64,000 nucleotides of DNA from Dehalococcoidia bacterium. GTDB lineage: Bacteria; Chloroflexota; Dehalococcoidia; Lucifugimonadales; CAZENU01. Below, piece after piece: positions 1-64,000 of this stretch (the first letter of the stretch is position 1; each line of letters opens with the position of its first letter). A program made the translations under genes and the position numbers. Location of the stretch: contig CBDHDR010000002.1 of NCBI GenBank assembly GCA_965261815.1, positions 2,000,143 through 2,064,142 on the forward strand, written 5' to 3'. A model generated the notes under the pieces. The model was not told where the DNA came from. It ran no database searches and worked only from the letters and a program-made list of their open reading frames with translations.

Positions 1-1
1 C

Positions 2-349
2 CTGCTGCTCGAGGGAGTATCCCTCCCCGTGGAGGAGATGGAAGGCACGCTTCTACAGACCCTATCCTCAATCAGCGTGGAGGCGCTGCCGATGAACATA
101 CCGGCGTCCTTCACCATAGACATCTCGATCTTGGACGACTTCGACAAGACGATCCGCGTGTCGACACTCCAGACCGACGAGGGCGTGACCATCCTCAACG
201 ACGGCGAAGAGATGATCGCCACGGTCGTGCGGCCGCGCGTCGAGGAAGAAGAAGAGCTCGCGGCCGACGAGGAGGAAGAGGGTCTCGAAGACGGCGAGGC
301 CGAGGTCGGGGAGGACGACGGGGCGGAAGCGGGCGCCGCCTACGAGTAG
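2..349 (+). CDS. rplY: 50S ribosomal protein L25 / general stress protein Ctc, C-terminal part (5' end outside window)
   Basis: The frame is open from base 2. LQTLSSISVEALPMNIPASFTIDISILDDFDKTIRVSTLQTDEGVTILNDGEEMIATVVRP matches the C-terminal beta-barrel domain of L25/Ctc, followed by an acidic E/D tail. Stop at 347-349. Confidence 0.75.
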   Translation: MLLEGVSLPVEEMEGTLLQTLSSISVEALPMNIPASFTIDISILDDFDKTIRVSTLQTDEGVTILNDGEEMIATVVRPRVEEEEELAADEEEEGLEDGEAEVGEDDGAEAGAAYE

Positions 350-554
350 TCCATATATCCTCCCTCAGCGGACGACGCGGGTGGCTCAACCCGATTGGAA
401 CGCCGTCGCCGAGACCGAGCCGGACGCCGACTCGCCGCGCAGCCTGTCGGCGGCCGGCTCGCCAGCCAGCCGATGCGCTCCGAAGCCTGTGCCGCCGGGT
501 CGAGCTTCTCGCTCCGACTGTGCGATACTCGCCGTCGCCGGGAGGTCCTGAAAC

Positions 555-1079
555 GTGAGCAGGGTATGGATGCTCGTAGGAGCCGTCTTCGTCGGCGTGC
601 TGATCGTCGCCGCCATCGCTTTGACGCTGCTGCAGCGGGAGCAGTCCTTCGAAGAGGGCACACCCGAGAAGGCTGTGCAGGAATTCCTCAAGGCCTACAC
701 CGCCGAGGACTTCGGCCGCGCCTACGACCTGTGGGCCGAGGAGCTCAAGCAGGACTGTAGCCGGGACGAGTATGTCCAGCGGTCCGTGGGTAGCGGCCGA
801 AGGCTGTCGGACAGCAGGGTCCGGCTGACGGACACGGAGTACGTGGGCGAGGACGGCCAGCGGGTCGTTGTCCTGGCCCGAGAGACTCGCGTCACCGGCG
901 ACGGGCCGTTCAGCACGTCGGAGTCCTCCATTCGTCAGCGCTACACCCTGGCGTTGGAGCAGGGTGAGTGGCGGTTCACCGAGGTGCCCTGGCCCTCCGG
1001 CGGATGCCCTCGCGCCATCCCGCGGAGTGGAATCGACAGCCCGCGCGGCACGGCATACCCCCGACCGCCGACCGGTTAG
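555..1079 (+). CDS. hypothetical membrane-anchored protein (N-terminal TM helix, small NTF2/SnoaL-like soluble part)
   Basis: GTG 555 is preceded by GGAGG at 541-545. Hydrophobic N-terminus MLVGAVFVGVLIVAAIALTLL. The soluble part (EKAVQEFLKAYTAEDFGRAY...) matches no specific family I recognise. Confidence 0.5.
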   Translation: MSRVWMLVGAVFVGVLIVAAIALTLLQREQSFEEGTPEKAVQEFLKAYTAEDFGRAYDLWAEELKQDCSRDEYVQRSVGSGRRLSDSRVRLTDTEYVGEDGQRVVVLARETRVTGDGPFSTSESSIRQRYTLALEQGEWRFTEVPWPSGGCPRAIPRSGIDSPRGTAYPRPPTG

Positions 1080-1084
1080 CCGCG

Positions 1085-2875
1085 ATGGAGATACTGCTCC
1101 TGACAGTGGTCGGGCTCCTGGTGCTGGCCGCGGTAGTCGCGGCGGTCGCCTACGGCGCGGTGAGGCTGTCCCAGCGTAGACGCGGCCCTTCGGCGGCGGA
1201 CCCCGGTATAGGCACGCCGCGCCGGCTCTACCTGTACGTCGTCACCCTTGCCGCCCTCGTCACGAGCGCATTCGGCCTCGTCTTCGTCGCGACGTTCGTC
1301 GTCGAGAGCATATTCGTCGGCGGCGAGGTCGCCGCCTCCACGACCGGGCAGGCCGTCGGGCTCTCGATGACCGTGGTCGGGCTGCCGCTATGGTGGTTTC
1401 ACTGGCGGCTGATAGAAAGACACGTGACGCGGTTGCCGGTCGAGACGCGCTCCGTGGTCCGCAAGCTGTACGTCTACGTCGTGCTGGCTCTCGGCGTCGG
1501 CTTCGTGGCCGAGGGCGCCGTCTCCGCGTTGAGCTTCGTCGCCCGCGTCGAGGACTTCGATGGCCGGCCCTGGGCGGCGATGATCGTGTGGGGAGGCGTG
1601 TGGGCCCTCCACTGGCGGCGGGAGACCTCCGAAGGGCAGCCGACGGCCGAGACGCTGGCGATACGGCGCATCTACCTCTACGGAGTGGCCGGGTCCGCCC
1701 TGGTCACGGCGGCCGCCGGGCTCGGATGGGCGGCGCACCTCGTGCTGCGAGAGGCGTACGACGCGCTGGTGCTGGCCCCGGCGGCGGCGTTTGCCGGCGT
1801 CGCGGACGAGCAGGTGAGACGGGCGCTGGTCCTGCTCCTCGTGGGGGGCGTCGTCTGGGCGGGGCACTGGGTCCACGTCGCCCGTGACGACGGGGACTCC
1901 GTCTTCAGACAGGTGTACCTGTACGTCCTGGCCCAGTTCGTGCCGTTCGTGACCCTCTTCGTCACGTCTATCGTCACCGTCGACCTAGTCCTGGTGTGGG
2001 CGGTCGGGGCTGGCGACAACGGGATCGCCGACCACTTCCGCTCCCTTCCCGGCGCGTTGGCGGTCCTCCTCGTCGCCGGGGGCGTGCTGGGATATCACCA
2101 CGCCGTAGCGCGCCAGGAGACCCAGGAGCCGGGGAGCGAGGTGCGCGGCGGCTACGTGTACGCGCTCACGGGAGTTGGTCTGCTCGCACTGGCCTTCGCG
2201 ATATCGATGCTGGTCGACACGGTGTTCGAGTTCGCCCTCGAACGCGAAACGGCGGTCTCGACGAGGCATCTTCTGGGACAGTCGTTGGCGCTCGTGCTCG
2301 CCATCGGGCTGATCGGCGGGTCCCTGTGGGGGTACTTCTGGAGTCGCATGCAACGTAGCCTGCGGGCCGCCGGCCCGGAGGAGCGCGTGGCCTGGCCCAG
2401 ACGCTTCTACCTCACTGCGGCCCAGGGAGTCGGCATGATAGCCCTGATTGGGGGCCTGAGCGTCGTGGTCTACGCGCTGATCAAGGGCATCCTGGCCGTC
2501 GACCTGACCGACTTGTTCGACGACGGGCGCGCCGGCCTGGCCGTCCTGGCGCCGGTGGGGGTACTCCTCCCGTATCACTGGCTGGTGTACAAGGAGGACC
2601 GCAGGATTGCGGGTCCCGGAGACGACGAACGCACGCGGAAGAAGAAGTCGGTCACGGTACTCGCGGGCCCGGACGGCTGGGAGTTCGTCTCCGAGCTCGA
2701 GCGAGCCCTCGGGTACGCGGTAACCCCGCTGGAATGGGCCGACGGCGACGCGCGCACTCCCCGGCTGTCGTCAGACGAGATCGAGGAGCTGGCCGGCCGC
2801 ATCGGGAACCTTCTCGGCAGCAGGATCCTGATCGTTCCCGACAACGGCGCCGTTCGGCTATTCTCCTATGAGTAG
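1085..2875 (+). CDS. polytopic membrane protein built from six tandem two-helix modules plus a soluble C-terminal domain
   Basis: ATG 1085 lies 6 nt after the upstream stop. Six repeats carry Y-[LV]-Y then H-W motifs (RRLYLYVV..FHWRL, RKLYVYVV..LHWRRE, RRIYLYGV..GHWVHV, RQVYLYVL..GYHHAV, GGYVYALT..GYFWSRM, RRFYLTAA..PYHWLVY). The C-terminus is about 100 hydrophilic residues. The ORF-track start at 968 overlaps the upstream gene and is rejected. Confidence 0.6.
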   Translation: MEILLLTVVGLLVLAAVVAAVAYGAVRLSQRRRGPSAADPGIGTPRRLYLYVVTLAALVTSAFGLVFVATFVVESIFVGGEVAASTTGQAVGLSMTVVGLPLWWFHWRLIERHVTRLPVETRSVVRKLYVYVVLALGVGFVAEGAVSALSFVARVEDFDGRPWAAMIVWGGVWALHWRRETSEGQPTAETLAIRRIYLYGVAGSALVTAAAGLGWAAHLVLREAYDALVLAPAAAFAGVADEQVRRALVLLLVGGVVWAGHWVHVARDDGDSVFRQVYLYVLAQFVPFVTLFVTSIVTVDLVLVWAVGAGDNGIADHFRSLPGALAVLLVAGGVLGYHHAVARQETQEPGSEVRGGYVYALTGVGLLALAFAISMLVDTVFEFALERETAVSTRHLLGQSLALVLAIGLIGGSLWGYFWSRMQRSLRAAGPEERVAWPRRFYLTAAQGVGMIALIGGLSVVVYALIKGILAVDLTDLFDDGRAGLAVLAPVGVLLPYHWLVYKEDRRIAGPGDDERTRKKKSVTVLAGPDGWEFVSELERALGYAVTPLEWADGDARTPRLSSDEIEELAGRIGNLLGSRILIVPDNGAVRLFSYE

Positions 2876-2959
2876 CCGCTGACGTTCGGTCCTGACCCGC
2901 CGCCGCGCCGGCCTGACCTGCTACACTCGCTGGCAATCCAAGACAGGACGGCCCCTACG

Positions 2960-3820
2960 ATGGCACGCATACACATTCTCGGCGCGGGTACGCCGACCCC
3001 GACGCCCACCAGGTTCGGCTCAGCCTTCGTGGCCCAGCTCGACAGCACCCAGATAATGATCGACTGCGGGCCGGCGGCCACCCACAAGCTGGTCAAGGCC
3101 GGTCTGTGGCCCACGGAGATAGACTACCTCTTCTTCACCCACCACCACTTCGACCACGACGTCGACTACCCGTGCTTCCTCCTCTGCCGTTGGGACCAGA
3201 GCATCGGGAAGGAGAATCGGCTCCAGGTGTATGGGCCCACGCTCACCGAGAAGATCACGGAGGGCATCCTCGGTGAGGACGGGGTGTTCGCCCACGACTG
3301 GAAGGCGCGGGTCAATCACCCGGCGAGCCAGAACGTGCACGTCAACCGCGGCGGCACGCTGCCGCGGAAGCCGCCGGACGTATTCGCCCAGGACATCGGG
3401 CCGGGCCGCGTCTACTCCGGGGCCGACTGGGAGATGTCCGCCGCCCGCGCCGAGCACGTCCAGCCGTTCCTCGACTCGCTTGCCTACAGGCTGGACAGCC
3501 CCGAGGGCAGCATCGTCTTCACCGGCGACACCGAGCCGTGCGACTCGGTGGTCGACCTAGCGAGGGACGCCGACATGATGCTCTGCATGTGCTGGGACGA
3601 CCAGGACGCGATGGACGAGAACGGCGAGGCGGCGCGCCAGTGCGGCACCAAAGACGCGGCCCGCATGGCGCAGGAAGCCGGAGTGAAGAAGCTGGTGCTG
3701 GTACACGTCGGGGCCAACCTGTCGCAGCACTCGGTGATGGAGAAGGGCATCGGCGACGTCAAGCGCATCTACGACGGCGAGGTGGTCTTCTCCGAGGAGC
3801 TGATGGCCGTAGACGTGTAA
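2960..3820 (+). CDS. MBL-fold metallo-hydrolase
   Basis: Carries the metallo-beta-lactamase signature FFTHHHFDHD and later FTGDTEP and LVLVHV motifs. Length 286 aa. Confidence 0.8.
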   Translation: MARIHILGAGTPTPTPTRFGSAFVAQLDSTQIMIDCGPAATHKLVKAGLWPTEIDYLFFTHHHFDHDVDYPCFLLCRWDQSIGKENRLQVYGPTLTEKITEGILGEDGVFAHDWKARVNHPASQNVHVNRGGTLPRKPPDVFAQDIGPGRVYSGADWEMSAARAEHVQPFLDSLAYRLDSPEGSIVFTGDTEPCDSVVDLARDADMMLCMCWDDQDAMDENGEAARQCGTKDAARMAQEAGVKKLVLVHVGANLSQHSVMEKGIGDVKRIYDGEVVFSEELMAVDV

Positions 3821-4360
3821 CCCGCCGCGGCGGACAGTCCGATCGGAGGGCGCGCGGACGATGGGCAGGTTCACCTGGCCGACCTGGCGTGGCGGCGGGT
3901 TTCAAACCCCGCCTCTACGGGTGCAGCCTCATTCTCCTGGTTGGTGGTGTCCCGCGCCGTGTTCATCTGAACAGTTGCTTCCCCCCAGGGCCTTTCGGTT
4001 GTTGGCCGCGGTGCGAGCGGAGCAGCGCCTATCGGCTTGGTCCCGAACTTCCTCGCCGAGTGCGGCCGCGGCCGATTTCGGGGAAAATGTGCCAAATTGT
4101 GCCATTCTGCGCCACGCCCTATCTGAGCGGTGTCCCCACCGTGGCACAAAATGTCATACTGGTGTGTCACGGCATCCTGTGGAAAGTGGGGGAATCGGCC
4201 CCGCGACGCGGTTCGACGCGCGCGGGCTCGATCTATCTGCTGGCGAGTGCTTGTCACGAGGACAGAGTAGCACTGATGTACTGCCCGGTTCAATGGCCTC
4301 TACGAATGATCGAAAGGCCCTGTGCTTCCCCCCGCTCGGCTTCTAAGGCAATCCCCCGCC

Positions 4361-4370
4361 GTGCTAGAAT
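4361..4370 (+). promoter_or_regulatory. putative extended -10 promoter element GTGCTAGAAT upstream of mfd
   Basis: TG-n-TAGAAT lies about 60 nt upstream of the mfd ATG. The identical 10-mer recurs at 21007-21016 upstream of another gene. Confidence 0.3.
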
Positions 4371-4428
4371 TGCCCGAGGCTAGCCCGGTTTGCGCGGGCT
4401 GGCCCTTTAGCCGTGGCGCGAAGGGCAT

Positions 4429-7400
4429 ATGGCGTTAGACGTACTGCACGAGCTGCTCGACCAGGAGCCGCGATACCAACGGCTGTTGGCGTCGCTGCGG
4501 AGAGAGCGGCCGCGCGTCGACCTGCAGCTCCTTTCCAACGCGGTCCCCTTCGTCCTATCGTCGCTCGCGCGCGGGCTCGGCTATCCGATGGTGGTGGTCG
4601 CTCCGAAGCCGGAGGAGGCCCGTCGGCTCTACGAGCAGATGACAGTATGGGCGGACGGCGACACGGCCGTGCTGCACTTCCCTGAGACGGAGGCGCTGCC
4701 GTTCGAACGGGTGATGTCCGACGACGACACCGTCCACCAGCGCATCGGGACGCTGGCCCGCCTGTCCGGCGGCGGCCCGGGCGTCGTGGTCGTGGCCTCC
4801 GTCGCGGCGCTGGTCCAGAGCACCGTCGACCGCGCCCTCTTCGAGTCGTCGCGGCACACGCTGACCCAGGGCCAGACGATCGATCCGTCGTCGCTGCGCG
4901 ACCTGTGGCACAGGATGGGCTACCGGTTCGAGCCCAACGTGGACGCGCCGGGCGTGGCCAGCAGCCGCGGCGGCATTCTCGACATCTTCCCGCCGGACAT
5001 GGAAGCGCCCGCGCGCATCGAGCTGTGGGGCAACGAGATCGACAGCATCCGCGTGTTCGACCCTTCGAGCCAGAGATCGTCGTCCCGTATCGAGTCGCTG
5101 ACCGTTACCCCGTGCAAGGAGATACTGCCCGGACTCGTCCCCGCGTCGGAGCTAGAGGAGATCGCCCGTACGCTGGACCTGTCGCCGTGCGGCGCGGCGG
5201 CAAGCCAGCGGATATCGGACGAGCTCGCACTCCTGCTGGAGGGCCAGCTCGTCGAGGACATCGCCTTCTACGCGGGGCTGTTCAATCACGGTTCGCTTCC
5301 GCAGTACCTGCCCGACGACAGCCTGCTGGTGATGCACCGCCCGGTCGACGTCGCCGAGGCGGGCCTGGGCCTGGACGAGCGCACGCAGCAGCTCCGTCGC
5401 ACGAAGGAGCGTCGGGGCGAGTTGCCGGCGGACTTCCCTTCGCCCAATATGACCTGGGAGGAGGTGCGGCGGCAGTGCGGATCCGTTTCCAGGCGGCTCG
5501 AGATCTCGCCTTGGGGTGCGGCGGACATCACCCATCACGACGCCCACAGCCTGCCGTTCGCATCCCCGCCGGGCTTCTTCGGCAAGCCGGAGGCGTTCGT
5601 CGAGGCCGCAGACCGGATGGCCGGAGAGGGCCACCGGGTGCTCGCGGTGACGACCGTGCCCAAACGGCTGGCCGAGATACTGGGCGGCTATGGGGTCGAG
5701 GCAAGAGTCTCGGGGCCCCTGGACGGCCCGCCGGCGCCGGGCGCGGTGACCGTCGTGCAAGCCGAGGGCGCCGGTCTCGACGAGGGTGTGGTGCTGGCGG
5801 CGGACAGCCGCGAGCTCGCGGTGTTCAGCGACGCCGAGATCTTCGGCGTCGCGAAGCGGCGGCGGTCCGTCCGCCGCAAGGCCGCTCGACGCGACTCGCT
5901 GCTCGCGGAGCTGTCCCCGGGCGACTTCGTCGTCCACGTGGAGCACGGCATCGGCAAGTTCACCGGCACGGGCAGCCCCGAGTGGGGCGACGGCGACCGC
6001 GAGTACCTGATACTGCAATACGCCGACGGCGACCGGCTCTACGTGCCGATGGACCATCTGGACCGTGTCACGCCGTACATTGCGCCACTGGACCGGGCGC
6101 CGACGCTGACCCGGCTGGGCAGCCAGGAGTGGAGCCGCACGAAGGCCCGTGTCGAGCGCTCGACGAGGGAGATGGCGTCCGAGCTGCTGACGCTCTACGC
6201 GGCGCGTGAGCTCACCGAGGGGCAGGCATCCGCCCGGGACACGCCCTGGCAGGCGGAGCTCGAGGCCTCGTTCCCGTTCGAGGAGACGCCGGATCAGGTC
6301 GCGGCTATCGGCGACGTCAAGTCGGACATGGAAGGCAGCAAGCCGATGGACCGCCTGGTCTGCGGGGATGTCGGCTATGGCAAGACCGAGGTGGCCCTGC
6401 GCGCGGCATTCAAGACGGTGATGGGCGGCAAGCAGGTGGCGGTGCTGGTGCCGACCACCGTGCTGGCGCAGCAGCACCACGTGACCTTCTCGCAGCGCCT
6501 CGCCGCGTACCCGGTAAAGGTCGAGGTGCTCAGCAGGTTCCGGTCTCAACGCGAGCAGCGGGCCGTCGTCGAGGGCCTGGCCGACGGGACGATAGACATC
6601 TGCGTTGGCACCCACCGCCTCATACAAAAGGACGTCGGCTTCAAGGACCTGGGCCTGGTCATCATCGACGAGGAGCAGCGCTTCGGCGTCGGTCACAAGG
6701 AGCGGCTCAAGCAGATGCGCCACGAGGTGGACGTGCTCACGATGACCGCCACCCCGATACCGCGGACGCTTCATCTGTCGTTGGCCGGCCTGCGCGACAT
6801 GAGCACCATCGAGACGCCGCCCGAGGAGCGTCTGCCGATCAAGACGTACGTCTCCGAGTTCAGCGACGAGCTGATCCGCGAGGCCATCCGCCGAGAGATA
6901 GACCGCCAGGGCCAGGTCTTCTTCCTCCACAACCGCGTCTACAACATCGACTACATGGCCGGCTACGTCCGGGCGCTGGCGCCCGAAGCGGAAGTCGGCG
7001 TGGCCCACGGGCAGATGCCGGAGGACCAGCTCGAACGCGCGATGGTGGACTTCTCCGAGGGCCGTACCGACGTGCTGGTCTGCACGACGATCATCGAGTC
7101 CGGGCTCGACATGCCCAACGTGAACACGCTGATCGTCGACAGGGCCGACTCGTTCGGGCTGTCCCAGCTCTACCAGCTTCGAGGCCGCGTCGGGCGGGGA
7201 GCGCGGCGGGCCTATTCCTATCTGCTCATACCGCCGGCGAAGAGCCTGACCGAGACCGCCGAGAAGCGGTTGAAGACGATACTCGCCGCGACTGAGCTGG
7301 GCGCCGGATTCAGAATCGCGATGACCGACCTCGAGATCCGGGGCGCCGGCAGCATCCTGGGCGCCCACCAGAGCGGGCACATCCACGCGGTGGGCTTCGA

Positions 7401-7971
7401 CCTGTACAGCCGGCTGCTGGGCGAGGCGGTCGAGGCTCTGAGGGCGCGGCGCGAGTCTGTGGAGGCGGGTGACGTATCGGCCGCGGAGCCCGCGCCGGAG
7501 CTGGCGCCGGCGTCGGTCGACCTGGGCATTCCAGCCAACATTCCGGAGAGCTACGTCGCCGATCTGGCCACGCGAATCGGCGTCTACCGCGGGCTCGTAG
7601 GCCTGAGCGACGCTGCCGCCGCGCAGGCCATCGAGGACGAGCTGCGCGACCGGTTCGGGCCGCTGCCGTGGCAGGTCCAGAACCTGATCTACGTCGCGCG
7701 GCTCAGGGCCGCTGGCGCCGGGGCCGGTGTGCGCTCGATTACCAAGAACGGCGAGAGAATCGTACTGCAGCTCCACGACGAGATCGGCGGTGCCAGGAGA
7801 GCGCTTCAGCGCAAGTTGGAGCGGGGGGTAGAGGCCGGACACAGCCAGGTGAGGCTGGACCTCGAAGCCCTGTCCGAAGGCTGGCAAGGGCCGCTGATGA
7901 GGACGGTCGAGGGGCTTTCCGACTTCAGGACCCGGGTCGTGGCGGAGCTGGCGGCCGTCGCCGGACACTAG
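4429..7971 (+). CDS. mfd: transcription-repair coupling factor
   Basis: 1180 aa. UvrB-homology N-terminus, a CarD-like RNAP-interacting region ([14 protein letters not shown]), superfamily-2 helicase motifs ([45 protein letters not shown]) and a TRCF C-terminal domain. Confidence 0.95.
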
Positions 7972-8001
7972 GCAAGACGAAGTTACCCAGGAGGTATACG
8001 C

Positions 8002-9339
8002 ATGCGTGATCGGTTGATGGCTCTGGAGGAGGCGGGCAGCCCAATACAGGTGTCGATCATCGGCTGCGGCCGTTTCGGATCGATGATGGTCGCGCAGATC
8101 GCGCGTGCGCCCGGCATGCGGGTGGCCGTGGCGTGCGATCTCAGCGCCGACCGCGCCAGGGAGGCGCTTGGCCGCGGCGGCAGCGGGGTCGCGGCCGTGG
8201 AGGCCGACGACCCGTCGCACGCGAGCGACGCGATACGGCGCGGCGTACCCGTGGTAACGGAGTCGTCGAAGGTCGCCATCGAGGCGGAGGTCGACGTCGT
8301 GGTCGAGGCCACCGGCATCCCCGACGCCGGCGCCCGTCACGCCTTCGACGCGATCATGGCCGGCCGGGACGTCGTGATGGTGAACGTGGAGGCCGACGTG
8401 CTCGTGGGGCCGATTCTGAGGCGGATGGCCGACAGTGCGGGCGTGGTCTACAGCCTCGCCTTCGGGGACCAGCCGGCCATCATCGAGGAGCTGTACGACT
8501 GGGCCGCGGGACTGGGATTCGAGGTGGTCGCCGCAGGCAAGGGCACGATGTTCCTGCCCGAGTACCGGAAGGGAACGCCCGACGGCGCGCTGGCACGGTA
8601 CGGTTATTCGCCCGAGGACGCGGCCGCGAGCGGGCTGAACCCCCAGATGTACAACTCGTTCCTCGACGGCACCAAGTCCGCGGTCGAGATGTGCGCCGTC
8701 GCCAACATGACCGGCCTCGTGCCGGATATTCCCGGAATGAACTTCCCGCCAGTCGGGGTCAGCGACCTGCCGCGCGTGCTCATACCGAAGGAGGACGGCG
8801 GCATACTGTCTCGTCGGGGCGTGGTCGAGGTCGTAAGCTCGCTGAACCGCGACGGCACCGAGGTTGCCGAATCGACCCGGTGGGGCGTATACGCCGTGAT
8901 AACGAGCGACAGCGCGTATCTTCGACGCTGCCTCGGGGACTACGGGCTGCCGACCGACCCCTCCGGCCGGTACGCGTCCGTCTACCGGCCGTACCACCTG
9001 GTAGGCATGGAGGCTCCCGTTTCGATCGGCAGGGCGGCTTTGTACGGCGAGGCGACGGGCTCTCCCAAGGCGCGCGTGGGCGAGGTGGTGGCGATGACCA
9101 AGAAGCGCCTGGCCCCGGGCGACGTGCTCGACGGCGAGGGTGGGTCGACGGTCTACGGCATCCTGGTCGACGCGGTCCACGCCACCGCGGAGCGGCTGCT
9201 GCCCATCGGGTTGTGCCACGGCGCGAAGGTCCTGAGACCGGTGGTCGAGGGCCAGACGCTGGGCCTCGGCCACGTCGAGCTGCCCGCGGGCGGATTCGCG
9301 CGACAGCTCCGCGAGCTGCAGCTTGCCGGCGACGCGTAG
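8002..9339 (+). CDS. NAD(P)-binding oxidoreductase with C-terminal SAF domain (homoserine-dehydrogenase-like, COG4091-type)
   Basis: Rossmann N-terminus VSIIGCGRFGSMM. Overall architecture and length (445 aa) match the predicted homoserine dehydrogenase/SAF family. AGGAGG lies upstream at 7990-7995. Confidence 0.65.
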   Translation: MRDRLMALEEAGSPIQVSIIGCGRFGSMMVAQIARAPGMRVAVACDLSADRAREALGRGGSGVAAVEADDPSHASDAIRRGVPVVTESSKVAIEAEVDVVVEATGIPDAGARHAFDAIMAGRDVVMVNVEADVLVGPILRRMADSAGVVYSLAFGDQPAIIEELYDWAAGLGFEVVAAGKGTMFLPEYRKGTPDGALARYGYSPEDAAASGLNPQMYNSFLDGTKSAVEMCAVANMTGLVPDIPGMNFPPVGVSDLPRVLIPKEDGGILSRRGVVEVVSSLNRDGTEVAESTRWGVYAVITSDSAYLRRCLGDYGLPTDPSGRYASVYRPYHLVGMEAPVSIGRAALYGEATGSPKARVGEVVAMTKKRLAPGDVLDGEGGSTVYGILVDAVHATAERLLPIGLCHGAKVLRPVVEGQTLGLGHVELPAGGFARQLRELQLAGDA

Positions 9340-9371
9340 CCCAGGCGTCCTGACTGTCACCCTCACCCCAG

Positions 9372-9394
9372 CCCTCTCCCGTCGAGGGAGAGGG
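9372..9394. terminator. GC-rich hairpin between convergent genes (CCCTCTCCC-GTCGA-GGGAGAGGG)
   Basis: A perfect 9-bp stem at 9372-9380/9386-9394 lies between the stop of 8002..9339 (+) and the stop of 9416..10132 (-). The T-tract is weak (GGTTTCT). It could equally be a REP-type palindrome. Confidence 0.4.
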
Positions 9395-9415
9395 GGTTTC
9401 TGATCGGCGGGCTTG

Positions 9416-10132
9416 TCAGCGATCTGTGTTTATCGCGTCCAGGACGCCGGGCAGCTCGGACAGCGACCGGATGCGGGGGCAGCGGCGGAAGTCAGGGTGA
9501 TTGCCGTCGCGGTCGATGAGCACGGCGGCGAGGCCGGCGGCCAGCGCGCCGTCTATGTCCGTCGTCGGCTGGTCCCCGACGTGCACGGAGTCGGCGGCGC
9601 CGACGCCGGCGCGCCTGAGAGCCTCGTCGAATATCCGCCGCGACGGCTTCTCCGCTCGGACCTCGCTCGAGGTCACGATGACGTCGAGGCGGCCGGTGAG
9701 GCCGATGCCCGCCGCCAGACCGGCCCCGCCGCGGTCGATGTTCGTGATCATGCCGACGACGAGCCCGCGCTCCACCAGCGCGTCGAGCACCGGCGCGGCG
9801 TCGTCGAAGGCGGCGAAACCGTACTCCACCTGGCCGAGGGCGCGCCACACCTCCAGCGCCCGCTCGGTGGTCACGTCGACGCCTGCGCCGCGCAGGACCA
9901 GGCTCTCGTACTCCGCGAAGAATTTTTCCGTATCGGCCGGACTCAGCAGCCGGACCGGGGAGACCGAGTTTTGCCTGGCCATGAAGGCGTCGGCCAAGGC
10001 GTAGCCCGCCATGACGCCCTCCGGGGTGACGTGTATACCGAAGCGGCCGCAAGCCTCGGACTGCACCTCGTAACGGGACGGTCGAAAGCCGGCCAGGGTG
10101 CCGTACATGTCGAAGAAGACAGCCTTGATCAT
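9416..10132 (-). CDS. HAD-superfamily hydrolase (haloacid dehalogenase-like subfamily)
   Basis: N-terminal motif I VFFDMYGTL (DxYGT variant) and C-terminal motif HVGDQPTTDIDGA. Length 238 aa. Confidence 0.8.
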   Translation of the reverse strand: MIKAVFFDMYGTLAGFRPSRYEVQSEACGRFGIHVTPEGVMAGYALADAFMARQNSVSPVRLLSPADTEKFFAEYESLVLRGAGVDVTTERALEVWRALGQVEYGFAAFDDAAPVLDALVERGLVVGMITNIDRGGAGLAAGIGLTGRLDVIVTSSEVRAEKPSRRIFDEALRRAGVGAADSVHVGDQPTTDIDGALAAGLAAVLIDRDGNHPDFRRCPRIRSLSELPGVLDAINTDR

Positions 10133-10302
10133 CAGATATCCATGTTAGCATTGACGCCCCGGCCCGGACATCCGTCGTGGGAAAGGAGCCGTTCCCGCGT
10201 GCGCCCCTCGATACGCGCCGCTGAAGCAGCGCCGCTACTCGGGGTGAACGGACTGAGTGGGCGCCGCCGAGATGGGGAACCGGGTCGAGCGGCTCTGAAG
10301 AC

Positions 10303-10349
10303 CGTTAGCCCTGAGTGCCCCGACGCTTCGTCGGGGTGTATCGAAGGGC
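10303..10349 (+). repeat. REP2 palindromic element, copy 1
   Basis: CGTTAGCCCTGAGTGCCCCGACGCTTCGTCGGGGTGTATCGAAGGGC, with hairpin core CCCCGACG-CTTC-GTCGGGG. A near-identical inverted copy lies at 29479-29525. Confidence 0.6.
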
Positions 10350-10419
10350 GGTAAGCGGGTGAGTCGACCGTAGCAGGCCTCGACGCTGAACGGTCGTGGG
10401 GAGAAGGCCAGAGGGCGCT

Positions 10420-11424
10420 ATGCAGGCGGGCAAGCTGCCGTTGGAGATGCTTGCGGGACTCCTCGACCAGGTCGAGGCCAAGGACCCGCGGGTCGTGCTG
10501 GGCCCCAGGGCAGGTGAAGACGCCGCGCTCATCGACTTCGGGGACCGGTACCTGGTCGCCAAGACCGACCCGATAACCTTCGCGACCGACCTGATCGGCT
10601 GGTACGTCGTGCAGGTCAACGTCAACGACCTGGCCGTCGCCGGTGCGACGCCGCGCTGGCTCCTGGTGACGCTGCTGCTTCCCGAGGGCACCGCGCCGGA
10701 CATGGTCGCCGACATCTTCCGGCAGCTCCGAGAAGCCTGCGCGTCGTTGGACATCGCGCTGGTCGGCGGGCACACGGAGGTCACGTACGACCTTCCCCGC
10801 CCCATCGCGGTCGGCGCTCTGCTGGGCGAGGCCGACAAGGACGACGTCGTGCTCACGTCGGGAGTCCGGCCCGGCGACAGCATCCTGCTGACCAAGGGCG
10901 TTGCCATCGAGGGGACGGCCATCCTCGCACGGGAGGCTTCGGAGGCGCTGGCCGCGTCCGGGGTCGACGCCGCGGTGATAGAGCGGGCGCGGGGGATGCT
11001 CTTCTCGCCCGGCATCAGCGTGCTCCGGGACGCCGAAGTGGCCCGATCGGCCGCCCCGGTCCACGCGATGCACGACCCCACGGAGGGCGGTGTCGCCACC
11101 GCGCTGCTCGAGATGGCGACCGCCGCGGGCGTCGGTCTCACCATAGACGGCGACCGCATCCCGGTCGTGCCGGAGTGCGCGGAGGTCTGCGCGGCTCTCG
11201 GCCTCGATCCTCTGGGGCTGATCGCCTCGGGCGCCCTGCTCGCCGCGGTCGCGCCTGAGGACGCCCCCGGGGTCGTCGCGGCGCTGGCCGGAGAGGGCAT
11301 CTACGCCGCCGAGATAGGCCGCGCGACCGACGCGAGCGACGGCCTGAAGCTCACCGGCGCGGGCGGCGCCCGAGACCTGCCGCGGTTCGACCGCGACGAG
11401 CTCGCCCGCTACTTCGCGTCGTAG
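10420..11424 (+). CDS. AIR synthase-related protein (PurM/ThiL/HypE fold)
   Basis: GEDAALIDFGDRYLVAKTDPITF...VNVNDLAVAGATPRWLL...GGHTEV and the C-terminal MHDPTEGGVATAL are typical of the AIR-synthase-related family. ATG 10420 was chosen over the track start at 10396. Confidence 0.75.
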   Translation: MQAGKLPLEMLAGLLDQVEAKDPRVVLGPRAGEDAALIDFGDRYLVAKTDPITFATDLIGWYVVQVNVNDLAVAGATPRWLLVTLLLPEGTAPDMVADIFRQLREACASLDIALVGGHTEVTYDLPRPIAVGALLGEADKDDVVLTSGVRPGDSILLTKGVAIEGTAILAREASEALAASGVDAAVIERARGMLFSPGISVLRDAEVARSAAPVHAMHDPTEGGVATALLEMATAAGVGLTIDGDRIPVVPECAEVCAALGLDPLGLIASGALLAAVAPEDAPGVVAALAGEGIYAAEIGRATDASDGLKLTGAGGARDLPRFDRDELARYFAS

Positions 11425-11584
11425 CCCGAATCGCCCCTCAGCTTAGAACAGTTACTCCCTGACATAAAGTCTTGGTGGGGAGGTGCTACCCTGGCCGCTG
11501 CGCCCGCCTCCAGAGACCTTGGCAGACCTCCAGGCGTTGAACAGGTCTCGGCGGCAAGGACGCGCATTGAAGTCGACCTCCCCG

Positions 11585-11680
11585 CCCCTGGATTCCGGCT
11601 CGGGGGCCGGAATGACGACTTCCCTCTACTCGTGCGTCAGACTCTCCCCATCGTCATGCCCGCGAAGGCGGGCATCCAGG
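11585..11680. repeat. two REP-like palindromes (variants of the REP1 A module)
   Basis: GGATTCCGGCTCGGGGGCCGGAATGAC (11591-11616) and CGTCATGCCCGCGAAGGCGGGCATCCAGG (11652-11680). The flanks have the same shape as module A elsewhere in the window. Confidence 0.45.
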
Positions 11681-11913
11681 CTCTGGTGGGGCGATCGTCC
11701 CATCAGCTCTGTACAGTTACCGTAGCTTCCGAATACTGGACGCGCCGGGAACGCTTTTGCTAGACTGCGTCTCGCCCTGAGAAAGCGATCCAGATATGGG
11801 CCTCCCTGCTTGCCAGTCGGGAGGCTGTCGTTTGTCCGGGCCGAAGGACGGCCCGAAGTCCGTAGAAAACAACATCGCGGGTAACGCACAGGCGCGAGCG
11901 GCAGGTATGCGAA

Positions 11914-12624
11914 ATGGGTGAGGAACGGGAGTTCAATCGAGGCATGGTCGTCGTCGCCCACGCGGACGACGCCGAGTACGGCTGCTCGGCCACTGTCGCC
12001 AAGTGGTGCGCTGAAGGCTGGGACGTCGTCTACGTGATCTGCACCGACGGCAGCAAGGGTAGCAACGACCGCGAAATGACGCAGGAGCGCCTGTCGGCCA
12101 TCAGACGCGAGGAGCAGGCCAACGCGGGCAAGGTGCTCGGGCTCGCCGACGTAGCCTTCCTCGACCACGAAGACAGCATGCTGCAGCCGACGCTGGAGCT
12201 CCGGCGCGACATCGCCCGGGAGATACGCCGCCACAGGCCGGACGTCCTGATATGTCCGAATCCCGTGCGCAGCCTTCAAGGTCCCGGCGGCCATCCCGAC
12301 CACCTCGCCGCGGGCGAGGCGGCGCTCGCGGCGGTGTTTCCGACGGCGCGCGACCATATGACCTTCCCGGAGCTGCTCGAGGAGGGCCTGGAGCCCCACA
12401 AGGTGGCCGAGGTGTGGATCATGAGCCACCCGGAGCCCGATCACTGGGTCGACGTCACCGGCCACGTCGACACGGGCGCGAGGGCCCTGGCCGCGCACGC
12501 GTCGCAGGTCGGCGGGCCGATTGAGGAGACGATCGAGATGATGAGGCGCTGGCGGCGGAGACGGGCCATAGGCACCGGGCTTCAATACGCCGAGGGCTTT
12601 CGCCGCGTCGTCTACCGGTTCTAG
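11914..12624 (+). CDS. PIG-L family deacetylase (LmbE-like)
   Basis: VVVAHADDAEYGCSATVAKW (AHPDD-type metal site), HPDH later, 236 aa. An alternative start at the internal ATG (MVVVAHADD) is possible. Confidence 0.8.
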   Translation: MGEEREFNRGMVVVAHADDAEYGCSATVAKWCAEGWDVVYVICTDGSKGSNDREMTQERLSAIRREEQANAGKVLGLADVAFLDHEDSMLQPTLELRRDIAREIRRHRPDVLICPNPVRSLQGPGGHPDHLAAGEAALAAVFPTARDHMTFPELLEEGLEPHKVAEVWIMSHPEPDHWVDVTGHVDTGARALAAHASQVGGPIEETIEMMRRWRRRRAIGTGLQYAEGFRRVVYRF

Positions 12625-12626
12625 GA

Positions 12627-13442
12627 ATGACGTCCGAAGTCGGGATGATTGAGAAGAAGAACGACCTGACCAGGCAGGCTGTGGCGATGGCGATGGCCAA
12701 TCGCTGGGCCGAAGCGGTGAAGCTCAACCGGTCGATCCTGGACGACTTCCCGAACGACCTCGAGACCTACAATCGGCTGGGCAAGGCCCTGAGTGAGCTG
12801 GGCCAAAACAGGGAGGCCCGACAAGCGTTCGAGCGGGCGCTGTCCCAGTCGCCCCACAACCCGATCGCAAAGAAGAACCTGGACCGTCTCTCGAAGCTGG
12901 GCGACGAAGTCCGGGGAGCCGCCGCCCCGGTGGTCAGGCCGCGGCGCGCCTTCATCGAGGAGAGGGGCAAGTCCGGCGTGACCTCGCTGATCAACCTCGC
13001 CCCGGCGGAGCGGCTGCTCGAGCTCGCGCCAGGGCATCCGCTGAATCTCGACATGGTCGGCGGGGCGCTGAAGCTATCGTCGCAGTCAGGCGAGCATCTC
13101 GGTCAGGTGGAGCCGAGGCTGGCGGCCAGGCTTGTCAGGTTGACCAAGGGGGGCAATCGATACCAGGCCGTGGTGACCGGCGTAGAGGAGCGCAGCCTCG
13201 CGGTCTTCATTCGAGAGACCTTCAGACACCCCTCGCAGGCGGGTACGGTATCTTTCCCGTCGTCGGAGCGGTCGGCCGTTCGGGTACTCGCGTCGAGCGC
13301 GCCCAGGGGAATCGAGACGGGCGGGCCGGCGGCCGTCAAGGACTGGTCGGACGACGACACGGAGCCCGGCGACGACGAGATCTTCGATTCGGTCGCGCAC
13401 CGCATCATCGACCCCTCGGAGGAGAGCGAGACGGAGCTCTAG
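12627..13442 (+). CDS. tetratricopeptide-repeat protein
   Basis: N-terminal TPR-like helices (WAEAVKLNRSILDDFPNDLETYNRLGKALSELGQNREARQAFERALSQSPHNPIAKKNL). The rest is unassigned. Confidence 0.6.
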   Translation: MTSEVGMIEKKNDLTRQAVAMAMANRWAEAVKLNRSILDDFPNDLETYNRLGKALSELGQNREARQAFERALSQSPHNPIAKKNLDRLSKLGDEVRGAAAPVVRPRRAFIEERGKSGVTSLINLAPAERLLELAPGHPLNLDMVGGALKLSSQSGEHLGQVEPRLAARLVRLTKGGNRYQAVVTGVEERSLAVFIRETFRHPSQAGTVSFPSSERSAVRVLASSAPRGIETGGPAAVKDWSDDDTEPGDDEIFDSVAHRIIDPSEESETEL

Positions 13443-13705
13443 TCGGCGTCTTCGGCGGCGTTCTCCAGCGGAAGCTCCCGGAAGTAGAGCCCCCACTGTC
13501 TCATCGCCTCCTTCACGGCGGGCTCGTCCGACGCGGCGAGCTGCTTGAAGAACCCCGCGAGCGCGTGGGCCGGCAGCAGCTCGTCGGAGCACACCCAGCT
13601 CCGCTCGGCGCGGACGACGTATAGCATTCCGCGCTGGTGCTCGCAGCCCACCTCCACCCGCTTGCTGCCCGAGGCCCCCTTGATATCAAGTCCTGGTGCG
13701 TTCAT
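13439..13705 (-). CDS. hypothetical protein (88 aa)
   Basis: Only an open frame with plausible, non-repetitive composition. It is convergent with the TPR gene and overlaps it by 4 nt. No family recognised. Confidence 0.35.
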   Translation of the reverse strand: MNAPGLDIKGASGSKRVEVGCEHQRGMLYVVRAERSWVCSDELLPAHALAGFFKQLAASDEPAVKEAMRQWGLYFRELPLENAAEDAD

Positions 13706-13784
13706 CCCTCGTCCTCGCTACTGGTCGATTCCTCGGACGCGTGCGCCATCTTCACGCGGTGTTACACTCTGTCCGAAGGAACCT

Positions 13785-14501
13785 ATGTCTCTTCTCAGAT
13801 CGTCCGATCCGCCCCGTCCGCCCATCGCCGTCCCGTGGGGCGCGGGCGACGCGGCGCGCGCCGTCGGCCTCGTAGCCGCGTGCGCCGCTCTCGTCATCCT
13901 GCTCGTCTGGCCGTTTCGCGGCGCCTCCGGGACTCTGGCAGAGGCGGTCAGTACGCTGGCAGTTGCGGTCCTGACGGGCCTCCTGCTGATCGCGACGTGG
14001 CTGTTCGCGATCCGGAGGCACGGCGCCCGTTGGCGGGCGCTTGGCCTGGCCGCGCCGGTTGGCGCGAGGCCGGTTGCGCTGTCGGCGGCCTGCCTGGTCC
14101 TCAGTATAGGGTTCCTGGTCGTGTTTGTCGCGCTGGCCGAACGGTTCGGTCTGGACATCCTCGTGCCCGAGCCGATCGACGCGGACAGACTGGGCTCGGG
14201 GGTCTTTCGCGTCGCGAACGTGGCGATCGTCGTGCTGGTCGGCCCGTTCGCCGAAGAGGTCTTCTTCCGGGGGTTCTTGCTGACGGCGCTGATGCCGGCC
14301 CTCGGCACATTCAGGGCCGCCGCGGTCGCGTCCGCCCTGTTCGCGGTCGGTCACGTCGACGTGGGCGTCATGGTCCCGTTCTTCATCACCGGGCTGCTGC
14401 TCTCCTGGCTCTACGTCAGGACGCGGTCCATATGGCCGCCCATGCTGGCGCACGCGGGCCAGAACACGCTGGCTATAATAGGGCTGTTCGCGTCGACCTG
14501 A
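13785..14501 (+). CDS. CPBP family intramembrane glutamic endopeptidase (CAAX protease / Abi family)
   Basis: Motifs FAEEVFFRGFLL, FAVGHV and HAGQN in a multi-TM protein. ATG 13785 is preceded by GAAGGA. The upstream extension to 13545 is not credible. Confidence 0.8.
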   Translation: MSLLRSSDPPRPPIAVPWGAGDAARAVGLVAACAALVILLVWPFRGASGTLAEAVSTLAVAVLTGLLLIATWLFAIRRHGARWRALGLAAPVGARPVALSAACLVLSIGFLVVFVALAERFGLDILVPEPIDADRLGSGVFRVANVAIVVLVGPFAEEVFFRGFLLTALMPALGTFRAAAVASALFAVGHVDVGVMVPFFITGLLLSWLYVRTRSIWPPMLAHAGQNTLAIIGLFAST

Positions 14502-14536
14502 ACGGGAACGCGACGACGCGGAGAGGCGGGGTTTCG

Positions 14537-15337
14537 TTGACAAACAGGATAGACACGACATTCGAACAGGCGCGAAGCGCGGGTGTCTCGGTGCTCGCTC
14601 CATTCGTGACGGTCGGGTACCCCGACGTCGACTCCTCGGAGGAGATCGCGGCCGCGCTGCTCGAGTCGGGCGGGGACATGCTGGAGGTCGGCGTCCCGTT
14701 CAGCGACCCGCTCGCCGACGGCGCCACCGTACAGCGGAGCAGCGCGCATGCCCTGCGCAACGGCGTCAACGTCTCCACGTGCCTGGATATGGTCCGCAGG
14801 CTGAGGGACCGAGGAATCGCCTCCCCGCTGGTGTTGATGGGCTACTTCAATCCGTTCATGCGCTACGGCCAGGAGCGGTTTGTGGCGGACGCCGCCAGGG
14901 CCGGCGCCGACGGCCTGATAGTCCCAGATCTGCCGCTGGAGGACGGGGCCGGATTCGCGCGTCTGTGCGGCGAGAACGGCATTCACCTGATACCGATGCT
15001 GGCGCCCACGAGCACGGATAGACGCATAGAGCTTGCTTGCAAAGGGGCAGGGGGGTTCATATACTGTGTGAGCCTTACGGGCGTGACGGGCGCGAGGCCC
15101 GGGCTGCGGTACGAAGCCGCCGCCAGGCTGGTCGAGCGGATCCGCGGGCACACCGACCTCCCCACAGTGGTTGGGTTCGGGGTGTCCAGCCCGGAGCACT
15201 TAGAGGAGATAGCAAGATTCGCCGACGGGGCGATTGTCGCAAGCGCCCTGCTGGACGCCATCGGCGAGGCGCCGCCTGAGAAGGCCGCCCAGACGGCGCG
15301 GGAATTCGTGGCTAAGCTGAAGCGGCCCGCAGCCTGA
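14537..15337 (+). CDS. trpA: tryptophan synthase alpha chain
   Basis: FVTVGYPD...LEVGVPFSDPLADGATVQRSS...GYFNPF...GLIVPDLPLE...FIYCVSLTGVTG...VGFGVS are canonical TrpA motifs. TTG 14537 lies after GAGAGGCGGGG. The ORF-track start at 13637 is an artefactual extension. Confidence 0.85.
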   Translation: MTNRIDTTFEQARSAGVSVLAPFVTVGYPDVDSSEEIAAALLESGGDMLEVGVPFSDPLADGATVQRSSAHALRNGVNVSTCLDMVRRLRDRGIASPLVLMGYFNPFMRYGQERFVADAARAGADGLIVPDLPLEDGAGFARLCGENGIHLIPMLAPTSTDRRIELACKGAGGFIYCVSLTGVTGARPGLRYEAAARLVERIRGHTDLPTVVGFGVSSPEHLEEIARFADGAIVASALLDAIGEAPPEKAAQTAREFVAKLKRPAA

Positions 15338-15375
15338 AGATGCGGCGGAAGCCGCCCAACGAGTGGAGTGCGTAA

Positions 15376-15747
15376 ATGACGGGAGTTAGAGGTATCAGGG
15401 GCGCCACTTCGGCCGATACCAACTCCAAAGAAGCGATACTGGAGGCGACGACAGAGCTGCTCGGAAGGCTGGTCGAGGCCAACGACGTCGACGTGGACGA
15501 CGTCGCGGCGGCCTACTTCACGGCCACCGACGACCTGAACGCCGAGTTTCCCGCGCTGGCGGCCCGTCAGATAGGGTGGACCAAGGCGGCCCTGATGTGC
15601 GCCCGCGAGATGAACGTCGAGGACGGCGCGAAACGCTGCATACGAGTCCTGCTGCTCGTGAACACGGACAAGACCCCGGAAGACATTGAGTTCGTATATC
15701 TGAGGGGCGCGTCCAATTTGCGAAGCAGAGGTATGGAGGAGGTGTGA
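15376..15747 (+). CDS. aroH: chorismate mutase, AroH class
   Basis: GIRGATSADTNSKEAILEATTELL...YFTATDDLNAEFPALAARQIGW...CIRVLLLVN matches the monofunctional AroH-type enzyme. Length 123 aa. Confidence 0.85.
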   Translation: MTGVRGIRGATSADTNSKEAILEATTELLGRLVEANDVDVDDVAAAYFTATDDLNAEFPALAARQIGWTKAALMCAREMNVEDGAKRCIRVLLLVNTDKTPEDIEFVYLRGASNLRSRGMEEV

Positions 15748-15884
15748 ACCTTGTCGCCTAGGGTGGACGGCTGCAGTCCGACTCGTACGCCGGCGCGGGG
15801 CTGGTTTGATCTGGCTGAGGTGGCGCCCCTATATCCGCGCGCCGCACCAACCGACAACCACCAAGTGCTGAACGGAGGCGAGCA

Positions 15885-16946
15885 ATGGTTCAATCGCAGA
15901 CACACAACGTTCGGGTGCAAAGCATCACGCCGCTGGACTCGCCGGCGGAATACTGGAAGCGGTACCCGACCACCGCTGAAATTGAGAGTCAGGTCGCGCG
16001 GCACAGGGCCGCGATAGAGCGAATAATCGCAGGCGACGACCCCCGCCTGCTGGTCATTGTCGGCCCCTGCTCCATTCACGACCCCGTAGCGGGGATCGAG
16101 TACGCGCGTCGTCTGGCCGCCCTTGCCGACGAGGTCCAGGACCGGGTATTCGTCGCCATGAGGGTCTACTTCGAGAAGCCCAGGACGACCGTTGGCTGGA
16201 AGGGCTACATCAACGACCCCAACCTGAACGGCACGTACGACGTCAAGGACGGCATGGCCAAGGCCCGACAGTTCCTGCTGCAGGTGTGCGAGGTGGGCCT
16301 GCCGACGGCTACAGAGTTCCTCGAGCCCTTCACGCCCCAGTACCTGGGCGACCTGATCTCCTGGGGCGCCATCGGCGCGCGGACGACGGAGAGCCAGGTG
16401 CACAGGCTGATAGCCAGCGGGCTGAGCATGCCCATAGGCTTCAAGAACGGCACGGGCGGTACCGTCCAGATAGCCGCCGACGGCGCGCTCGCGGCCCGCG
16501 AGGAGCACGTTTTTCTCGGCATCGATGACAACGGCGTCGCGGCCATCGTCAAGACGACCGGCAATCCGGCCGGACACCTCGTCCTGCGCGGCGGCGCGAG
16601 AGGGCCCAACTACGACGCGAAGTCGGTCGCGAGCGCGCAGCGCATCCTGAGCGACTCAGGACTCGTCCCGAACCTGATCGTCGACTGCTCGCACGCCAAC
16701 TCCGGCAAGGACCATAGGCGGCAGCCGATCGTGTTCGAGGACGTTGTGGGGCAACGCGTCGGAGGCAACGGCGGCGTCGTGGGCGTGATGGTGGAGAGCC
16801 ACCTGAACGCGGGCAACCAGACTCTTGGCGAAAGTCCGGCGAACCTGGCCTACGGCGTTTCCATTACCGACGCCTGCATCGACTGGGAACAGACAGACGA
16901 GCTTGTCCGCTACGCTCACGCGCAGCTCGGCGAGACCGGGCTCTGA
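15885..16946 (+). CDS. aroG: 3-deoxy-7-phosphoheptulonate (DAHP) synthase, class I
   Basis: RLLVIVGPCSIHD...RVYFEKPRTTVGWKG...GARTTESQVHR...PIGFKNGTGG...DCSHANS are typical class I-alpha motifs. Which isozyme it is cannot be known. Confidence 0.85.
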   Translation: MVQSQTHNVRVQSITPLDSPAEYWKRYPTTAEIESQVARHRAAIERIIAGDDPRLLVIVGPCSIHDPVAGIEYARRLAALADEVQDRVFVAMRVYFEKPRTTVGWKGYINDPNLNGTYDVKDGMAKARQFLLQVCEVGLPTATEFLEPFTPQYLGDLISWGAIGARTTESQVHRLIASGLSMPIGFKNGTGGTVQIAADGALAAREEHVFLGIDDNGVAAIVKTTGNPAGHLVLRGGARGPNYDAKSVASAQRILSDSGLVPNLIVDCSHANSGKDHRRQPIVFEDVVGQRVGGNGGVVGVMVESHLNAGNQTLGESPANLAYGVSITDACIDWEQTDELVRYAHAQLGETGL

Positions 16947-17050
16947 TCGTCCGGCGCCGCGTTCGGGCCGTCCCTCGCTCCTTCCGGAAAGGACGGGTGA
17001 CCGGGCCGGCGTGGCGCCGGCGGCGAGCTCTCTCTCGCGCCCGTTGAACA

Positions 17051-18262
17051 ATGACCGAAGCGTCTGAAGTCCCGGTCCGCCGCCGGCGCACGCTCGCGTT
17101 CGCTTCCGCGACCCACGTGTGGAGCGACCTGTTCTACGCGCTGCTGATCCCGCTGCTGCCCATAATGCGGGATGACCCCGCACTGGACCTCTCCTACACG
17201 GAGATCGGCCTGCTGCGCACGGGCTTCGGCACGGCGTCGGTCGTCCTCCAGGTCCCGGCAGGATTCCTGGCGGAGCGATGGGAGGAGTTCTGGCTGCTCA
17301 TAGTGGGGAACATATGGGTCGGCGCCGGGTTCCTGCTGATGGCGGCGCTGACCTCTTTCGTGCCCCTGCTCGCGGCCACCGTCCTGGGCGGTTTGGGCGG
17401 CGGGACCCAGCATCCTCTCGCGACGAGCATGGTGTCCCGGGCCTACCGCGACGAGGGCCACAGCGCGGCGGTTGGCACCGTGAACTTCGCCGGCGACATA
17501 GGCAAGATGCTGGCCCCGCTCGTCGTGGTGATCGGCCTCGGATGGCGGTCGACGATGCGGCTCGTCGGCGCCGCCGGGATCGTGTTCATGGCGCTGTCGA
17601 TGTTGACGCGGCGCAGCGTCGGACCGTCGCGGGCGGACGACGCTCCCGTCGAAGGCGGCTCGCCTTCGGTGATAGACGCCGCCGCGCCGGCTCGCGGTCT
17701 TTTCACCCTCGGCTCCATCGGATTCATGGACGCGGCTACCCGGACCGCGGCGCTGACCTTCGTCCCCTTCGTTCTGGCCGATCGAGGCGCGGGCACGCGC
17801 GAGGTGCTCATCCTGCTGACGCTGCTGCTGGCTGGGGGAGCGGCCGGCAAGTATGGCTGCGGGTGGCTCGACGACCGCTACGGCTCGATGGGACTGGTCT
17901 GGTGGACGAAGGGCGTCACCGCGCTGCTGCTGCTGGCCATACTGGTCACGCCGGTCGTGTCGGCGCCGGCGCTGATGCTCGTCCTCGGGTTTGGGCTGAA
18001 CGGCACGTCGTCCGTACTGTACGCGGCCGTCGCCCGGTTCGCGCCACGCGACCGCCGCGCCTCGACGTACGGCTACTACTACACGGTGACCGAAGCCTCG
18101 GCGATCGCGCCGTTGATCTATGGGCGCATCGCCGACATGACAAACCTGCGCGTCACGATGATGGTCATGGCGGCCGCGACGGCGCTGATACTCCCGGCCA
18201 GCCTGCTGGTCCGTCGGCATCTCGCCGCCGGAGCGCCGCCGCGCGCGGCCTCCGGTGGATAG
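17051..18262 (+). CDS. MFS transporter
   Basis: About 12 hydrophobic segments, 403 aa, with an MFS-like loop between TM2 and TM3. Substrate unknown. Confidence 0.7.
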   Translation: MTEASEVPVRRRRTLAFASATHVWSDLFYALLIPLLPIMRDDPALDLSYTEIGLLRTGFGTASVVLQVPAGFLAERWEEFWLLIVGNIWVGAGFLLMAALTSFVPLLAATVLGGLGGGTQHPLATSMVSRAYRDEGHSAAVGTVNFAGDIGKMLAPLVVVIGLGWRSTMRLVGAAGIVFMALSMLTRRSVGPSRADDAPVEGGSPSVIDAAAPARGLFTLGSIGFMDAATRTAALTFVPFVLADRGAGTREVLILLTLLLAGGAAGKYGCGWLDDRYGSMGLVWWTKGVTALLLLAILVTPVVSAPALMLVLGFGLNGTSSVLYAAVARFAPRDRRASTYGYYYTVTEASAIAPLIYGRIADMTNLRVTMMVMAAATALILPASLLVRRHLAAGAPPRAASGG

Positions 18263-18416
18263 CGTCGGAGCGCGGCGGACCTGTCGTCTCAGGCGGCCCG
18301 GATTATGCTAGCATCCGGACGGAGTGGGCCCGCCGGACTTCGGTACCCGTGCCGTCGGTCGCGTCTGGGCCCTGAACGCCGCCATTCGAGAAACGAAGCC
18401 AACGTGGTAGCCGTAC

Positions 18417-19370
18417 ATGAAGAACGATAGCGAGCTCGCGGAACAGTGGTACGCCCAGGATGCCGCCGTGACCATCGGCGTCTTCGACGGGGTGCACCGA
18501 GGCCACCAGCACCTGCTGGGCCGCCTCTCAGAGGTCGCGCGCCAGACCGGCAGGATGTCCGTCGTCCTCACGTTGAAGAACCACCCGGCCTCGGTCCTCA
18601 GGCCCGACTTCGATGCGCGGTACCTGACCACACTGGACGAGCGGCTGCGCCTGATACGAGAGGTCGGCGGGGACCTGGTGTTACCGATATCCTTCGACGT
18701 CGAGTTGTCGCGTTTGACGGCACGCGGGTTTGCCATTCTGCTCCGGAGCCATATTCAGATGAGGGCCCTGGTCGTGGGGCCCGACTTCGCGATGGGACAC
18801 AACCGGGAGGGCGACATCGAGGTGCTCGCCGCCCTCGGCGCTGAGATGGGGTTCTCGCTGCACGTGGTCGAGCCTCTCCTCGACGACGACGGCCGGCCGG
18901 TCCGGAGCACTTCCGTTCGCGATGCCCTGTCCGAAGGCGACGTCGCGGCCGCGTCGAAGCTGCTGGGGCGGAACTACGCGCTGAGCGGGACGGTCGTGGC
19001 GGGTCACGGCCGGGGCGGGCCACTCGGGTTCCCCACCGCCAACCTGGAGGTCCCGGCCGGAATGGCCGTCCCCGCAGACGGCATCTACGCGACTTGGGCG
19101 CACGTCGCGGGCGAGCGCCACATGGCGGCCACCAGCATCGGCGTCCGCCCCACCTTCGGCGACGGTGCGCGCGCGGTCGAGGCGTTCATTCTCGACTTCG
19201 ACGGCGACCTCTACGGCCGCGAGGTCGGCCTGGAGTTCATCAACTGGCTGCGGCCCGAGACCAGGTTCGACACCGTGGAGGCGCTGCAGGAACAGGTGCG
19301 AAGAGACGTGGCCGGCACCAGGGCCATCCTGGAGCCGGGCCGGGCGGTGTCCGGCTCCGCGGCGCGGTAG
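18417..19370 (+). CDS. ribF: bifunctional riboflavin kinase / FAD synthetase
   Basis: TIGVFDGVHRGHQHLL (nucleotidyltransferase motif) and a C-terminal riboflavin kinase domain (GFPTANL...GIYA...SIGVRPTF). Confidence 0.9.
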   Translation: MKNDSELAEQWYAQDAAVTIGVFDGVHRGHQHLLGRLSEVARQTGRMSVVLTLKNHPASVLRPDFDARYLTTLDERLRLIREVGGDLVLPISFDVELSRLTARGFAILLRSHIQMRALVVGPDFAMGHNREGDIEVLAALGAEMGFSLHVVEPLLDDDGRPVRSTSVRDALSEGDVAAASKLLGRNYALSGTVVAGHGRGGPLGFPTANLEVPAGMAVPADGIYATWAHVAGERHMAATSIGVRPTFGDGARAVEAFILDFDGDLYGREVGLEFINWLRPETRFDTVEALQEQVRRDVAGTRAILEPGRAVSGSAAR

Positions 19371-19396
19371 GACGAGGCTGGCGGAGACGATCTAGC

Positions 19397-20695
19397 GTGG
19401 ACGAATTACAGCGACACCGGCTCCTCCGTCGAGGGGTCACCGAGATCATCGTCGAGTCCGAGTTCGTCGAGCTGCTGGACAGCGGACGGCCGCTCCGCCT
19501 CAAGATGGGCTTCGACCCGAGCGCTCCCGACCTGCACATGGGGCACGCCGTCGGCCTGCGCAAGCTGCGGCAGCTCCAGGAGCTCGGCCACAAGGTCGTC
19601 GTCATCGTGGGCGACTGGACGGCGCAGATCGGCGATCCCAGCGGCCGCTCGGCCACCCGGCCCATGCTCACGCAGGAGCAGGTGCTCCAGAACGCCGAGA
19701 CGTACCTCGCGCAGTTCTTCAAGATCGTCGACCGCGCCCGGACCGAGACGCGCCTGCAGAGCGACTGGTTCGGGCCCTTCACCCTGGCGGACGTGATCCG
19801 GCTTACCAGCCGCTTCACCGTGGCCCAGATCCTGGCCCGCGACGACTTCGCGAAGCGGTACGCCGCCAATCAGCCCATCGCCGTCACGGAGTTGCTCTAC
19901 CCGCTGCTCCAGGCCTACGACTCCATCGCCGTGGACGCCGACGTCGAGTTCGGTGGCACGGACCAAAGGTTCAACCTGCTCATGGGCCGCGACCTGCAGG
20001 AGATGATGGGCCAGCGCGCCCAGCAGTGCCTCATGATGCCGCTTCTCCCGGGCACCGACGGCATACAGAAGATGAGCAAGAGCCTGAACAACTACATCGG
20101 CGTGGACGACCCGCCCAACGAGATGTACGTGAAGACGATGCGCCTGCCCGACTTCGCATCCAAGCCCGCCGACGAGACGGCGCTGGACCGGCCGACCGCC
20201 GGGAGCGCGTCGACCCTGGTGGGCGGCCAGCTATCGCTGATACTGCTCTTCCTCGACTGCCTCACCGACGTGCCGGACGCCGAGATCGCCGAGATGCGCG
20301 CCGCTCTCGAGAACGGCGCGGTGAACCCGATGGAGCTCAAGAAGCGCCTGGCGCGCGAGCTCGTCGTGCAGTTCCACGGCCAGGATCAGGCCGCCGCTGC
20401 GGAGCGCAACTTCGAGCGCACCGTTCAGCAGGGCGAGACGCCCGATGAGATGGCCGTCTACAGGCTGCCGGCCGCCGACGATCTGAAGGGCAAGCGTCTC
20501 AGCCACCTGCTGGCGGACGCGGGACTGGCCGCCAGCGGGGGCGAGGCCAGGCGGCTCATCGACCAGGGCGCCGTCTCGGTCAACGGCCAGACCGTGGAGG
20601 CCAACCTTGCCGCGGACGCGGTGGGCCTCGCCACGGACGACGTGGTCAGGGTGGGCCGCGGCCGATACGTTCGCGTCGTCGCCCCAGAGGCGTAG
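19397..20695 (+). CDS. tyrS: tyrosine--tRNA ligase
   Basis: LKMGFDPSAPDLHMGHAV (HIGH), KMSKSLNN (KMSKS) and a C-terminal S4-like domain (GEARRLIDQGAVSVNG). GTG 19397 lies just after the ribF stop. The track start at 19094 overlaps ribF and is rejected. Confidence 0.9.
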   Translation: MDELQRHRLLRRGVTEIIVESEFVELLDSGRPLRLKMGFDPSAPDLHMGHAVGLRKLRQLQELGHKVVVIVGDWTAQIGDPSGRSATRPMLTQEQVLQNAETYLAQFFKIVDRARTETRLQSDWFGPFTLADVIRLTSRFTVAQILARDDFAKRYAANQPIAVTELLYPLLQAYDSIAVDADVEFGGTDQRFNLLMGRDLQEMMGQRAQQCLMMPLLPGTDGIQKMSKSLNNYIGVDDPPNEMYVKTMRLPDFASKPADETALDRPTAGSASTLVGGQLSLILLFLDCLTDVPDAEIAEMRAALENGAVNPMELKKRLARELVVQFHGQDQAAAAERNFERTVQQGETPDEMAVYRLPAADDLKGKRLSHLLADAGLAASGGEARRLIDQGAVSVNGQTVEANLAADAVGLATDDVVRVGRGRYVRVVAPEA

Positions 20696-20733
20696 CCGCG
20701 CCCGTTCCCCGACCCGCTGCATGTCCGGCGGCG

Positions 20734-20989
20734 CCCCCACCTCCGTCATTGCTATGAAAATAGACGTGCCACGCCCCACCCGTCGTTCCCGCGAAGGCGG
20801 GAACCCATCCCCGCCCTTGGACTCTGGACCAAACGCCGGGGGCAGCAGCACCCATTTACATACCCTTATGTGGCCTGCGCAAGGCCATGGTGTTTCCCGC
20901 GAACGCAGGAATCCATCCCCGACCGGGTGCCCCACCATGACACCGGAAGCAGTCCGTCACGCCCCCCTGCCCAATCAGGTGGGGAATCT
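20734..20989 (+). repeat. REP1 mosaic element (degenerate or expanded copy)
   Basis: Contains CGTCGTTCCCGCGAAGGCGGGAACCCATCCCCG, a second palindrome TTTCCCGCGAACGCAGGAATCC, and the right-hand module ATGACACCGGAAGCAGTCCGTCAC...CAATCAGGTGGGGAAT seen at 31.8, 35.2 and 40.6 kb. Confidence 0.7.
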
Positions 20990-21006
20990 GGCGCCCCGCG
21001 GGCGCT

Positions 21007-21016
21007 GTGCTAGAAT
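21007..21016 (+). promoter_or_regulatory. putative extended -10 promoter element GTGCTAGAAT
   Basis: Same 10-mer as at 4361-4370. It lies 40 nt upstream of the TTG start at 21056. Confidence 0.3.
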
Positions 21017-21055
21017 CGCCCCATACGCACTCGATTCACTCACGGAGCACGTAAG

Positions 21056-22138
21056 TTGAACCTGAGACTTCCCGGCCCCATACCCGTACCCGAAGATATC
21101 CTGGAGACCATGTCGCGGCCGATGATCAACCACCGCGGCCCTCAGTTCAAGGAGATGCTCTACCGGGTCACCGACAGGCTCAAGCGGGTCTTCAAGACGG
21201 ACGGGGACCTCTTCATCCTGACGTCCTCCGGGACGGGCGCTATGGAGGCGGCCATCGTCAACACGCTGTCTCCGGGCGACCGTGTGCTCTGCACGAGCAT
21301 GGGGTACTTCGGCGACAGGTTCGGCGAGATCGCGTCCCGGTACGGTGCGGACGTCAGGATGCTGAGCTTCGATCCGGGCGCGGCAGTCGACCCGGACGCG
21401 GTCAGGAGCGCCCTGGAGGGCGATCCTGACGTCAAGGCGGTGCTCGTGACCCACAACGAGACGTCCACGGGCGTCTCCAACGACATGGAGGCGATCGGCG
21501 GCGTGGTGAAAGGCGAGTTCGACAGGCTGCTTCTGGTCGACGGCATCAGCAGCGTCTGCTCGCTGCCTCTGGAGACCGACGCCTGGGGCTGCGACGTGGT
21601 CGCTACGGCTTCCCAGAAGGGCTGGATGCTGCCGCCCGGCCTCGCGTTCCTCAGCTTCAGCGACGCCGCGTGGGAGGCCCACGCCGGGGCCACCATGCCG
21701 AGGTACTACTTCGACGTCGAGCAGTACCGGCACTACTTCGAGATGGGCCAGCCGCCGTACACGCCCGCGCTGTCAGTGATGTTCGCGCTGGACGCCGCCC
21801 TGGAGAGCATCATGGAGGAGGGCGTCGACGGCCTGTGGGAGCGCCACGCCTCCATCGCCCAGATGACCCGCGACGGGATCGAGGCGCTCGGACTGTCGCT
21901 CTTCCCCGACGAGAGCGTCGCGTCCGACACGGTGACCGCCGTCGCGGTGCCCGAGAACGTCGATGCCGACAAGCTGCTCGCCATCGTGCGCGAGGACTAC
22001 GGCGTCGTGCTGGCGGCGGGCCAGGGAGCCCAGAAGGGCAAGCTGTTCCGCATCGGCCACATGGGCCGCGTCACCCCCGAAGAAATCCAGGAGACCCTGG
22101 ACGCCCTGAAGGCCGCCCTACCGCGGGCGACTGCCTGA
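21056..22138 (+). CDS. class V aminotransferase (serine-pyruvate / alanine-glyoxylate aminotransferase family)
   Basis: LPGPIPVPEDIL...HRGPQF...SSGTGAMEAA...ATASQKGWMLPPG (PLP lysine motif)...FRIGHMG. Length 360 aa. Confidence 0.85.
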   Translation: MNLRLPGPIPVPEDILETMSRPMINHRGPQFKEMLYRVTDRLKRVFKTDGDLFILTSSGTGAMEAAIVNTLSPGDRVLCTSMGYFGDRFGEIASRYGADVRMLSFDPGAAVDPDAVRSALEGDPDVKAVLVTHNETSTGVSNDMEAIGGVVKGEFDRLLLVDGISSVCSLPLETDAWGCDVVATASQKGWMLPPGLAFLSFSDAAWEAHAGATMPRYYFDVEQYRHYFEMGQPPYTPALSVMFALDAALESIMEEGVDGLWERHASIAQMTRDGIEALGLSLFPDESVASDTVTAVAVPENVDADKLLAIVREDYGVVLAAGQGAQKGKLFRIGHMGRVTPEEIQETLDALKAALPRATA

Positions 22139-22307
22139 CCGGCCCGCGGTGAGCTTGGCCCGGCTGGGCACCCTGCGACAGCGCGGCTCCGGTCGTGTCC
22201 GTAGCATAAGGAGCTTGGATATGGGGCAGCCGCGAGAGCCAGCGCAGTTTGTTGGCGGGTGAGTCGGCTGACCGGCAGTAGCTTGTCGCTGCGGAATAGA
22301 ACGCCAA

Positions 22308-25300
22308 ATGCCCAAACACATCGATCCGAACGACCCGAAGTATCGTGAAGCCGCCGCCGAGATACTGCGGCGGCATGACAACTTCGAGCCCGAGGCCAAC
22401 ATCACGAGCGCGGTGCGGGATTTTCTCATCCGTACCGGCCTGGTCCGGGGCGACGAGATGGTCGAAGAGAACCCGCCGGCGAGCGCCTCCCGCCGCGCCG
22501 TCGACCTGACTGCCCTCGACACGTTCATCGAGTTCAAGCGGCGCATCGGCACAGCGGCGGGCGGCGAACCCGATCCTGAGAACGTCAAACAGTTGGACGA
22601 CTACCTGGCCCAGTCGGCGCGGCAGGGCAGGGTCCGCATGGGCGTCCTCACGGACGGCAAGCGGTGGCTGCTGCGCTGGCCCGGAGCGGGCGATGTCCAG
22701 ATGACCCGACCGTATGCCTTCACCCTGGAGGGGCCGGACGGGTGGCTGTTCCTTCGCAATTGGCTGCGGGACTCGGCCCTGGTCTCCCCGGATAACGTCA
22801 CCCTCAACGAGCAAGGAATCAGGGACCAGTTCGGTCCGGGCAGCCCCTCGTACCAGCGCGATATCGCGGCCCTGAAGACGCTCTACCAGGAAAACGCGGA
22901 GCTGGAGACGATTCGCGTCAAGCGGCGGCTGTGGTTCGACCTGCTGCGGACCGCCCTGGGCGAGATCGCCTACAGCCCGGAGGGGATGAGCGAGGAGTCG
23001 CGCGCGAGGCTCGAGAAGGTCGGCGTCGGTACGGAGGAGATGGACGACCTGTTCGTCCGGCACACCTACCTGGGCGCCGTCATCGGCATGGTGGTGCAGG
23101 CCTCCCTCGGCATCGACATCCGACGCTTGGCGGAGACCGACCCCGCCGACCTGCTCGAGGGCAGGGAGCTGCAGAGCGCCACGGGACTGTCGGGTGTGCT
23201 GGAAGCGGACTTCTTCGCGTGGCCGAACGAGGTTGGCGGCATTCCGCTGTTGCGGACTCTTGCCCGCCGGGTGGCCCGGTTCGACTGGGCCAAGGCGCCC
23301 GCGGACACCGCCGCGACGCTGTACGAGACGGTTATACCGCCGGAGGAGCGGCGGCAGTTGGGGGAGTACTACACCCCCGCGTGGCTGGTCCGCGCCATGA
23401 CAGAAGAGCTGGTGGAGGACCCGCTGGAGCAGCGCGTGCTCGACCCGGCCTGCGGCTCCGGCACCTTCGTGGCCGAGGCGGTCACCCACTTCATCGACGC
23501 CGCCAAAGAGGCCGGCTGGAAGCCCTGGGACGTGCTCAGCGGGCTTCGGCAGGCAGTCACCGGCATCGACGTCCACCCGGTGGCGGTGCACCTGGCGCGG
23601 GCCGCGTGGACGCTCGCCGCGCGCCCGGCCATCGACGACGCCAGAAAAGCCAATAGAGACGCCCGACTCGACGCGTCACTGTCCATCCCCGTTTACCTGG
23701 GCGACGCGCTGCAGCTCCGGTTTCGCACGGACATGTTCGCCGAGAAGGAGGTCACCATTCAGACCGGCGACGAGGAGAACACCGAGCTGGTCTTTCCGGT
23801 CAGCCTGGTGGAGCGGGCCGAGAACTTCGACGCCCTGATGGGGGACGTTTCGGCGTACGTGAAGGACGGAGAAGACCCGCTGATGGCCCTGGACGACCAC
23901 CACATCAACGACCCCGACGAGCGCCGGGTCATCAGCAACACGATAGGTGCCATGCAGCGGCTCCACAAACGGGGGCGCGACCATATCTGGGCCTACTATA
24001 TCCGCAACATGGTGCGCCCGGTGGCGCTGTACCGCTCCAAGGTGGACGTGGTGATCGGCAACCCGCCCTGGATCAACTACAACCAGACGGCGGACGTGCT
24101 GCGCGACGAGCTGGTGAGCCTGAGCCGGTCCCGCTACGGCATCTGGGCCGGGGGACGATACGCGACCCACCAGGACGTGGCGGGGCTCTTCTTCGCCCGC
24201 AGCGTCGACCTGTACCTGAAGGACGGGGGCGTCATCGGCTTCGTGCTGCCCCACAGCGCGTTGCAGGCCGGTCAATACTCCAAGTGGCGCAGCGGGCGGT
24301 GGCGCGCCGGCAAGTCGGGACCGGGCGTCCAGGTGGACTTCACCTTCAAGACGGCCTGGGACCTGGAGCCGCTGGAACCGAACAGCTTCTTCCCGGTGCC
24401 CGCCTCGGTGGTCTTCGCCCGCAAGCTTCCCCAGGACGCCGCCGGCAAGCCGCTGGCCGGCTCGGTGGAGCGGTGGGAGGGAACGGCGGGCGCCGACGAC
24501 GTGCGGCGGGAGTCCGTGGGCATCACCGACACCGGAGCGGCGGGGGACTCGCCCTACGGTGGCTACTCCCGCCAGGGCGCGACCATAGTGCCCCGCCGCC
24601 TGTTCTTCGTCAACGAAACGGAAAACAGGGCCATCGTGCAGGCCGCGCCCACGGTCACCGTCAACCCCCGCAAGGGCAGCAAGGACAAGGCGCCCTGGAA
24701 GGACCTCGACCTGGCCTCAATCACCGGCCAGACCGTCGAGGACCTGCATCTCTTCGACGTTCACCTGGGAGAGACGGTCGCCCCCTATGTCACGCTGGAA
24801 CCGCTGAAAGCGCTGCTACCGCTGAAGCGGGGCGACGCCGCCATACCCACCGATGACGACGGCCCCGGCGGCATCCGGCTGGGCGGGCTCGAACGAAGGA
24901 TGCGGCAGCGCTGGCGGACCGTCAGCCGCCTGTGGGAGGACAACAAAGCACTGGCCAACAACCTGAACTTGTTGGGGAGGCTGGACTACGTGCGCAACCT
25001 GTCCTCGCAACTGGAGTGGCAGCAGGATTCGGACGACGGACAGGTGCGCGTGGTGTACACCAAGTCAGGTCAGCCGACCGCTGCGGTCCTTCACGACACT
25101 GAGGTACTGGTTGACCATCTTCTCTACTGGATCCCGTGTAGGACCACAGATGAAGCCAGCTACCTGTTGGCCATTATCAACAGCGACGTCCTGCGGGAAG
25201 CCGTGACTCCGCTAATGTCCAAGGGTCAGTATGGGGCGCGGGACCTTCACAAGCACCTGTGGAAACTATTGATCCCGGAGTTCGACCCTGGGCAGCAGCT

Positions 25301-25505
25301 ACACGTAGACATCGCCGAGGCCGGGTCAGCGGCGGCAGCCGGAGCGCGGGCGCAGTTGGCGCGACTGCGCGAGGAGCGGGGCGACAAGCTGACCGTGACC
25401 ATCGCGCGCCGGGAGCTGCGTGGGTGGCTGGCCACGTCACCGGAGGGAAGAGTTGTGGAGAACGCGGTGGGCAAGTTGCTTGCGAAGGAAGTGGGGGCTC
25501 CTTAG
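22308..25505 (+). CDS. Type IIG-like restriction-modification fusion: N-terminal PD-(D/E)xK-type nuclease motif, gamma-class N6-adenine DNA methyltransferase core, long C-terminal specificity region
   Basis: D66-x8-E75-F-K77 (AVDLTALDTFIEFK, nt 22503-22538). FxGxG-type motif I VLDPACGSGTF (about nt 23436-23468) is preceded by EYYTP. Motif IV is VIGNPPWINY (about nt 24058-24075). The C-terminal ...LLAIINSDVL...LIPEFDP resembles the target-recognition ends of MmeI/Eco57I-like enzymes. Confidence 0.7.
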   Translation: MPKHIDPNDPKYREAAAEILRRHDNFEPEANITSAVRDFLIRTGLVRGDEMVEENPPASASRRAVDLTALDTFIEFKRRIGTAAGGEPDPENVKQLDDYLAQSARQGRVRMGVLTDGKRWLLRWPGAGDVQMTRPYAFTLEGPDGWLFLRNWLRDSALVSPDNVTLNEQGIRDQFGPGSPSYQRDIAALKTLYQENAELETIRVKRRLWFDLLRTALGEIAYSPEGMSEESRARLEKVGVGTEEMDDLFVRHTYLGAVIGMVVQASLGIDIRRLAETDPADLLEGRELQSATGLSGVLEADFFAWPNEVGGIPLLRTLARRVARFDWAKAPADTAATLYETVIPPEERRQLGEYYTPAWLVRAMTEELVEDPLEQRVLDPACGSGTFVAEAVTHFIDAAKEAGWKPWDVLSGLRQAVTGIDVHPVAVHLARAAWTLAARPAIDDARKANRDARLDASLSIPVYLGDALQLRFRTDMFAEKEVTIQTGDEENTELVFPVSLVERAENFDALMGDVSAYVKDGEDPLMALDDHHINDPDERRVISNTIGAMQRLHKRGRDHIWAYYIRNMVRPVALYRSKVDVVIGNPPWINYNQTADVLRDELVSLSRSRYGIWAGGRYATHQDVAGLFFARSVDLYLKDGGVIGFVLPHSALQAGQYSKWRSGRWRAGKSGPGVQVDFTFKTAWDLEPLEPNSFFPVPASVVFARKLPQDAAGKPLAGSVERWEGTAGADDVRRESVGITDTGAAGDSPYGGYSRQGATIVPRRLFFVNETENRAIVQAAPTVTVNPRKGSKDKAPWKDLDLASITGQTVEDLHLFDVHLGETVAPYVTLEPLKALLPLKRGDAAIPTDDDGPGGIRLGGLERRMRQRWRTVSRLWEDNKALANNLNLLGRLDYVRNLSSQLEWQQDSDDGQVRVVYTKSGQPTAAVLHDTEVLVDHLLYWIPCRTTDEASYLLAIINSDVLREAVTPLMSKGQYGARDLHKHLWKLLIPEFDPGQQLHVDIAEAGSAAAAGARAQLARLREERGDKLTVTIARRELRGWLATSPEGRVVENAVGKLLAKEVGAP

Positions 25506-25530
25506 CATCTGCCAGATCGTGGTAGATGCA

Positions 25531-25995
25531 CTACTCGCGACGCAAGACCATAGCGTAATCGGGATTTGGATTGTCGGACCCCGGTATTTTCTGGTATCCG
25601 CGCTTTTTGAGTTTCTTCCGTAAGAACTTGTTGAAGACATCCTCTACCCACACCAGCCGACACCCGGCTTGGTGGGCGACTTCCTCGACCTCATCCATGA
25701 ACGCTGAGAATAGTCCCGTTCGGCGTGGGGGCGGTTGCTTGCATTCATAGTTGTCTGGCCGGTCGTGATTCTGTACACGTCGAACGATTAGCGTATCGGG
25801 TCTTATTCCACGTTCAAGATCCTCGCGCCTGAATTCGCGCAAGGGACCGTCGTGGGCTATCCCCTTTTGCACTTCTCCCTCGAAGGGCCCCTTCCAAACG
25901 TAACCAATCTGCCCCTCAAAGTCCTCAGCTTCCCAGAAGTCTTGGACAGAATCGAAGCGCCAACGCTTGGTTGCCTCATCAAATCTGCCTGCCAT
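25531..25995 (-). CDS. hypothetical protein, possibly with an acetyltransferase-like C-terminus
   Basis: 154 aa in a lower-GC segment. RRTGLFSAFMDEVEEVAHQAGCRLVWVEDVFNKFLRKKLKKRGY loosely resembles GNAT motif A (R-x-x-G-x-A) plus the following helix. This is a weak assignment. Confidence 0.4.
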   Translation of the reverse strand: MAGRFDEATKRWRFDSVQDFWEAEDFEGQIGYVWKGPFEGEVQKGIAHDGPLREFRREDLERGIRPDTLIVRRVQNHDRPDNYECKQPPPRRTGLFSAFMDEVEEVAHQAGCRLVWVEDVFNKFLRKKLKKRGYQKIPGSDNPNPDYAMVLRRE

Positions 25996-26033
25996 AACAA
26001 TCCTCCTACCGTCGTGTCCATCACTCCGCCTCC

Positions 26034-26801
26034 CTAGTTGTCTCGACGTCCCGTGCCTCTATAGGCTGCCGCTACTCGCGATCTGAGCCATACGGATAGA
26101 GGTGGAACGTACTTGTAGGCCAGCTTAAGGAGCAGCCAGATGACGAACGCGACTAAGGCGATTCCAGCTAGAATCGCGAGAGGGATGAGTATGAAGTTCT
26201 TGATGTAGTTCTCGTCGCGGGATTGGAAATAGACTATCCCGACCAAACCCATGCCAAGCAAGATAGTCGAGATGCCTTTCAAAGAACGTACGTAGACCCA
26301 ACCCCGGCGGATTCTGGCACTCAACGCTTCGGCCCATACCGCAGGCACGGTCAGCAACAACAGCATCAGGGCAATGACGACACCTGGTGTGCTTTCCCCT
26401 ATGGTTTGAAGTCCAGCGAGGGTCGTCGCCACGGCCGCGATAAACATCGCGTAGGTACTAGATGTGAATCGTCCTCTATTGCTTATCAGCAGGCTGATAA
26501 TCGCTGCGTGCCCTGCGCTCAATGTCAGGACTGCAACTTTCCGCTCGATGATCGGTTGGAACCAGTCCTGGATGCGCAAGGGCCAAAGATCATCTAATGC
26601 CAGGGAACACACCAGCAACGCGATAGGGGCAAGGCCGGCAGCGCGGATTGCTCCGGTGAGAGCAGACCGACTGCCCTCTTGGTGTTCCCCCGGCGTCTCG
26701 GCATCAACCGGTTGCTTCGTATCTGCCGCTGGACGAGGTGCTGATCCACGATTCAAGCCAGCCCGCTTTGATCTGGATCGTCGTCGTCTCTTCTTTGCCA
26801 T
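26034..26801 (-). CDS. hypothetical multi-pass membrane protein with Lys/Arg-rich N-terminus
   Basis: MAKKRRRRSRSKRAG... followed by about 5-6 hydrophobic helices. Lower GC (about 48% in line 26161-26220). Same strand as 25531..25995 and 38 nt upstream of it. Confidence 0.5.
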   Translation of the reverse strand: MAKKRRRRSRSKRAGLNRGSAPRPAADTKQPVDAETPGEHQEGSRSALTGAIRAAGLAPIALLVCSLALDDLWPLRIQDWFQPIIERKVAVLTLSAGHAAIISLLISNRGRFTSSTYAMFIAAVATTLAGLQTIGESTPGVVIALMLLLLTVPAVWAEALSARIRRGWVYVRSLKGISTILLGMGLVGIVYFQSRDENYIKNFILIPLAILAGIALVAFVIWLLLKLAYKYVPPLSVWLRSRVAAAYRGTGRRDN

Positions 26802-26966
26802 CGCCTCTCCTAATGGCGAATGTGGGGAGGGACGGCGGCATCACCGTAGTCGCGACGTTCTCGAGACTGAGACCACAACGACGATAGTGGGGAACCCAGC
26901 TAACATACTCGCGTTCGTACGGCCATCCCTGAACACTGAACGCTGCGACAGTCCGTCGACGCCAGG

Positions 26967-27944
26967 CTACGCCATCGGTATATCCACCGCCTGGCCGGTG
27001 TCCTGGGACTTGTGCAGTGCGAGGATGGCCTCCAGCGACGCTCTGCCGTCCTGGCCGGTCATGATCGGCGGGCGGCCCTCTATGATGCTGGCGACGAACT
27101 CGTCCGTCTCGGCGTTCGTGTCCCGGTCGTACACGTCGACGTTCTGCCAGCCGCCTTTCCCCAGCCTCACCTCGTCTCTGTCCGCCTCGATCATCCCCTT
27201 CGTGCCGACGAACCGCCACTCGCCTCGGCTCGCTCCGGGGTCGGAGTTGCCCTCCATGACGACGGCGAAGGCGCCGTTCCTGAACTTGAACGCGCCGATG
27301 CCGTTGTCCTCGCCGTCGCCAGAGGAGACGTAGTTGCCCATTCCGGCACTGTACGCTTGCGAGAACTCGTCGCCGGCGAACCACCTGATCTGGTCGGTGA
27401 AGTGCGTGCCCTCCCAGACCCAGAAGCCGCCTCCAGACGAGCGCCAGCGGAACCACCGGTCCGGCCCGGAGCCGTAGGGCGGCATCAACCGCGTCCAGCT
27501 TATCCAGATCAGCTCCCCGATCTCGCCCGCGTCGAGTAGCTGCTTCGCCTTCCGGTCCGCGGGGTTGAAGCGCCACGTCTGCGCGAACATCAGGTTCACG
27601 CCGGTCTTCTCGGCCGCCGCGATCATCCCGTCGCACTCCTGCAGCGTCACCGCGAACGGAGTCGCCACCATGACGTGCTTTCCGGCCTCCGCCGCGGTGA
27701 TTGCCGGAGCGGCATGGTGGACCGAGGGGGTGACGACATCGACCGCGTCGACGGCCGGGTCCTTCACCAGCTCCTCGACGCTCGTGTACGCCTTGACCCC
27801 GTGCTCGGACGCGACCTTCTCGGCCCGCTCAGGCACGACGTCGCACACCGCGACCAGCTCTGCGTTGTCTCTGGCGGCGTACTTGGCGGACTGGCTCGAC
27901 CCCCTGTGGCCTGTCCCTACTACTGCCACGCCTATCTTCGCCAT
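26967..27944 (-). CDS. Gfo/Idh/MocA family oxidoreductase (tandem paralog A)
   Basis: MAKIGVAVVGTGHRG... Rossmann N-terminus and EKP-like ATPFA segment. 325 aa. Roughly 85% identical by eye to the neighbour at 27991..28968. Confidence 0.85.
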   Translation of the reverse strand: MAKIGVAVVGTGHRGSSQSAKYAARDNAELVAVCDVVPERAEKVASEHGVKAYTSVEELVKDPAVDAVDVVTPSVHHAAPAITAAEAGKHVMVATPFAVTLQECDGMIAAAEKTGVNLMFAQTWRFNPADRKAKQLLDAGEIGELIWISWTRLMPPYGSGPDRWFRWRSSGGGFWVWEGTHFTDQIRWFAGDEFSQAYSAGMGNYVSSGDGEDNGIGAFKFRNGAFAVVMEGNSDPGASRGEWRFVGTKGMIEADRDEVRLGKGGWQNVDVYDRDTNAETDEFVASIIEGRPPIMTGQDGRASLEAILALHKSQDTGQAVDIPMA

Positions 27945-27990
27945 CTGCAGCTCCTTTTCGGGTCTCTGTCGGGCGTCCGTCCGTCCCTTG

Positions 27991-28968
27991 CTAGGCCATG
28001 GGTATGTCTACCGCCTGCCCGGTCTCGTGGGACTTGTGCAGCGCGAGGGCGGCCTCCAGCGACGCTCTGCCGTCCTGGCCGGTCATGATCGGCGGGCGGC
28101 CCTCTATGATGCTGGCGACGAATTCTTCAGTCTCGGCGCCGCGGTCCTGCGCGCCCACGTCGATGGTCTGCCAGCCGCCTTTCCCCAGCCGCACATCGCC
28201 GCCTGCCACCTCGATCATCCCCTTGGTCCCGACGAACCGCCACTCACCCCGGTTCGCGCCGGGGTCGGAGTTGCCCTCCAGCACGACGGCGAAGGCGCCT
28301 CCCGCGAACTTGAAGGCCCCGATGCCGTTGTCCTCGCCGTCTCCCGTCGAGACGTAGTTGCCCATTCCGGCGCTGTACGCCTGCGAGAAGTCGTCGCCGG
28401 CGAACCACCTGATCTGGTCGGTGAAGTGCGTGCCTTCCCATACCCAGAACCCGCCTCCCTGCGCGAGCCAACGCGACCACGCTTCGTGCCGCTTGCCGTA
28501 GGGTGGCTTCAACCGCGTCCAGCTTATCCAGATCAGCTCCCCGATCTCGCCCGCGTCGAGCAGCTCCTTGGCCTTCCGGTCGCCGGGGTTGAATCGCCAC
28601 GTCTGAGCGTACATCAGATTTACGCCGGTCTTCTCGGCCGCCGCGATCATCCGGTCGCACTGCTGCAGCGTCACCGCGAAGGGCGTCGCCACCATGACGT
28701 GCTTCCCGGCCTCCGCCGCGGTGATTGCCGGAGCTGCGTGGTGGGCCGAGGGCGTGACGATATCGACCGCGTCGACGGCCGGGTCCTTCACCAGCTCCTC
28801 GACGCTCGTGTACGCCTTGACCCCGTGCTCGGAAGCCACCGCCTCCGCCCGCTCCGGCACGACGTCGCACACCGCGACCAGCTCGGCGTTGTCTTTGGCC
28901 GTGTACCTTCCGGCCTGGCCCCGCCCCCTGCCGCCGGTGCCTACTACTGCCACGCCTATCTTTGCCAT
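27991..28968 (-). CDS. Gfo/Idh/MocA family oxidoreductase (tandem paralog B)
   Basis: Same length and architecture as 26967..27944. Offset by exactly 1024 bp. Confidence 0.85.
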   Translation of the reverse strand: MAKIGVAVVGTGGRGRGQAGRYTAKDNAELVAVCDVVPERAEAVASEHGVKAYTSVEELVKDPAVDAVDIVTPSAHHAAPAITAAEAGKHVMVATPFAVTLQQCDRMIAAAEKTGVNLMYAQTWRFNPGDRKAKELLDAGEIGELIWISWTRLKPPYGKRHEAWSRWLAQGGGFWVWEGTHFTDQIRWFAGDDFSQAYSAGMGNYVSTGDGEDNGIGAFKFAGGAFAVVLEGNSDPGANRGEWRFVGTKGMIEVAGGDVRLGKGGWQTIDVGAQDRGAETEEFVASIIEGRPPIMTGQDGRASLEAALALHKSHETGQAVDIPMA

Positions 28969-29021
28969 CTACAGCTCCTTCTTGGGGCTTCGGCCCCGCG
29001 CCCGCGGGACCGGCTCGCCGT

Positions 29022-29342
29022 CTATCTCAGGACCGACTTCGGCGTCGGCTCCAGGCGCGTGATGACGGACTGCTCGCGTTCAATGTACTCGGGAACCCGG
29101 GGGCCGATGTCGTTGAGCCAGGTGTCGCTCTGGTAGACGGCCTCGTACAGCCGCTCGCGCTCCGCCTCCGAGTCGAACCGGCGTATCCAAACGTACAGGT
29201 CCTCTTCCTCTTCGCCCACCCAGCTACCCGCGATCACCATGCCCTGGGAGACCTGGAACGGGATGATCTCCGTCTCCATGAAGGACACCCAGGCGTCGCG
29301 CTTGCCCGGCTTCATCCTGTACTGCCGCAGCTCGAAAAGCAT
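29022..29342 (-). CDS. NIPSNAP family protein
   Basis: MLFELRQYRMKPGKRDAWVSFMETEIIPFQVSQGMVIAGSW is a typical NIPSNAP dimeric alpha-beta barrel. ATG 29342 is preceded by AAGGAGG. The track start at 29390 is rejected. Confidence 0.75.
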   Translation of the reverse strand: MLFELRQYRMKPGKRDAWVSFMETEIIPFQVSQGMVIAGSWVGEEEEDLYVWIRRFDSEAERERLYEAVYQSDTWLNDIGPRVPEYIEREQSVITRLEPTPKSVLR

Positions 29343-29478
29343 ATCGTTCCTCCTTGCGTCGCGGTCTTGCGGCCGCGAGATACGAAGCACGACCGCAGGT
29401 CAGAACGGTATCAGCATGGCGGCGGGTGTTCAAGACGCGTGGTAAACGTCGGCCCCACCCGAAGACTGAGTTGTGCGG

Positions 29479-29525
29479 GCCCTTCGATACACCCCGACGA
29501 AGCGTCGGGGCACTCAGGGCGAACG
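29479..29525 (-). repeat. REP2 palindromic element, copy 2 (inverted relative to copy 1)
   Basis: GCCCTTCGATACACCCCGACGAAGCGTCGGGGCACTCAGGGCGAACG is the reverse complement of 10303-10349 with 1-2 differences. Confidence 0.6.
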
Positions 29526-29588
29526 GATCGCGCGGGACGGCCCCACCTCTAAGACCCGGCGGCGGGAACGGGCCCGGAGAGAAGGGGG

Positions 29589-31484
<1,896 letters not shown>

Positions 31485-31688
31485 TTGTTCCTCGTAACGG
31501 TGAAGAATGCGAAGACTGGGTGCGGAGGACGCCAGCCCTCAATGTCCATGTTAACCCAAAGGGACTTTCCGGCGCAAAAGCGCCACAGGGTGTAACTCTG
31601 GCGACTTGAAGGACTCCGGCCCGCTCCGAGTGCCCCGTGGCGCCCGCCCGTAACTGTTGAAGGCATGAGGGGCCCACACAGCCCGATG

Positions 31689-31733
31689 ACCCTGAGTAGC
31701 ACCGGTGCAGCGTCGGGGTACTCGGGCGAACGG
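31689..31733 (-). repeat. REP2-related element, degenerate copy 3
   Basis: ACCCTGAGTAGCACCGGTGCAGCGTCGGGGTACTCGGGCGAACGG shares ...GCGTCGGGG.ACTC.GGGCGAACGG.TCG with 29495-29530. Confidence 0.4.
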
Positions 31734-31792
31734 GTCGTGCGGCAACGTCCCCACCCCTACCCATACTTCGATGCTTATAGCACCATGGTCCC

Positions 31793-32160
31793 AAATCCCC
31801 CACCTCCGTCGTTCCCGCGAAGGCGGGAACCCATCCCCGACAGGGTGCACCACTATGACACCGGAAGCAGTCCGTCACGCCCCCCGACCCAATCAGGTGG
31901 GGAATCTAGGCCAACCCAAATTCCCCACCCCCGTCGTTCCCGCGAAGGCGGGAACCCATCCCCGACAGGGTGCGCCACTATGACACCGGAAGCAGTCCGT
32001 CACGCCCCCCGACCCAATCAGGTGGGGAATCTAGGCCAACCCAAATTCCCCACCCCCGTCGTTCCCGCGAAGGCGGGAACCCATCCCCGACAGGGTGCAC
32101 CACTATGACACCGGAAGCAGTCCGTCACGCCCCCCGACCCAATCAGGTGGGGAATCTAGG
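31793..32160 (+). repeat. three head-to-tail copies (period 125 bp) of a 111-bp REP1/MITE-like element with 10-bp terminal inverted repeats
   Basis: The elements span 31795-31905, 31920-32030 and 32045-32155. Each runs from ATTCCCCACC (copy 1: ATCCCCCACC) to GGTGGGGAAT and is separated by CTAGGCCAACCCAA. The internal palindrome is GTTCCCGCGAAGGCGGGAAC. Confidence 0.85.
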
Positions 32161-32245
32161 ATGGTCGCGTCGTGTTGACCGGAGCCGACACTGGTGTTAC
32201 CGTCAACGGCGCCGCAGCTAGGGACGGTCGAAGAGGGTCGGGCGG

Positions 32246-33241
32246 ATGGTCAATGTGGTGCTCATAGGCGCTGGCAACGTGTCGCGGAGTCACGTCGCGG
32301 CGTGGCGGAACGCCCGGGGCGCACGCGTCGTCGGTGTGGCCGACATGGCGCCGGAGCTGGCCGCGAAGGCCGCAGCCGATCTCGGCGCGGAGCGGGCGGC
32401 CGACGACTACCGGGAGTTGCTCAGCTTGCCGGACGTGGACGCCGTCGACATCTGCACCACCGAGAACACCCACGGCGGGATTGCCGTCGACGCGGCCGAG
32501 CGCGGCAAGCACATTCTCGTTGAGAAGCCCATCGCCACGACGCTGGAGGACGCCGACCGGATGATCGACGCGGCCGCGGCGAACGGCGTCAAGCTGATGG
32601 TCGCCCACACGCACCGGTTCTACGACTACAGCCGCGCGGCGAAGGACGCCATAGACGCCGGCGAGATCGGCACGCCCGTCTACGTTCGGTTCGTCGTAGG
32701 CTCGGGGTCATGGAACCAGGACTGGACCGGCACCCGGGTCAGCCCCGGCGACACAGGCGGCAACGTGGTCACGAACGGCGTCCATCTGGCGGACACGCTG
32801 AACTTCTGGCTCGGCGCCAGGCCGGTCTCGGTTTACGCCCAGGCGCGGAACATCACGTCGTCCCACCTCAAGATGGACGACTACTTCATGCTCACGCTTC
32901 GCTACGAGAACGGCGCCATAGGCGTCTGCGAGCTCAGCCGGGCGAACATGCCGCGCTCCAACGAGTTCGAGTCGCTGATGATCCTGGGCACGGAAGGCGA
33001 GCTCAGCTCCGGGACCCAGCACTCCAGCCTGTGGAGCTACGGCGACCACGGACTGACGTTCGGCCAGGCCGACGGGCAGCGCGGGTTCGACGCCGAGATA
33101 CAGGCGTTCGTCGACTCGCTGGCTGAGGGGAAGGCGCCTCCCGTGTCGGGCGCGGACGGCCGCCTGGCGTTGGAGATGTGTCTCGCGGGGCAGAGGTCGA
33201 TAGCTTCCGGCGAGGTTGTGATGCTGAGTGAGGCGGGTTGA
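32246..33241 (+). CDS. Gfo/Idh/MocA family oxidoreductase
   Basis: VNVVLIGAGNVSRSH... Rossmann N-terminus and the EKPIA motif (HILVEKPIATTL). Length 331 aa. Confidence 0.85.
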   Translation: MVNVVLIGAGNVSRSHVAAWRNARGARVVGVADMAPELAAKAAADLGAERAADDYRELLSLPDVDAVDICTTENTHGGIAVDAAERGKHILVEKPIATTLEDADRMIDAAAANGVKLMVAHTHRFYDYSRAAKDAIDAGEIGTPVYVRFVVGSGSWNQDWTGTRVSPGDTGGNVVTNGVHLADTLNFWLGARPVSVYAQARNITSSHLKMDDYFMLTLRYENGAIGVCELSRANMPRSNEFESLMILGTEGELSSGTQHSSLWSYGDHGLTFGQADGQRGFDAEIQAFVDSLAEGKAPPVSGADGRLALEMCLAGQRSIASGEVVMLSEAG

Positions 33242-33243
33242 AG

Positions 33244-34251
33244 ATGGGCACCGACAGAATCGGCGTGGCGATCATCAGCCTCTCCGGCCAGCAGGGCACC
33301 TACGCTCAGGCCCTCTATGACAACCCGAGGGTCGACGTGGTGGCGGTCACGGACGACGACCCTCCGGCCGCGGAGGCGCAGGTCAACCGCGCTTGGGCCG
33401 ACGAGCACGGCGCGTCGTTCATTCCGGACCTGGAGGAGGTGCTGGCGCGCGACGACGTCCAGGCTGTCAGCCTGTGCAGCGCGATCGAGCGCCGGGTCGC
33501 GCTGGTGGAGAAGGCTGCCGCGGCCGGCAAGCACATCCTGGCCGACAAACCGCTGACGGAGACGCTGGCCGACGGCGACGCGATCATCGAGGCGGTGGAC
33601 CGCGCGGGCGTCAAGATGATGGTCGGTCACAACTTCACCTTCAACCCGGCCATCCTGTCCGCCCGCGAGTCGCTGAAGCGGGGAGACGTCGGGCTGCCGT
33701 GGGCGATCCACTCCGAGTGGGTGATCGCCACGGGCCGCCAGGCCGCATCCATCGGCGAGCTGCGCAACCACGGGATGTACCCCCTCGACGCGATTCTCTA
33801 CCTCGTCCCGGAGAAGGTGCGGAGCGTCTACGCCATCACCGGCACCTACTTCTTCGACAACGCCAGGGAGGCCGGCGTCGAGGACATGGCGTTCATCACG
33901 ATGGAGATGGACCGCGGCATCATCGCGACGACGTCGCTGGGCAGGACGCCGATCGCCCATACGAACGGCTACGGCGGCGACCAGACGATCAGGGTGATGG
34001 GCACCCACGGGATGCTGTTCCTCGACGCGAACCGGCCGAGTTGGACGGCCCACGGCCGTTCGGGCGCCTCGAACGTGACGTACGGCCCTGCGCAGCCGGA
34101 CGCCATGGTGGAGCACTTCGTCTCCTGCATCTTGGAGGACAGGCAGCCGATGTGCAGTCCCAGGGACGCCCGCAACGCCCTCGAGATCACGCTGGCCGCG
34201 CTCCAGTCGTCGCGAGAGCACCGGGTCGTGCACCTTCCGCTCCCGGCTTAG
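33244..34251 (+). CDS. Gfo/Idh/MocA family oxidoreductase
   Basis: IGVAIISLSGQQG..., HILADKPLTETL (EKP-type motif). ATG 33244, or TTG 33238 overlapping the upstream stop. Confidence 0.8.
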   Translation: MGTDRIGVAIISLSGQQGTYAQALYDNPRVDVVAVTDDDPPAAEAQVNRAWADEHGASFIPDLEEVLARDDVQAVSLCSAIERRVALVEKAAAAGKHILADKPLTETLADGDAIIEAVDRAGVKMMVGHNFTFNPAILSARESLKRGDVGLPWAIHSEWVIATGRQAASIGELRNHGMYPLDAILYLVPEKVRSVYAITGTYFFDNAREAGVEDMAFITMEMDRGIIATTSLGRTPIAHTNGYGGDQTIRVMGTHGMLFLDANRPSWTAHGRSGASNVTYGPAQPDAMVEHFVSCILEDRQPMCSPRDARNALEITLAALQSSREHRVVHLPLPA

Positions 34252-34336
34252 GGCTGCGGTTACGCCGGACCAGCGCACCCGCGGTCGGGGTTCCATCGAG
34301 TTGTACACCCTATGGGATGACATGTGCACCCTGTAG

Positions 34337-34615
34337 ATGTATACTCTCGGTGTGGAGTTTGAGTGGGACGAGGCCAAGCGCAGGGAGGCTCTGGAAAAGC
34401 GCGAAATCGACTTTGGGTCGATGACACACTTCGAGTGGGCCACGGCTCTGATTCGGTCCAGCGACCGGCACGGTGAGTCCCGATGGGCGGCGATCGGATA
34501 CATGGGGAGCCACCTTTACCACGTCGTTTACACAGAGCGCAGAGGCCGGTGCCGGGTTATCAGCCTGCGCAGGGCGAACTCTCTGGAGAGGAGGGAGTAT
34601 GAGTACCACAACTGA
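34337..34615 (+). CDS. brnT: BrnT family toxin (DUF497-type ribonuclease toxin)
   Basis: FEWDEAKRREALEKREIDFGSM...ESRWAAIGYMGSHLYHVVYTERRGRCRVISLRRANSLERREY follows the BrnT consensus (FEWDxxK...E.R...G....vVyt.R....RiIS.R.A...E...Y). Confidence 0.8.
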   Translation: MYTLGVEFEWDEAKRREALEKREIDFGSMTHFEWATALIRSSDRHGESRWAAIGYMGSHLYHVVYTERRGRCRVISLRRANSLERREYEYHN

Positions 34616-35171
34616 AGTTGGGAGCCTCTCGTTTCTGGAGAGGGCCCGGTCCGAACTGGCCAGGACCGGCGCGGCCGTCACGTTCGACGAGCTCGTTGCG
34701 GGCCCACTGACAGAGATCGTGATCAAGGAGATGTACGGGGAGGAGACCGCCATCAACGTGGGGATCGCACGGGACCCGGACGACTACGAGAAGGACGCGG
34801 AGTGGTTCAGGCACGCCCGTCCCGCCAGCGAGGTGGCCCCCGAACTGGTGGAGGCGTACCGCCGCGGGGAGATACGCCTCGCTCCGGGTCTCGCGCCGGC
34901 GCAGCCGGTCCCGCCTGGCGCGACGCTGAGGCACGAGCTCGCGGCCCGGGGCATGAGCCAACGGAAGCTGGCAAGGGCGATGGGACGGCCCGTGCAGGCC
35001 GTCAACAGCATCGTGCTTGGACGCAAGGCCCTCACGCCGCGCACCGCATTGGAGCTCGAACGTGTGCTCGGGATCCCGGCGCACGTCTGGACGAGACTGG
35101 AGGCCGACTACCGTCTCGCCCTGGAGCGGGCGCGAGGCGACGGTGGAGTCCCCGTAGAACCAAGCAGCTAG
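34599..35171 (+). CDS. fused antitoxin: BrnA/DUF4415-like N-terminal part plus HigA-type (XRE) helix-turn-helix C-terminal domain
   Basis: ATG 34599 overlaps the brnT 3' end by 17 nt. The N-terminal half has DPDDYEKDAEWFRHARPASEVAPELVEAYRRGE (BrnA-like). The C-terminal half PGATLRHELAARGMSQRKLARAMGRPVQAVNSIVLGRKALTPRTALELERVLGIPAHVWTRLEADY is HigA-like. Confidence 0.65.
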   Translation: MSTTTEVGSLSFLERARSELARTGAAVTFDELVAGPLTEIVIKEMYGEETAINVGIARDPDDYEKDAEWFRHARPASEVAPELVEAYRRGEIRLAPGLAPAQPVPPGATLRHELAARGMSQRKLARAMGRPVQAVNSIVLGRKALTPRTALELERVLGIPAHVWTRLEADYRLALERARGDGGVPVEPSS

Positions 35172-35179
35172 GAAACCCC

Positions 35180-35329
35180 AATTCCCCATCTCCGTCATTC
35201 CCGCGAACAGCCTGCCCCCGCGTAGGCGGGGGCGGGAATCCATCCCCGACAGGATCCACCACTATGACACCACTATGACACCGGAAGCAGTCCGTCACGC
35301 CCCACCGGCCCGATCAGGTGGGGAATCCA
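35180..35329 (+). repeat. REP1/MITE-like element, expanded copy (146 bp)
   Basis: Runs from ATTCCCCATC (35181) to GGTGGGGAAT (35317-35326). It carries a 25-bp insertion inside the palindrome and an 11-bp internal duplication (CACTATGACAC twice). Confidence 0.75.
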
Positions 35330-35359
35330 GGGAAAGCTGAACCGCAGGAGGAGACACAC

Positions 35360-36085
35360 GTGCGACCCAACAAGATACTCGCCCGGATGCGTGAGGGCAG
35401 GCCGGCGACCGGCAGCCAGCTCGCCTTTCCGTCGGCGGCGCTGATCGACCTGATGGGCGTGGCCGGGCTCGACTTCGTCATCCTCGACGGAGAGCACGGG
35501 ACGTTCTCGTGGGAGAGCCTGGAAGACATGTGCCGCGTGGCCGACCTCGCCGGCGTCACGACCATCGCCCGGGTGCCCAACATCGAGGAGTCGACCATCC
35601 TGCGCTACCTCGACCGGGGCGTGCAGGGCATCCTCGGCCCCGGGATCGACACCGGGGAGCAGGCGCGGCAGCTCGTCGACGCGTGCTACTACGCGCCGCT
35701 CGGCAGGCGCGGGCTCGGCGGAGCGCCGCGCGCCGCCGACTACGTCAATCTGGCCGGTCGCGAGTACCTCGACGGCGCGAACCGCGAGATGCTGGTCGTG
35801 GCCTTCCTGGAGCACGCCGAGGCGCTGGAAAACCTGGACGACATCCTGGCCGTGGACGGCATCCACGCCTACTACGTCGGGCCGCAGGACATGTCGGTGT
35901 CGTTGGGGCTGGGCGGCCAGCCGCACCACCCACGGATCGAGGAAGTGACCGAGCAGGTGAAGCAGGCCGCGGAGGCTGCGGGCAAGCGCTACTTCGGCGA
36001 CATGGTCGTCGCGGACCGGGCCACCAACTTCTTCCTCAAGGGCATCGAGGTCTGGCTGGACGAGAACCGAGGCAGGCTCGCCTGA
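35360..36085 (+). CDS. HpcH/HpaI family aldolase
   Basis: GSQLAFPSAALIDLMGVAGLDFVILDGEHG...ARVPN...LGRRGLGG...VGPQDMS are typical of 2,4-dihydroxyhept-2-enedioate-type aldolases. GTG 35360 lies after GCAGGAGGAG. Confidence 0.8.
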   Translation: MRPNKILARMREGRPATGSQLAFPSAALIDLMGVAGLDFVILDGEHGTFSWESLEDMCRVADLAGVTTIARVPNIEESTILRYLDRGVQGILGPGIDTGEQARQLVDACYYAPLGRRGLGGAPRAADYVNLAGREYLDGANREMLVVAFLEHAEALENLDDILAVDGIHAYYVGPQDMSVSLGLGGQPHHPRIEEVTEQVKQAAEAAGKRYFGDMVVADRATNFFLKGIEVWLDENRGRLA

Positions 36086-36240
36086 TCGGGCGTGGTAACA
36101 TATCCGGTAGAAGTCAGATGACCACTGCATTGACTCCCCAGAGCGGCACGATGATGAGCAGCGCCATGGCTATGCGCCATGGCCGCACGACGTTGGGGAG
36201 GACGTAGCGCACGTTAGCGCGACAGCAGTCTGTTTCACGA

Positions 36241-36271
36241 GGGCCTCCCGAACGGGAGGCCTTTTCTATTT
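36241..36271 (+). terminator. intrinsic-terminator-like hairpin 25 nt upstream of the metG start (possible attenuator)
   Basis: GGCCTCCC (36242-36249), loop GAAC, GGGAGGCC (36254-36261), then TTTTCTATTT (36262-36271). Confidence 0.55.
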
Positions 36272-36294
36272 CCGGCGATATGGGAGAAGTTCCA

Positions 36295-37285
36295 ATGAAC
36301 CACACCAGCTACATAACGACCCCCATCTACTACGTGAACGACGAGCCTCACCACGGGCACGCCTACACGACGGTGCTCGGCGACGTCCTGGCGCGGTACG
36401 CCCGTCTTCGGGGCCGCGACGCGTTCCTGCTGGTCGGGACCGACGAACATGGGCAGAAGGTGCAGGACGCGGCCCGCGCCAGCGGCGTCGACCCTCAGAC
36501 CCAGGCGGACCGGCTCGTGGTCAAGTTCCGAGAGGCCTGGCGAGGGCTGCACGTCGAGTACGACGACTTCATCCGCACGACCGAGGAGCGGCACCGGCTC
36601 GTGGTCACCGCGGTCCTCCAGCGCCTCTGGGACAAGGGCGAGATCTACCGGGGCGAATACGAGGGTTGGTACTGCGTTCCTGACGAGCGGTTCTGGACCG
36701 ACAAGGACGTGATCGATCGTCAGTGCCCCGACTGCGGGCGCCCTGTGGAGTGGCTGTCTGAGCAGAACTACTTCTTCCGCATGGGCAAACACCGGGAGTG
36801 GCTGATCGAGCACGTCGAGACGCACCCCGACTTCATCCTGCCGGAGAACCGGCGCAATGAGGTGCTCGGCTATCTGCGCCGGCCCCTGGGCGACCTGTGC
36901 ATCTCGCGGCCGGCCGCGCGCGTCGGCTGGGGGATCCCTCTGCCGTTCGATCCCGCCTACGTCACGTACGTCTGGTTCGACGCGCTGCTGCTGGTGATCG
37001 ACGCGATCGGCGGCGTCAACCGCTACGTCGAGCCCGCCGCGCCCTTGGCGGCCGCGAAAGAGGGCCGCAGATGACGTGGAAGCGGTGCTGTACCACGCGG
37101 CCGAGGCGCTCCGGCTCGCGTCGGTGCTCCTGTGGCCCATAATGCCCGAGCGGATGGCCGAGCTATGGCGCCGCCTCGGCTGGGATGCGCCGACCCCGCT
37201 GCCGGAGGGGCTCTCCTGGGGAGGACTCGCGCCGGGTACGCCGGTGGCGTCCGGCTCGCCCCTCTTCCCGCGGCTCGATGAGTGA
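36295..37285 (+). pseudogene. metG: methionine--tRNA ligase pseudogene (large internal deletion plus frame break)
   Basis: The N-terminal half is intact (YITTPIYYVNDEPHHGHAYT, CPDCGRPVEWLSEQNYFFRM, VTYVWFDALL). After nt ~36990 the sequence jumps to the anticodon-domain segment ...NRYVEPAAPLAAAKEG. There is a stop at 37072-37074 and a frame change into EAVLYHAAEALRLASVLLWPIMPERMAELWRRLG (37076-37285). No KMSKS motif is present anywhere. About 329 codons remain, against more than 500 expected. Confidence 0.8.
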
Positions 37286-37354
37286 GCGGCGTGGCAGCAT
37301 AGGGCGGGCGCGCTGCCCGATGCCCGCCGCTCGGCTCCGCGTCTGTGAGACCTT

Positions 37355-39055
37355 CCAACAATCGTCATTCCCGCGACGGCGGGAATCCACGGGGAGGGGC
37401 GGCGATGGGTTCCCGTCTGCACGGGAACGACGGGCGGCGACGGCGCACCCACAATCGTCGGCGAGAATCCACGCACCCACAACCGTCATTCCCGCGACGG
37501 CGGGAATCCACGGGGAGGGGCGGCGATGGGTTCCCGTCTGCACGGGAACGACGGGCGGCGACGGCGCACCCACAATCGTCGGCGAGAATCCACGCACCCA
37601 CAACCGTCATTCCCGCGACGGCGGGAATCCACGGCGGGGCCGGCGATGGGTTCCCGTCTGCACGGGAACGACGGGAGGCGGCGGGCGCACCCACAATCGT
37701 CGGCGAGAATCCACGGCCCCACAATCGTCATTCCCGCGACGGCGGGAATCCACGGGGGGGGGGGGCCGGCGATGGGTTCCCGTCTGCACGGGAACGACGG
37801 GCGGCGACCCGCACCCACAAACGACGGGCGGCGGCGGCGCACCCACAATCGTCGGCGAGAATCCACGCACCACAATCGTCATTCCCGCGACGGCGGGAAT
37901 CCACGGGGAGGGCCGGCGATGGGTTCCCGTCTGCACGGGAACGACGGGCAGCGTACCCACAATCGTCGGCGAGAATCCACGCACCCACAACCGTCATTCC
38001 CGCGACGGCGGGAATCCACGGCGAGGGGTGGGGATGGGTTCCCGTCTGCACGGGAACGACGAGAGGCGGCGGGCGCACCCACAATCGTCGGCGAGAATCC
38101 ACGCACCCACAACCGTCATTCTCGCGAAGGCGGGAATCCACGGCAGCCACAATCGTCATTCCCGCGACGGCGGGAATCCACGGTGGGGGCCGGCGATGGG
38201 TTCCCGTCTGCACGGGAACGACGGGCGGCGACGGCGCACCCACAATCGTCGGCGAGAATCCACGGCCCCACAATCGTCATTCCCGCGACGGCGGGAATCC
38301 ACGGTGGGGGCCGGCGATGGGTTCCCGTCTGCACGGGAACGACGGGCGGCGGCGGGCGCACCCACAATCGTCGGCGAGAATCCACGGCCCCACAATCGTC
38401 ATTCCCGCGACGGCGGGAATCCACGGGGGGGGGGCGGCGATGGGTTCCCGTCTCCACGGGAACGACGGGCGACGGCGCACCCACAACCGTCATTCTCGCG
38501 AAGGCGGGAATCCACGGGGGGGCCGGCGATGGGTTCCCGTCTGCACGGGAACGACGGGCGGCGGCAGCGTACCCACAATCGTCGGCGAGAATCCACGCAC
38601 CCACAATCGTCATTCCCGCGACGGCGGGAATCCACGGGGGGGGCCGGCGATGGGTTCCCGTCTGCACAGGAACGACGGGCGGCGGCGGGCGCACCCACAA
38701 ACGACGGGCGGCGGCGGCGCACCCACAAACGACGGGCGGCGGCGGCGCACCCACAATCGTCGGCGAGAATCCACGGCCCCACAATCGTCATTCCCGCGAC
38801 GGCGGGAATCCACGGGGGGGGCCGGCGATGGGTTCCCGTCTGCACGGGAACGACGAGAGGCGGCGGGCGCACCCACAATCGTCGGCGAGAATCCACGGCC
38901 CCACAATCGTCATTCCCGCGACGGCGGGAATCCACGGCGAGGGTGGCGATGGGTTCCCGTCTGCACGGGAACGACGGGCGGCGGCGGGCGCACCCACAAA
39001 CGTCATTCCCGTGAGTGGAGTAACGCAAGGGTCTCTCTCTACGGGAACGACGGGG
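37355..39055. repeat. 1.7-kb tandem array of a ~121-bp three-module palindromic unit (BIME-like REP1 array)
   Basis: There are 14 copies of GTCATTCCCGCGACGGCGGGAATCCACGG, starting at 37364, 37485, 37606, 37727, 37878, 37993, 38115, 38155, 38276, 38398, 38489, 38609, 38787 and 38909. They interleave with about 13 copies of GATGGGTTCCCGTCTGCACGGGAACGACGGG and with the conserved GCACCCACAATCGTCGGCGAGAATCCACG. Confidence 0.9.
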
Positions 39056-39844
39056 CTAGACCTTGCGGTTCTTGGTCGTGTACCAGGGCAGGCCGTCGGC
39101 CATCTCCATCTCGTAGTCGGCGAAGATGTTGCGCCAGCGGCCTATGGCGATCTCGGCCACCTGCCCGAACACGAGCCTGATCTCCTCCTCGGCCCACGGC
39201 GCCGTGCGCTGCTCGATCACGTGCCTTATGGCGCGCATGTTCGCCGACCAGCCGATGTTGGTGGCGAGGCCGATCGGCGCGACGCGCCGGAACGCCGAGG
39301 TCAGCTTCTTCTTCTCGTCGAACGGCTTGTCGCCCTCGTCTATCTCGAACAGCTCCGCGAGCTCGACCTGCAGCCGGGCGAGCTCGTCCATCGTCCGCGC
39401 GAATATCTCCATGCCCTCGGTCGACTCCCGGATGGCGGTCGGCGCGTACCAGCTCAGGTCGGTCAGGCGGGCGAAGCGGAGGCTCTCCTGCGACATGGCG
39501 GTCCCCGCCCTGTGTCGGACGAGCTCGTGGGTGAACACCCTGCTCACGTCGGCGAAGAAGAAGTTGGCGGAGGCGTGCTCGAAGATCGAGCCGTCGCCCT
39601 TCTCCAGCGTGTTCGTCAGGTACGACCTGTTCGTCCCGCGGACTCTGGTGATGTTGGGGTTCAGCTCCGTGCCGAAGGACCGGTAGCAGCAGCGGCCGTA
39701 TATCTCGGTGACCAGCTCGGCGGACGACTCGGCGTCCGAGCGCCACTCCGGGACGCCGTAGTGGGCCATCAGCGCGGCGATGCCGTCCGCGTTGGCCTGC
39801 GTCTCGCCTATCAGGAAAACCTTCGGCTCCACCACGTTGCCCAC
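39056..39844 (-). CDS. thyX: FAD-dependent thymidylate synthase
   Basis: ThyX signature FTHELVRHRAGTAMSQESLRF (RHR...S motif). GTG 39844 is preceded by GGGAGG. The track start at 39949 runs into repeat DNA and is rejected. Confidence 0.85.
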   Translation of the reverse strand: MGNVVEPKVFLIGETQANADGIAALMAHYGVPEWRSDAESSAELVTEIYGRCCYRSFGTELNPNITRVRGTNRSYLTNTLEKGDGSIFEHASANFFFADVSRVFTHELVRHRAGTAMSQESLRFARLTDLSWYAPTAIRESTEGMEIFARTMDELARLQVELAELFEIDEGDKPFDEKKKLTSAFRRVAPIGLATNIGWSANMRAIRHVIEQRTAPWAEEEIRLVFGQVAEIAIGRWRNIFADYEMEMADGLPWYTTKNRKV

Positions 39845-39884
39845 GTCTGCCTCCCGGTCAGCAGTCGCGGCTAAGGTTACCACG

Positions 39885-40135
39885 GGGGTAGTGGATAGTG
39901 GATGGTGGGTAGTGGTTAGTTGGGGAATCGGGTGGAGGTGGAGCCCCACCTGCCAAAATGCCCCACCTCCGTCATTCCCGCGAACGCGGGAATCCAGGGC
40001 GAGGAGTGGGGATGGGTTCCCGTCTCCACGGGAACGACGGGTGGCGCACCCACGTCGTCATTCCCTCGATGGCGGGAATCCAGCCCCCACATCGTCATTC
40101 CCGCGCAGGCGGGAATCCAGGGGTGGGTTTCCCCG
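39885..40135. repeat. REP1 mosaic cluster (W module plus four palindromes)
   Basis: GGTAGTGGATAGTGGATGGTGGG (W module). Then CCCCACCTCCGTCATTCCCGCGAACGCGGGAATCC, GATGGGTTCCCGTCTCCACGGGAACGACGGG, GTCATTCCCTCGATGGCGGGAATCC and GTCATTCCCGCGCAGGCGGGAATCC. Confidence 0.8.
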
Positions 40136-40207
40136 CCAGGAAATCTACGCATCTCCACGACACTTATCTCCCGCAACGGGAGTTACGCAAACGTCTCCCC
40201 GGATCGG

Positions 40208-40606
40208 CTACTGGCCGGCTGCCAGCCTTTCGTAGCCCCACTGCGCCACGAGCAGACCGGCGGCTACGGCGGCCAGGCCGACGGCCACCTGCAGGACGAC
40301 GTTGGCCGCTCCGGCGAGGTAGGCCCCGTCTCGAACGAGCCTGATGGTGTCGATGCCGAAGGCAGAGAACGTCGTGAAGCCGCCGAGGACGCCGACCACG
40401 AGGAACGCTTGGGCGTGTGCGCTCAGCGGCTGCCGGGCCTCGGCGTATCCGGCGACGAGGCCGATGACAAGGCAGCCCGCCGCGTTGACCGCAAGGGTGC
40501 CGTAGGGAAATCCGCCGCTGCCGACGGCCCCCTGCACCCACGTCGCGACAAGATAACGCGACACCGCCCCCACCAGACCCCCGGCTCCTACCATCAGCAC
40601 AACCAA
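40208..40606 (-). CDS. crcB: fluoride ion channel CrcB/FluC
   Basis: GGLVGAVSRY...FPYGTLAVNAAGCLVIG...GVLGGFTTFSAF are CrcB hallmarks. TTG 40606 lies 6 nt after AGGAGG. Length 133 aa. Confidence 0.85.
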   Translation of the reverse strand: MVVLMVGAGGLVGAVSRYLVATWVQGAVGSGGFPYGTLAVNAAGCLVIGLVAGYAEARQPLSAHAQAFLVVGVLGGFTTFSAFGIDTIRLVRDGAYLAGAANVVLQVAVGLAAVAAGLLVAQWGYERLAAGQ

Positions 40607-40614
40607 GCTGGACC

Positions 40615-40725
40615 TCCTAGATTCCCCACCTGATTGGGCTGGCCGGCGTGACGGAGTGCTTCCGGTGTCATGGAGTAGTCGGGTAGTGGGTAGTGAATAG
40701 TGGATAGTTGGGGAGTGGTTGTCAC
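40615..40725 (-). repeat. partial REP1 element (right-hand module only, inverted) plus W module
   Basis: CTAGATTCCCCACCTGATTGGG...GACGGAGTGCTTCCGGTGTCATGG is the reverse complement of the right half of the 31.8-kb element. It is followed by GTAGTGGGTAGTGAATAGTGGATAGTTGGGG. Confidence 0.7.
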
Positions 40726-40885
40726 GCGGGGAGAATAGCACGGATGTAGTGTCCAGAGGTCGTGGTGTCGGGTGGCTGCTGAGGTGTACTTCATGACGTT
40801 GACGGCGCCGCAGAACGTCTGAACTGTGATTCGTGGGATTTGGTGATGGACATGACTGGTGAAGGATGCAAGACGGGGCACATGG

Positions 40886-41378
40886 GGTTACGCAAAGGTC
40901 TGTCTCCAGGGGAACGACGGTTCATGGTGGATAGTGGATAGTTGGGGTGTTGGGAGTTACGCGGAGGGCTCCTGTCGCGGGTGTCAACGGCGGGGATGGG
41001 TTCCCGTCTGCACGGGAACGACGGTTGGTAGTGGATAGTGGATGGTTGGGGTGTTGGGAGTTACGCGGAGGGCTCCTGTCGCGGGAATCCACGGCGGGGA
41101 TGGGTTCCCGTCTGCACGGGAACGACGATTCATCGTGGATAGTTGGGGTGTTGGGAGTTACGCGGAGGGCTCCTGTGGCGGGTGTCAACGGCGGGGATGG
41201 GTTCCCGTCTGCACGGGAACGACGATTCATCGTGGATGGTTGGGGTGTTGGGAGTTGCGTGGAGGGCTCCTGTCGCGGGTGTCAACGGCGGGGATGGGTT
41301 CCCGTCTGCACGGGAACGACGATTCATCGTGGATAGTTGGGGTGTTGGGAGTTACGCGGAGGGCACCTGTCGCGGGTA
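40886..41378 (+). repeat. second tandem array: four-plus copies of a 97-104-bp unit (W module + GAGTTACGCGGAGGGCTCCTGTCGCGGG + B palindrome)
   Basis: GATGGGTTCCCGTCTGCACGGGAACGACG starts at 40995, 41099, 41196 and 41293. A degenerate leading copy lies at 40886-40920. The array ends about 60 nt before the ATG at 41442. Confidence 0.85.
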
Positions 41379-41441
41379 TCGGGTACCATCCGCAACAACG
41401 GGTACTCCGACCTGCGCCGGGACCACCAGGAGGTGTCACCA

Positions 41442-42362
41442 ATGGAGAGCCATAACAGGAGCGTCGCCCAGGAGTTGTCGGTCTACAGGCTGAGGGCCCG
41501 GCCGCAGGTCGAGGCCCCGGAACTTGTGCATCCCAGGTTCATCGGCTCCCTGGACGACGCGCGAGTCGTGATCTCCGCCGACGGGCTGGAGGACGTCGAC
41601 TGGGACGTCGCCTCCCCGCCGCAGGCCTGGATACTCACCCTCCCCGAGCTGATCTACTGCAGCGGCGAGAAGTGGGGCTACCAGGTCGGCATGGAGTGGA
41701 CCGGAGCAGGGGACTCGTGGTCGTATCGGGACTACCCGGTCAGGGACCTGCTCGAAGGCTGGAGTATCGTCGACGGCGTCCACCGTCTCGATCCCGACTT
41801 CGCAAGCAGAGCGCAGGTACACGGCAGACTCTCCGGCTCCATCGCGCCGAGCGAAATCGGCGTGCGCTACACGCTGGAGCTGACCAACTCGTCCCCGAAG
41901 CCCTGGACGGACGTGTTCTGGTGGCTGTGCCTGAACCACTACCAGTCGCGCGTGACCGGCTACCGGCCGCACTTCCGGGTGGGGTCGTCGTGGGCGCCGG
42001 CGCAGGAGATGAGGGGAGGGCGTGTGCACAGCTACTTCCCGGCGCCGGGCATGGCGGACGAGTACCGCACGTCGCCCAACCAGGGCTTCCACGCCCCTGA
42101 GACGGAGCTCTCCTATCCCGGCGTCGTCTCGTGGAACCGGACGCTCCAGGGCCCGCTGCTGGTGGCCCACCTGTCGACCGACGCGGTCGCGTTCGGCTCG
42201 AACCAGGCGTGGCCGTGCACCGATCTGCAGCTCTGGTTCGGCGACATGTCCCCGGGCGAGACGAAGTCGGCGACCGCGCACGTCATGGTCGCCCGGTGCG
42301 ACCTCGCGACCTTCGCGGAGCAGGCGGATCGGGTGACCGAAGCGCTGCGACGGGAGGGTTGA
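41442..42362 (+). CDS. hypothetical protein (306 aa)
   Basis: ATG 41442 lies after CAGGAGG. The composition is non-repetitive and high in GC like the host. No family recognised. Confidence 0.55.
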   Translation: MESHNRSVAQELSVYRLRARPQVEAPELVHPRFIGSLDDARVVISADGLEDVDWDVASPPQAWILTLPELIYCSGEKWGYQVGMEWTGAGDSWSYRDYPVRDLLEGWSIVDGVHRLDPDFASRAQVHGRLSGSIAPSEIGVRYTLELTNSSPKPWTDVFWWLCLNHYQSRVTGYRPHFRVGSSWAPAQEMRGGRVHSYFPAPGMADEYRTSPNQGFHAPETELSYPGVVSWNRTLQGPLLVAHLSTDAVAFGSNQAWPCTDLQLWFGDMSPGETKSATAHVMVARCDLATFAEQADRVTEALRREG

Positions 42363-42616
42363 CAGGTTCCGTTGCATATTCAGGGTAGACAGTAAATCGG
42401 GGAGACTATACCATGCGGCGACTATGGGTTCGCTTGACTTCTGGCCCGGGCAGAGCAGGCGACAGAAGACCTACGGCACGAGGAAGTGCATATCCATCGG
42501 TTGGCGAGGGGATGCATAAAGGCCCTCAACGAAATCGCCGCAGAGTTGAGGTCGCAAGGGGTTAAGCTCTCGTCTGAGATGCTTGACGCCAAGACAGCAC
42601 AGTTCACGGCTTAGTT

Positions 42617-42808
42617 TTGACATTGATGCCGAAGAGGATTCCGCGAATGGCTAGGCAGAACTTCCATAACCGGACGCTCTGGACGGGCGACAATCTGGAC
42701 GGTGATGGTGGGCTCAACTCCGAGACGATAAGCCTAGTCTACCTAGCCCCGCCGTTCAACTTGAGCCGCAACTACTCCATGTGCACATATGCTGATGCAA
42801 GCGGCTGA
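42617..42808 (+). pseudogene. 5' fragment of a beta-class (DPPF/Y-first) N4/N6 DNA methyltransferase
   Basis: NRTLWTGDNLDGDGGLNSETISLVYLAPPFNLSRNY aligns with the usual N-terminus N.l..GDnL..l..lpdesvDLiYlDPPFN..rnY. The catalytic D is replaced by A, and the frame ends after 63 codons. Confidence 0.6.
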
Positions 42809-43030
42809 ACCGAATCCTTGCCCCAGGTGGCCATGGGTCCACTGACGCCGCCGTTCCCCTTGACAGGATGGCCACAATCGATTACGCTGCCGGCATAGCG
42901 TAATCGATCGCGAACGGTGGATCTTCGCGATAGTATGCGTCAGTGCTCACCTGATATCGCAGTGCCGGCGTGATCCACCCCATTCCAGAGGAGCAGCCAG
43001 CAAGTCGGCTACGCGTCGAATGAAATCTTG

Positions 43031-43063
43031 AGGCGGCTCTGGCCCTTGGGGTTAGAGCCGCCT
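43031..43063 (+). terminator. strong hairpin upstream of the small-ORF operon
   Basis: AGGCGGCTCT (43031-43040) pairs with AGAGCCGCCT (43054-43063) across a 13-nt loop, followed by TCTCGTCTCTT. Confidence 0.4.
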
Positions 43064-43095
43064 TCTCGTCTCTTGAACAAGGAGGCCAATCCACA

Positions 43096-43338
43096 GTGCG
43101 ACCAATCGTCACCATGAAGGTGGGGGACCGCGAGGTCAAAGGCATTGAACAGGACTTTGAGATCGAGCGCGAGGACTGGAGCAGGTACAAGCTGCTCGAC
43201 GGCGGGGTAGTCCGCCTGAAAACGACGGTTGCCAAGATTTTTCGGCAGGTGGATGACCAAGGCCAACCCCAGCTCAACCCTGACGGGAGTCCCGCGGTCA
43301 TTGTCAGGCACAAGTCCGATATCGCGTCCTCGCAATAA
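43096..43338 (+). CDS. hypothetical small protein (80 aa)
   Basis: AAGGAGG lies at 43079-43085. GTG 43096, or ATG 43114. First of three tightly packed ORFs in lower-GC DNA. Confidence 0.45.
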   Translation: MRPIVTMKVGDREVKGIEQDFEIEREDWSRYKLLDGGVVRLKTTVAKIFRQVDDQGQPQLNPDGSPAVIVRHKSDIASSQ

Positions 43339-43348
43339 GGAGAGTGCA

Positions 43349-43651
43349 GTGGCTATCACGAGAAGCTTGGACGTAACGGACGTTACGAATCAGCTTACCC
43401 CTGAAGGCCCTGAGGTGGCATCGTGCACGGATGCTGAGATCGCCGTGTCCTACACGGAGCTTGACGCGATGGAATCGTTCTCCGTTCTGCCCGTTGCAAC
43501 CTCGGACGGCGAAGGCGGCGTCGACATCCATAGTTCGCGCATGATCAAAGGATACCCATACACGCTAGACATCGCAGGGATACCGCTGGTAGCCGTCAGA
43601 GAATCGGACGACTCGGTCACGCTGTATGGCCTACCGGGAAACGATGGGTGA
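43349..43651 (+). CDS. hypothetical small acidic protein (100 aa)
   Basis: GTG 43349 lies after AAGGAGAG, 10 nt after the previous stop. The track start at 43229 overlaps the upstream ORF. Confidence 0.45.
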   Translation: MAITRSLDVTDVTNQLTPEGPEVASCTDAEIAVSYTELDAMESFSVLPVATSDGEGGVDIHSSRMIKGYPYTLDIAGIPLVAVRESDDSVTLYGLPGNDG

Positions 43652-43856
43652 ACTCCTCCCCGACGACTTTGACCCGTGGGTCCGTCTGCTTCCCGGCTTG
43701 CGCCACATCATCAAGCTATTCAGTTCACGGGATGTCCCAGTCTGCAACACCCGCATTGTGCGCGCAGGACGCGGGCTTCCGTGGGACAAGCGAGTGGCTG
43801 TCCATCCCACGGGCGACGGCGTGATCAACGTCAAGCCACTTGATGGCAACGGCTGA
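43644..43856 (+). CDS. hypothetical small protein (70 aa)
   Basis: ATG 43644 overlaps the previous stop in ATGGGTGA, which suggests translational coupling. Confidence 0.4.
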   Translation: MGELLPDDFDPWVRLLPGLRHIIKLFSSRDVPVCNTRIVRAGRGLPWDKRVAVHPTGDGVINVKPLDGNG

Positions 43857-43886
43857 GGCCCCGGCTCGGTTCACGTATGATCTAGA

Positions 43887-43905
43887 GTTGCCCTGTGGGG
43901 GCAAC
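43887..43905. terminator. hairpin between convergent genes (GTTGCCC-TGTGG-GGGCAAC)
   Basis: A 7-bp perfect stem lies between the end of the small-ORF operon (43856) and the end of the 963-aa gene (44052). Confidence 0.35.
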
Positions 43906-44051
43906 GCGGGACAAGCGGACGGTTCTCGAATCTCGTGCTGAGATCCGCCAGACCAGTGGGCGCTACCCGTAGCAGCGTCGATCTGCTGGGGCGTGGCGTG
44001 CGGTCGTCGGCTGCCGCCGTTGAGTATGGGGTCTTGGCCAATCCCACACCG

Positions 44052-46943
44052 TCAGATGACCAGCTTCGCGTCCTTTGGCCGCGACTTGCCGCCGTGGACC
44101 GATGGCTCGGCGCACCACTTGGCGGCCAGGCGGCGCACGGCAACGTAGACTTCCTCGTCGAAGCCGAGCAGGTCGCAGACCACCCGCCGGTCCAGCAGCG
44201 CGCGGTTGGCGTCGGCGTCCGCTAGGTAGGCGGGCTTCAGTTCCACGTCACGGAACTCGTTGAAGATGTCCTCAGCCGTGCGGAGTTGCTCGTCCGTGAG
44301 TGCGCGGAAGTCTAGCAGAGGGAGAGACGGCGCAGAGAGGCGAGTCATGCTGGCCTTACTTGACTGCTGACGGCTGGAGTGCCACCAGTAGGCCATCAGC
44401 CCCAGCGTACTGTTCCCCCACACCATTAGGCAGACTTCAAACCGTTCGTCGTCGAGAATCACGTTGGGCCATACTCTACCGCCGGCTGCCTGCTGTTCTG
44501 TGAACGCAAACGCAAGAGCCTGTGAGCCAAATGTGAAATCGCGGTTTAGGTGGATACGGGTTGCGGTTTCCCACAGCTTTGCCGCTCTAAGTTCCATTCC
44601 TGGCTTCACCCTCAAGGCTGAATCAGGACGGCACACCAAGAATCTCTCGGCATCGGCATCGTGGTTCCAAAGAGATGGGTAGGTTGCGGTGGGGCTCGAC
44701 TCCGACTTCACAAACGGCCCGTTGTGACTCTTCAGGATAAGCATCGAATCGTGGACGCCCAGCCGCCCAACCTCGCTCAGCTGAGCCACTGGTAGACTCT
44801 CGGGAGTTGACTTGGCGGGCAGCCAGATCTTGCCCCTGGATAGGGAATGTGCAACCTGTGCTATAGAAGCATCGAGGAGACGCGCCGCTCCCCATCCCGC
44901 CTCTTCGGGTTCGATGGGAACGTCCAATGTCTCGCCTGCAATGGCATCGCCACAGTACACTGGGCTGCCGCCGTACGGCCCATCCTCCAAGCGCCGGACG
45001 TCGCCGGACAGTATTGCTTTGGAAACCTCTTTGGACTCCACGAAACTCGCGGGCCTGCGCCTGAGAGAGGCAAATTTCCCCCTTCCGCTTCGCTTCTCAC
45101 TCGACGCGATCCTTCGACCGACTACCAGGCACTCGGCCATCCCCGTATCTGACGAGAAGGACATGTCGTTACCATTGGCGGCGATGGTCACGATCGAAAT
45201 GTCGGTGTATCGTGTAGCCATCAACTTTCTGAACTTGGCCCAAGATGAGCCGTTGATCGCGGTAAACGGCAGCACCAGGGCGATAACGCCGTTGGGTCTC
45301 AGCTTGCGCGTAGCGAGCGCCGCGAAGGCGGAACCCAGACCCGCGTGACCGTGATAGGACGTTCCAGTCGCAAGCCGCTTTAATCTGCGTGCCATTTCCG
45401 CCTGGTCATCGTCGGAGGCGTCAAAGGCCGCGAAGGCGGCGTTCAGCACTCCGTCATCGGAATCGTAGTGCTTGGTATTGCTCGTGAATGGCGGGTTCAT
45501 TACCACGACGTCGAAGCTCTCGTGGGGGAAGTCGGCGATGACCTGCACCGCCGTCTCCTCTCCCGCGCTGCCGGTGCGCATCGCCGGGTCGCTGGTGTTG
45601 ATCGTCGGCATCACCGCTTCCGCAGACAGTAGCTCCAGGGAGCCGATGCTGACGCTGTCGTCCTTCATCCGGCCGTAGGGCATCGTGTAGAGGCGAGACT
45701 GCCCGAAGCTGACGGACGGTTCGACTCCCGACAGCGTGGAGCCGGTGATGTGGATTGCCGAGGGCATGACGTCGCAGCCGTAGAGCACCTCCTCCATCAT
45801 CGCGCGGTGAAGCTCGGTGGGGTCGCCGCCAGTCCGCTCGTGCCGGGCAGCGATCTCGTCGTACACAGCGGAGAGCAGGGCGCCGGTGCCGCAGGCGAAG
45901 TCCCCGATGCGCAGCTTGCCGATGGCGTCGGGGTCCGACCAGTCCACGCCCTCCATCTTGGCGACGGCCAGCCGGGCCAGGAGCGCGGCGGACGCGGGCA
46001 GCGTGTAGAAGGTGGCGAGGTACTTGCGGTCCGCGATGAGGCGCTGGAAGATGCGCCCGGTCAGGTCGTGGGCGTTGTCCACGCCCGCCGCGCTTAGCGA
46101 CTGCGCGGTGTCCCTCAGCCTCCGCAGGATGGCCGCCGCTTCGCCCGACGGCAACTGCTCAAGGATGTCCTTGGCGATGGCGAAGATGGCCCAGTAGTTG
46201 ATCTCCAGGATGTCGTTCCAGGCGGCCAGCACCTCGCCCTGGGGGTTGTCCACGCCGTCGCCGCACACCCTGGCCAGGGGATCGACCTCCGTGTGCATCC
46301 CGGCGATGCGTTCGTGGAAGACGAGGGCGTTGGCGATGATGGCGCAGGCCATGCGGCGGGTCTGCGGCACGTCGATCATTCCGAGACGGCGTGCTATTGC
46401 CGTAGTGATGCCCGGCCGCAGCTTCGAAACTTCGTCCAGGAGCTTTGCGGCCCCTTCGATGCCCTCTTCCAGCGTAGAGGCGGCCTGGTGGACGGCGCGC
46501 TGCGGAACGCATACCAGGCGGACCATGTCGGCCAGGTCCTCGACTCCGCCCTCCAGCCAGCCGGACTCCGGGAAGCGGCTCTCGTCCTCGGTGAGGACGC
46601 AGTATTCGAGGCGGGCCGGCGACAGGGCGGCGCGCAGGTCGTGGGCGTCGCCCATCGCGGCCGGGTAGCGGAGGGCGATGGCGGCTTCGATGACGCGCCC
46701 GTCGGCGGCCACCTCCAGCCCGAGCCGGGACCTGGCCTCCGGCTCGACGGTACGCGCGGGCATGTACTCGGCCTCGACGACCACGGGCGAGCGGCCGGGC
46801 GCGGTGACGATGATGTCGGGCCGCAGCCCGGCATGGCCGACGACGGCCTGGGTGTTCTCGGACCACACCTGCCTGCCGGGCAGCATCTCTTGGAGCAGGC
46901 TGCCCAGGGCGTTGTTGGCGTTCGGCTCGGTCTGGCGTGGCAT
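44052..46943 (-). CDS. large N6-adenine DNA methyltransferase fusion with nuclease-like N-terminus and long C-terminal region (Type IIG-like)
   Basis: Motif I is RIGDFACGTGALL, preceded by TFYTLP. Motif IV is VVMNPPFTSN (NPPF at nt 45486-45497). The N-terminus LRPDIIVTAPGRSPVVVEAEY is PD...E-x-E, i.e. PD-(D/E)xK-like without the Lys. Length 963 aa. Confidence 0.65.
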   Translation of the reverse strand: MPRQTEPNANNALGSLLQEMLPGRQVWSENTQAVVGHAGLRPDIIVTAPGRSPVVVEAEYMPARTVEPEARSRLGLEVAADGRVIEAAIALRYPAAMGDAHDLRAALSPARLEYCVLTEDESRFPESGWLEGGVEDLADMVRLVCVPQRAVHQAASTLEEGIEGAAKLLDEVSKLRPGITTAIARRLGMIDVPQTRRMACAIIANALVFHERIAGMHTEVDPLARVCGDGVDNPQGEVLAAWNDILEINYWAIFAIAKDILEQLPSGEAAAILRRLRDTAQSLSAAGVDNAHDLTGRIFQRLIADRKYLATFYTLPASAALLARLAVAKMEGVDWSDPDAIGKLRIGDFACGTGALLSAVYDEIAARHERTGGDPTELHRAMMEEVLYGCDVMPSAIHITGSTLSGVEPSVSFGQSRLYTMPYGRMKDDSVSIGSLELLSAEAVMPTINTSDPAMRTGSAGEETAVQVIADFPHESFDVVVMNPPFTSNTKHYDSDDGVLNAAFAAFDASDDDQAEMARRLKRLATGTSYHGHAGLGSAFAALATRKLRPNGVIALVLPFTAINGSSWAKFRKLMATRYTDISIVTIAANGNDMSFSSDTGMAECLVVGRRIASSEKRSGRGKFASLRRRPASFVESKEVSKAILSGDVRRLEDGPYGGSPVYCGDAIAGETLDVPIEPEEAGWGAARLLDASIAQVAHSLSRGKIWLPAKSTPESLPVAQLSEVGRLGVHDSMLILKSHNGPFVKSESSPTATYPSLWNHDADAERFLVCRPDSALRVKPGMELRAAKLWETATRIHLNRDFTFGSQALAFAFTEQQAAGGRVWPNVILDDERFEVCLMVWGNSTLGLMAYWWHSSRQQSSKASMTRLSAPSLPLLDFRALTDEQLRTAEDIFNEFRDVELKPAYLADADANRALLDRRVVCDLLGFDEEVYVAVRRLAAKWCAEPSVHGGKSRPKDAKLVI

Positions 46944-47071
46944 ATTGGTCTATGAACCTGTCGGTCCGTATCGGGGCGGCGGTGGGACCTCGAAGGGAGT
47001 ATCCCATCGGCTAGGGAGGAAGTCCAGCAACGCTGACTACGGGCAAGTGTTCAGACTCGGTGAGGGGAATA

Positions 47072-47108
47072 CCCCGCCCCTGGATTCCCGCCTGCGCGGG
47101 AATGACGG
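47072..47108 (-). repeat. REP1 A-module palindrome (inverted orientation)
   Basis: CCCCGCCCCTGGATTCCCGCCTGCGCGGGAATGACGG. Confidence 0.7.
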
Positions 47109-47115
47109 TTATTTT

Positions 47116-47370
47116 CGCTGGGAGGTCGGGCTGCAGGCTCTACTGAGCCGCTCACGCCAAAACGCCCTGGGAGTAACCCGACAGGCACTGTCGGACCTCG
47201 TGAACGGGAAGGCTGGCGTATCGGTGGAGATGTCGTTTCGCCTGTCCCAGGCGTTTGGCTCCACTCCAGAAACGTGGCTCGGTATGCAGACTGCCTATGA
47301 CCTGTGGCAAGCCCGGGAACGGGCGAAGGAGATCGAGGTCGAGGACTTCAAGACTGCCGCGCTGACGTAG
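47116..47370 (+). pseudogene. HigA-family antitoxin HTH domain lacking a usable start codon (remnant)
   Basis: NALGVTRQALSDLVNGKAGVSVEMSFRLSQAFGSTPETWLGMQTAYDLWQA is a clear HigA/XRE HTH. There is no ATG/GTG/TTG between the REP palindrome and the HTH, the usual N-terminal PHPGE segment is absent, and there is no higB partner. Confidence 0.5.
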
Positions 47371-47477
47371 CGGGCAGTGGTGATTTCGTCGCACCGCCCA
47401 TGCGCCAATTGGGAGCCGGGTAATGGTACGCGACATCCAAGCGTTCGCTCATTCCATCCGTCGTTCGATAGTCAACT

Positions 47478-47849
47478 CTACTCCGCAGCCTGGATGAGCA
47501 CTCTTCCGCCGTCACGGACCTGGACGTTCAGGTCATGCCCGTCGAGCAACAGCATTCCGACGAGAGGGGTACTGCCAGTCGCGTCGGCCTCGATATCTCT
47601 CGGCTTGTCGTCCCATAGCACGGTGACGTGGTGAACGTCAAAGTCCACTTCAGTGTCGTTGGCTAGCAACGCCTGGCCCATATAGGCGAAAGGCAATCCC
47701 AGTTCGGCCACCAAAGCAGCCGGCAAGGTCAAGAAGCCGCTATACCCTGTGTCAATCACGGCCTCAATGTATCGGGTCCGCCCCTCCGGACCCTGTAAGC
47801 GAAGGTGAACGATCGCTTCATAGGCGGCATTCACTGCCCCTTCGATCAC
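47478..47849 (-). CDS. retropepsin-like (clan AA) aspartic protease
   Basis: The catalytic motif AVIDTGYSGFLTLP (D-T-G) sits in a 123-aa protein. Confidence 0.7.
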   Translation of the reverse strand: MIEGAVNAAYEAIVHLRLQGPEGRTRYIEAVIDTGYSGFLTLPAALVAELGLPFAYMGQALLANDTEVDFDVHHVTVLWDDKPRDIEADATGSTPLVGMLLLDGHDLNVQVRDGGRVLIQAAE

Positions 47850-48136
47850 CCTGTCTTCCGTAGCGACCCTGCCCCAAAGCTGCGCAGGGCCCTGTATCCG
47901 ACCCGCTCACACAAAACGTCTACAGTATCGGGGCACCGCGCTCGCAGGCGTTCCACGGCCGCGCGGGTGGTGTTGGCAATGGCCCAGTCCCCAGTCTCAA
48001 CGTCGATGGCGACATACTCTCCGAAGTGATTTGCTTCGACTTGGGGCAGGATAGTCTGCTTGTATATCTCCTTGCCCATGCGAACCGCCTCCTCGCGGGG
48101 GCGACGTGACTTCGCAGGAGTCCCAGGGTTCGTCAT
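47846..48136 (-). CDS. small partner protein of the aspartic protease (DUF5678-like)
   Basis: GEYVAIDVETGDWAIANT motif. It overlaps the protease start by 4 nt (ATGA). Confidence 0.55.
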   Translation of the reverse strand: MTNPGTPAKSRRPREEAVRMGKEIYKQTILPQVEANHFGEYVAIDVETGDWAIANTTRAAVERLRARCPDTVDVLCERVGYRALRSFGAGSLRKTG

Positions 48137-48503
48137 TAGTGGTCCTTTCGAAGGCAGGCCAAGTACCTTACATCCTACCAGATGAACCGGAGTTCGAGCC
48201 CCTTCAGGTCGCAGACATGAACCGGAGGGCCGGAGTGTACCGTACTGCGAACTTTCCGGTGGGAGGTTTCGCTATAGGCATCGCATTGCATATTGTGCAA
48301 CGGTGGGAGGCGGTCTCAGGTAATGAGCCCCATTCTGGCGGGAAAGCTTGGTTGAAGTCGTCTCTTCCAGCATACCACTGACCGTCTGCCTTGAGTCCAC
48401 AGACTTGTCCATATCCGCTGCTCAAGGATGCGACGTAAGAGACCAGTTCAATCGCTGGTTCCGCCCCATGACGAACCCAGGCAGAATCTCATGCCGTTAA
48501 GCG

Positions 48504-49830
48504 CTAGCGCCGCCGCCAGATGCCTATGGCGACGCCTAGGGCCACGAGGTTGAGCAGCACGCCTATGAGCGGCAAGACCCATACGCTGATATTGCTGCCC
48601 CCCTCGGACACCGTCAGCGTGGTCTCGGACACCGTCGCCCCGGCGGTGTCGTCGTCGGCCACCGTGACCGTCACCCCGGCGATGGTCGCGCCGTCGTACT
48701 CGTCGGCGCTCCGGGAGGCGTCGACGGCGTGGGCGATGGCGGCTGCGTCGTTCGCGGCGTCGGCGTCCTGGGCGGCGGACACCCTTACCGTCTGCGCCGT
48801 GTCCCAGTTGGACGAGGTGAAGGTCAGGGTCGCCGGCGACACCGTCACGTCGGGGCTGCCGCTCTTGGTTACACCGATCACCACGTCGGAGGCGGGCTGG
48901 GCGTCCAGGACCACCGTGTAGGTGGCGCTGCCGCCCTCGGACACCGTCAGCGTGGACGCGGACACGCTCACCGCGGCGTCATCGTCGTCCACGGTCAAGC
49001 TCACGCTCGCGATGGTCGCGCCGTCGTACTCGTCGGCGCTCCGGGAGGCGTCGACGGCGTGGGCGATGGCGGTTGCGTCGTTCGCGGCGTCGGCGTCCTG
49101 GGCGGCGGTCACCGTCACCGTCTGCGCCGTGTCCCAGTTGGACGAGGTGAAGGTCAGGGTCGCCGGCGACACCGTCATGTCCGAATTGTCGCTCACCGCT
49201 ACGCTGATCACCACGTTGCCTGATGGCAGCGCGTTCAGGACCACCGTGTAGGCGTCGTCGTCGCCCTCGGCCACTTCCACTTCGGTGAGGGACACGCTCA
49301 CCCCCGGCCTCTCGTTCACGGTGATATAGAAGCGCAGGTGAACGCGGTCACCGTCGGAATCGGCCGTCGTATAGGTGAACCGCGTCCTAGGGAACGTCGC
49401 CCTGGGCGTGCCGGTGATCGTGCGGTCCGAGTTGAAGCGCAGCCCCGCGGGCAGGTCTGGCGACAAGCTGTATCGCAGCCTGTCGTCGCCCCCCAAGAGC
49501 GGAGGGCAGGCTCACCGTCCCTATGTCTTCGCCTACTGCGTAGATCTGGTCGTCCACCGTCCGCGAGGCGAACGTCGGACTCCGGTCGGGCTGGTTCTGG
49601 GCTACGTCGTTGTCGGTGACGGTCACCCTCACGCCGGAGACTCTAACCGAGTCATACTCGTCGGCGCTGCTGGTGGCCGCGACCATGTGGGTGATGGAGG
49701 CCGCGTCGTCCACCGCGTCGGCGTCCTGGGCCGCCCGCACCGTCACCCTCTGCGCCGCGTTCCAGTTCCGCCGCGTCGATGAACGGCATCCGGCTGAGGG
49801 AGTCGAGTAACTGACGGTTGGAGATTGCCA
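48504..49830 (-). pseudogene. 5'-truncated, frameshifted adhesin-like gene (repeat units + cadherin-like/He_PIG domain + C-terminal tail anchor)
   Basis: Two frames (49387..49908 and 48504..49496) join at a G6 run (plus-strand C6 at 49489-49494) to read ...SLPSALGG/DDRLRYSLSPDLPAGLRFNSDRTITGTP. The upstream end starts mid-repeat (..NWNAAQRVTVRAAQDADAVDDAASITH) with no signal peptide. The C-terminus is VWVLPLIGVLLNLVALGVAIGIWRRR. Confidence 0.6.
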
Positions 49831-49932
49831 TACATCGATCATAGCAAAGGACGGGCGTGGTTGGCAGCCATCAAATGACAGTGACAGTGGTCCGGAATTG
49901 GGCCGCATGCACCCCTATCAGCCCAATCCCTA

Positions 49933-50702
49933 TTGGACCTGCTGGACGCCCTGGTCAATGACCGGGGCCGGGTGGCGGTAGTCGAGGCTCTGGGGGTGAA
50001 CTACCGCACCATGATGACCTGCTATGATTCCCGGCACGTGTCCCGGCGGATGCGGCAGGCGTTGGCGGACTTTCGGGCCGCGGGCGTTGGTGACGACGGC
50101 GGGGCGGAGGTTGGCGGCGAAGATGGTGCTCTGAAGGATGAGGCCGGACTCCTGGAGCAACGGGTGGCGGCGCTGGAGGAGGAGATTCTCGGGTTGCGAG
50201 AGATTGTCGAAGTCCAGGCGTGTTAACTGGAAGAGTTGGAGCGCCGGGTGGCCCGTTTGGAGCAGTCGCAGCAGCAACGGGGCGAGTCTGAAACGGTGGT
50301 GGGGCCGCAAGAACCGTCCGCGTGGCCTCCGCCCCAGCGGGGCCACGGGCTGCCCGACGCCTGGGTGGTTACGTTGGAAGAGCAGCCCAACGGGGAACAC
50401 GCCTGCGGCCCGGCGGCGGTGCTGGCGGCCGAGTGGCGCAGCCTGCGGGCCGGCGGAGATGCGGCGGGTAGCCGGGTTGACCGGGCCAGGGTTGGGGTAC
50501 GCCGGTGGGAACTGAAGCAGAGATGCTTCGGGACTTTCGCCTGACGCTGCCGCCGGAGAGGGAACCGTTGGATGGATGGAGAAGGCAAGATCATGTCCGG
50601 CGGCGGCTGGATGCCCTGGCTGAGGCACGGCGGGAGCTGAACAGGGCCAATCAGGTCCGATTGCTGCGGCGTGTGGTCACTCGGGGTATCTGGTGGAAGT
50701 AG
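49933..50702 (+). pseudogene. decayed coiled-coil gene (in-frame TAA and a -1 frameshift)
   Basis: The 49933 and 50236 ORFs share one frame, interrupted by TAA at 50224-50226 (..EVQAC*LEELERRVARLEQ..). The third piece (50505..50702) continues ..RRWEL/EAEMLRDFRLTLPPE.. if one G is restored near 50512. Confidence 0.5.
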
Positions 50703-51336
50703 CCGTTGCCGCGTTCCAGGCGTATGAACGCAAGGGTTTGGGACGGGATGTTCCTTGGCGTGGTGGTGGGTCAAGGAAGGCTTCGGGGCTGCTTGGGATG
50801 AACCGATGCTGGCCCTGACGAAGCAGGTCATCAGCGGCGCCAGGAGGACGCCGATCCGGTGGCGGCATGTCTTTGCCCCGGCCCGCGGTGCCGAGGGCAA
50901 CGTTGAGAAGCCGCTGGAATACGACGGAGTAGCGGAGTGTGAAAACCGGGGCTGAGCTGGTACTTGCTGAGTTCCATCGGGTGGGTGCAATGACAACCTG
51001 GGATCCCGTTCGGGTGATTGTCATCGCCAGTCAAGAAGCGTACGGGGCTAAGCAGGGTTCTTCAGTGAGGAACACCGTATTGCAGCAGTTCCCCATGTGC
51101 ACGAATCCGGTCCGGGGTAAAGCAACGTCCGTCATAATCTCCTCATTTAGCCGCTGGCGCCCTTTTTCTGAATCCCCCACCACGACGAGGAGGCAGGGAG
51201 GGCGTCTGGCACAGAACGGACGGCACCGGGCGGTTGGCGAGCAGGGCGGGACCATTGTGCGTAGCGGCCACCACGGCAATCAGGAGACTGGCATCATCTT
51301 GGGATTTGTTTATGCGGCTCTCGCGGTATCCCCATC

Positions 51337-54300
51337 CTAGCGCCAGCGCCGCAGCCTCCGCAGCCGGCGGGCCATCAGGATTATGATGATAATGGCTATG
51401 AGGAGCCAGAACGGCCAGCCCAGACACACCCCTTCATCAGGGCTTTGAGGCGCTAAATCTGATGGGGCCGCGGCGGACGGCACATCCGCAGTAGCCGTAG
51501 GACTGGGTTTGGGAGGAGCGGTGGCTGCCAGCACAGGTACGGCCGTCAGTGTCGGCGTGGGAGTTTCGTTGCCGCCTTGGTCCGGTGGTTGCGTTGGCGC
51601 CGGCTTAGCTATCGGCACAATGGCACTATGGCGTGGCGTGGCGATGGCTGGCGCTGACCAGTCGCTGGGGCCGACGACATTGACCGCCCTCACCCAGAAG
51701 TGGCACTCAACGCCGTTGGTCAGGCCGCCGATGCTCAGAGTGGTCGCGGCGTCAGCAGTGCCCGAGATCATCGCCGCCGCCCTGAAGTTGCTGTCGGTTG
51801 AGTATTCAACGGTGTAGTGCGTAATGCGGGAGTTGCCGTGGTTCGCGGGAGCAGTCCAGCTCAATTCCACCTGGCCGTCGCCCGGAGCCGCCGTAAGTTC
51901 CGTGGGCGCTCCGGGTATCGCGTCGTTGTCGGTTACCGTTATTGATGCCGAGCTGCCGGGCGCCCTCACCCGGTAATTGTTCCGCGCCTGAAGTGTGGCG
52001 GTAATGTCTTCGTTCGGCTCGTCCACGGTATCGTCTATGGTAGCCATGCTGAGCCTTGCGGTGTCCGCGCCGGCGGCGAGTCGCACCGTTTTATTGCCGG
52101 ACACGGTGGTGAAGTTCGCGCCGCCGGAGACACGGACCGTCACGGCGAGGGCAGCGCTTGGCGCAGGACTGGCGGTGATAATGAAGTTGGCGTCGCTCCC
52201 CTCAGTGATCGGGGAGGTATCCGCCGCGATGGATATGGCTGGCGTCCAGTTGTCGCCACCGCCGGGCGGTCGGCTGTCGTCGTCGGCGACGGTCACCGCC
52301 ACCCCGCCGACGCTCACGTTGTCGTACTCGTCGGCGCTCCGGGAGGCGTCGACGGCGTGGGTGATGGAGGCCGCGTCGTTCACCGCGTCGGCGTCCTGGG
52401 CGGCGGACACCGTCACCGTCTGGGCCGTGTCCCAGTTGGACGGGCTGAAGGTCAGCGTGGCCCGGTCCACCGTCACGTCGGGGCTGCCGCTGGCGGTTAC
52501 GCCGATCACCACGTTGCCTGATGGCAGCGCGTCCAGGACCACCGTGTAGGCGGCCTGGCCGCCCTCGGCCAGCGCCAATTCAGTAACGGACACGCTCACC
52601 CCGGCGGTATCGTCGTCGGCGACGGTCACGCTCACCTCTGCGGTCTCGTCGTCGGCCACGGTCACGCTCACCCCGGCCACGGCCACGGCGTCGTACTCGT
52701 CGGCGCTGCTGGCGGCCACCACCGCGTGGGTGATGGAGGCCGCGTCGTTCACCGCGTCGGCGTCCTGGGCGGCGGACACCGTCACCGTCTGGGCCGTGTC
52801 CCAGTTGGACGGGCTGAAGGTCAGCGTGGCCCGGTCCACCGTCACGTCGGGGCTGCCGCTGGCGGTTACGCCGATCACCACGTCGGAGGCGGGCTGGGCG
52901 TCCAGGACCACCGTGTAGGTGGAACTGTTGCCCTCAGCAACCGTCAGCGTGGTTTCGGACACGCTCACCCCGGCGGTATCGTCGTCGGCCACCGTGACCG
53001 CCACCCCGGCGACGCTCACGGCGTCGTACTCGTCGGCGCTCCGGGAGGCGTCGACGGCGTGGGTGATGGAGGCCGCGTCGTTCACCGCGTCGGCGTCCTG
53101 GGCGGCGGACACCGTCACCGTCTGGGCCGTGTCCCAGTTGGACGGGCTGAAGGTCAGCGTGGCCCGGTCCACCGTCACGTCGGGGCTGCCGCTGATGGTT
53201 ACGCCGATCACCACGTCGGAGGCGGGCTGGGCGTCCAGGACCACCGTGTAGGTGGAACTGTTGCCCTCAGCAACCGTCAGCGTGGTTTCGGACACGCTCA
53301 CCCCGGCGGTATCGTCGTCGGCGACGGACACGCTCACCTCTGCGGTCTCGTCGTCGGCCACGGTCACGCTCACCCCGGCCACGGCCACGGCGTCGTACTC
53401 GTCGGCGCTGCTGGCGGCCACCACCGCGTGGGTGATGGAGGCCGCGTCGTTCACCGCGTCGGCGTCCTGGGCGGCGGACACCGTCACCGTCTGGGCCGTG
53501 TCCCAGTTGGACGGGCTGAAGGTCAGCGTGGCCCGGTCCACCGTCACGTCGGGGCTGCCGCTGGCGGTTACGCCGATCACCACGTCGGAGGCGGGCTGGG
53601 CGTCCAGGACCACCGTGTAGGTGGAACTGTTGCCCTCAGCAACCGTCAGCGTGGTTTCGGACACGCTCACCCCGGCGGTATCGTCGTCGGCCACCGTGAC
53701 TGCCACCCCGGCGACGCTCACGGCGTCGTACTCGTCGGCGCTCCGGGAGGCGTCGACGGCGTGGGTGATGGAGGCCGCGTCGTTCACCGCGTCGGCGTCC
53801 TGGGCGGCGGACACCGTCACCGTCTGGGCCGTGTCCCAGTTGGACGGGCTGAAGGTCAGCGTGGCCCGGTCCACCGTCACGTCGGGGCTGCCGCTGATGG
53901 TTACGCCGATCACCACGTCGGAGGCGGGCTGGGCGTCCAGGACCACCGTGTAGGTGGAACTGTTGCCCTCAGCAACCGTCAGCGTGGTTTCGGACACGCT
54001 CACCCCGGCGGTATCGTCGTCGGCCACCGTGACTGCCACCCCGGCGACGCTCACGGCGTCGTACTCGTCGGCGCTCCGGGAGGCGTCGACGGCGTGGGTG
54101 ATGGAGGCCGCGTCGTTCACCGCGTCGGCGTCCTGGGCGGCGGACACCGTCACCGTCTGGGCCGTGTCCCAGTTGGACGGGCTGAAGGTCAGCGTGGCCC
54201 GGTCCACCGTCACGTCGGGGCTGCCGCTGATGGTTACGCCGATCACCACGTCGGAGGCGGGCTGGGCGTCCAGGACCACCGTGTAGGTGGAACTGTTGCC

Positions 54301-57300
54301 CTCAGCAACCGTCAGCGTGGTTTCGGACACGCTCACCCCGGCGGTATCGTCGTCGGCGACGGACACGCTCACCTCTGCGGTCTCGTCGTCGGCCACGGTC
54401 ACGCTCACCCCGGCCACGGCCACGGCGTCGTACTCGTCGGCGCTGCTGGCGGCCACCACCGCGTGGGTGATGGAGGCCGCGTCGTTCACCGCGTCGGCGT
54501 CCTGGGCGGCGGACACCGTCACCGTCTGGGCCGTGTCCCAGTTGGACGGGCTGAAGGTCAGCGTGGCCCGGTCCACCGTCACGTCGGGGCTGCCGCTGGC
54601 GGTTACGCCGATCACCACGTTGCCTGATGGCAGCGCGTCCAGGACCACCGTGTAGGTGGAACTGTTGCCCTCAGCAACCGTCAGCGTGGTTTCGGACACG
54701 CTCACCCCGGCGGTATCGTCGTCGGCCACCGTGACCGCCACCCCGGCGACGCTCACGGCGTCGTACTCGTCGGCGCTCCGGGAGGCGTCGACGGCGTGGG
54801 TGATGGAGGCCGCGTCGTTCACCGCGTCGGCGTCCTGGGCGGCCCGCACCGTCACCGTCTGCGCCGTGTCCCAGTTGGACGGGCTGAAGGTCAGCGTGGC
54901 CGGCGACACCGTCACGTCGCTGCTGCCGCTCCTGGTTACGCCGATCACCACGTTGGAGGCGGGCTGGGCGTCCAGGACCACCGTGTAGGCGGCCTGGCCC
55001 CCCTCGGCCAGCGCCAATTCAGTAACGGACACGCTCACCCCGGCGGTATCGTCGTCGGCCACCGTGACCGCCACCCCGGCGACGCTCACGGCGTCGTACT
55101 CGTCGGCGCTGCTGGCGGCCACCACCGCGTGGGTGATGGAGGCCGCGTCGTTCACCGCGTCGGCGTCCTGGGCGGCCCGCACCGTCACCGTCTGCGCCGT
55201 GTCCCAGTTGGACGGGCTGAAGGTCAGCGTGGCCCGGTCCACCGTCACGTCGGGGCTGCCGCTGATGGTTACGCCGATCACCACGTCGGAGGCGGGCTGG
55301 GCGTCCAGGACCACCGTGTAGGTGGAACTGTTGCCCTCAGCAACCGTCAGCGTGGTTTCGGACACGCTCACCCCGGCGTCGTCGTCGGCCACCGTGACCG
55401 CCACCCCGGCGACGCTCACGTTGTCGAACTCGTCGGCGCTCCGGGAGGCGTCGACGGCGTGGGTGATGGAGGCCGCGTCGTTCACCGCGTCGGCGTCCTG
55501 GGCGGCGGACACCGTCACCGTCTGGGCCGTGTCCCAGTTGGACGGGCTGAAGGTCAGCGTGGCCCGGTCCACCGTCACGTCGGGGCTGCCGCTGATGGTT
55601 ACGCCGATCACCACGTCGGAGGCGGGCTGGGCGTCCAGGACCACCGTGTAGGTGGAACTGTTGCCCTCAGCAACCGTCAGCGTGGTTTCGGACACGCTCA
55701 CCCCGGCGTCGTCGTCGGCCACCGTGACCGCCACCCCGGCGACGCTCACGTTGTCGAACTCGTCGGCGCTCCGGGAGGCGTCGACGGCGTGGGTGATGGA
55801 GGCCGCGTCGTTCACCGCGTCGGCGTCCTGGGCGGCGGACACCGTCACCGTCTGGGCCGTGTCCCAGTTGGACGGGCTGAAGGTCAGCGTGGCCCGGTCC
55901 ACCGTCACGTCGGGGCTGCCGCTGATGGTTACGCCGATCACCACGTCGGAGGCGGGCTGGGCGTCCAGGACCACCGTGTAGGTGGAACTGTTGCCCTCAG
56001 CAACCGTCAGCGTGGTTTCGGACACGCTCACCCCGGCGGTATCGTCGTCGGCCACCGTGACCGCCACCCCGGCGACGCTCACGGCGTCGTACTCGTCGGC
56101 GCTCCGGGAGGCGTCGACGGCGTGGGTGATGGACGCCGCGTCGTTCACCGCGTCGGCGTCCTGGGCGGCGGACACCGTCACCGTCTGGGCCGTGTCCCAG
56201 TTGGACGGGCTGAAGGTCAGCGTGGTCTGGTTGCCGGACGTCGCGGCGTCGGTGTCCGCCGTCACGTCCGAATTGTCGCTGCTCACCGTGATCACCACGT
56301 CGGAGGCGGGCTGGGCGTCCAGGACCACCGTGTAGGTGGAACTGTTGCCCTCAGCAACCGTCAGCGTGGTTTCGGACACGCTCACCCCGGCGGTATCGTC
56401 GTCGGCCACCGTGACCGCCACCCCGGCGACGCTCACGGCGTCGTACTCGTCGGCGCTCCGGGAGGCGTCGACGGCGTGGGTGATGGAGGCCGCGTCGTTC
56501 ACCGCGTCGGCGTCCTGGGCGGCCCGCACCGTCACCGTCTGCGCCGTGTCCCAGTTGGACGGGCTGAAGGTCAGGGTGGCCTGGTTGCCGGACGTCGCGG
56601 CGTCGGTGTCCGCCGTCACGTCCGAATTGTCGCTGCTCACCGTGATCACCACGTCGGAGGCGGGCTGGGCGTCCAGGACCACCGTGTAGGTGGAACTGTT
56701 GCCCTCAGCAACCGTCAGCGTGGTTTCGGACACGCTCACCCCGGCGTCGTCGTCGGCCACCGTGACCGCCACCCCGGCGACGCTCACGTTGTCGAACTCG
56801 TCGGCGCTGCTGGCGGCCACCACCGCGTGGGTGATGGAGGCCGCGTCGTTCACCGCGTCGGCGTCCTGGGCGGCCCGCACCGTCACCGTCTGGGCCGTGT
56901 CCCAGTTGGACGGGCTGAAGGTCAGCGTGGCCGGCGACACCGTCACGTCGCTGCTGCCGCTGATGGTTACGCCGATCACCACGTCGGAGGCGGGCTGGGC
57001 GTCCAGGACCACCGTGTAGGTGGAACTGTTGCCCTCAGCAACCGTCAGCGTGGTTTCGGACACGCTCACCCCGGCGGTATCGTCGTCGGCCACCGTGACC
57101 GCCACCCCGGCGACGCTCACGGCGTCGTACTCGTCGGCGCTGCTGGCGGCCACCACAGCGTGGGTGATGGAGGCCGCGTCGTTCACCGCGTCGGCGTCCT
57201 GGGCGGCCCGCACCGTCACCGTCTGCGCCGTGTCCCAGTTGGACGGGCTGAAGGTCAGCGTGGCCGGCGACACCGTCACGTCGCTGCTGCCGCTCCTGGT

Positions 57301-57762
57301 TACGCCGATCACCACGTTGGAGGCGGGCTGGGCGTCCAGGACCACCGTGTAGGTGGAACTGTTGCCCTCAGCAACCGTCAGCGTGGTTTCGGACACGCTC
57401 ACCCCGGCGTCGTCGTCGGCCACCGTGACCGCCACCCCGGCGACGCTCACGTTGTCGAACTCGTCGGCGCTGCTGGCGGCCACCACAGCGTGGGTGATGG
57501 AGGCCGCGTCGTTCACCGCGTCGGCGTCCTGGGCGGCCCGCACCGTCACCGTCTGCGCCGTGTCCCAGTTGGACGGGCTGAAGGTCAGCGTGGCCGGCGA
57601 CACCGTCACGTCGCTGCTGCCGCTCCTGGTTACGCCGATCACCACGTTGGAGGCGGGCTGGGCGTCCAGGACCACCGTGTAGGCGGCCTGGCCCCCCTCG
57701 GCCAGCGCCAATTCAGTAACGGACACGTCGGCCACGGACACGCTCACCCCGCCGACGGCCAC
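51337..57762 (-). CDS. giant tandem-repeat surface protein, C-terminal segment (repeats, Calx-beta-like domain, FN3 domain, P/T linker, C-terminal TM anchor)
   Basis: 2141-codon open frame. About 16 repeat units are followed by ISIAADTSPITEGSDANFIITA...TIDDTVDEPNEDITATLQ (Calx-beta-like), PGAPTELTAAPGDGQVELSWTAP...HFWVRAVNVVGPSDWS (FN3), and GWPFWLLIAIIIIILMARRLRRLRRWR. The M at 57762 is not a real start because the repeats continue upstream. Confidence 0.8.
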   Translation of the reverse strand: MAVGGVSVSVADVSVTELALAEGGQAAYTVVLDAQPASNVVIGVTRSGSSDVTVSPATLTFSPSNWDTAQTVTVRAAQDADAVNDAASITHAVVAASSADEFDNVSVAGVAVTVADDDAGVSVSETTLTVAEGNSSTYTVVLDAQPASNVVIGVTRSGSSDVTVSPATLTFSPSNWDTAQTVTVRAAQDADAVNDAASITHAVVAASSADEYDAVSVAGVAVTVADDDTAGVSVSETTLTVAEGNSSTYTVVLDAQPASDVVIGVTISGSSDVTVSPATLTFSPSNWDTAQTVTVRAAQDADAVNDAASITHAVVAASSADEFDNVSVAGVAVTVADDDAGVSVSETTLTVAEGNSSTYTVVLDAQPASDVVITVSSDNSDVTADTDAATSGNQATLTFSPSNWDTAQTVTVRAAQDADAVNDAASITHAVDASRSADEYDAVSVAGVAVTVADDDTAGVSVSETTLTVAEGNSSTYTVVLDAQPASDVVITVSSDNSDVTADTDAATSGNQTTLTFSPSNWDTAQTVTVSAAQDADAVNDAASITHAVDASRSADEYDAVSVAGVAVTVADDDTAGVSVSETTLTVAEGNSSTYTVVLDAQPASDVVIGVTISGSPDVTVDRATLTFSPSNWDTAQTVTVSAAQDADAVNDAASITHAVDASRSADEFDNVSVAGVAVTVADDDAGVSVSETTLTVAEGNSSTYTVVLDAQPASDVVIGVTISGSPDVTVDRATLTFSPSNWDTAQTVTVSAAQDADAVNDAASITHAVDASRSADEFDNVSVAGVAVTVADDDAGVSVSETTLTVAEGNSSTYTVVLDAQPASDVVIGVTISGSPDVTVDRATLTFSPSNWDTAQTVTVRAAQDADAVNDAASITHAVVAASSADEYDAVSVAGVAVTVADDDTAGVSVSVTELALAEGGQAAYTVVLDAQPASNVVIGVTRSGSSDVTVSPATLTFSPSNWDTAQTVTVRAAQDADAVNDAASITHAVDASRSADEYDAVSVAGVAVTVADDDTAGVSVSETTLTVAEGNSSTYTVVLDALPSGNVVIGVTASGSPDVTVDRATLTFSPSNWDTAQTVTVSAAQDADAVNDAASITHAVVAASSADEYDAVAVAGVSVTVADDETAEVSVSVADDDTAGVSVSETTLTVAEGNSSTYTVVLDAQPASDVVIGVTISGSPDVTVDRATLTFSPSNWDTAQTVTVSAAQDADAVNDAASITHAVDASRSADEYDAVSVAGVAVTVADDDTAGVSVSETTLTVAEGNSSTYTVVLDAQPASDVVIGVTISGSPDVTVDRATLTFSPSNWDTAQTVTVSAAQDADAVNDAASITHAVDASRSADEYDAVSVAGVAVTVADDDTAGVSVSETTLTVAEGNSSTYTVVLDAQPASDVVIGVTASGSPDVTVDRATLTFSPSNWDTAQTVTVSAAQDADAVNDAASITHAVVAASSADEYDAVAVAGVSVTVADDETAEVSVSVADDDTAGVSVSETTLTVAEGNSSTYTVVLDAQPASDVVIGVTISGSPDVTVDRATLTFSPSNWDTAQTVTVSAAQDADAVNDAASITHAVDASRSADEYDAVSVAGVAVTVADDDTAGVSVSETTLTVAEGNSSTYTVVLDAQPASDVVIGVTASGSPDVTVDRATLTFSPSNWDTAQTVTVSAAQDADAVNDAASITHAVVAASSADEYDAVAVAGVSVTVADDETAEVSVTVADDDTAGVSVSVTELALAEGGQAAYTVVLDALPSGNVVIGVTASGSPDVTVDRATLTFSPSNWDTAQTVTVSAAQDADAVNDAASITHAVDASRSADEYDNVSVGGVAVTVADDDSRPPGGGDNWTPAISIAADTSPITEGSDANFIITASPAPSAALAVTVRVSGGANFTTVSGNKTVRLAAGADTARLSMATIDDTVDEPNEDITATLQARNNYRVRAPGSSASITVTDNDAIPGAPTELTAAPGDGQVELSWTAPANHGNSRITHYTVEYSTDSNFRAAAMISGTADAATTLSIGGLTNGVECHFWVRAVNVVGPSDWSAPAIATPRHSAIVPIAKPAPTQPPDQGGNETPTPTLTAVPVLAATAPPKPSPTATADVPSAAAPSDLAPQSPDEGVCLGWPFWLLIAIIIIILMARRLRRLRRWR

Positions 57763-58557
57763 GGCGTCGTACTCGTCGGCGCTCCGGGAGGCGTCGACGG
57801 CGTGGACGTGATGGAGGCCGCGTCGTTCACCGCGTCGGCGTCCTGGGCGGCCCGCACCGTCACCGTCTGCGCCGTGTCCCAGTTGGACGGGCTGAAGGTC
57901 AGCGTGGCCGGCGACACCGTCACGTCGCTGCTGCCGCTCCTGGTTACGCCGATCACCACGTTGGAGGCGGGCTGGGCGTCCAGGACCACCGTGTAGGCGT
58001 GGCCCCCCTCGGCCAGCGCCAATTCAGTAACGGACACGCTCACCCCGGCGGTATCGTCGTCGGCCACCGTGACCGCCACCCCGGCGACGCTCACGGCGTC
58101 GTACTCGTCGGCGCTCCGGGAGGCGTCGACGGCGTGGGTGATGGAGGCCGCGTCGTTCACCGCGTCGGCGTCCTGGGCCGCCCGCACCGTCACCGTCTGC
58201 GCCGGTCCCGTGGACGGGCTGAAGGTCAGCGTGGCCGGCGACACCGTCACGTCGCTGCTGCCGCTCCTGGTTACGCCGATCACCACGTCGGAGGCGGGCT
58301 GGGCGTCCAGGACCACCGTGTAGGTGGAACTGTTGCCCTCAGCAACCGTCAGCGGGTTTCGGACACGCTCACCCCGGCGGTATCGTCGTCGGCCACCGTG
58401 ACCGCCACCCCGGCGACGCTCACGGCGTCGTACTCGTCGGCGCTCCGGGAGGCGTCGACGGCGTGGGTGATGGAGGCCGCGTCGTTCACCGCGTCGGCGT
58501 CCTGGGCCGCCCGCACCGTCACCGTCTGCGCCGTGTCCCAGTTGGACGGGCTGAAGG
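57763..58557 (-). pseudogene. frame-disrupted stretch of the same repeat gene
   Basis: The repeat units are recognisable but carry small indels (for example +2 near 57805, -1 near 58354, and multi-nt deletions at 58560-58600). The frame changes at least three times. Confidence 0.6.
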
Positions 58558-61500
58558 TCAGCGTCGTCGCTGCTGGCTCCTGGTTACGCCGCTGGAGGCG
58601 GGCTGGGCGTCCAGGACCACCGTGTAGGTGGAACTGTTGCCCTCAGCAACCGTCAGCGTGGTTTCGGACACGCTCACCCCGGCGTCGTCGTCGGCCACCG
58701 TGACCGCCACCCCGGCGACGCTCACGTTGTCGAACTCGTCGGCGCTGCTGGCGGCCACCACAGCGTGGGTGATGGAGGCCGCGTCGTTCACCGCGTCGGC
58801 GTCCTGGGCGGCCCGCACCGTCACCGTCTGCGCCGTGTCCCAGTTGGACGGGCTGAAGGTCAGCGTGGCCGGCGACACCGTCACGTCGCTGCTGCCGCTC
58901 CTGGTTACGCCGATCACCCGTTGGAGGCGGGCTGGGCGTCCAGGACCACCCGGCCTGCCCCCCTCGGCCAGCGCCAATTCAGTAACGGACACGCTCACCC
59001 CGGCGGTATCGTCGTCGGCCACGGACACGCTCACCCCGCCGACGGCCACGGCGTCGTACTCGTCGGCGCTCCGGGAGGCGTCGACGGCGTGGGTGATGGA
59101 GGCCGCGTCGTTCACCGCGTCGGCGTCCTGGGCGGCCCGCACCGTCACCGTCTGCTGGTGTCCCAGTTGGACGGGCTGAAGGTCAGCGTGGTCGTCCACG
59201 CCGATCACCACGTTGGAGGCGGGCTGGGCGTCCAGGACCACCGTGTAGGCGGCCTGGCCCCCCTCGGCCAGCGCCAATTCAGTAACGGACACGCTCACCC
59301 CGGCGGTATCGTCGTCGGCCACCGTGACCGCCACCCCGGCGACGCTCACGGCGTCGTACTCGTCGGCGCTCCGGGAGGCGTCGACGGCGTGGGTGATGGA
59401 CGCCGCGTCGTTCACCGCGTCGGCGTCCTGGGCGGCGGACACCGTCACCGTCTGGGCCGTGTCCCAGTTGGACGGGCTGAAGGTCAGCGTGGTCTGGTTG
59501 CCGGACGTCGCGGCGTCGGTGTCCGCCGTCACGTCCGAATTGTCGCTGCTCACCGTGATCACCACGTCGGAGGCGGGCTGGGCGTCCAGGACCACCGTGT
59601 AGGTGGAACTGTTGCCCTCAGCAACCGTCAGCGTGGTTTCGGACACGCTCACCCCGGCGGTATCGTCGTCGGCCACCGTGACCGCCACCCCGGCGACGCT
59701 CACGTTGTCGAACTCGTCGGCGCTGCTGGCGGCCACCACCGCGTGGGTGATGGAGGCCGCGTCGTTCACCGCGTCGGCGTCCTGGGCCGCCCGCACCGTC
59801 ACCGTCTGCGCCGTGTCCCAGTTGGACGGGCTGAAGGTCAGGGTGGTCTGGTTGCCGGACGTCGCGGCGTCGGTGTCCGCCGTCACGTCCGAATTGTCGC
59901 TGCTCACCGTGATCACCACGTCGGAGGCGGGCTGGGCGTCCAGGACCACCGTGTAGGTGGAACTGTTGCCCTCAGCAACCGTCAGCGTGGTTTCGGACAC
60001 GCTCACCCCGGCGGTATCGTCGTCGGCCACCGTGACCGCCACCCCGGCGACGCTCACGGCGTCGAACTCGTCGGCGCTGCTGGCGGCCACCACCGCGTGG
60101 GTGATGGAGGCCGCGTCGTTCACCGCGTCGGCGTCCTGGGCCGCCCGCACCGTCACCGTCTGCGCCGTGTCCCAGTTGGACGGGCTGAAGGTCAGGGTGG
60201 TCTGGTTGCCGGACGTCGCGGCGTCGGTGTCCGCCGTCACGTCCGAATTGTCGCTGCTCACCGTGATCACCACGTCGGAGGCGGGCTGGGCGTCCAGGAC
60301 CACCGTGTAGGTGGAACTGTTGCCCTCAGCAACCGTCAGCGTGGTTTCGGACACGCTCACCCCGGCGGTATCGTCGTCGGCCACCGTGACCGCCACCCCG
60401 GCGACGCTCACGGCGTCGTACTCGTCGGCGCTGCTGGCGGCCACCACCGCGTGGGTGATGGAGGCCGCGTCGTTCACCGCGTCGGCGTCCTGGGCGGCGG
60501 ACACCGTCACCGTCTGCGCCGTGTCCCAGTTGGACGGGCTGAAGGTCAGCGTGGCCCGGTCCACCGTCACGTCGGGGCTGCCGCTGGCGGTTACGCCGAT
60601 CACCACGTCGGAGGCGGGCTGGGCGTCCAGGACCACCGTGTAGGTGGAACTGTTGCCCTCAGCAACCGTCAGCGTGGTTTCGGACACGCTCACCCCGGCG
60701 GTATCGTCGTCGGCCACCGTGACCGCCACCCCGGCGACGCTCACGGCGTCGTACTCGTCGGCGCTGCTGGCGGCCACCACCGCGTGGGTGATGGAGGCCG
60801 CGTCGTTCACCGCGTCGGCGTCCTGGGCGGCCCGCACCGTCACCGTCTGCGCCGTGTCCCAGTTGGACGAGGTGAAGGTCAGAGTGGTCTGGTTGCCGGA
60901 CGTCGCGGCGTCGGTGTCCGCCGTCACGTCCGAATTGTCGCTGCTCACCGTGATCACCACGTCGGAGGCGGGCTGGGCGTCCAGGACCACCGTGTAGGTG
61001 GAACTGTTGCCCTCAGCAACCGTCAGCGTGGTTTCGGACACGCTCACCCCGGCGGTATCGTCGTCGGCCACCGTGACCGCCACCCCGGCGACGCTCACGG
61101 CGTCGTACTCGTCGGCGCTCCGGGAGGCGTCGACGGCGTGGGTGATGGAGGCCGCGTCGTTCACCGCGTCGGCGTCCTGGGCCGCCCGCACCGTCACCGT
61201 CTGCGCCGTGTCCCAGTTGGACGGGCTGAAGGTCAGCGTGGCCCGGTCCACCGTCACGTCGGGGCTGCCGCTGATGGTTACGCCGATCACCACGTCGGAG
61301 GCGGGCTGGGCGTCCAGGACCACCGTGTAGGTGGAACTGTTGCCCTCAGCAACCGTCAGCGTGGTTTCGGACACGCTCACCCCGGCGGTATCGTCGTCGG
61401 CCACCGTGACCGCCACCCCGGCGACGCTCACGGCGTCGTACTCGTCGGCGCTCCGGGAGGCGTCGACGGCGTGGGTGATGGACGCCGCGTCGTTCACCGC

Positions 61501-64000
61501 GTCGGCGTCCTGGGCGGCGGACACCGTCACCGTCTGGGCCGTGTCCCAGTTGGACGGGCTGAAGGTCAGCGTGGTCTGGTTGCCGGACGTCGCGGCGTCG
61601 GTGTCCGCCGTCACGTCCGAATTGTCGCTGCTCACCGTGATCACCACGTCGGAGGCGGGCTGGGCGTCCAGGACCACCGTGTAGGTGGAACTGTTGCCCT
61701 CAGCAACCGTCAGCGTGGTTTCGGACACGCTCACCCCGGCGGTATCGTCGTCGGCCACCGTGACCGCCACCCCGGCGACGCTCACGGCGTCGTACTCGTC
61801 GGCGCTCCGGGAGGCGTCGACGGCGTGGGTGATGGAGGCCGCGTCGTTCACCGCGTCGGCGTCCTGGGCGGCCCGCACCGTCACCGTCTGCGCCGTGTCC
61901 CAGTTGGACGGGCTGAAGGTCAGGGTGGCCTGGTTGCCGGACGTCGCGGCGTCGGTGTCCGCCGTCACGTCCGAATTGTCGCTGCTCACCGTGATCACCA
62001 CGTCGGAGGCGGGCTGGGCGTCCAGGACCACCGTGTAGGTGGAACTGTTGCCCTCAGCAACCGTCAGCGTGGTTTCGGACACGCTCACCCCGGCGGTATC
62101 GTCGTCGGCCACCGTGACCGCCACCCCGGCGACGCTCACGGCGTCGAACTCGTCGGCGCTGCTGGCGGCCACCACCGCGTGGGTGATGGAGGCCGCGTCG
62201 TTCACCGCGTCGGCGTCCTGGGCGGCGGACACCGTCACCGTCTGCGCCGTGTCCCAGTTGGACGGGCTGAAGGTCAGCGTGGTCTGGTCCACCGTCACGT
62301 CGGGGCTGCCGCTGGCGGTTACGCCGATCACCACGTCGGAGGCGGGCTGGGCGTCCAGGACCACCGTGTAGGTGGAACTGTTGCCCTCAGCAACCGTCAG
62401 CGTGGTTTCGGACACGCTCACCCCGGCGGTATCGTCGTCGGCCACGGACACGCTCACCCCGCCGACGCTCACGGCGTCGAACTCGTCGGCGCTGCTGGCG
62501 GCCACCACCGCGTGGGTGATGGAGGCCGCGTCGTTCACCGCGTCGGCGTCCTGGGCCGCCCGCACCGTCACCGTCTGCGCCGTGTCCCAGTTGGACGGGC
62601 TGAAGGTCAGGGTGGTCTGGTTGCCGGACGTCGCGGCGTCGGTGTCCGCCGTCACGTCCGAATTGTCGCTGCTCACCGTGATCACCACGTCGGAGGCGGG
62701 CTGGGCGTCCAGGACCACCGTGTAGGTGGAACTGTTGCCCTCAGCAACCGTCAGCGTGGTTTCGGACACGCTCACCCCGGCGGTATCGTCGTCGGCCACC
62801 GTGACCGCCACCCCGGCGACGCTCACGGCGTCGTACTCGTCGGCGCTGCTGGCGGCCACCACCGCGTGGGTGATGGAGGCCGCGTCGTTCACCGCGTCGG
62901 CGTCCTGGGCGGCGGACACCGTCACCGTCTGCGCCGTGTCCCAGTTGGACGGGCTGAAGGTCAGCGTGGCCCGGTCCACCGTCACGTCGGGGCTGCCGCT
63001 GGCGGTTACGCCGATCACCACGTCGGAGGCGGGCTGGGCGTCCAGGACCACCGTGTAGGTGGAACTGTTGCCCTCAGCAACCGTCAGCGTGGTTTCGGAC
63101 ACGCTCACCCCGGCGGTATCGTCGTCGGCCACCGTGACCGCCACCCCGGCGACGCTCACGGCGTCGTACTCGTCGGCGCTGCTGGCGGCCACCACCGCGT
63201 GGGTGATGGAGGCCGCGTCGTTCACCGCGTCGGCGTCCTGGGCGGCCCGCACCGTCACCGTCTGCGCCGTGTCCCAGTTGGACGAGGTGAAGGTCAGAGT
63301 GGTCTGGTTGCCGGACGTCGCGGCGTCGGTGTCCGCCGTCACGTCCGAATTGTCGCTGCTCACCGTGATCACCACGTCGGAGGCGGGCTGGGCGTCCAGG
63401 ACCACCGTGTAGGTGGAACTGTTGCCCTCAGCAACCGTCAGCGTGGTTTCGGACACGCTCACCCCGGCGGTATCGTCGTCGGCCACCGTGACCGCCACCC
63501 CGGCGACGCTCACGGCGTCGTACTCGTCGGCGCTCCGGGAGGCGTCGACGGCGTGGGTGATGGAGGCCGCGTCGTTCACCGCGTCGGCGTCCTGGGCCGC
63601 CCGCACCGTCACCGTCTGCGCCGTGTCCCAGTTGGACGGGCTGAAGGTCAGCGTGGCCCGGTCCACCGTCACGTCGGGGCTGCCGCTGATGGTTACGCCG
63701 ATCACCACGTCGGAGGCGGGCTGGGCGTCCAGGACCACCGTGTAGGTGGAACTGTTGCCCTCAGCAACCGTCAGCGTGGTTTCGGACACGCTCACCCCGG
63801 CGGTATCGTCGTCGGCCACCGTGACCGCCACCCCGGCGACGCTCACGGCGTCGTACTCGTCGGCGCTCCGGGAGGCGTCGACGGCGTGGGTGATGGACGC
63901 CGCGTCGTTCACCGCGTCGGCGTCCTGGGCGGCGGACACCGTCACCGTCTGGGCCGTGTCCCAGTTGGACGGGCTGAAGGTCAGCGTGGTCTGGTTGCCG
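58558..64000 (-). CDS. giant tandem-repeat surface protein, upstream segment (5' end beyond window)
   Basis: The frame is open from the window edge down to 58558 and consists only of 333/354-bp repeat units. The M at 63945 in the ORF track is internal. Confidence 0.75.
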   Translation of the reverse strand, partial: GNQTTLTFSPSNWDTAQTVTVSAAQDADAVNDAASITHAVDASRSADEYDAVSVAGVAVTVADDDTAGVSVSETTLTVAEGNSSTYTVVLDAQPASDVVIGVTISGSPDVTVDRATLTFSPSNWDTAQTVTVRAAQDADAVNDAASITHAVDASRSADEYDAVSVAGVAVTVADDDTAGVSVSETTLTVAEGNSSTYTVVLDAQPASDVVITVSSDNSDVTADTDAATSGNQTTLTFTSSNWDTAQTVTVRAAQDADAVNDAASITHAVVAASSADEYDAVSVAGVAVTVADDDTAGVSVSETTLTVAEGNSSTYTVVLDAQPASDVVIGVTASGSPDVTVDRATLTFSPSNWDTAQTVTVSAAQDADAVNDAASITHAVVAASSADEYDAVSVAGVAVTVADDDTAGVSVSETTLTVAEGNSSTYTVVLDAQPASDVVITVSSDNSDVTADTDAATSGNQTTLTFSPSNWDTAQTVTVRAAQDADAVNDAASITHAVVAASSADEFDAVSVGGVSVSVADDDTAGVSVSETTLTVAEGNSSTYTVVLDAQPASDVVIGVTASGSPDVTVDQTTLTFSPSNWDTAQTVTVSAAQDADAVNDAASITHAVVAASSADEFDAVSVAGVAVTVADDDTAGVSVSETTLTVAEGNSSTYTVVLDAQPASDVVITVSSDNSDVTADTDAATSGNQATLTFSPSNWDTAQTVTVRAAQDADAVNDAASITHAVDASRSADEYDAVSVAGVAVTVADDDTAGVSVSETTLTVAEGNSSTYTVVLDAQPASDVVITVSSDNSDVTADTDAATSGNQTTLTFSPSNWDTAQTVTVSAAQDADAVNDAASITHAVDASRSADEYDAVSVAGVAVTVADDDTAGVSVSETTLTVAEGNSSTYTVVLDAQPASDVVIGVTISGSPDVTVDRATLTFSPSNWDTAQTVTVRAAQDADAVNDAASITHAVDASRSADEYDAVSVAGVAVTVADDDTAGVSVSETTLTVAEGNSSTYTVVLDAQPASDVVITVSSDNSDVTADTDAATSGNQTTLTFTSSNWDTAQTVTVRAAQDADAVNDAASITHAVVAASSADEYDAVSVAGVAVTVADDDTAGVSVSETTLTVAEGNSSTYTVVLDAQPASDVVIGVTASGSPDVTVDRATLTFSPSNWDTAQTVTVSAAQDADAVNDAASITHAVVAASSADEYDAVSVAGVAVTVADDDTAGVSVSETTLTVAEGNSSTYTVVLDAQPASDVVITVSSDNSDVTADTDAATSGNQTTLTFSPSNWDTAQTVTVRAAQDADAVNDAASITHAVVAASSADEFDAVSVAGVAVTVADDDTAGVSVSETTLTVAEGNSSTYTVVLDAQPASDVVITVSSDNSDVTADTDAATSGNQTTLTFSPSNWDTAQTVTVRAAQDADAVNDAASITHAVVAASSADEFDNVSVAGVAVTVADDDTAGVSVSETTLTVAEGNSSTYTVVLDAQPASDVVITVSSDNSDVTADTDAATSGNQTTLTFSPSNWDTAQTVTVSAAQDADAVNDAASITHAVDASRSADEYDAVSVAGVAVTVADDDTAGVSVSVTELALAEGGQAAYTVVLDAQPASNVVIGVDDHADLQPVQLGHQQTVTVRAAQDADAVNDAASITHAVDASRSADEYDAVAVGGVSVSVADDDTAGVSVSVTELALAEGGRPGGPGRPARLQRVIGVTRSGSSDVTVSPATLTFSPSNWDTAQTVTVRAAQDADAVNDAASITHAVVAASSADEFDNVSVAGVAVTVADDDAGVSVSETTLTVAEGNSSTYTVVLDAQPASSGVTRSQQRRR

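Follow-up and report, generated by a model that had tools for sequence, protein, structure and literature searches.

Introduction

The CGTC-1 class of REPs, whose criteria were set out by Di Nocera, De Gregorio and Rocco (2013; PMC3733652), is equated in the same paper with the dRS3 repeats of Neisseria. CGTC repeats are listed there for Proteobacteria, Chlorobi, Bacteroidetes, Spirochaetes and Thermotogae, with Chloroflexi not among them, and clusters of CGTC repeats are called rare outside Neisseria and Wolbachia (PMC3733652). According to Bentley et al. (2007, PMC1797815), NIMEs are intergenic arrays in which the 20-bp dRS3 (ATTCCC-N8-GGGAAT) flanks RS elements of 50-150 bp, and they occur in Neisseria only. 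The Neisseria REP core ATTCCCGCGCAGGCGGGAATC, which is the same as the core of module A described below, has been analysed as a REPIN population associated with a Group 2 RAYT (bioRxiv 10.1101/2021.07.10.451892).

Here we analyse an array of such repeats in an uncultured Dehalococcoidia genome. The window, by which we mean the whole stretch of DNA that was analysed, is 64 kb long, and the array lies between metG and thyX. The array is real yet of an ordinary kind, most likely bacterial junk or selfish DNA, and reveals no new kind of system; with it, the range of the CGTC-1/dRS3 REP class, and of NIME-like arrays that had been regarded as restricted to Neisseria, comes to include Chloroflexota.

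Layout of the array

TRF reported a period of 121-122 bp over positions 37358-39004, and the array and its flanking genes were resolved into the following features (window coordinates).

36280-37285, + strand: metG pseudogene, with a 526-bp internal deletion (orthologue residues ~252-419) and a 2-bp frameshift near 37068, relative to intact orthologues
37355-39055, + strand: whole array (TRF, tokenised structure), 14 tandem units of the form [A]-G-rich linker-[B]-linker-[J][C]-[J], with the closing hairpin T
37363-37483, + strand: unit 1, 121 bp, A-B-C; A at 37363-37389, the stem of the inverted REP B at 37409-37428, C at 37450-37473
37484-37604, + strand: unit 2, 121 bp, 100% identical to unit 1
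37605-37725, + strand: unit 3, 121 bp, A-B-C
37726-37876, + strand: unit 4, 151 bp, a G12 run 3' of A and one additional 28-bp sub-repeat, AACGACGGGCGGCG..CACCCACA
37877-37991, + strand: unit 5, 115 bp, shorter B-J linker
37992-38113, + strand: unit 6, 122 bp, A-B-C
38114-38153, + strand: unit 7, 40 bp, A only, variant stem ATTCTCGC; a landmark also present in the orthologous arrays L236 and L239
38154-38274, + strand: unit 8, 121 bp, A-B-C
38275-38396, + strand: unit 9, 122 bp, A-B-C
38397-38487, + strand: unit 10, 91 bp, A-B without C
38488-38607, + strand: unit 11, 120 bp, variant A with stem ATTCTCGC
38608-38785, + strand: unit 12, 178 bp, two additional 28-bp sub-repeats
38786-38907, + strand: unit 13, 122 bp, A-B-C
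38908-39000, + strand: unit 14, 93 bp, A-B without C
39001-39055, + strand: terminal element T, CGTCATTCCCGT followed by a 28-nt loop insert (module D, GAGTAACGCAAGGGTCTC) and ACGGGAACGACGGGG
39056-39844, - strand: thyX, 262 aa, Pfam Thy1, intact, convergent with metG

Pattern searches found 14 A stems, 13 B and 11 C within 37355-39055, all on the + strand and counted as assembled; shuffled sequence was expected to give 0.05, 0 and 0 matches, respectively. The A-to-A spacings were, in order, 121, 121, 121, 151, 115, 122, 40, 121, 122, 91, 120, 178 and 122 bp. These values are identical to those of an earlier note on this DNA, which had counted 14 copies of A mostly 120-122 bp apart; its suggestion that the spacings of 40, 91, 115, 151 and 178 bp reflect unit deletions or duplications was right. 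Canonical units are 89-100% identical and the same non-REP spacer occurs in every unit. Units vary at many positions and in length, with indels of 1-10 nt between them. The orientation of the 27 REPs across the array reads +-+-+-+-+-+-++-+-+-+-+-+-+-. The last ~55 bp, T, is a separate element, a REP-like hairpin whose loop carries the 28-nt insert.

The last array element stops at 39055, directly against the thyX stop codon, as the earlier note had described, and the deletion and frameshift bear out its view that metG is dead. Exact look-ups of ThyX and P0023 returned no record. The array also contains long phantom ORFs, which the same note had placed in all frames at 600-780 aa. This is correct for the three + frames (609-782 aa) but not for the - strand, where ORFs reach only 127-222 aa. 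One of the + frame ORFs has been annotated as a gene in public data (P0001).

Module A is a CGTC-1 REP and module B its inverted partner

Module A is composed of the tag CGTC, the stem arm ATTCCCGC, the loop GACG, the stem arm GCGGGAAT and the tail CCA. It therefore has an unpaired CGTC tag, an 8-bp stem opening with A-T/T-A, a 4-nt loop and a CCA tail. The tag opens A in 14/14 copies, and B closes with GACG on the + strand in 13/13, which is CGTC on B's own strand. A is followed by CCACGG and B, on its own strand, by CCATC, so that both have the CCA tail. The pattern ATTCCC-N8-GGGAAT fits 12 of the 14 A copies, with ~20-158 bp between successive copies; the remaining two have ATTCTC, and in two A copies ATTCTCGC yields a T-G wobble. 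A 28-nt string, CGTCATTCCCGCGCAGGCGGGAATCCAG, is common to two copies elsewhere in the window and to dRS3 copies of Neisseria lactamica. Module A has all of the published CGTC-1 features and belongs to the dRS3 class of Neisseria.

The stem and loop of module B are GTTCCCGT / CTGC / ACGGGAAC; the first pair is G-C, deviating from A-T, and the stem also has a compensated C-G to T-A pair. B had been described as a related second palindrome. A palindrome it is, but it is closer than merely related, being the reverse complement of a variant of A's REP (88% identity to the copy at 20776). With B inverted, orientation alternates from A to B, and each A-B pair makes up a REP dimer. The dimer is head-head, with the CGTC tags outermost and 41 bp from start to start, and in its fold the CGTC and GACG tags pair. 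C lacks the left arm and loop of A, which agrees with the earlier reading of C as A with its hairpin collapsed, and is a decayed third REP within the ~50-bp spacer. The spacer also holds the short motif CCCACAA (J).

Stem pairing was compared in 160 family copies from 120 loci, chosen by a pattern that permits every pair combination: the inner stem pair was C-G in 149, T-A in 10 and a C-A mismatch in 1, and the outer pair was A-T in 134, G-C in 9, A-C in 13 and G-T in 4. The stems covary, and compensatory change maintains the hairpin across copies. Few of these copies were informative for a strand asymmetry in wobble pairs, by which a function in RNA might be told from one in DNA.

Comparison with described repeats

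The array is a REP dimer plus spacer, tandemly repeated, a layout already known for REP clusters, NIMEs and BIMEs. The earlier note had likened it to BIMEs and to Neisseria dRS3, and both likenesses hold given the fit to ATTCCC-N8-GGGAAT, the CGTC-1 features and the 28-nt identity with dRS3. As in CGTC-1 repeats (PMC3733652), the tag, the 8-bp A-T/T-A stem, the 4-nt loop and the CCA tail are present, the repeats are extragenic, head-head dimers dominate and, in the window and ~1.8 Mb of REP-bearing loci, no transposase gene flanked by them was found. The set described in PMC3733652 differs in that the host phylum here is Chloroflexota, that the partner REP B opens with G-C and has the compensated C-G to T-A stem pair, and that clusters are frequent and long in the lineage of the window.

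As in NIMEs (PMC1797815), intergenic arrays of the order of 1 kb are built with ATTCCC-N8-GGGAAT sequences at intervals of ~50-150 bp, syntenic arrays vary in repeat number by strain, and the flanking genes vary too. In NIMEs, however, more than 100 RS families and other repeats are interleaved, whereas the array in the window has one spacer type and is a homogeneous tandem. The host is a Dehalococcoidia lineage, and there is no indication of recombination with taken-up DNA or of phage integration at dRS3.

The resemblance to enterobacterial BIMEs lies in two REP subtypes that alternate in inverted orientation, with conserved short linkers, between gene ends and in variable copy number. The tag is CGTC here and GTAG in BIMEs, the REP sequence is unrelated, and BIMEs also have their own defined linker motifs and sites for IHF and gyrase. 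With REPINs (Bertels & Rainey 2011, 2022) the array shares an inverted REP doublet that can form a single larger fold. REPIN copies are dispersed, whereas here whole blocks were probably duplicated in tandem, and neither the window nor ~1.8 Mb of related DNA with REPs yielded a cognate RAYT.

The orthologous locus in relatives

The interval between metG and thyX was compared among close relatives, as follows.

L239: flank identity to the window 98.6%; 17 A copies; metG intact
Window: 14 A copies; metG dead
L236: flank identity 91-98%; 10 A copies, without C modules; metG truncated into the array
L001: flank identity 93-96%; 3 A copies; metG intact
L008: no A copies; metG intact
L009: no A copies

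metG is also intact in L007. The landmark [A]cagccaca(a)t[A]tgggggccggc[B] is common to the window, L236 and L239; despite common internal landmarks, the amplified units differ from relative to relative. T is kept in three of the four orthologous arrays (the window, L001 and L239) and is absent from L236. As assembled, array copy number shifts fast between close relatives. A single locus with 0, 3, 10, 14 and 17 units is a natural series in which the speed of array growth and shrinkage and of neighbour-gene erosion can be followed. The metG-thyX spacers of L008 and L001 are too diverged from each other for the boundaries of the array insertion to be read.

Arrays of this kind are common in the lineage

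The earlier note had considered so long and regular an array unusual. This was not supported. The translation of the array matched 76 phantom-ORF clusters (313-839 aa), of which one is the window's own and 75 are further ones from public assemblies. Five of the 76, again including the window's own, are on contigs of 3,699,399 bp; on the 3,699,399-bp contig, which has the same size as the source contig, there are at least four other arrays of at least 1 kb (phantom ORFs of 334-382 aa). Non-orthologous arrays in the lineage reach 1.5-1.9 kb and 3.65 kb, the latter (L237) with 62 REPs, and in another (L238), which occupies a divergent promoter region, the 122-bp unit occurs 12 times. That note had also held that the array would be unremarkable if such arrays were common; since they are common in the lineage, it is by that measure largely ordinary. 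A scan of JGI metagenomes with the A 29-mer gave 0 matches.

Inside and outside the lineage alike, the prevailing dimers are '+-' with a spacing of 40-60 bp. Among 235 randomly sampled loci that carry this REP family, clusters of at least three REPs were rare (18 of 309), the array in the window being the largest, and therefore something in the lineage of the window favours arrays. They are the first such arrays seen here in Chloroflexota; the class itself is known. For annotation, these arrays matter in that they yield long phantom ORFs already deposited as proteins (the 76 clusters) and can be mistaken for CRISPR-like repeats or pseudogene debris.

Origin and function of the array

We read the array as a cluster of CGTC-1 REP dimers, amplified in blocks by unequal recombination or slippage and selfish or neutral without a dedicated function, and give this reading a probability of roughly 75%. 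One ancestral unit in the metG-thyX spacer would have been amplified head to tail as a whole block. Units would be gained and lost through homology-driven unequal recombination or replication slippage between units of such high identity (89-100%), a mechanism suggested by the pattern of the repeats. Slippage on a smaller scale may have occurred at the recurring 'CACAA-N-CG(T/A)C' joints and in runs of G, and the same instability could have deleted into neighbouring DNA, metG included. As a family, the hairpins are under structural selection; for the array itself a dedicated cellular function is most likely lacking, and it would be repeat DNA, selfish or neutral, that is tolerated where the ends of two genes converge. 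Rfam gave no match at the gathering threshold in the whole window, nor at E<=1 in 31-42 kb except sub-threshold miRNA-hairpin noise. A scan of 36.0-41.6 kb for promoter and terminator consensus found none inside the array, which has no T-tracts, and the phantom ORF has no Pfam domain. These results are consistent with the absence of a dedicated function.

A function for the array on the convergent metG and thyX transcripts, with its length under selection, is improbable. It could stabilise 3' ends, stop transcription from either side as a barrier or insulator, or serve as a platform for proteins (gyrase/IHF-like, as proposed for BIMEs). The array lies between convergent genes, a position typical of REPs (PMC3733652), the hairpins are stable (fold z-scores of -5.3 for 256 nt of ssDNA and -3.7 for A plus flanks), their stems covary, and T, which adjoins the stop codon of thyX, is kept in L001 and L239. 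Yet a single hairpin would suffice for such a role and 27 are present, L236 does without T, and thyX is intact in all close relatives compared although copy number at this one locus runs from 0 to 17. Equivalent arrays also occur elsewhere, as in the divergent promoter region of L238, and the lack of an Rfam match, of T-tracts and of promoter or terminator consensus also argues against a function of this kind. Tandem 121-bp repeats at 89-100% identity are hard to assemble, so that a collapsed or expanded repeat has to be considered, but this is very improbable: a homologous array occupies the same locus in four independent assemblies, with common landmarks and individually distinct unit variants, and the differences among units of the window in sequence and length are not what an artefact of repeat resolution creates. 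The source contig measures 3.70 Mb and the names of related contigs are in the style of long-read assemblers, which suggests a long-read origin. A regularly spaced palindromic repeat of 29 nt might also be taken for a CRISPR-like array, and the ORFs open in three + frames, one of them called as a gene, for a repetitive protein-coding gene; neither is seriously credible. The CRISPR reading was rejected as the 'spacers' are conserved copies of one another and not unique. The coding reading was rejected as the 121-bp unit is not a multiple of 3, units differ by indels of 1-10 nt and no Pfam domain is present; the frames are open because stop codons are absent in repeat DNA of 68% GC.

Enzyme-driven growth is a different proposal, in which a RAYT-type (HUH/Y1) or other transposase recognises CGTC-tagged hairpins and inserts dimers beside existing ones, as in REPIN-RAYT systems. 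We consider it unlikely. The link of the same core to a Group 2 RAYT in Neisseria (bioRxiv 10.1101/2021.07.10.451892) speaks for it, as does the geometry of the A-B pair, which is that of a REPIN. The joints of the sub-repeats adjoin CGTC/GACG tags; such duplication joints could just as well have been left by a nuclease or transposase specific to the tags. The REP-containing 125-bp element described below also suggests real mobility by its clean presence/absence polymorphism and 6-bp direct repeat. We searched for the enzyme by phmmer with E. coli TnpA-REP (verified against PDB 4ER8), by a HUH/Y motif scan and with an HMM built from 120 RAYT-like proteins. Among six-frame ORFs of the window and of ~1.8 Mb of REP-bearing loci (about 240 loci), no Y1 transposase was found except at L144, and Pfam searches of candidate window ORFs for a RAYT were negative. 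The RAYT-like gene of L144 was rejected as the cognate enzyme, an unrelated palindrome flanking it, and among the best 120 of 1076 database matches to RAYTs of this type, none came from a contig that corresponds to the source or to its relatives. CGTC REPs flanked no transposase gene in the survey of Di Nocera et al. (2013; PMC3733652), and duplication takes whole units including the non-REP spacer, which fits segmental duplication better than the insertion of dimers.

Dozens of arrays, 1 to 3.6 kb long, occur in the lineage and differ between near-identical strains. The same 26-nt hairpin, tag and tail included, is found across many phyla, and we know of no mobilising enzyme for CGTC-tagged REPs. 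It is doubtful that the lineage hosts an active system, Y1/HUH or other, which has the CGTC-tagged hairpin as its target and makes arrays by inserting copies in tandem; were it so, the long-missing mobiliser of CGTC REPs should be sought in Dehalococcoidia genomes of this lineage.

Other REP clusters in the window

The window holds 38 members of the family, in clusters of 27, 4, 4 and 3, and the following features lie outside the metG-thyX interval.

31790-32160, + strand: 125-bp x 3 array, a MITE-like composite of a CGTC REP and a leader-like segment, with terminal inverted repeats CCYARATTCCCCACC
39960-40127, + strand: second small cluster, A, inverted B, A, A, between thyX and crcB
40934-41377, + strand: 97-bp x 4.5 array, an inverted B-type REP plus module D in each unit

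The element at 31790-32160 is flanked by 6-bp direct repeats of ATGGTC, and L236 and L008 lack it at the exact site. At 39960-40127, the cluster in the window replaces a small ORF of L001 and L008. At the site of the 40934-41377 array, L236 has six B-type REP copies at a spacing of 97 bp.

Structure of the array

The array between the metG pseudogene and thyX (37355-39055) consists of a head-head dimer of CGTC-1 (dRS3-class) repetitive extragenic palindromes (REPs) amplified in tandem, organised like a NIME or BIME. Tandem Repeats Finder gave a period of 121-122 bp across 37358-39004. Pattern searches of the assembly as given located the stem of module A (TTCCCGCGANGGCGGGAA) 14 times, module B 13 times and module C 11 times within 37355-39055, on the + strand only, compared to 0.05, 0 and 0 matches expected from dinucleotide-preserving shuffles. 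Cut at each A, the units measure 121, 121, 121, 151, 115, 122, 40, 121, 122, 91, 120, 178, 122 and 93 bp, and a 55-bp terminal element (T) follows unit 14. The period, counts and unit lengths bear out the count of A copies and the A spacings reported in an earlier note made from the sequence alone.

Module A reads CGTC, ATTCCCGC, GACG, GCGGGAAT, CCA. On the opposite strand, module B reads CGTC, GTTCCCGT, GCAG, ACGGGAAC, CCA. B shows 83-90% reverse complementarity to + strand REPs at other sites of the window (e.g. CCACCCGTCGTTCCCGCGAAGGCGGGAACCCATCCCC at 20776), so A and B are one kind of element in opposite orientations. Module C is a copy of A minus ATTCCCGCGAC (left arm and loop), and T (the last 55 bp, 39001-39055) is a REP-like hairpin, CGTCATTCCCGT...ACGGGAACGACG, whose loop carries a 28-nt insert that holds a small repeated motif, GAGTTACGC-R3-GGTCTC.

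When tokenised, the array follows a strict grammar: A, G-rich linker, B, GC-rich linker, J, C, xx, J, where J is CCCACAA and precedes every tag. Its 27 REPs are oriented +-+-+-+-+-+-++-+-+-+-+-+-+-. One or two copies of a 28-bp sub-repeat account for the added length of the 151- and 178-bp units, the 40-bp unit is A only, and the 91- and 93-bp units are without C. The G run 3' of A varies from 2 to 12 G depending on the unit. Canonical units are 89-100% identical, units 1 and 2 completely so. In computed single-strand folds, A forms an 8-bp hairpin, to which J and the G-rich linker add CCCCAC/GTGGGG (z = -3.7), the A-B dimer is closed by pairing of its two tags, and a 256-nt stretch of the array gives z = -5.3.

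Relationship to known REP families

By their tag, REPs fall into two superfamilies, GTAG and CGTC (Di Nocera et al. 2013, PMC3733652). In CGTC family 1 the CGTC tag is unpaired, the 8-bp stem nearly always begins A-T/T-A, the loop is 4 nt long and the tail is CCA; the elements occur mostly in head-head dimers with tags outward, and in Neisseria are equated with dRS3 repeats (PMC3733652). Module A fits every criterion, and B all but the first stem pair. Two window copies (40091-40118 and 47077-47104, - strand) read CGTCATTCCCGCGCAGGCGGGAATCCAG, a 28-nt string present too in a Neisseria lactamica locus, L084. NIMEs are dRS3 repeats flanking 50-150-bp RS elements; how many repeats an array holds depends on the strain, and such arrays were 'not observed in non-neisserial genomes' (Bentley et al. 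2007, PMC1797815). In BIMEs, two inverted REP subtypes alternate, the same layout as here. The earlier comparison to BIMEs and dRS3 was therefore apt in layout and in the CGTC-1/dRS3 fit, but missed the published family that already covers module A. Our results extend the CGTC-1/dRS3 class and its arrays to Chloroflexota.

Other readings fared less well. No Rfam family matched the array, and a consensus scan found no promoter or terminator within it. A CRISPR array is ruled out by conserved spacers, and a protein-coding array by the 121-bp unit, frame-breaking indels and the lack of any domain. Four independent homologous arrays, each with its own unit variants, make an assembly artefact unlikely, the copy number given for the window being that of the assembly.

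Orthologous loci and decay of metG

The ORF upstream of the array matches the N-terminal part of class I MetRS (PF09334). Downstream, on the - strand, lies ThyX (PF02511), followed by crcB. With a GTG start at 39844 behind a GGGAGG Shine-Dalgarno sequence, thyX spans 39844-39056 and the last base of the array is 39055, confirming that the array abuts the thyX stop codon. Matches to the exact A 29-mer, together with ThyX relatives, assign the window to an uncultured Dehalococcoidia (Chloroflexota) lineage.

The metG-thyX interval in the window and its relatives (locus; similarity to window; array; metG)
L239; flanks 98.6% nt; 17 A / 15 B / 14 C + T, ~1.95 kb; intact
Window; reference; 14 A / 13 B / 11 C + T; dead
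L236; flanks 91-98%; 10 A / 10 B, no C, no T; cut at residue ~262, fused to array
L001 (= L007); flanks 93-96%; 3 A / 3 B / 2 C + T; intact
L008; ThyX 97%; absent, one copy of another palindrome, GTCGTCCTGAGC...GAAGGAC; intact
L009; ThyX 93%; absent, three tandem copies of the L008 palindrome

The array is hypervariable among close relatives. The arrays are homologous: the left flank and T are common to the window, L001 and L239, and the landmark A-cagccaca(a)t-A-tgggggccggc-B to the window, L236 and L239. The amplified units differ by locus (with C in the window and L239, without C in L236). Whole units are duplicated, including the non-REP spacer, copy number shifts at strain level, and deletions have entered metG in two independent cases; from these we infer that the array would change via unequal recombination or slippage in the tandem repeat. 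The locus is a good natural series for array dynamics and for seeking a CGTC-REP mobiliser.

Relative to intact orthologues, the window metG is without residues ~252-419 (526 bp) and has a 2-bp frameshift near 37068, so it is dead, as first read:
36280-37285, metG pseudogene; 526 bp deleted internally at a GCGCTGCTG microhomology, plus a 2-bp frameshift

The gene is intact in L239 and separately truncated and fused to the array in L236. Presumably a second metG lies elsewhere in the genomes with a broken copy, or these genomes are decaying.

The metG-thyX spacer is a hot spot at which more than one family of repeats occurs. In relatives without A and B it holds a different palindromic repeat, TGTCGTCCTGAGCGAAGCCGAAGGACCTGGGGCGGGG; L009 has three tandem units of ~145 bp, L008 a single copy:
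L009 6800-7340 and L008 6800-6915, TGTCGTCCTGAGCGAAGCCGAAGGACCTGGGGCGGGG repeat

Between thyX and crcB, L001 and L008 have a small ORF of ~390 bp where the window instead has a four-REP cluster; its loss is another REP-associated deletion:
Window 39850-40215 versus L001 4170-4835 and L008, small-ORF loss site

Distribution of arrays and of the hairpin family

Among 235 loci chosen solely because they carry the REP family, there were 191 single REPs, 100 clusters of two, eight of three, five of four and one each of 5, 6, 8, 10 and 27. Clusters are rare in this sample, and the 27-REP cluster of the window is its largest. The array translation, searched against 5.8 billion proteins, matched 76 clusters of phantom ORFs (313-839 aa); only P0076 and P0021, a fused MetG, carry a Pfam domain. 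A 3,699,399-bp contig holds the phantom ORF of the window, and four more (334-382 aa) lie on one equally long; the array is one of many in its genome. One locus (L237) has 62 alternating REPs across 3.65 kb, and another (L238) has a 122-bp unit repeated 12 times within a divergent promoter region beside a rex-like gene. Within the lineage, long regular arrays are common and not restricted to convergent gene ends, and the window's is not the longest. The other 75 clusters, L237 and L238 speak against the suggestion that an array this long and regular is unusual.

The hairpin family is widespread and structurally constrained. A 26-nt pattern, GTCRTTCCCGYGNNNRCGGGAAYCCA, matched at least 120 loci; among the matches listed were isolates of Sphingomonas, Massilia, Azospirillum, Neisseria lactamica and others, and long-read MAGs of Dehalococcoidia, Planctomycetota and Nitrospirales. 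Dehalococcoidia MAGs are enriched in a GTT...AAC-CCATC subtype. Scored in 160 copies from the matches listed, the two degenerate stem pairs covary (inner pair: C-G 149, T-A 10, C-A 1; outer pair: A-T 134, G-C 9, A-C 13, G-T 4). '+-' dimers at 40-60 bp spacing dominate everywhere. An array of ~1 kb from another class of Chloroflexota, in an uncultured Chloroflexia MAG, has the architecture of the window's, with subtypes GTCGTTCCCGCGGACGCGGGAACCCATC and GTCATGCCCGCGGACGCGGGCATCCATCC alternating in opposite orientation:
L149 1850-2950, CGTC REP array

Search for a mobiliser

Published accounts disagree over a CGTC-REP mobiliser: Di Nocera et al. 2013 (PMC3733652) saw no transposase gene with CGTC REPs on its flanks, whereas Bertels & Rainey regard ATTCCCGCGCAGGCGGGAATC as a REPIN belonging to a Group 2 RAYT of Neisseria (bioRxiv 10.1101/2021.07.10.451892). 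We searched for Y1 transposases with a motif scan, with an HMM from 120 RAYT-like proteins and with E. coli TnpA-REP as query, its sequence confirmed against PDB 4ER8. None was found in the window, and ~1.8 Mb of REP-bearing loci gave one match, a frameshifted RAYT-like gene (PF01797) at 458-1422, - strand, of L144 (Chloroflexota MAG OZ244803.1). An unrelated palindrome, GCGGGCGTCCCGCCCGC, lies on both sides of it; Chloroflexota therefore carry REP-RAYT-like pairs, of another REP type. A database search with the L144-type sequence gave, among the matches listed, no copy on contigs sized like the window's source.

Other elements in the window

The GAGTTACGC-R3-GGTCTC hairpin module occurs eight times in the window, on the + strand only and with a conserved loop, at the thyX and crcB 3' ends and within every 97-bp repeat unit:
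39018-39035, 40180-40197, 40885-40902 and one per unit in 40934-41377, +, hairpin module

Mini-palindromes are inserted in REP loops (AGCCTGCCCCCGCGTAGGCGGGG in the REP at 35190; the 28-nt insert in T), and the repeats are therefore nested:
Window 35172-35340, window 39001-39055 and L142 (another locus read) ~7555-7610, REP loops with inserted mini-palindromes

A MITE-like composite of ~125 bp consists of a CGTC REP plus a segment, CACCACTATGACACCGGAAGCAGTCCGTCACGCC...CAATCAGGTGGGGAATCTAGG, with terminal inverted repeats CCYARATTCCCCACC:
31790-32160; also 20872-20996, 35172-35340 and 40605-40680 on the - strand; L001 ~4290-4400, MITE-like composite

The three-copy array at 31790-32160, flanked by ATGGTC direct repeats, is missing at the exact site in L236 and L008. 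Rfam gave no match for the composite. Its leader-like segment occurs six times in the window, each upstream of an ORF in the same sense, and at crcB adjoins an AGGAGG ribosome-binding site. Possibly the composite serves as a portable promoter or leader.

At 48504-63945, - strand, ORFs of 2141 and 1795 aa and other very large ones are made of 330-369-bp tandem repeats and probably encode a giant repetitive surface adhesin, given weak Pfam matches to fn3_6 and LapA-domain. A 963-aa ORF (44052-46943, - strand) has an Eco57I-type restriction-modification methylase domain, and a CGTC REP lies directly upstream of it at 47072-47113.
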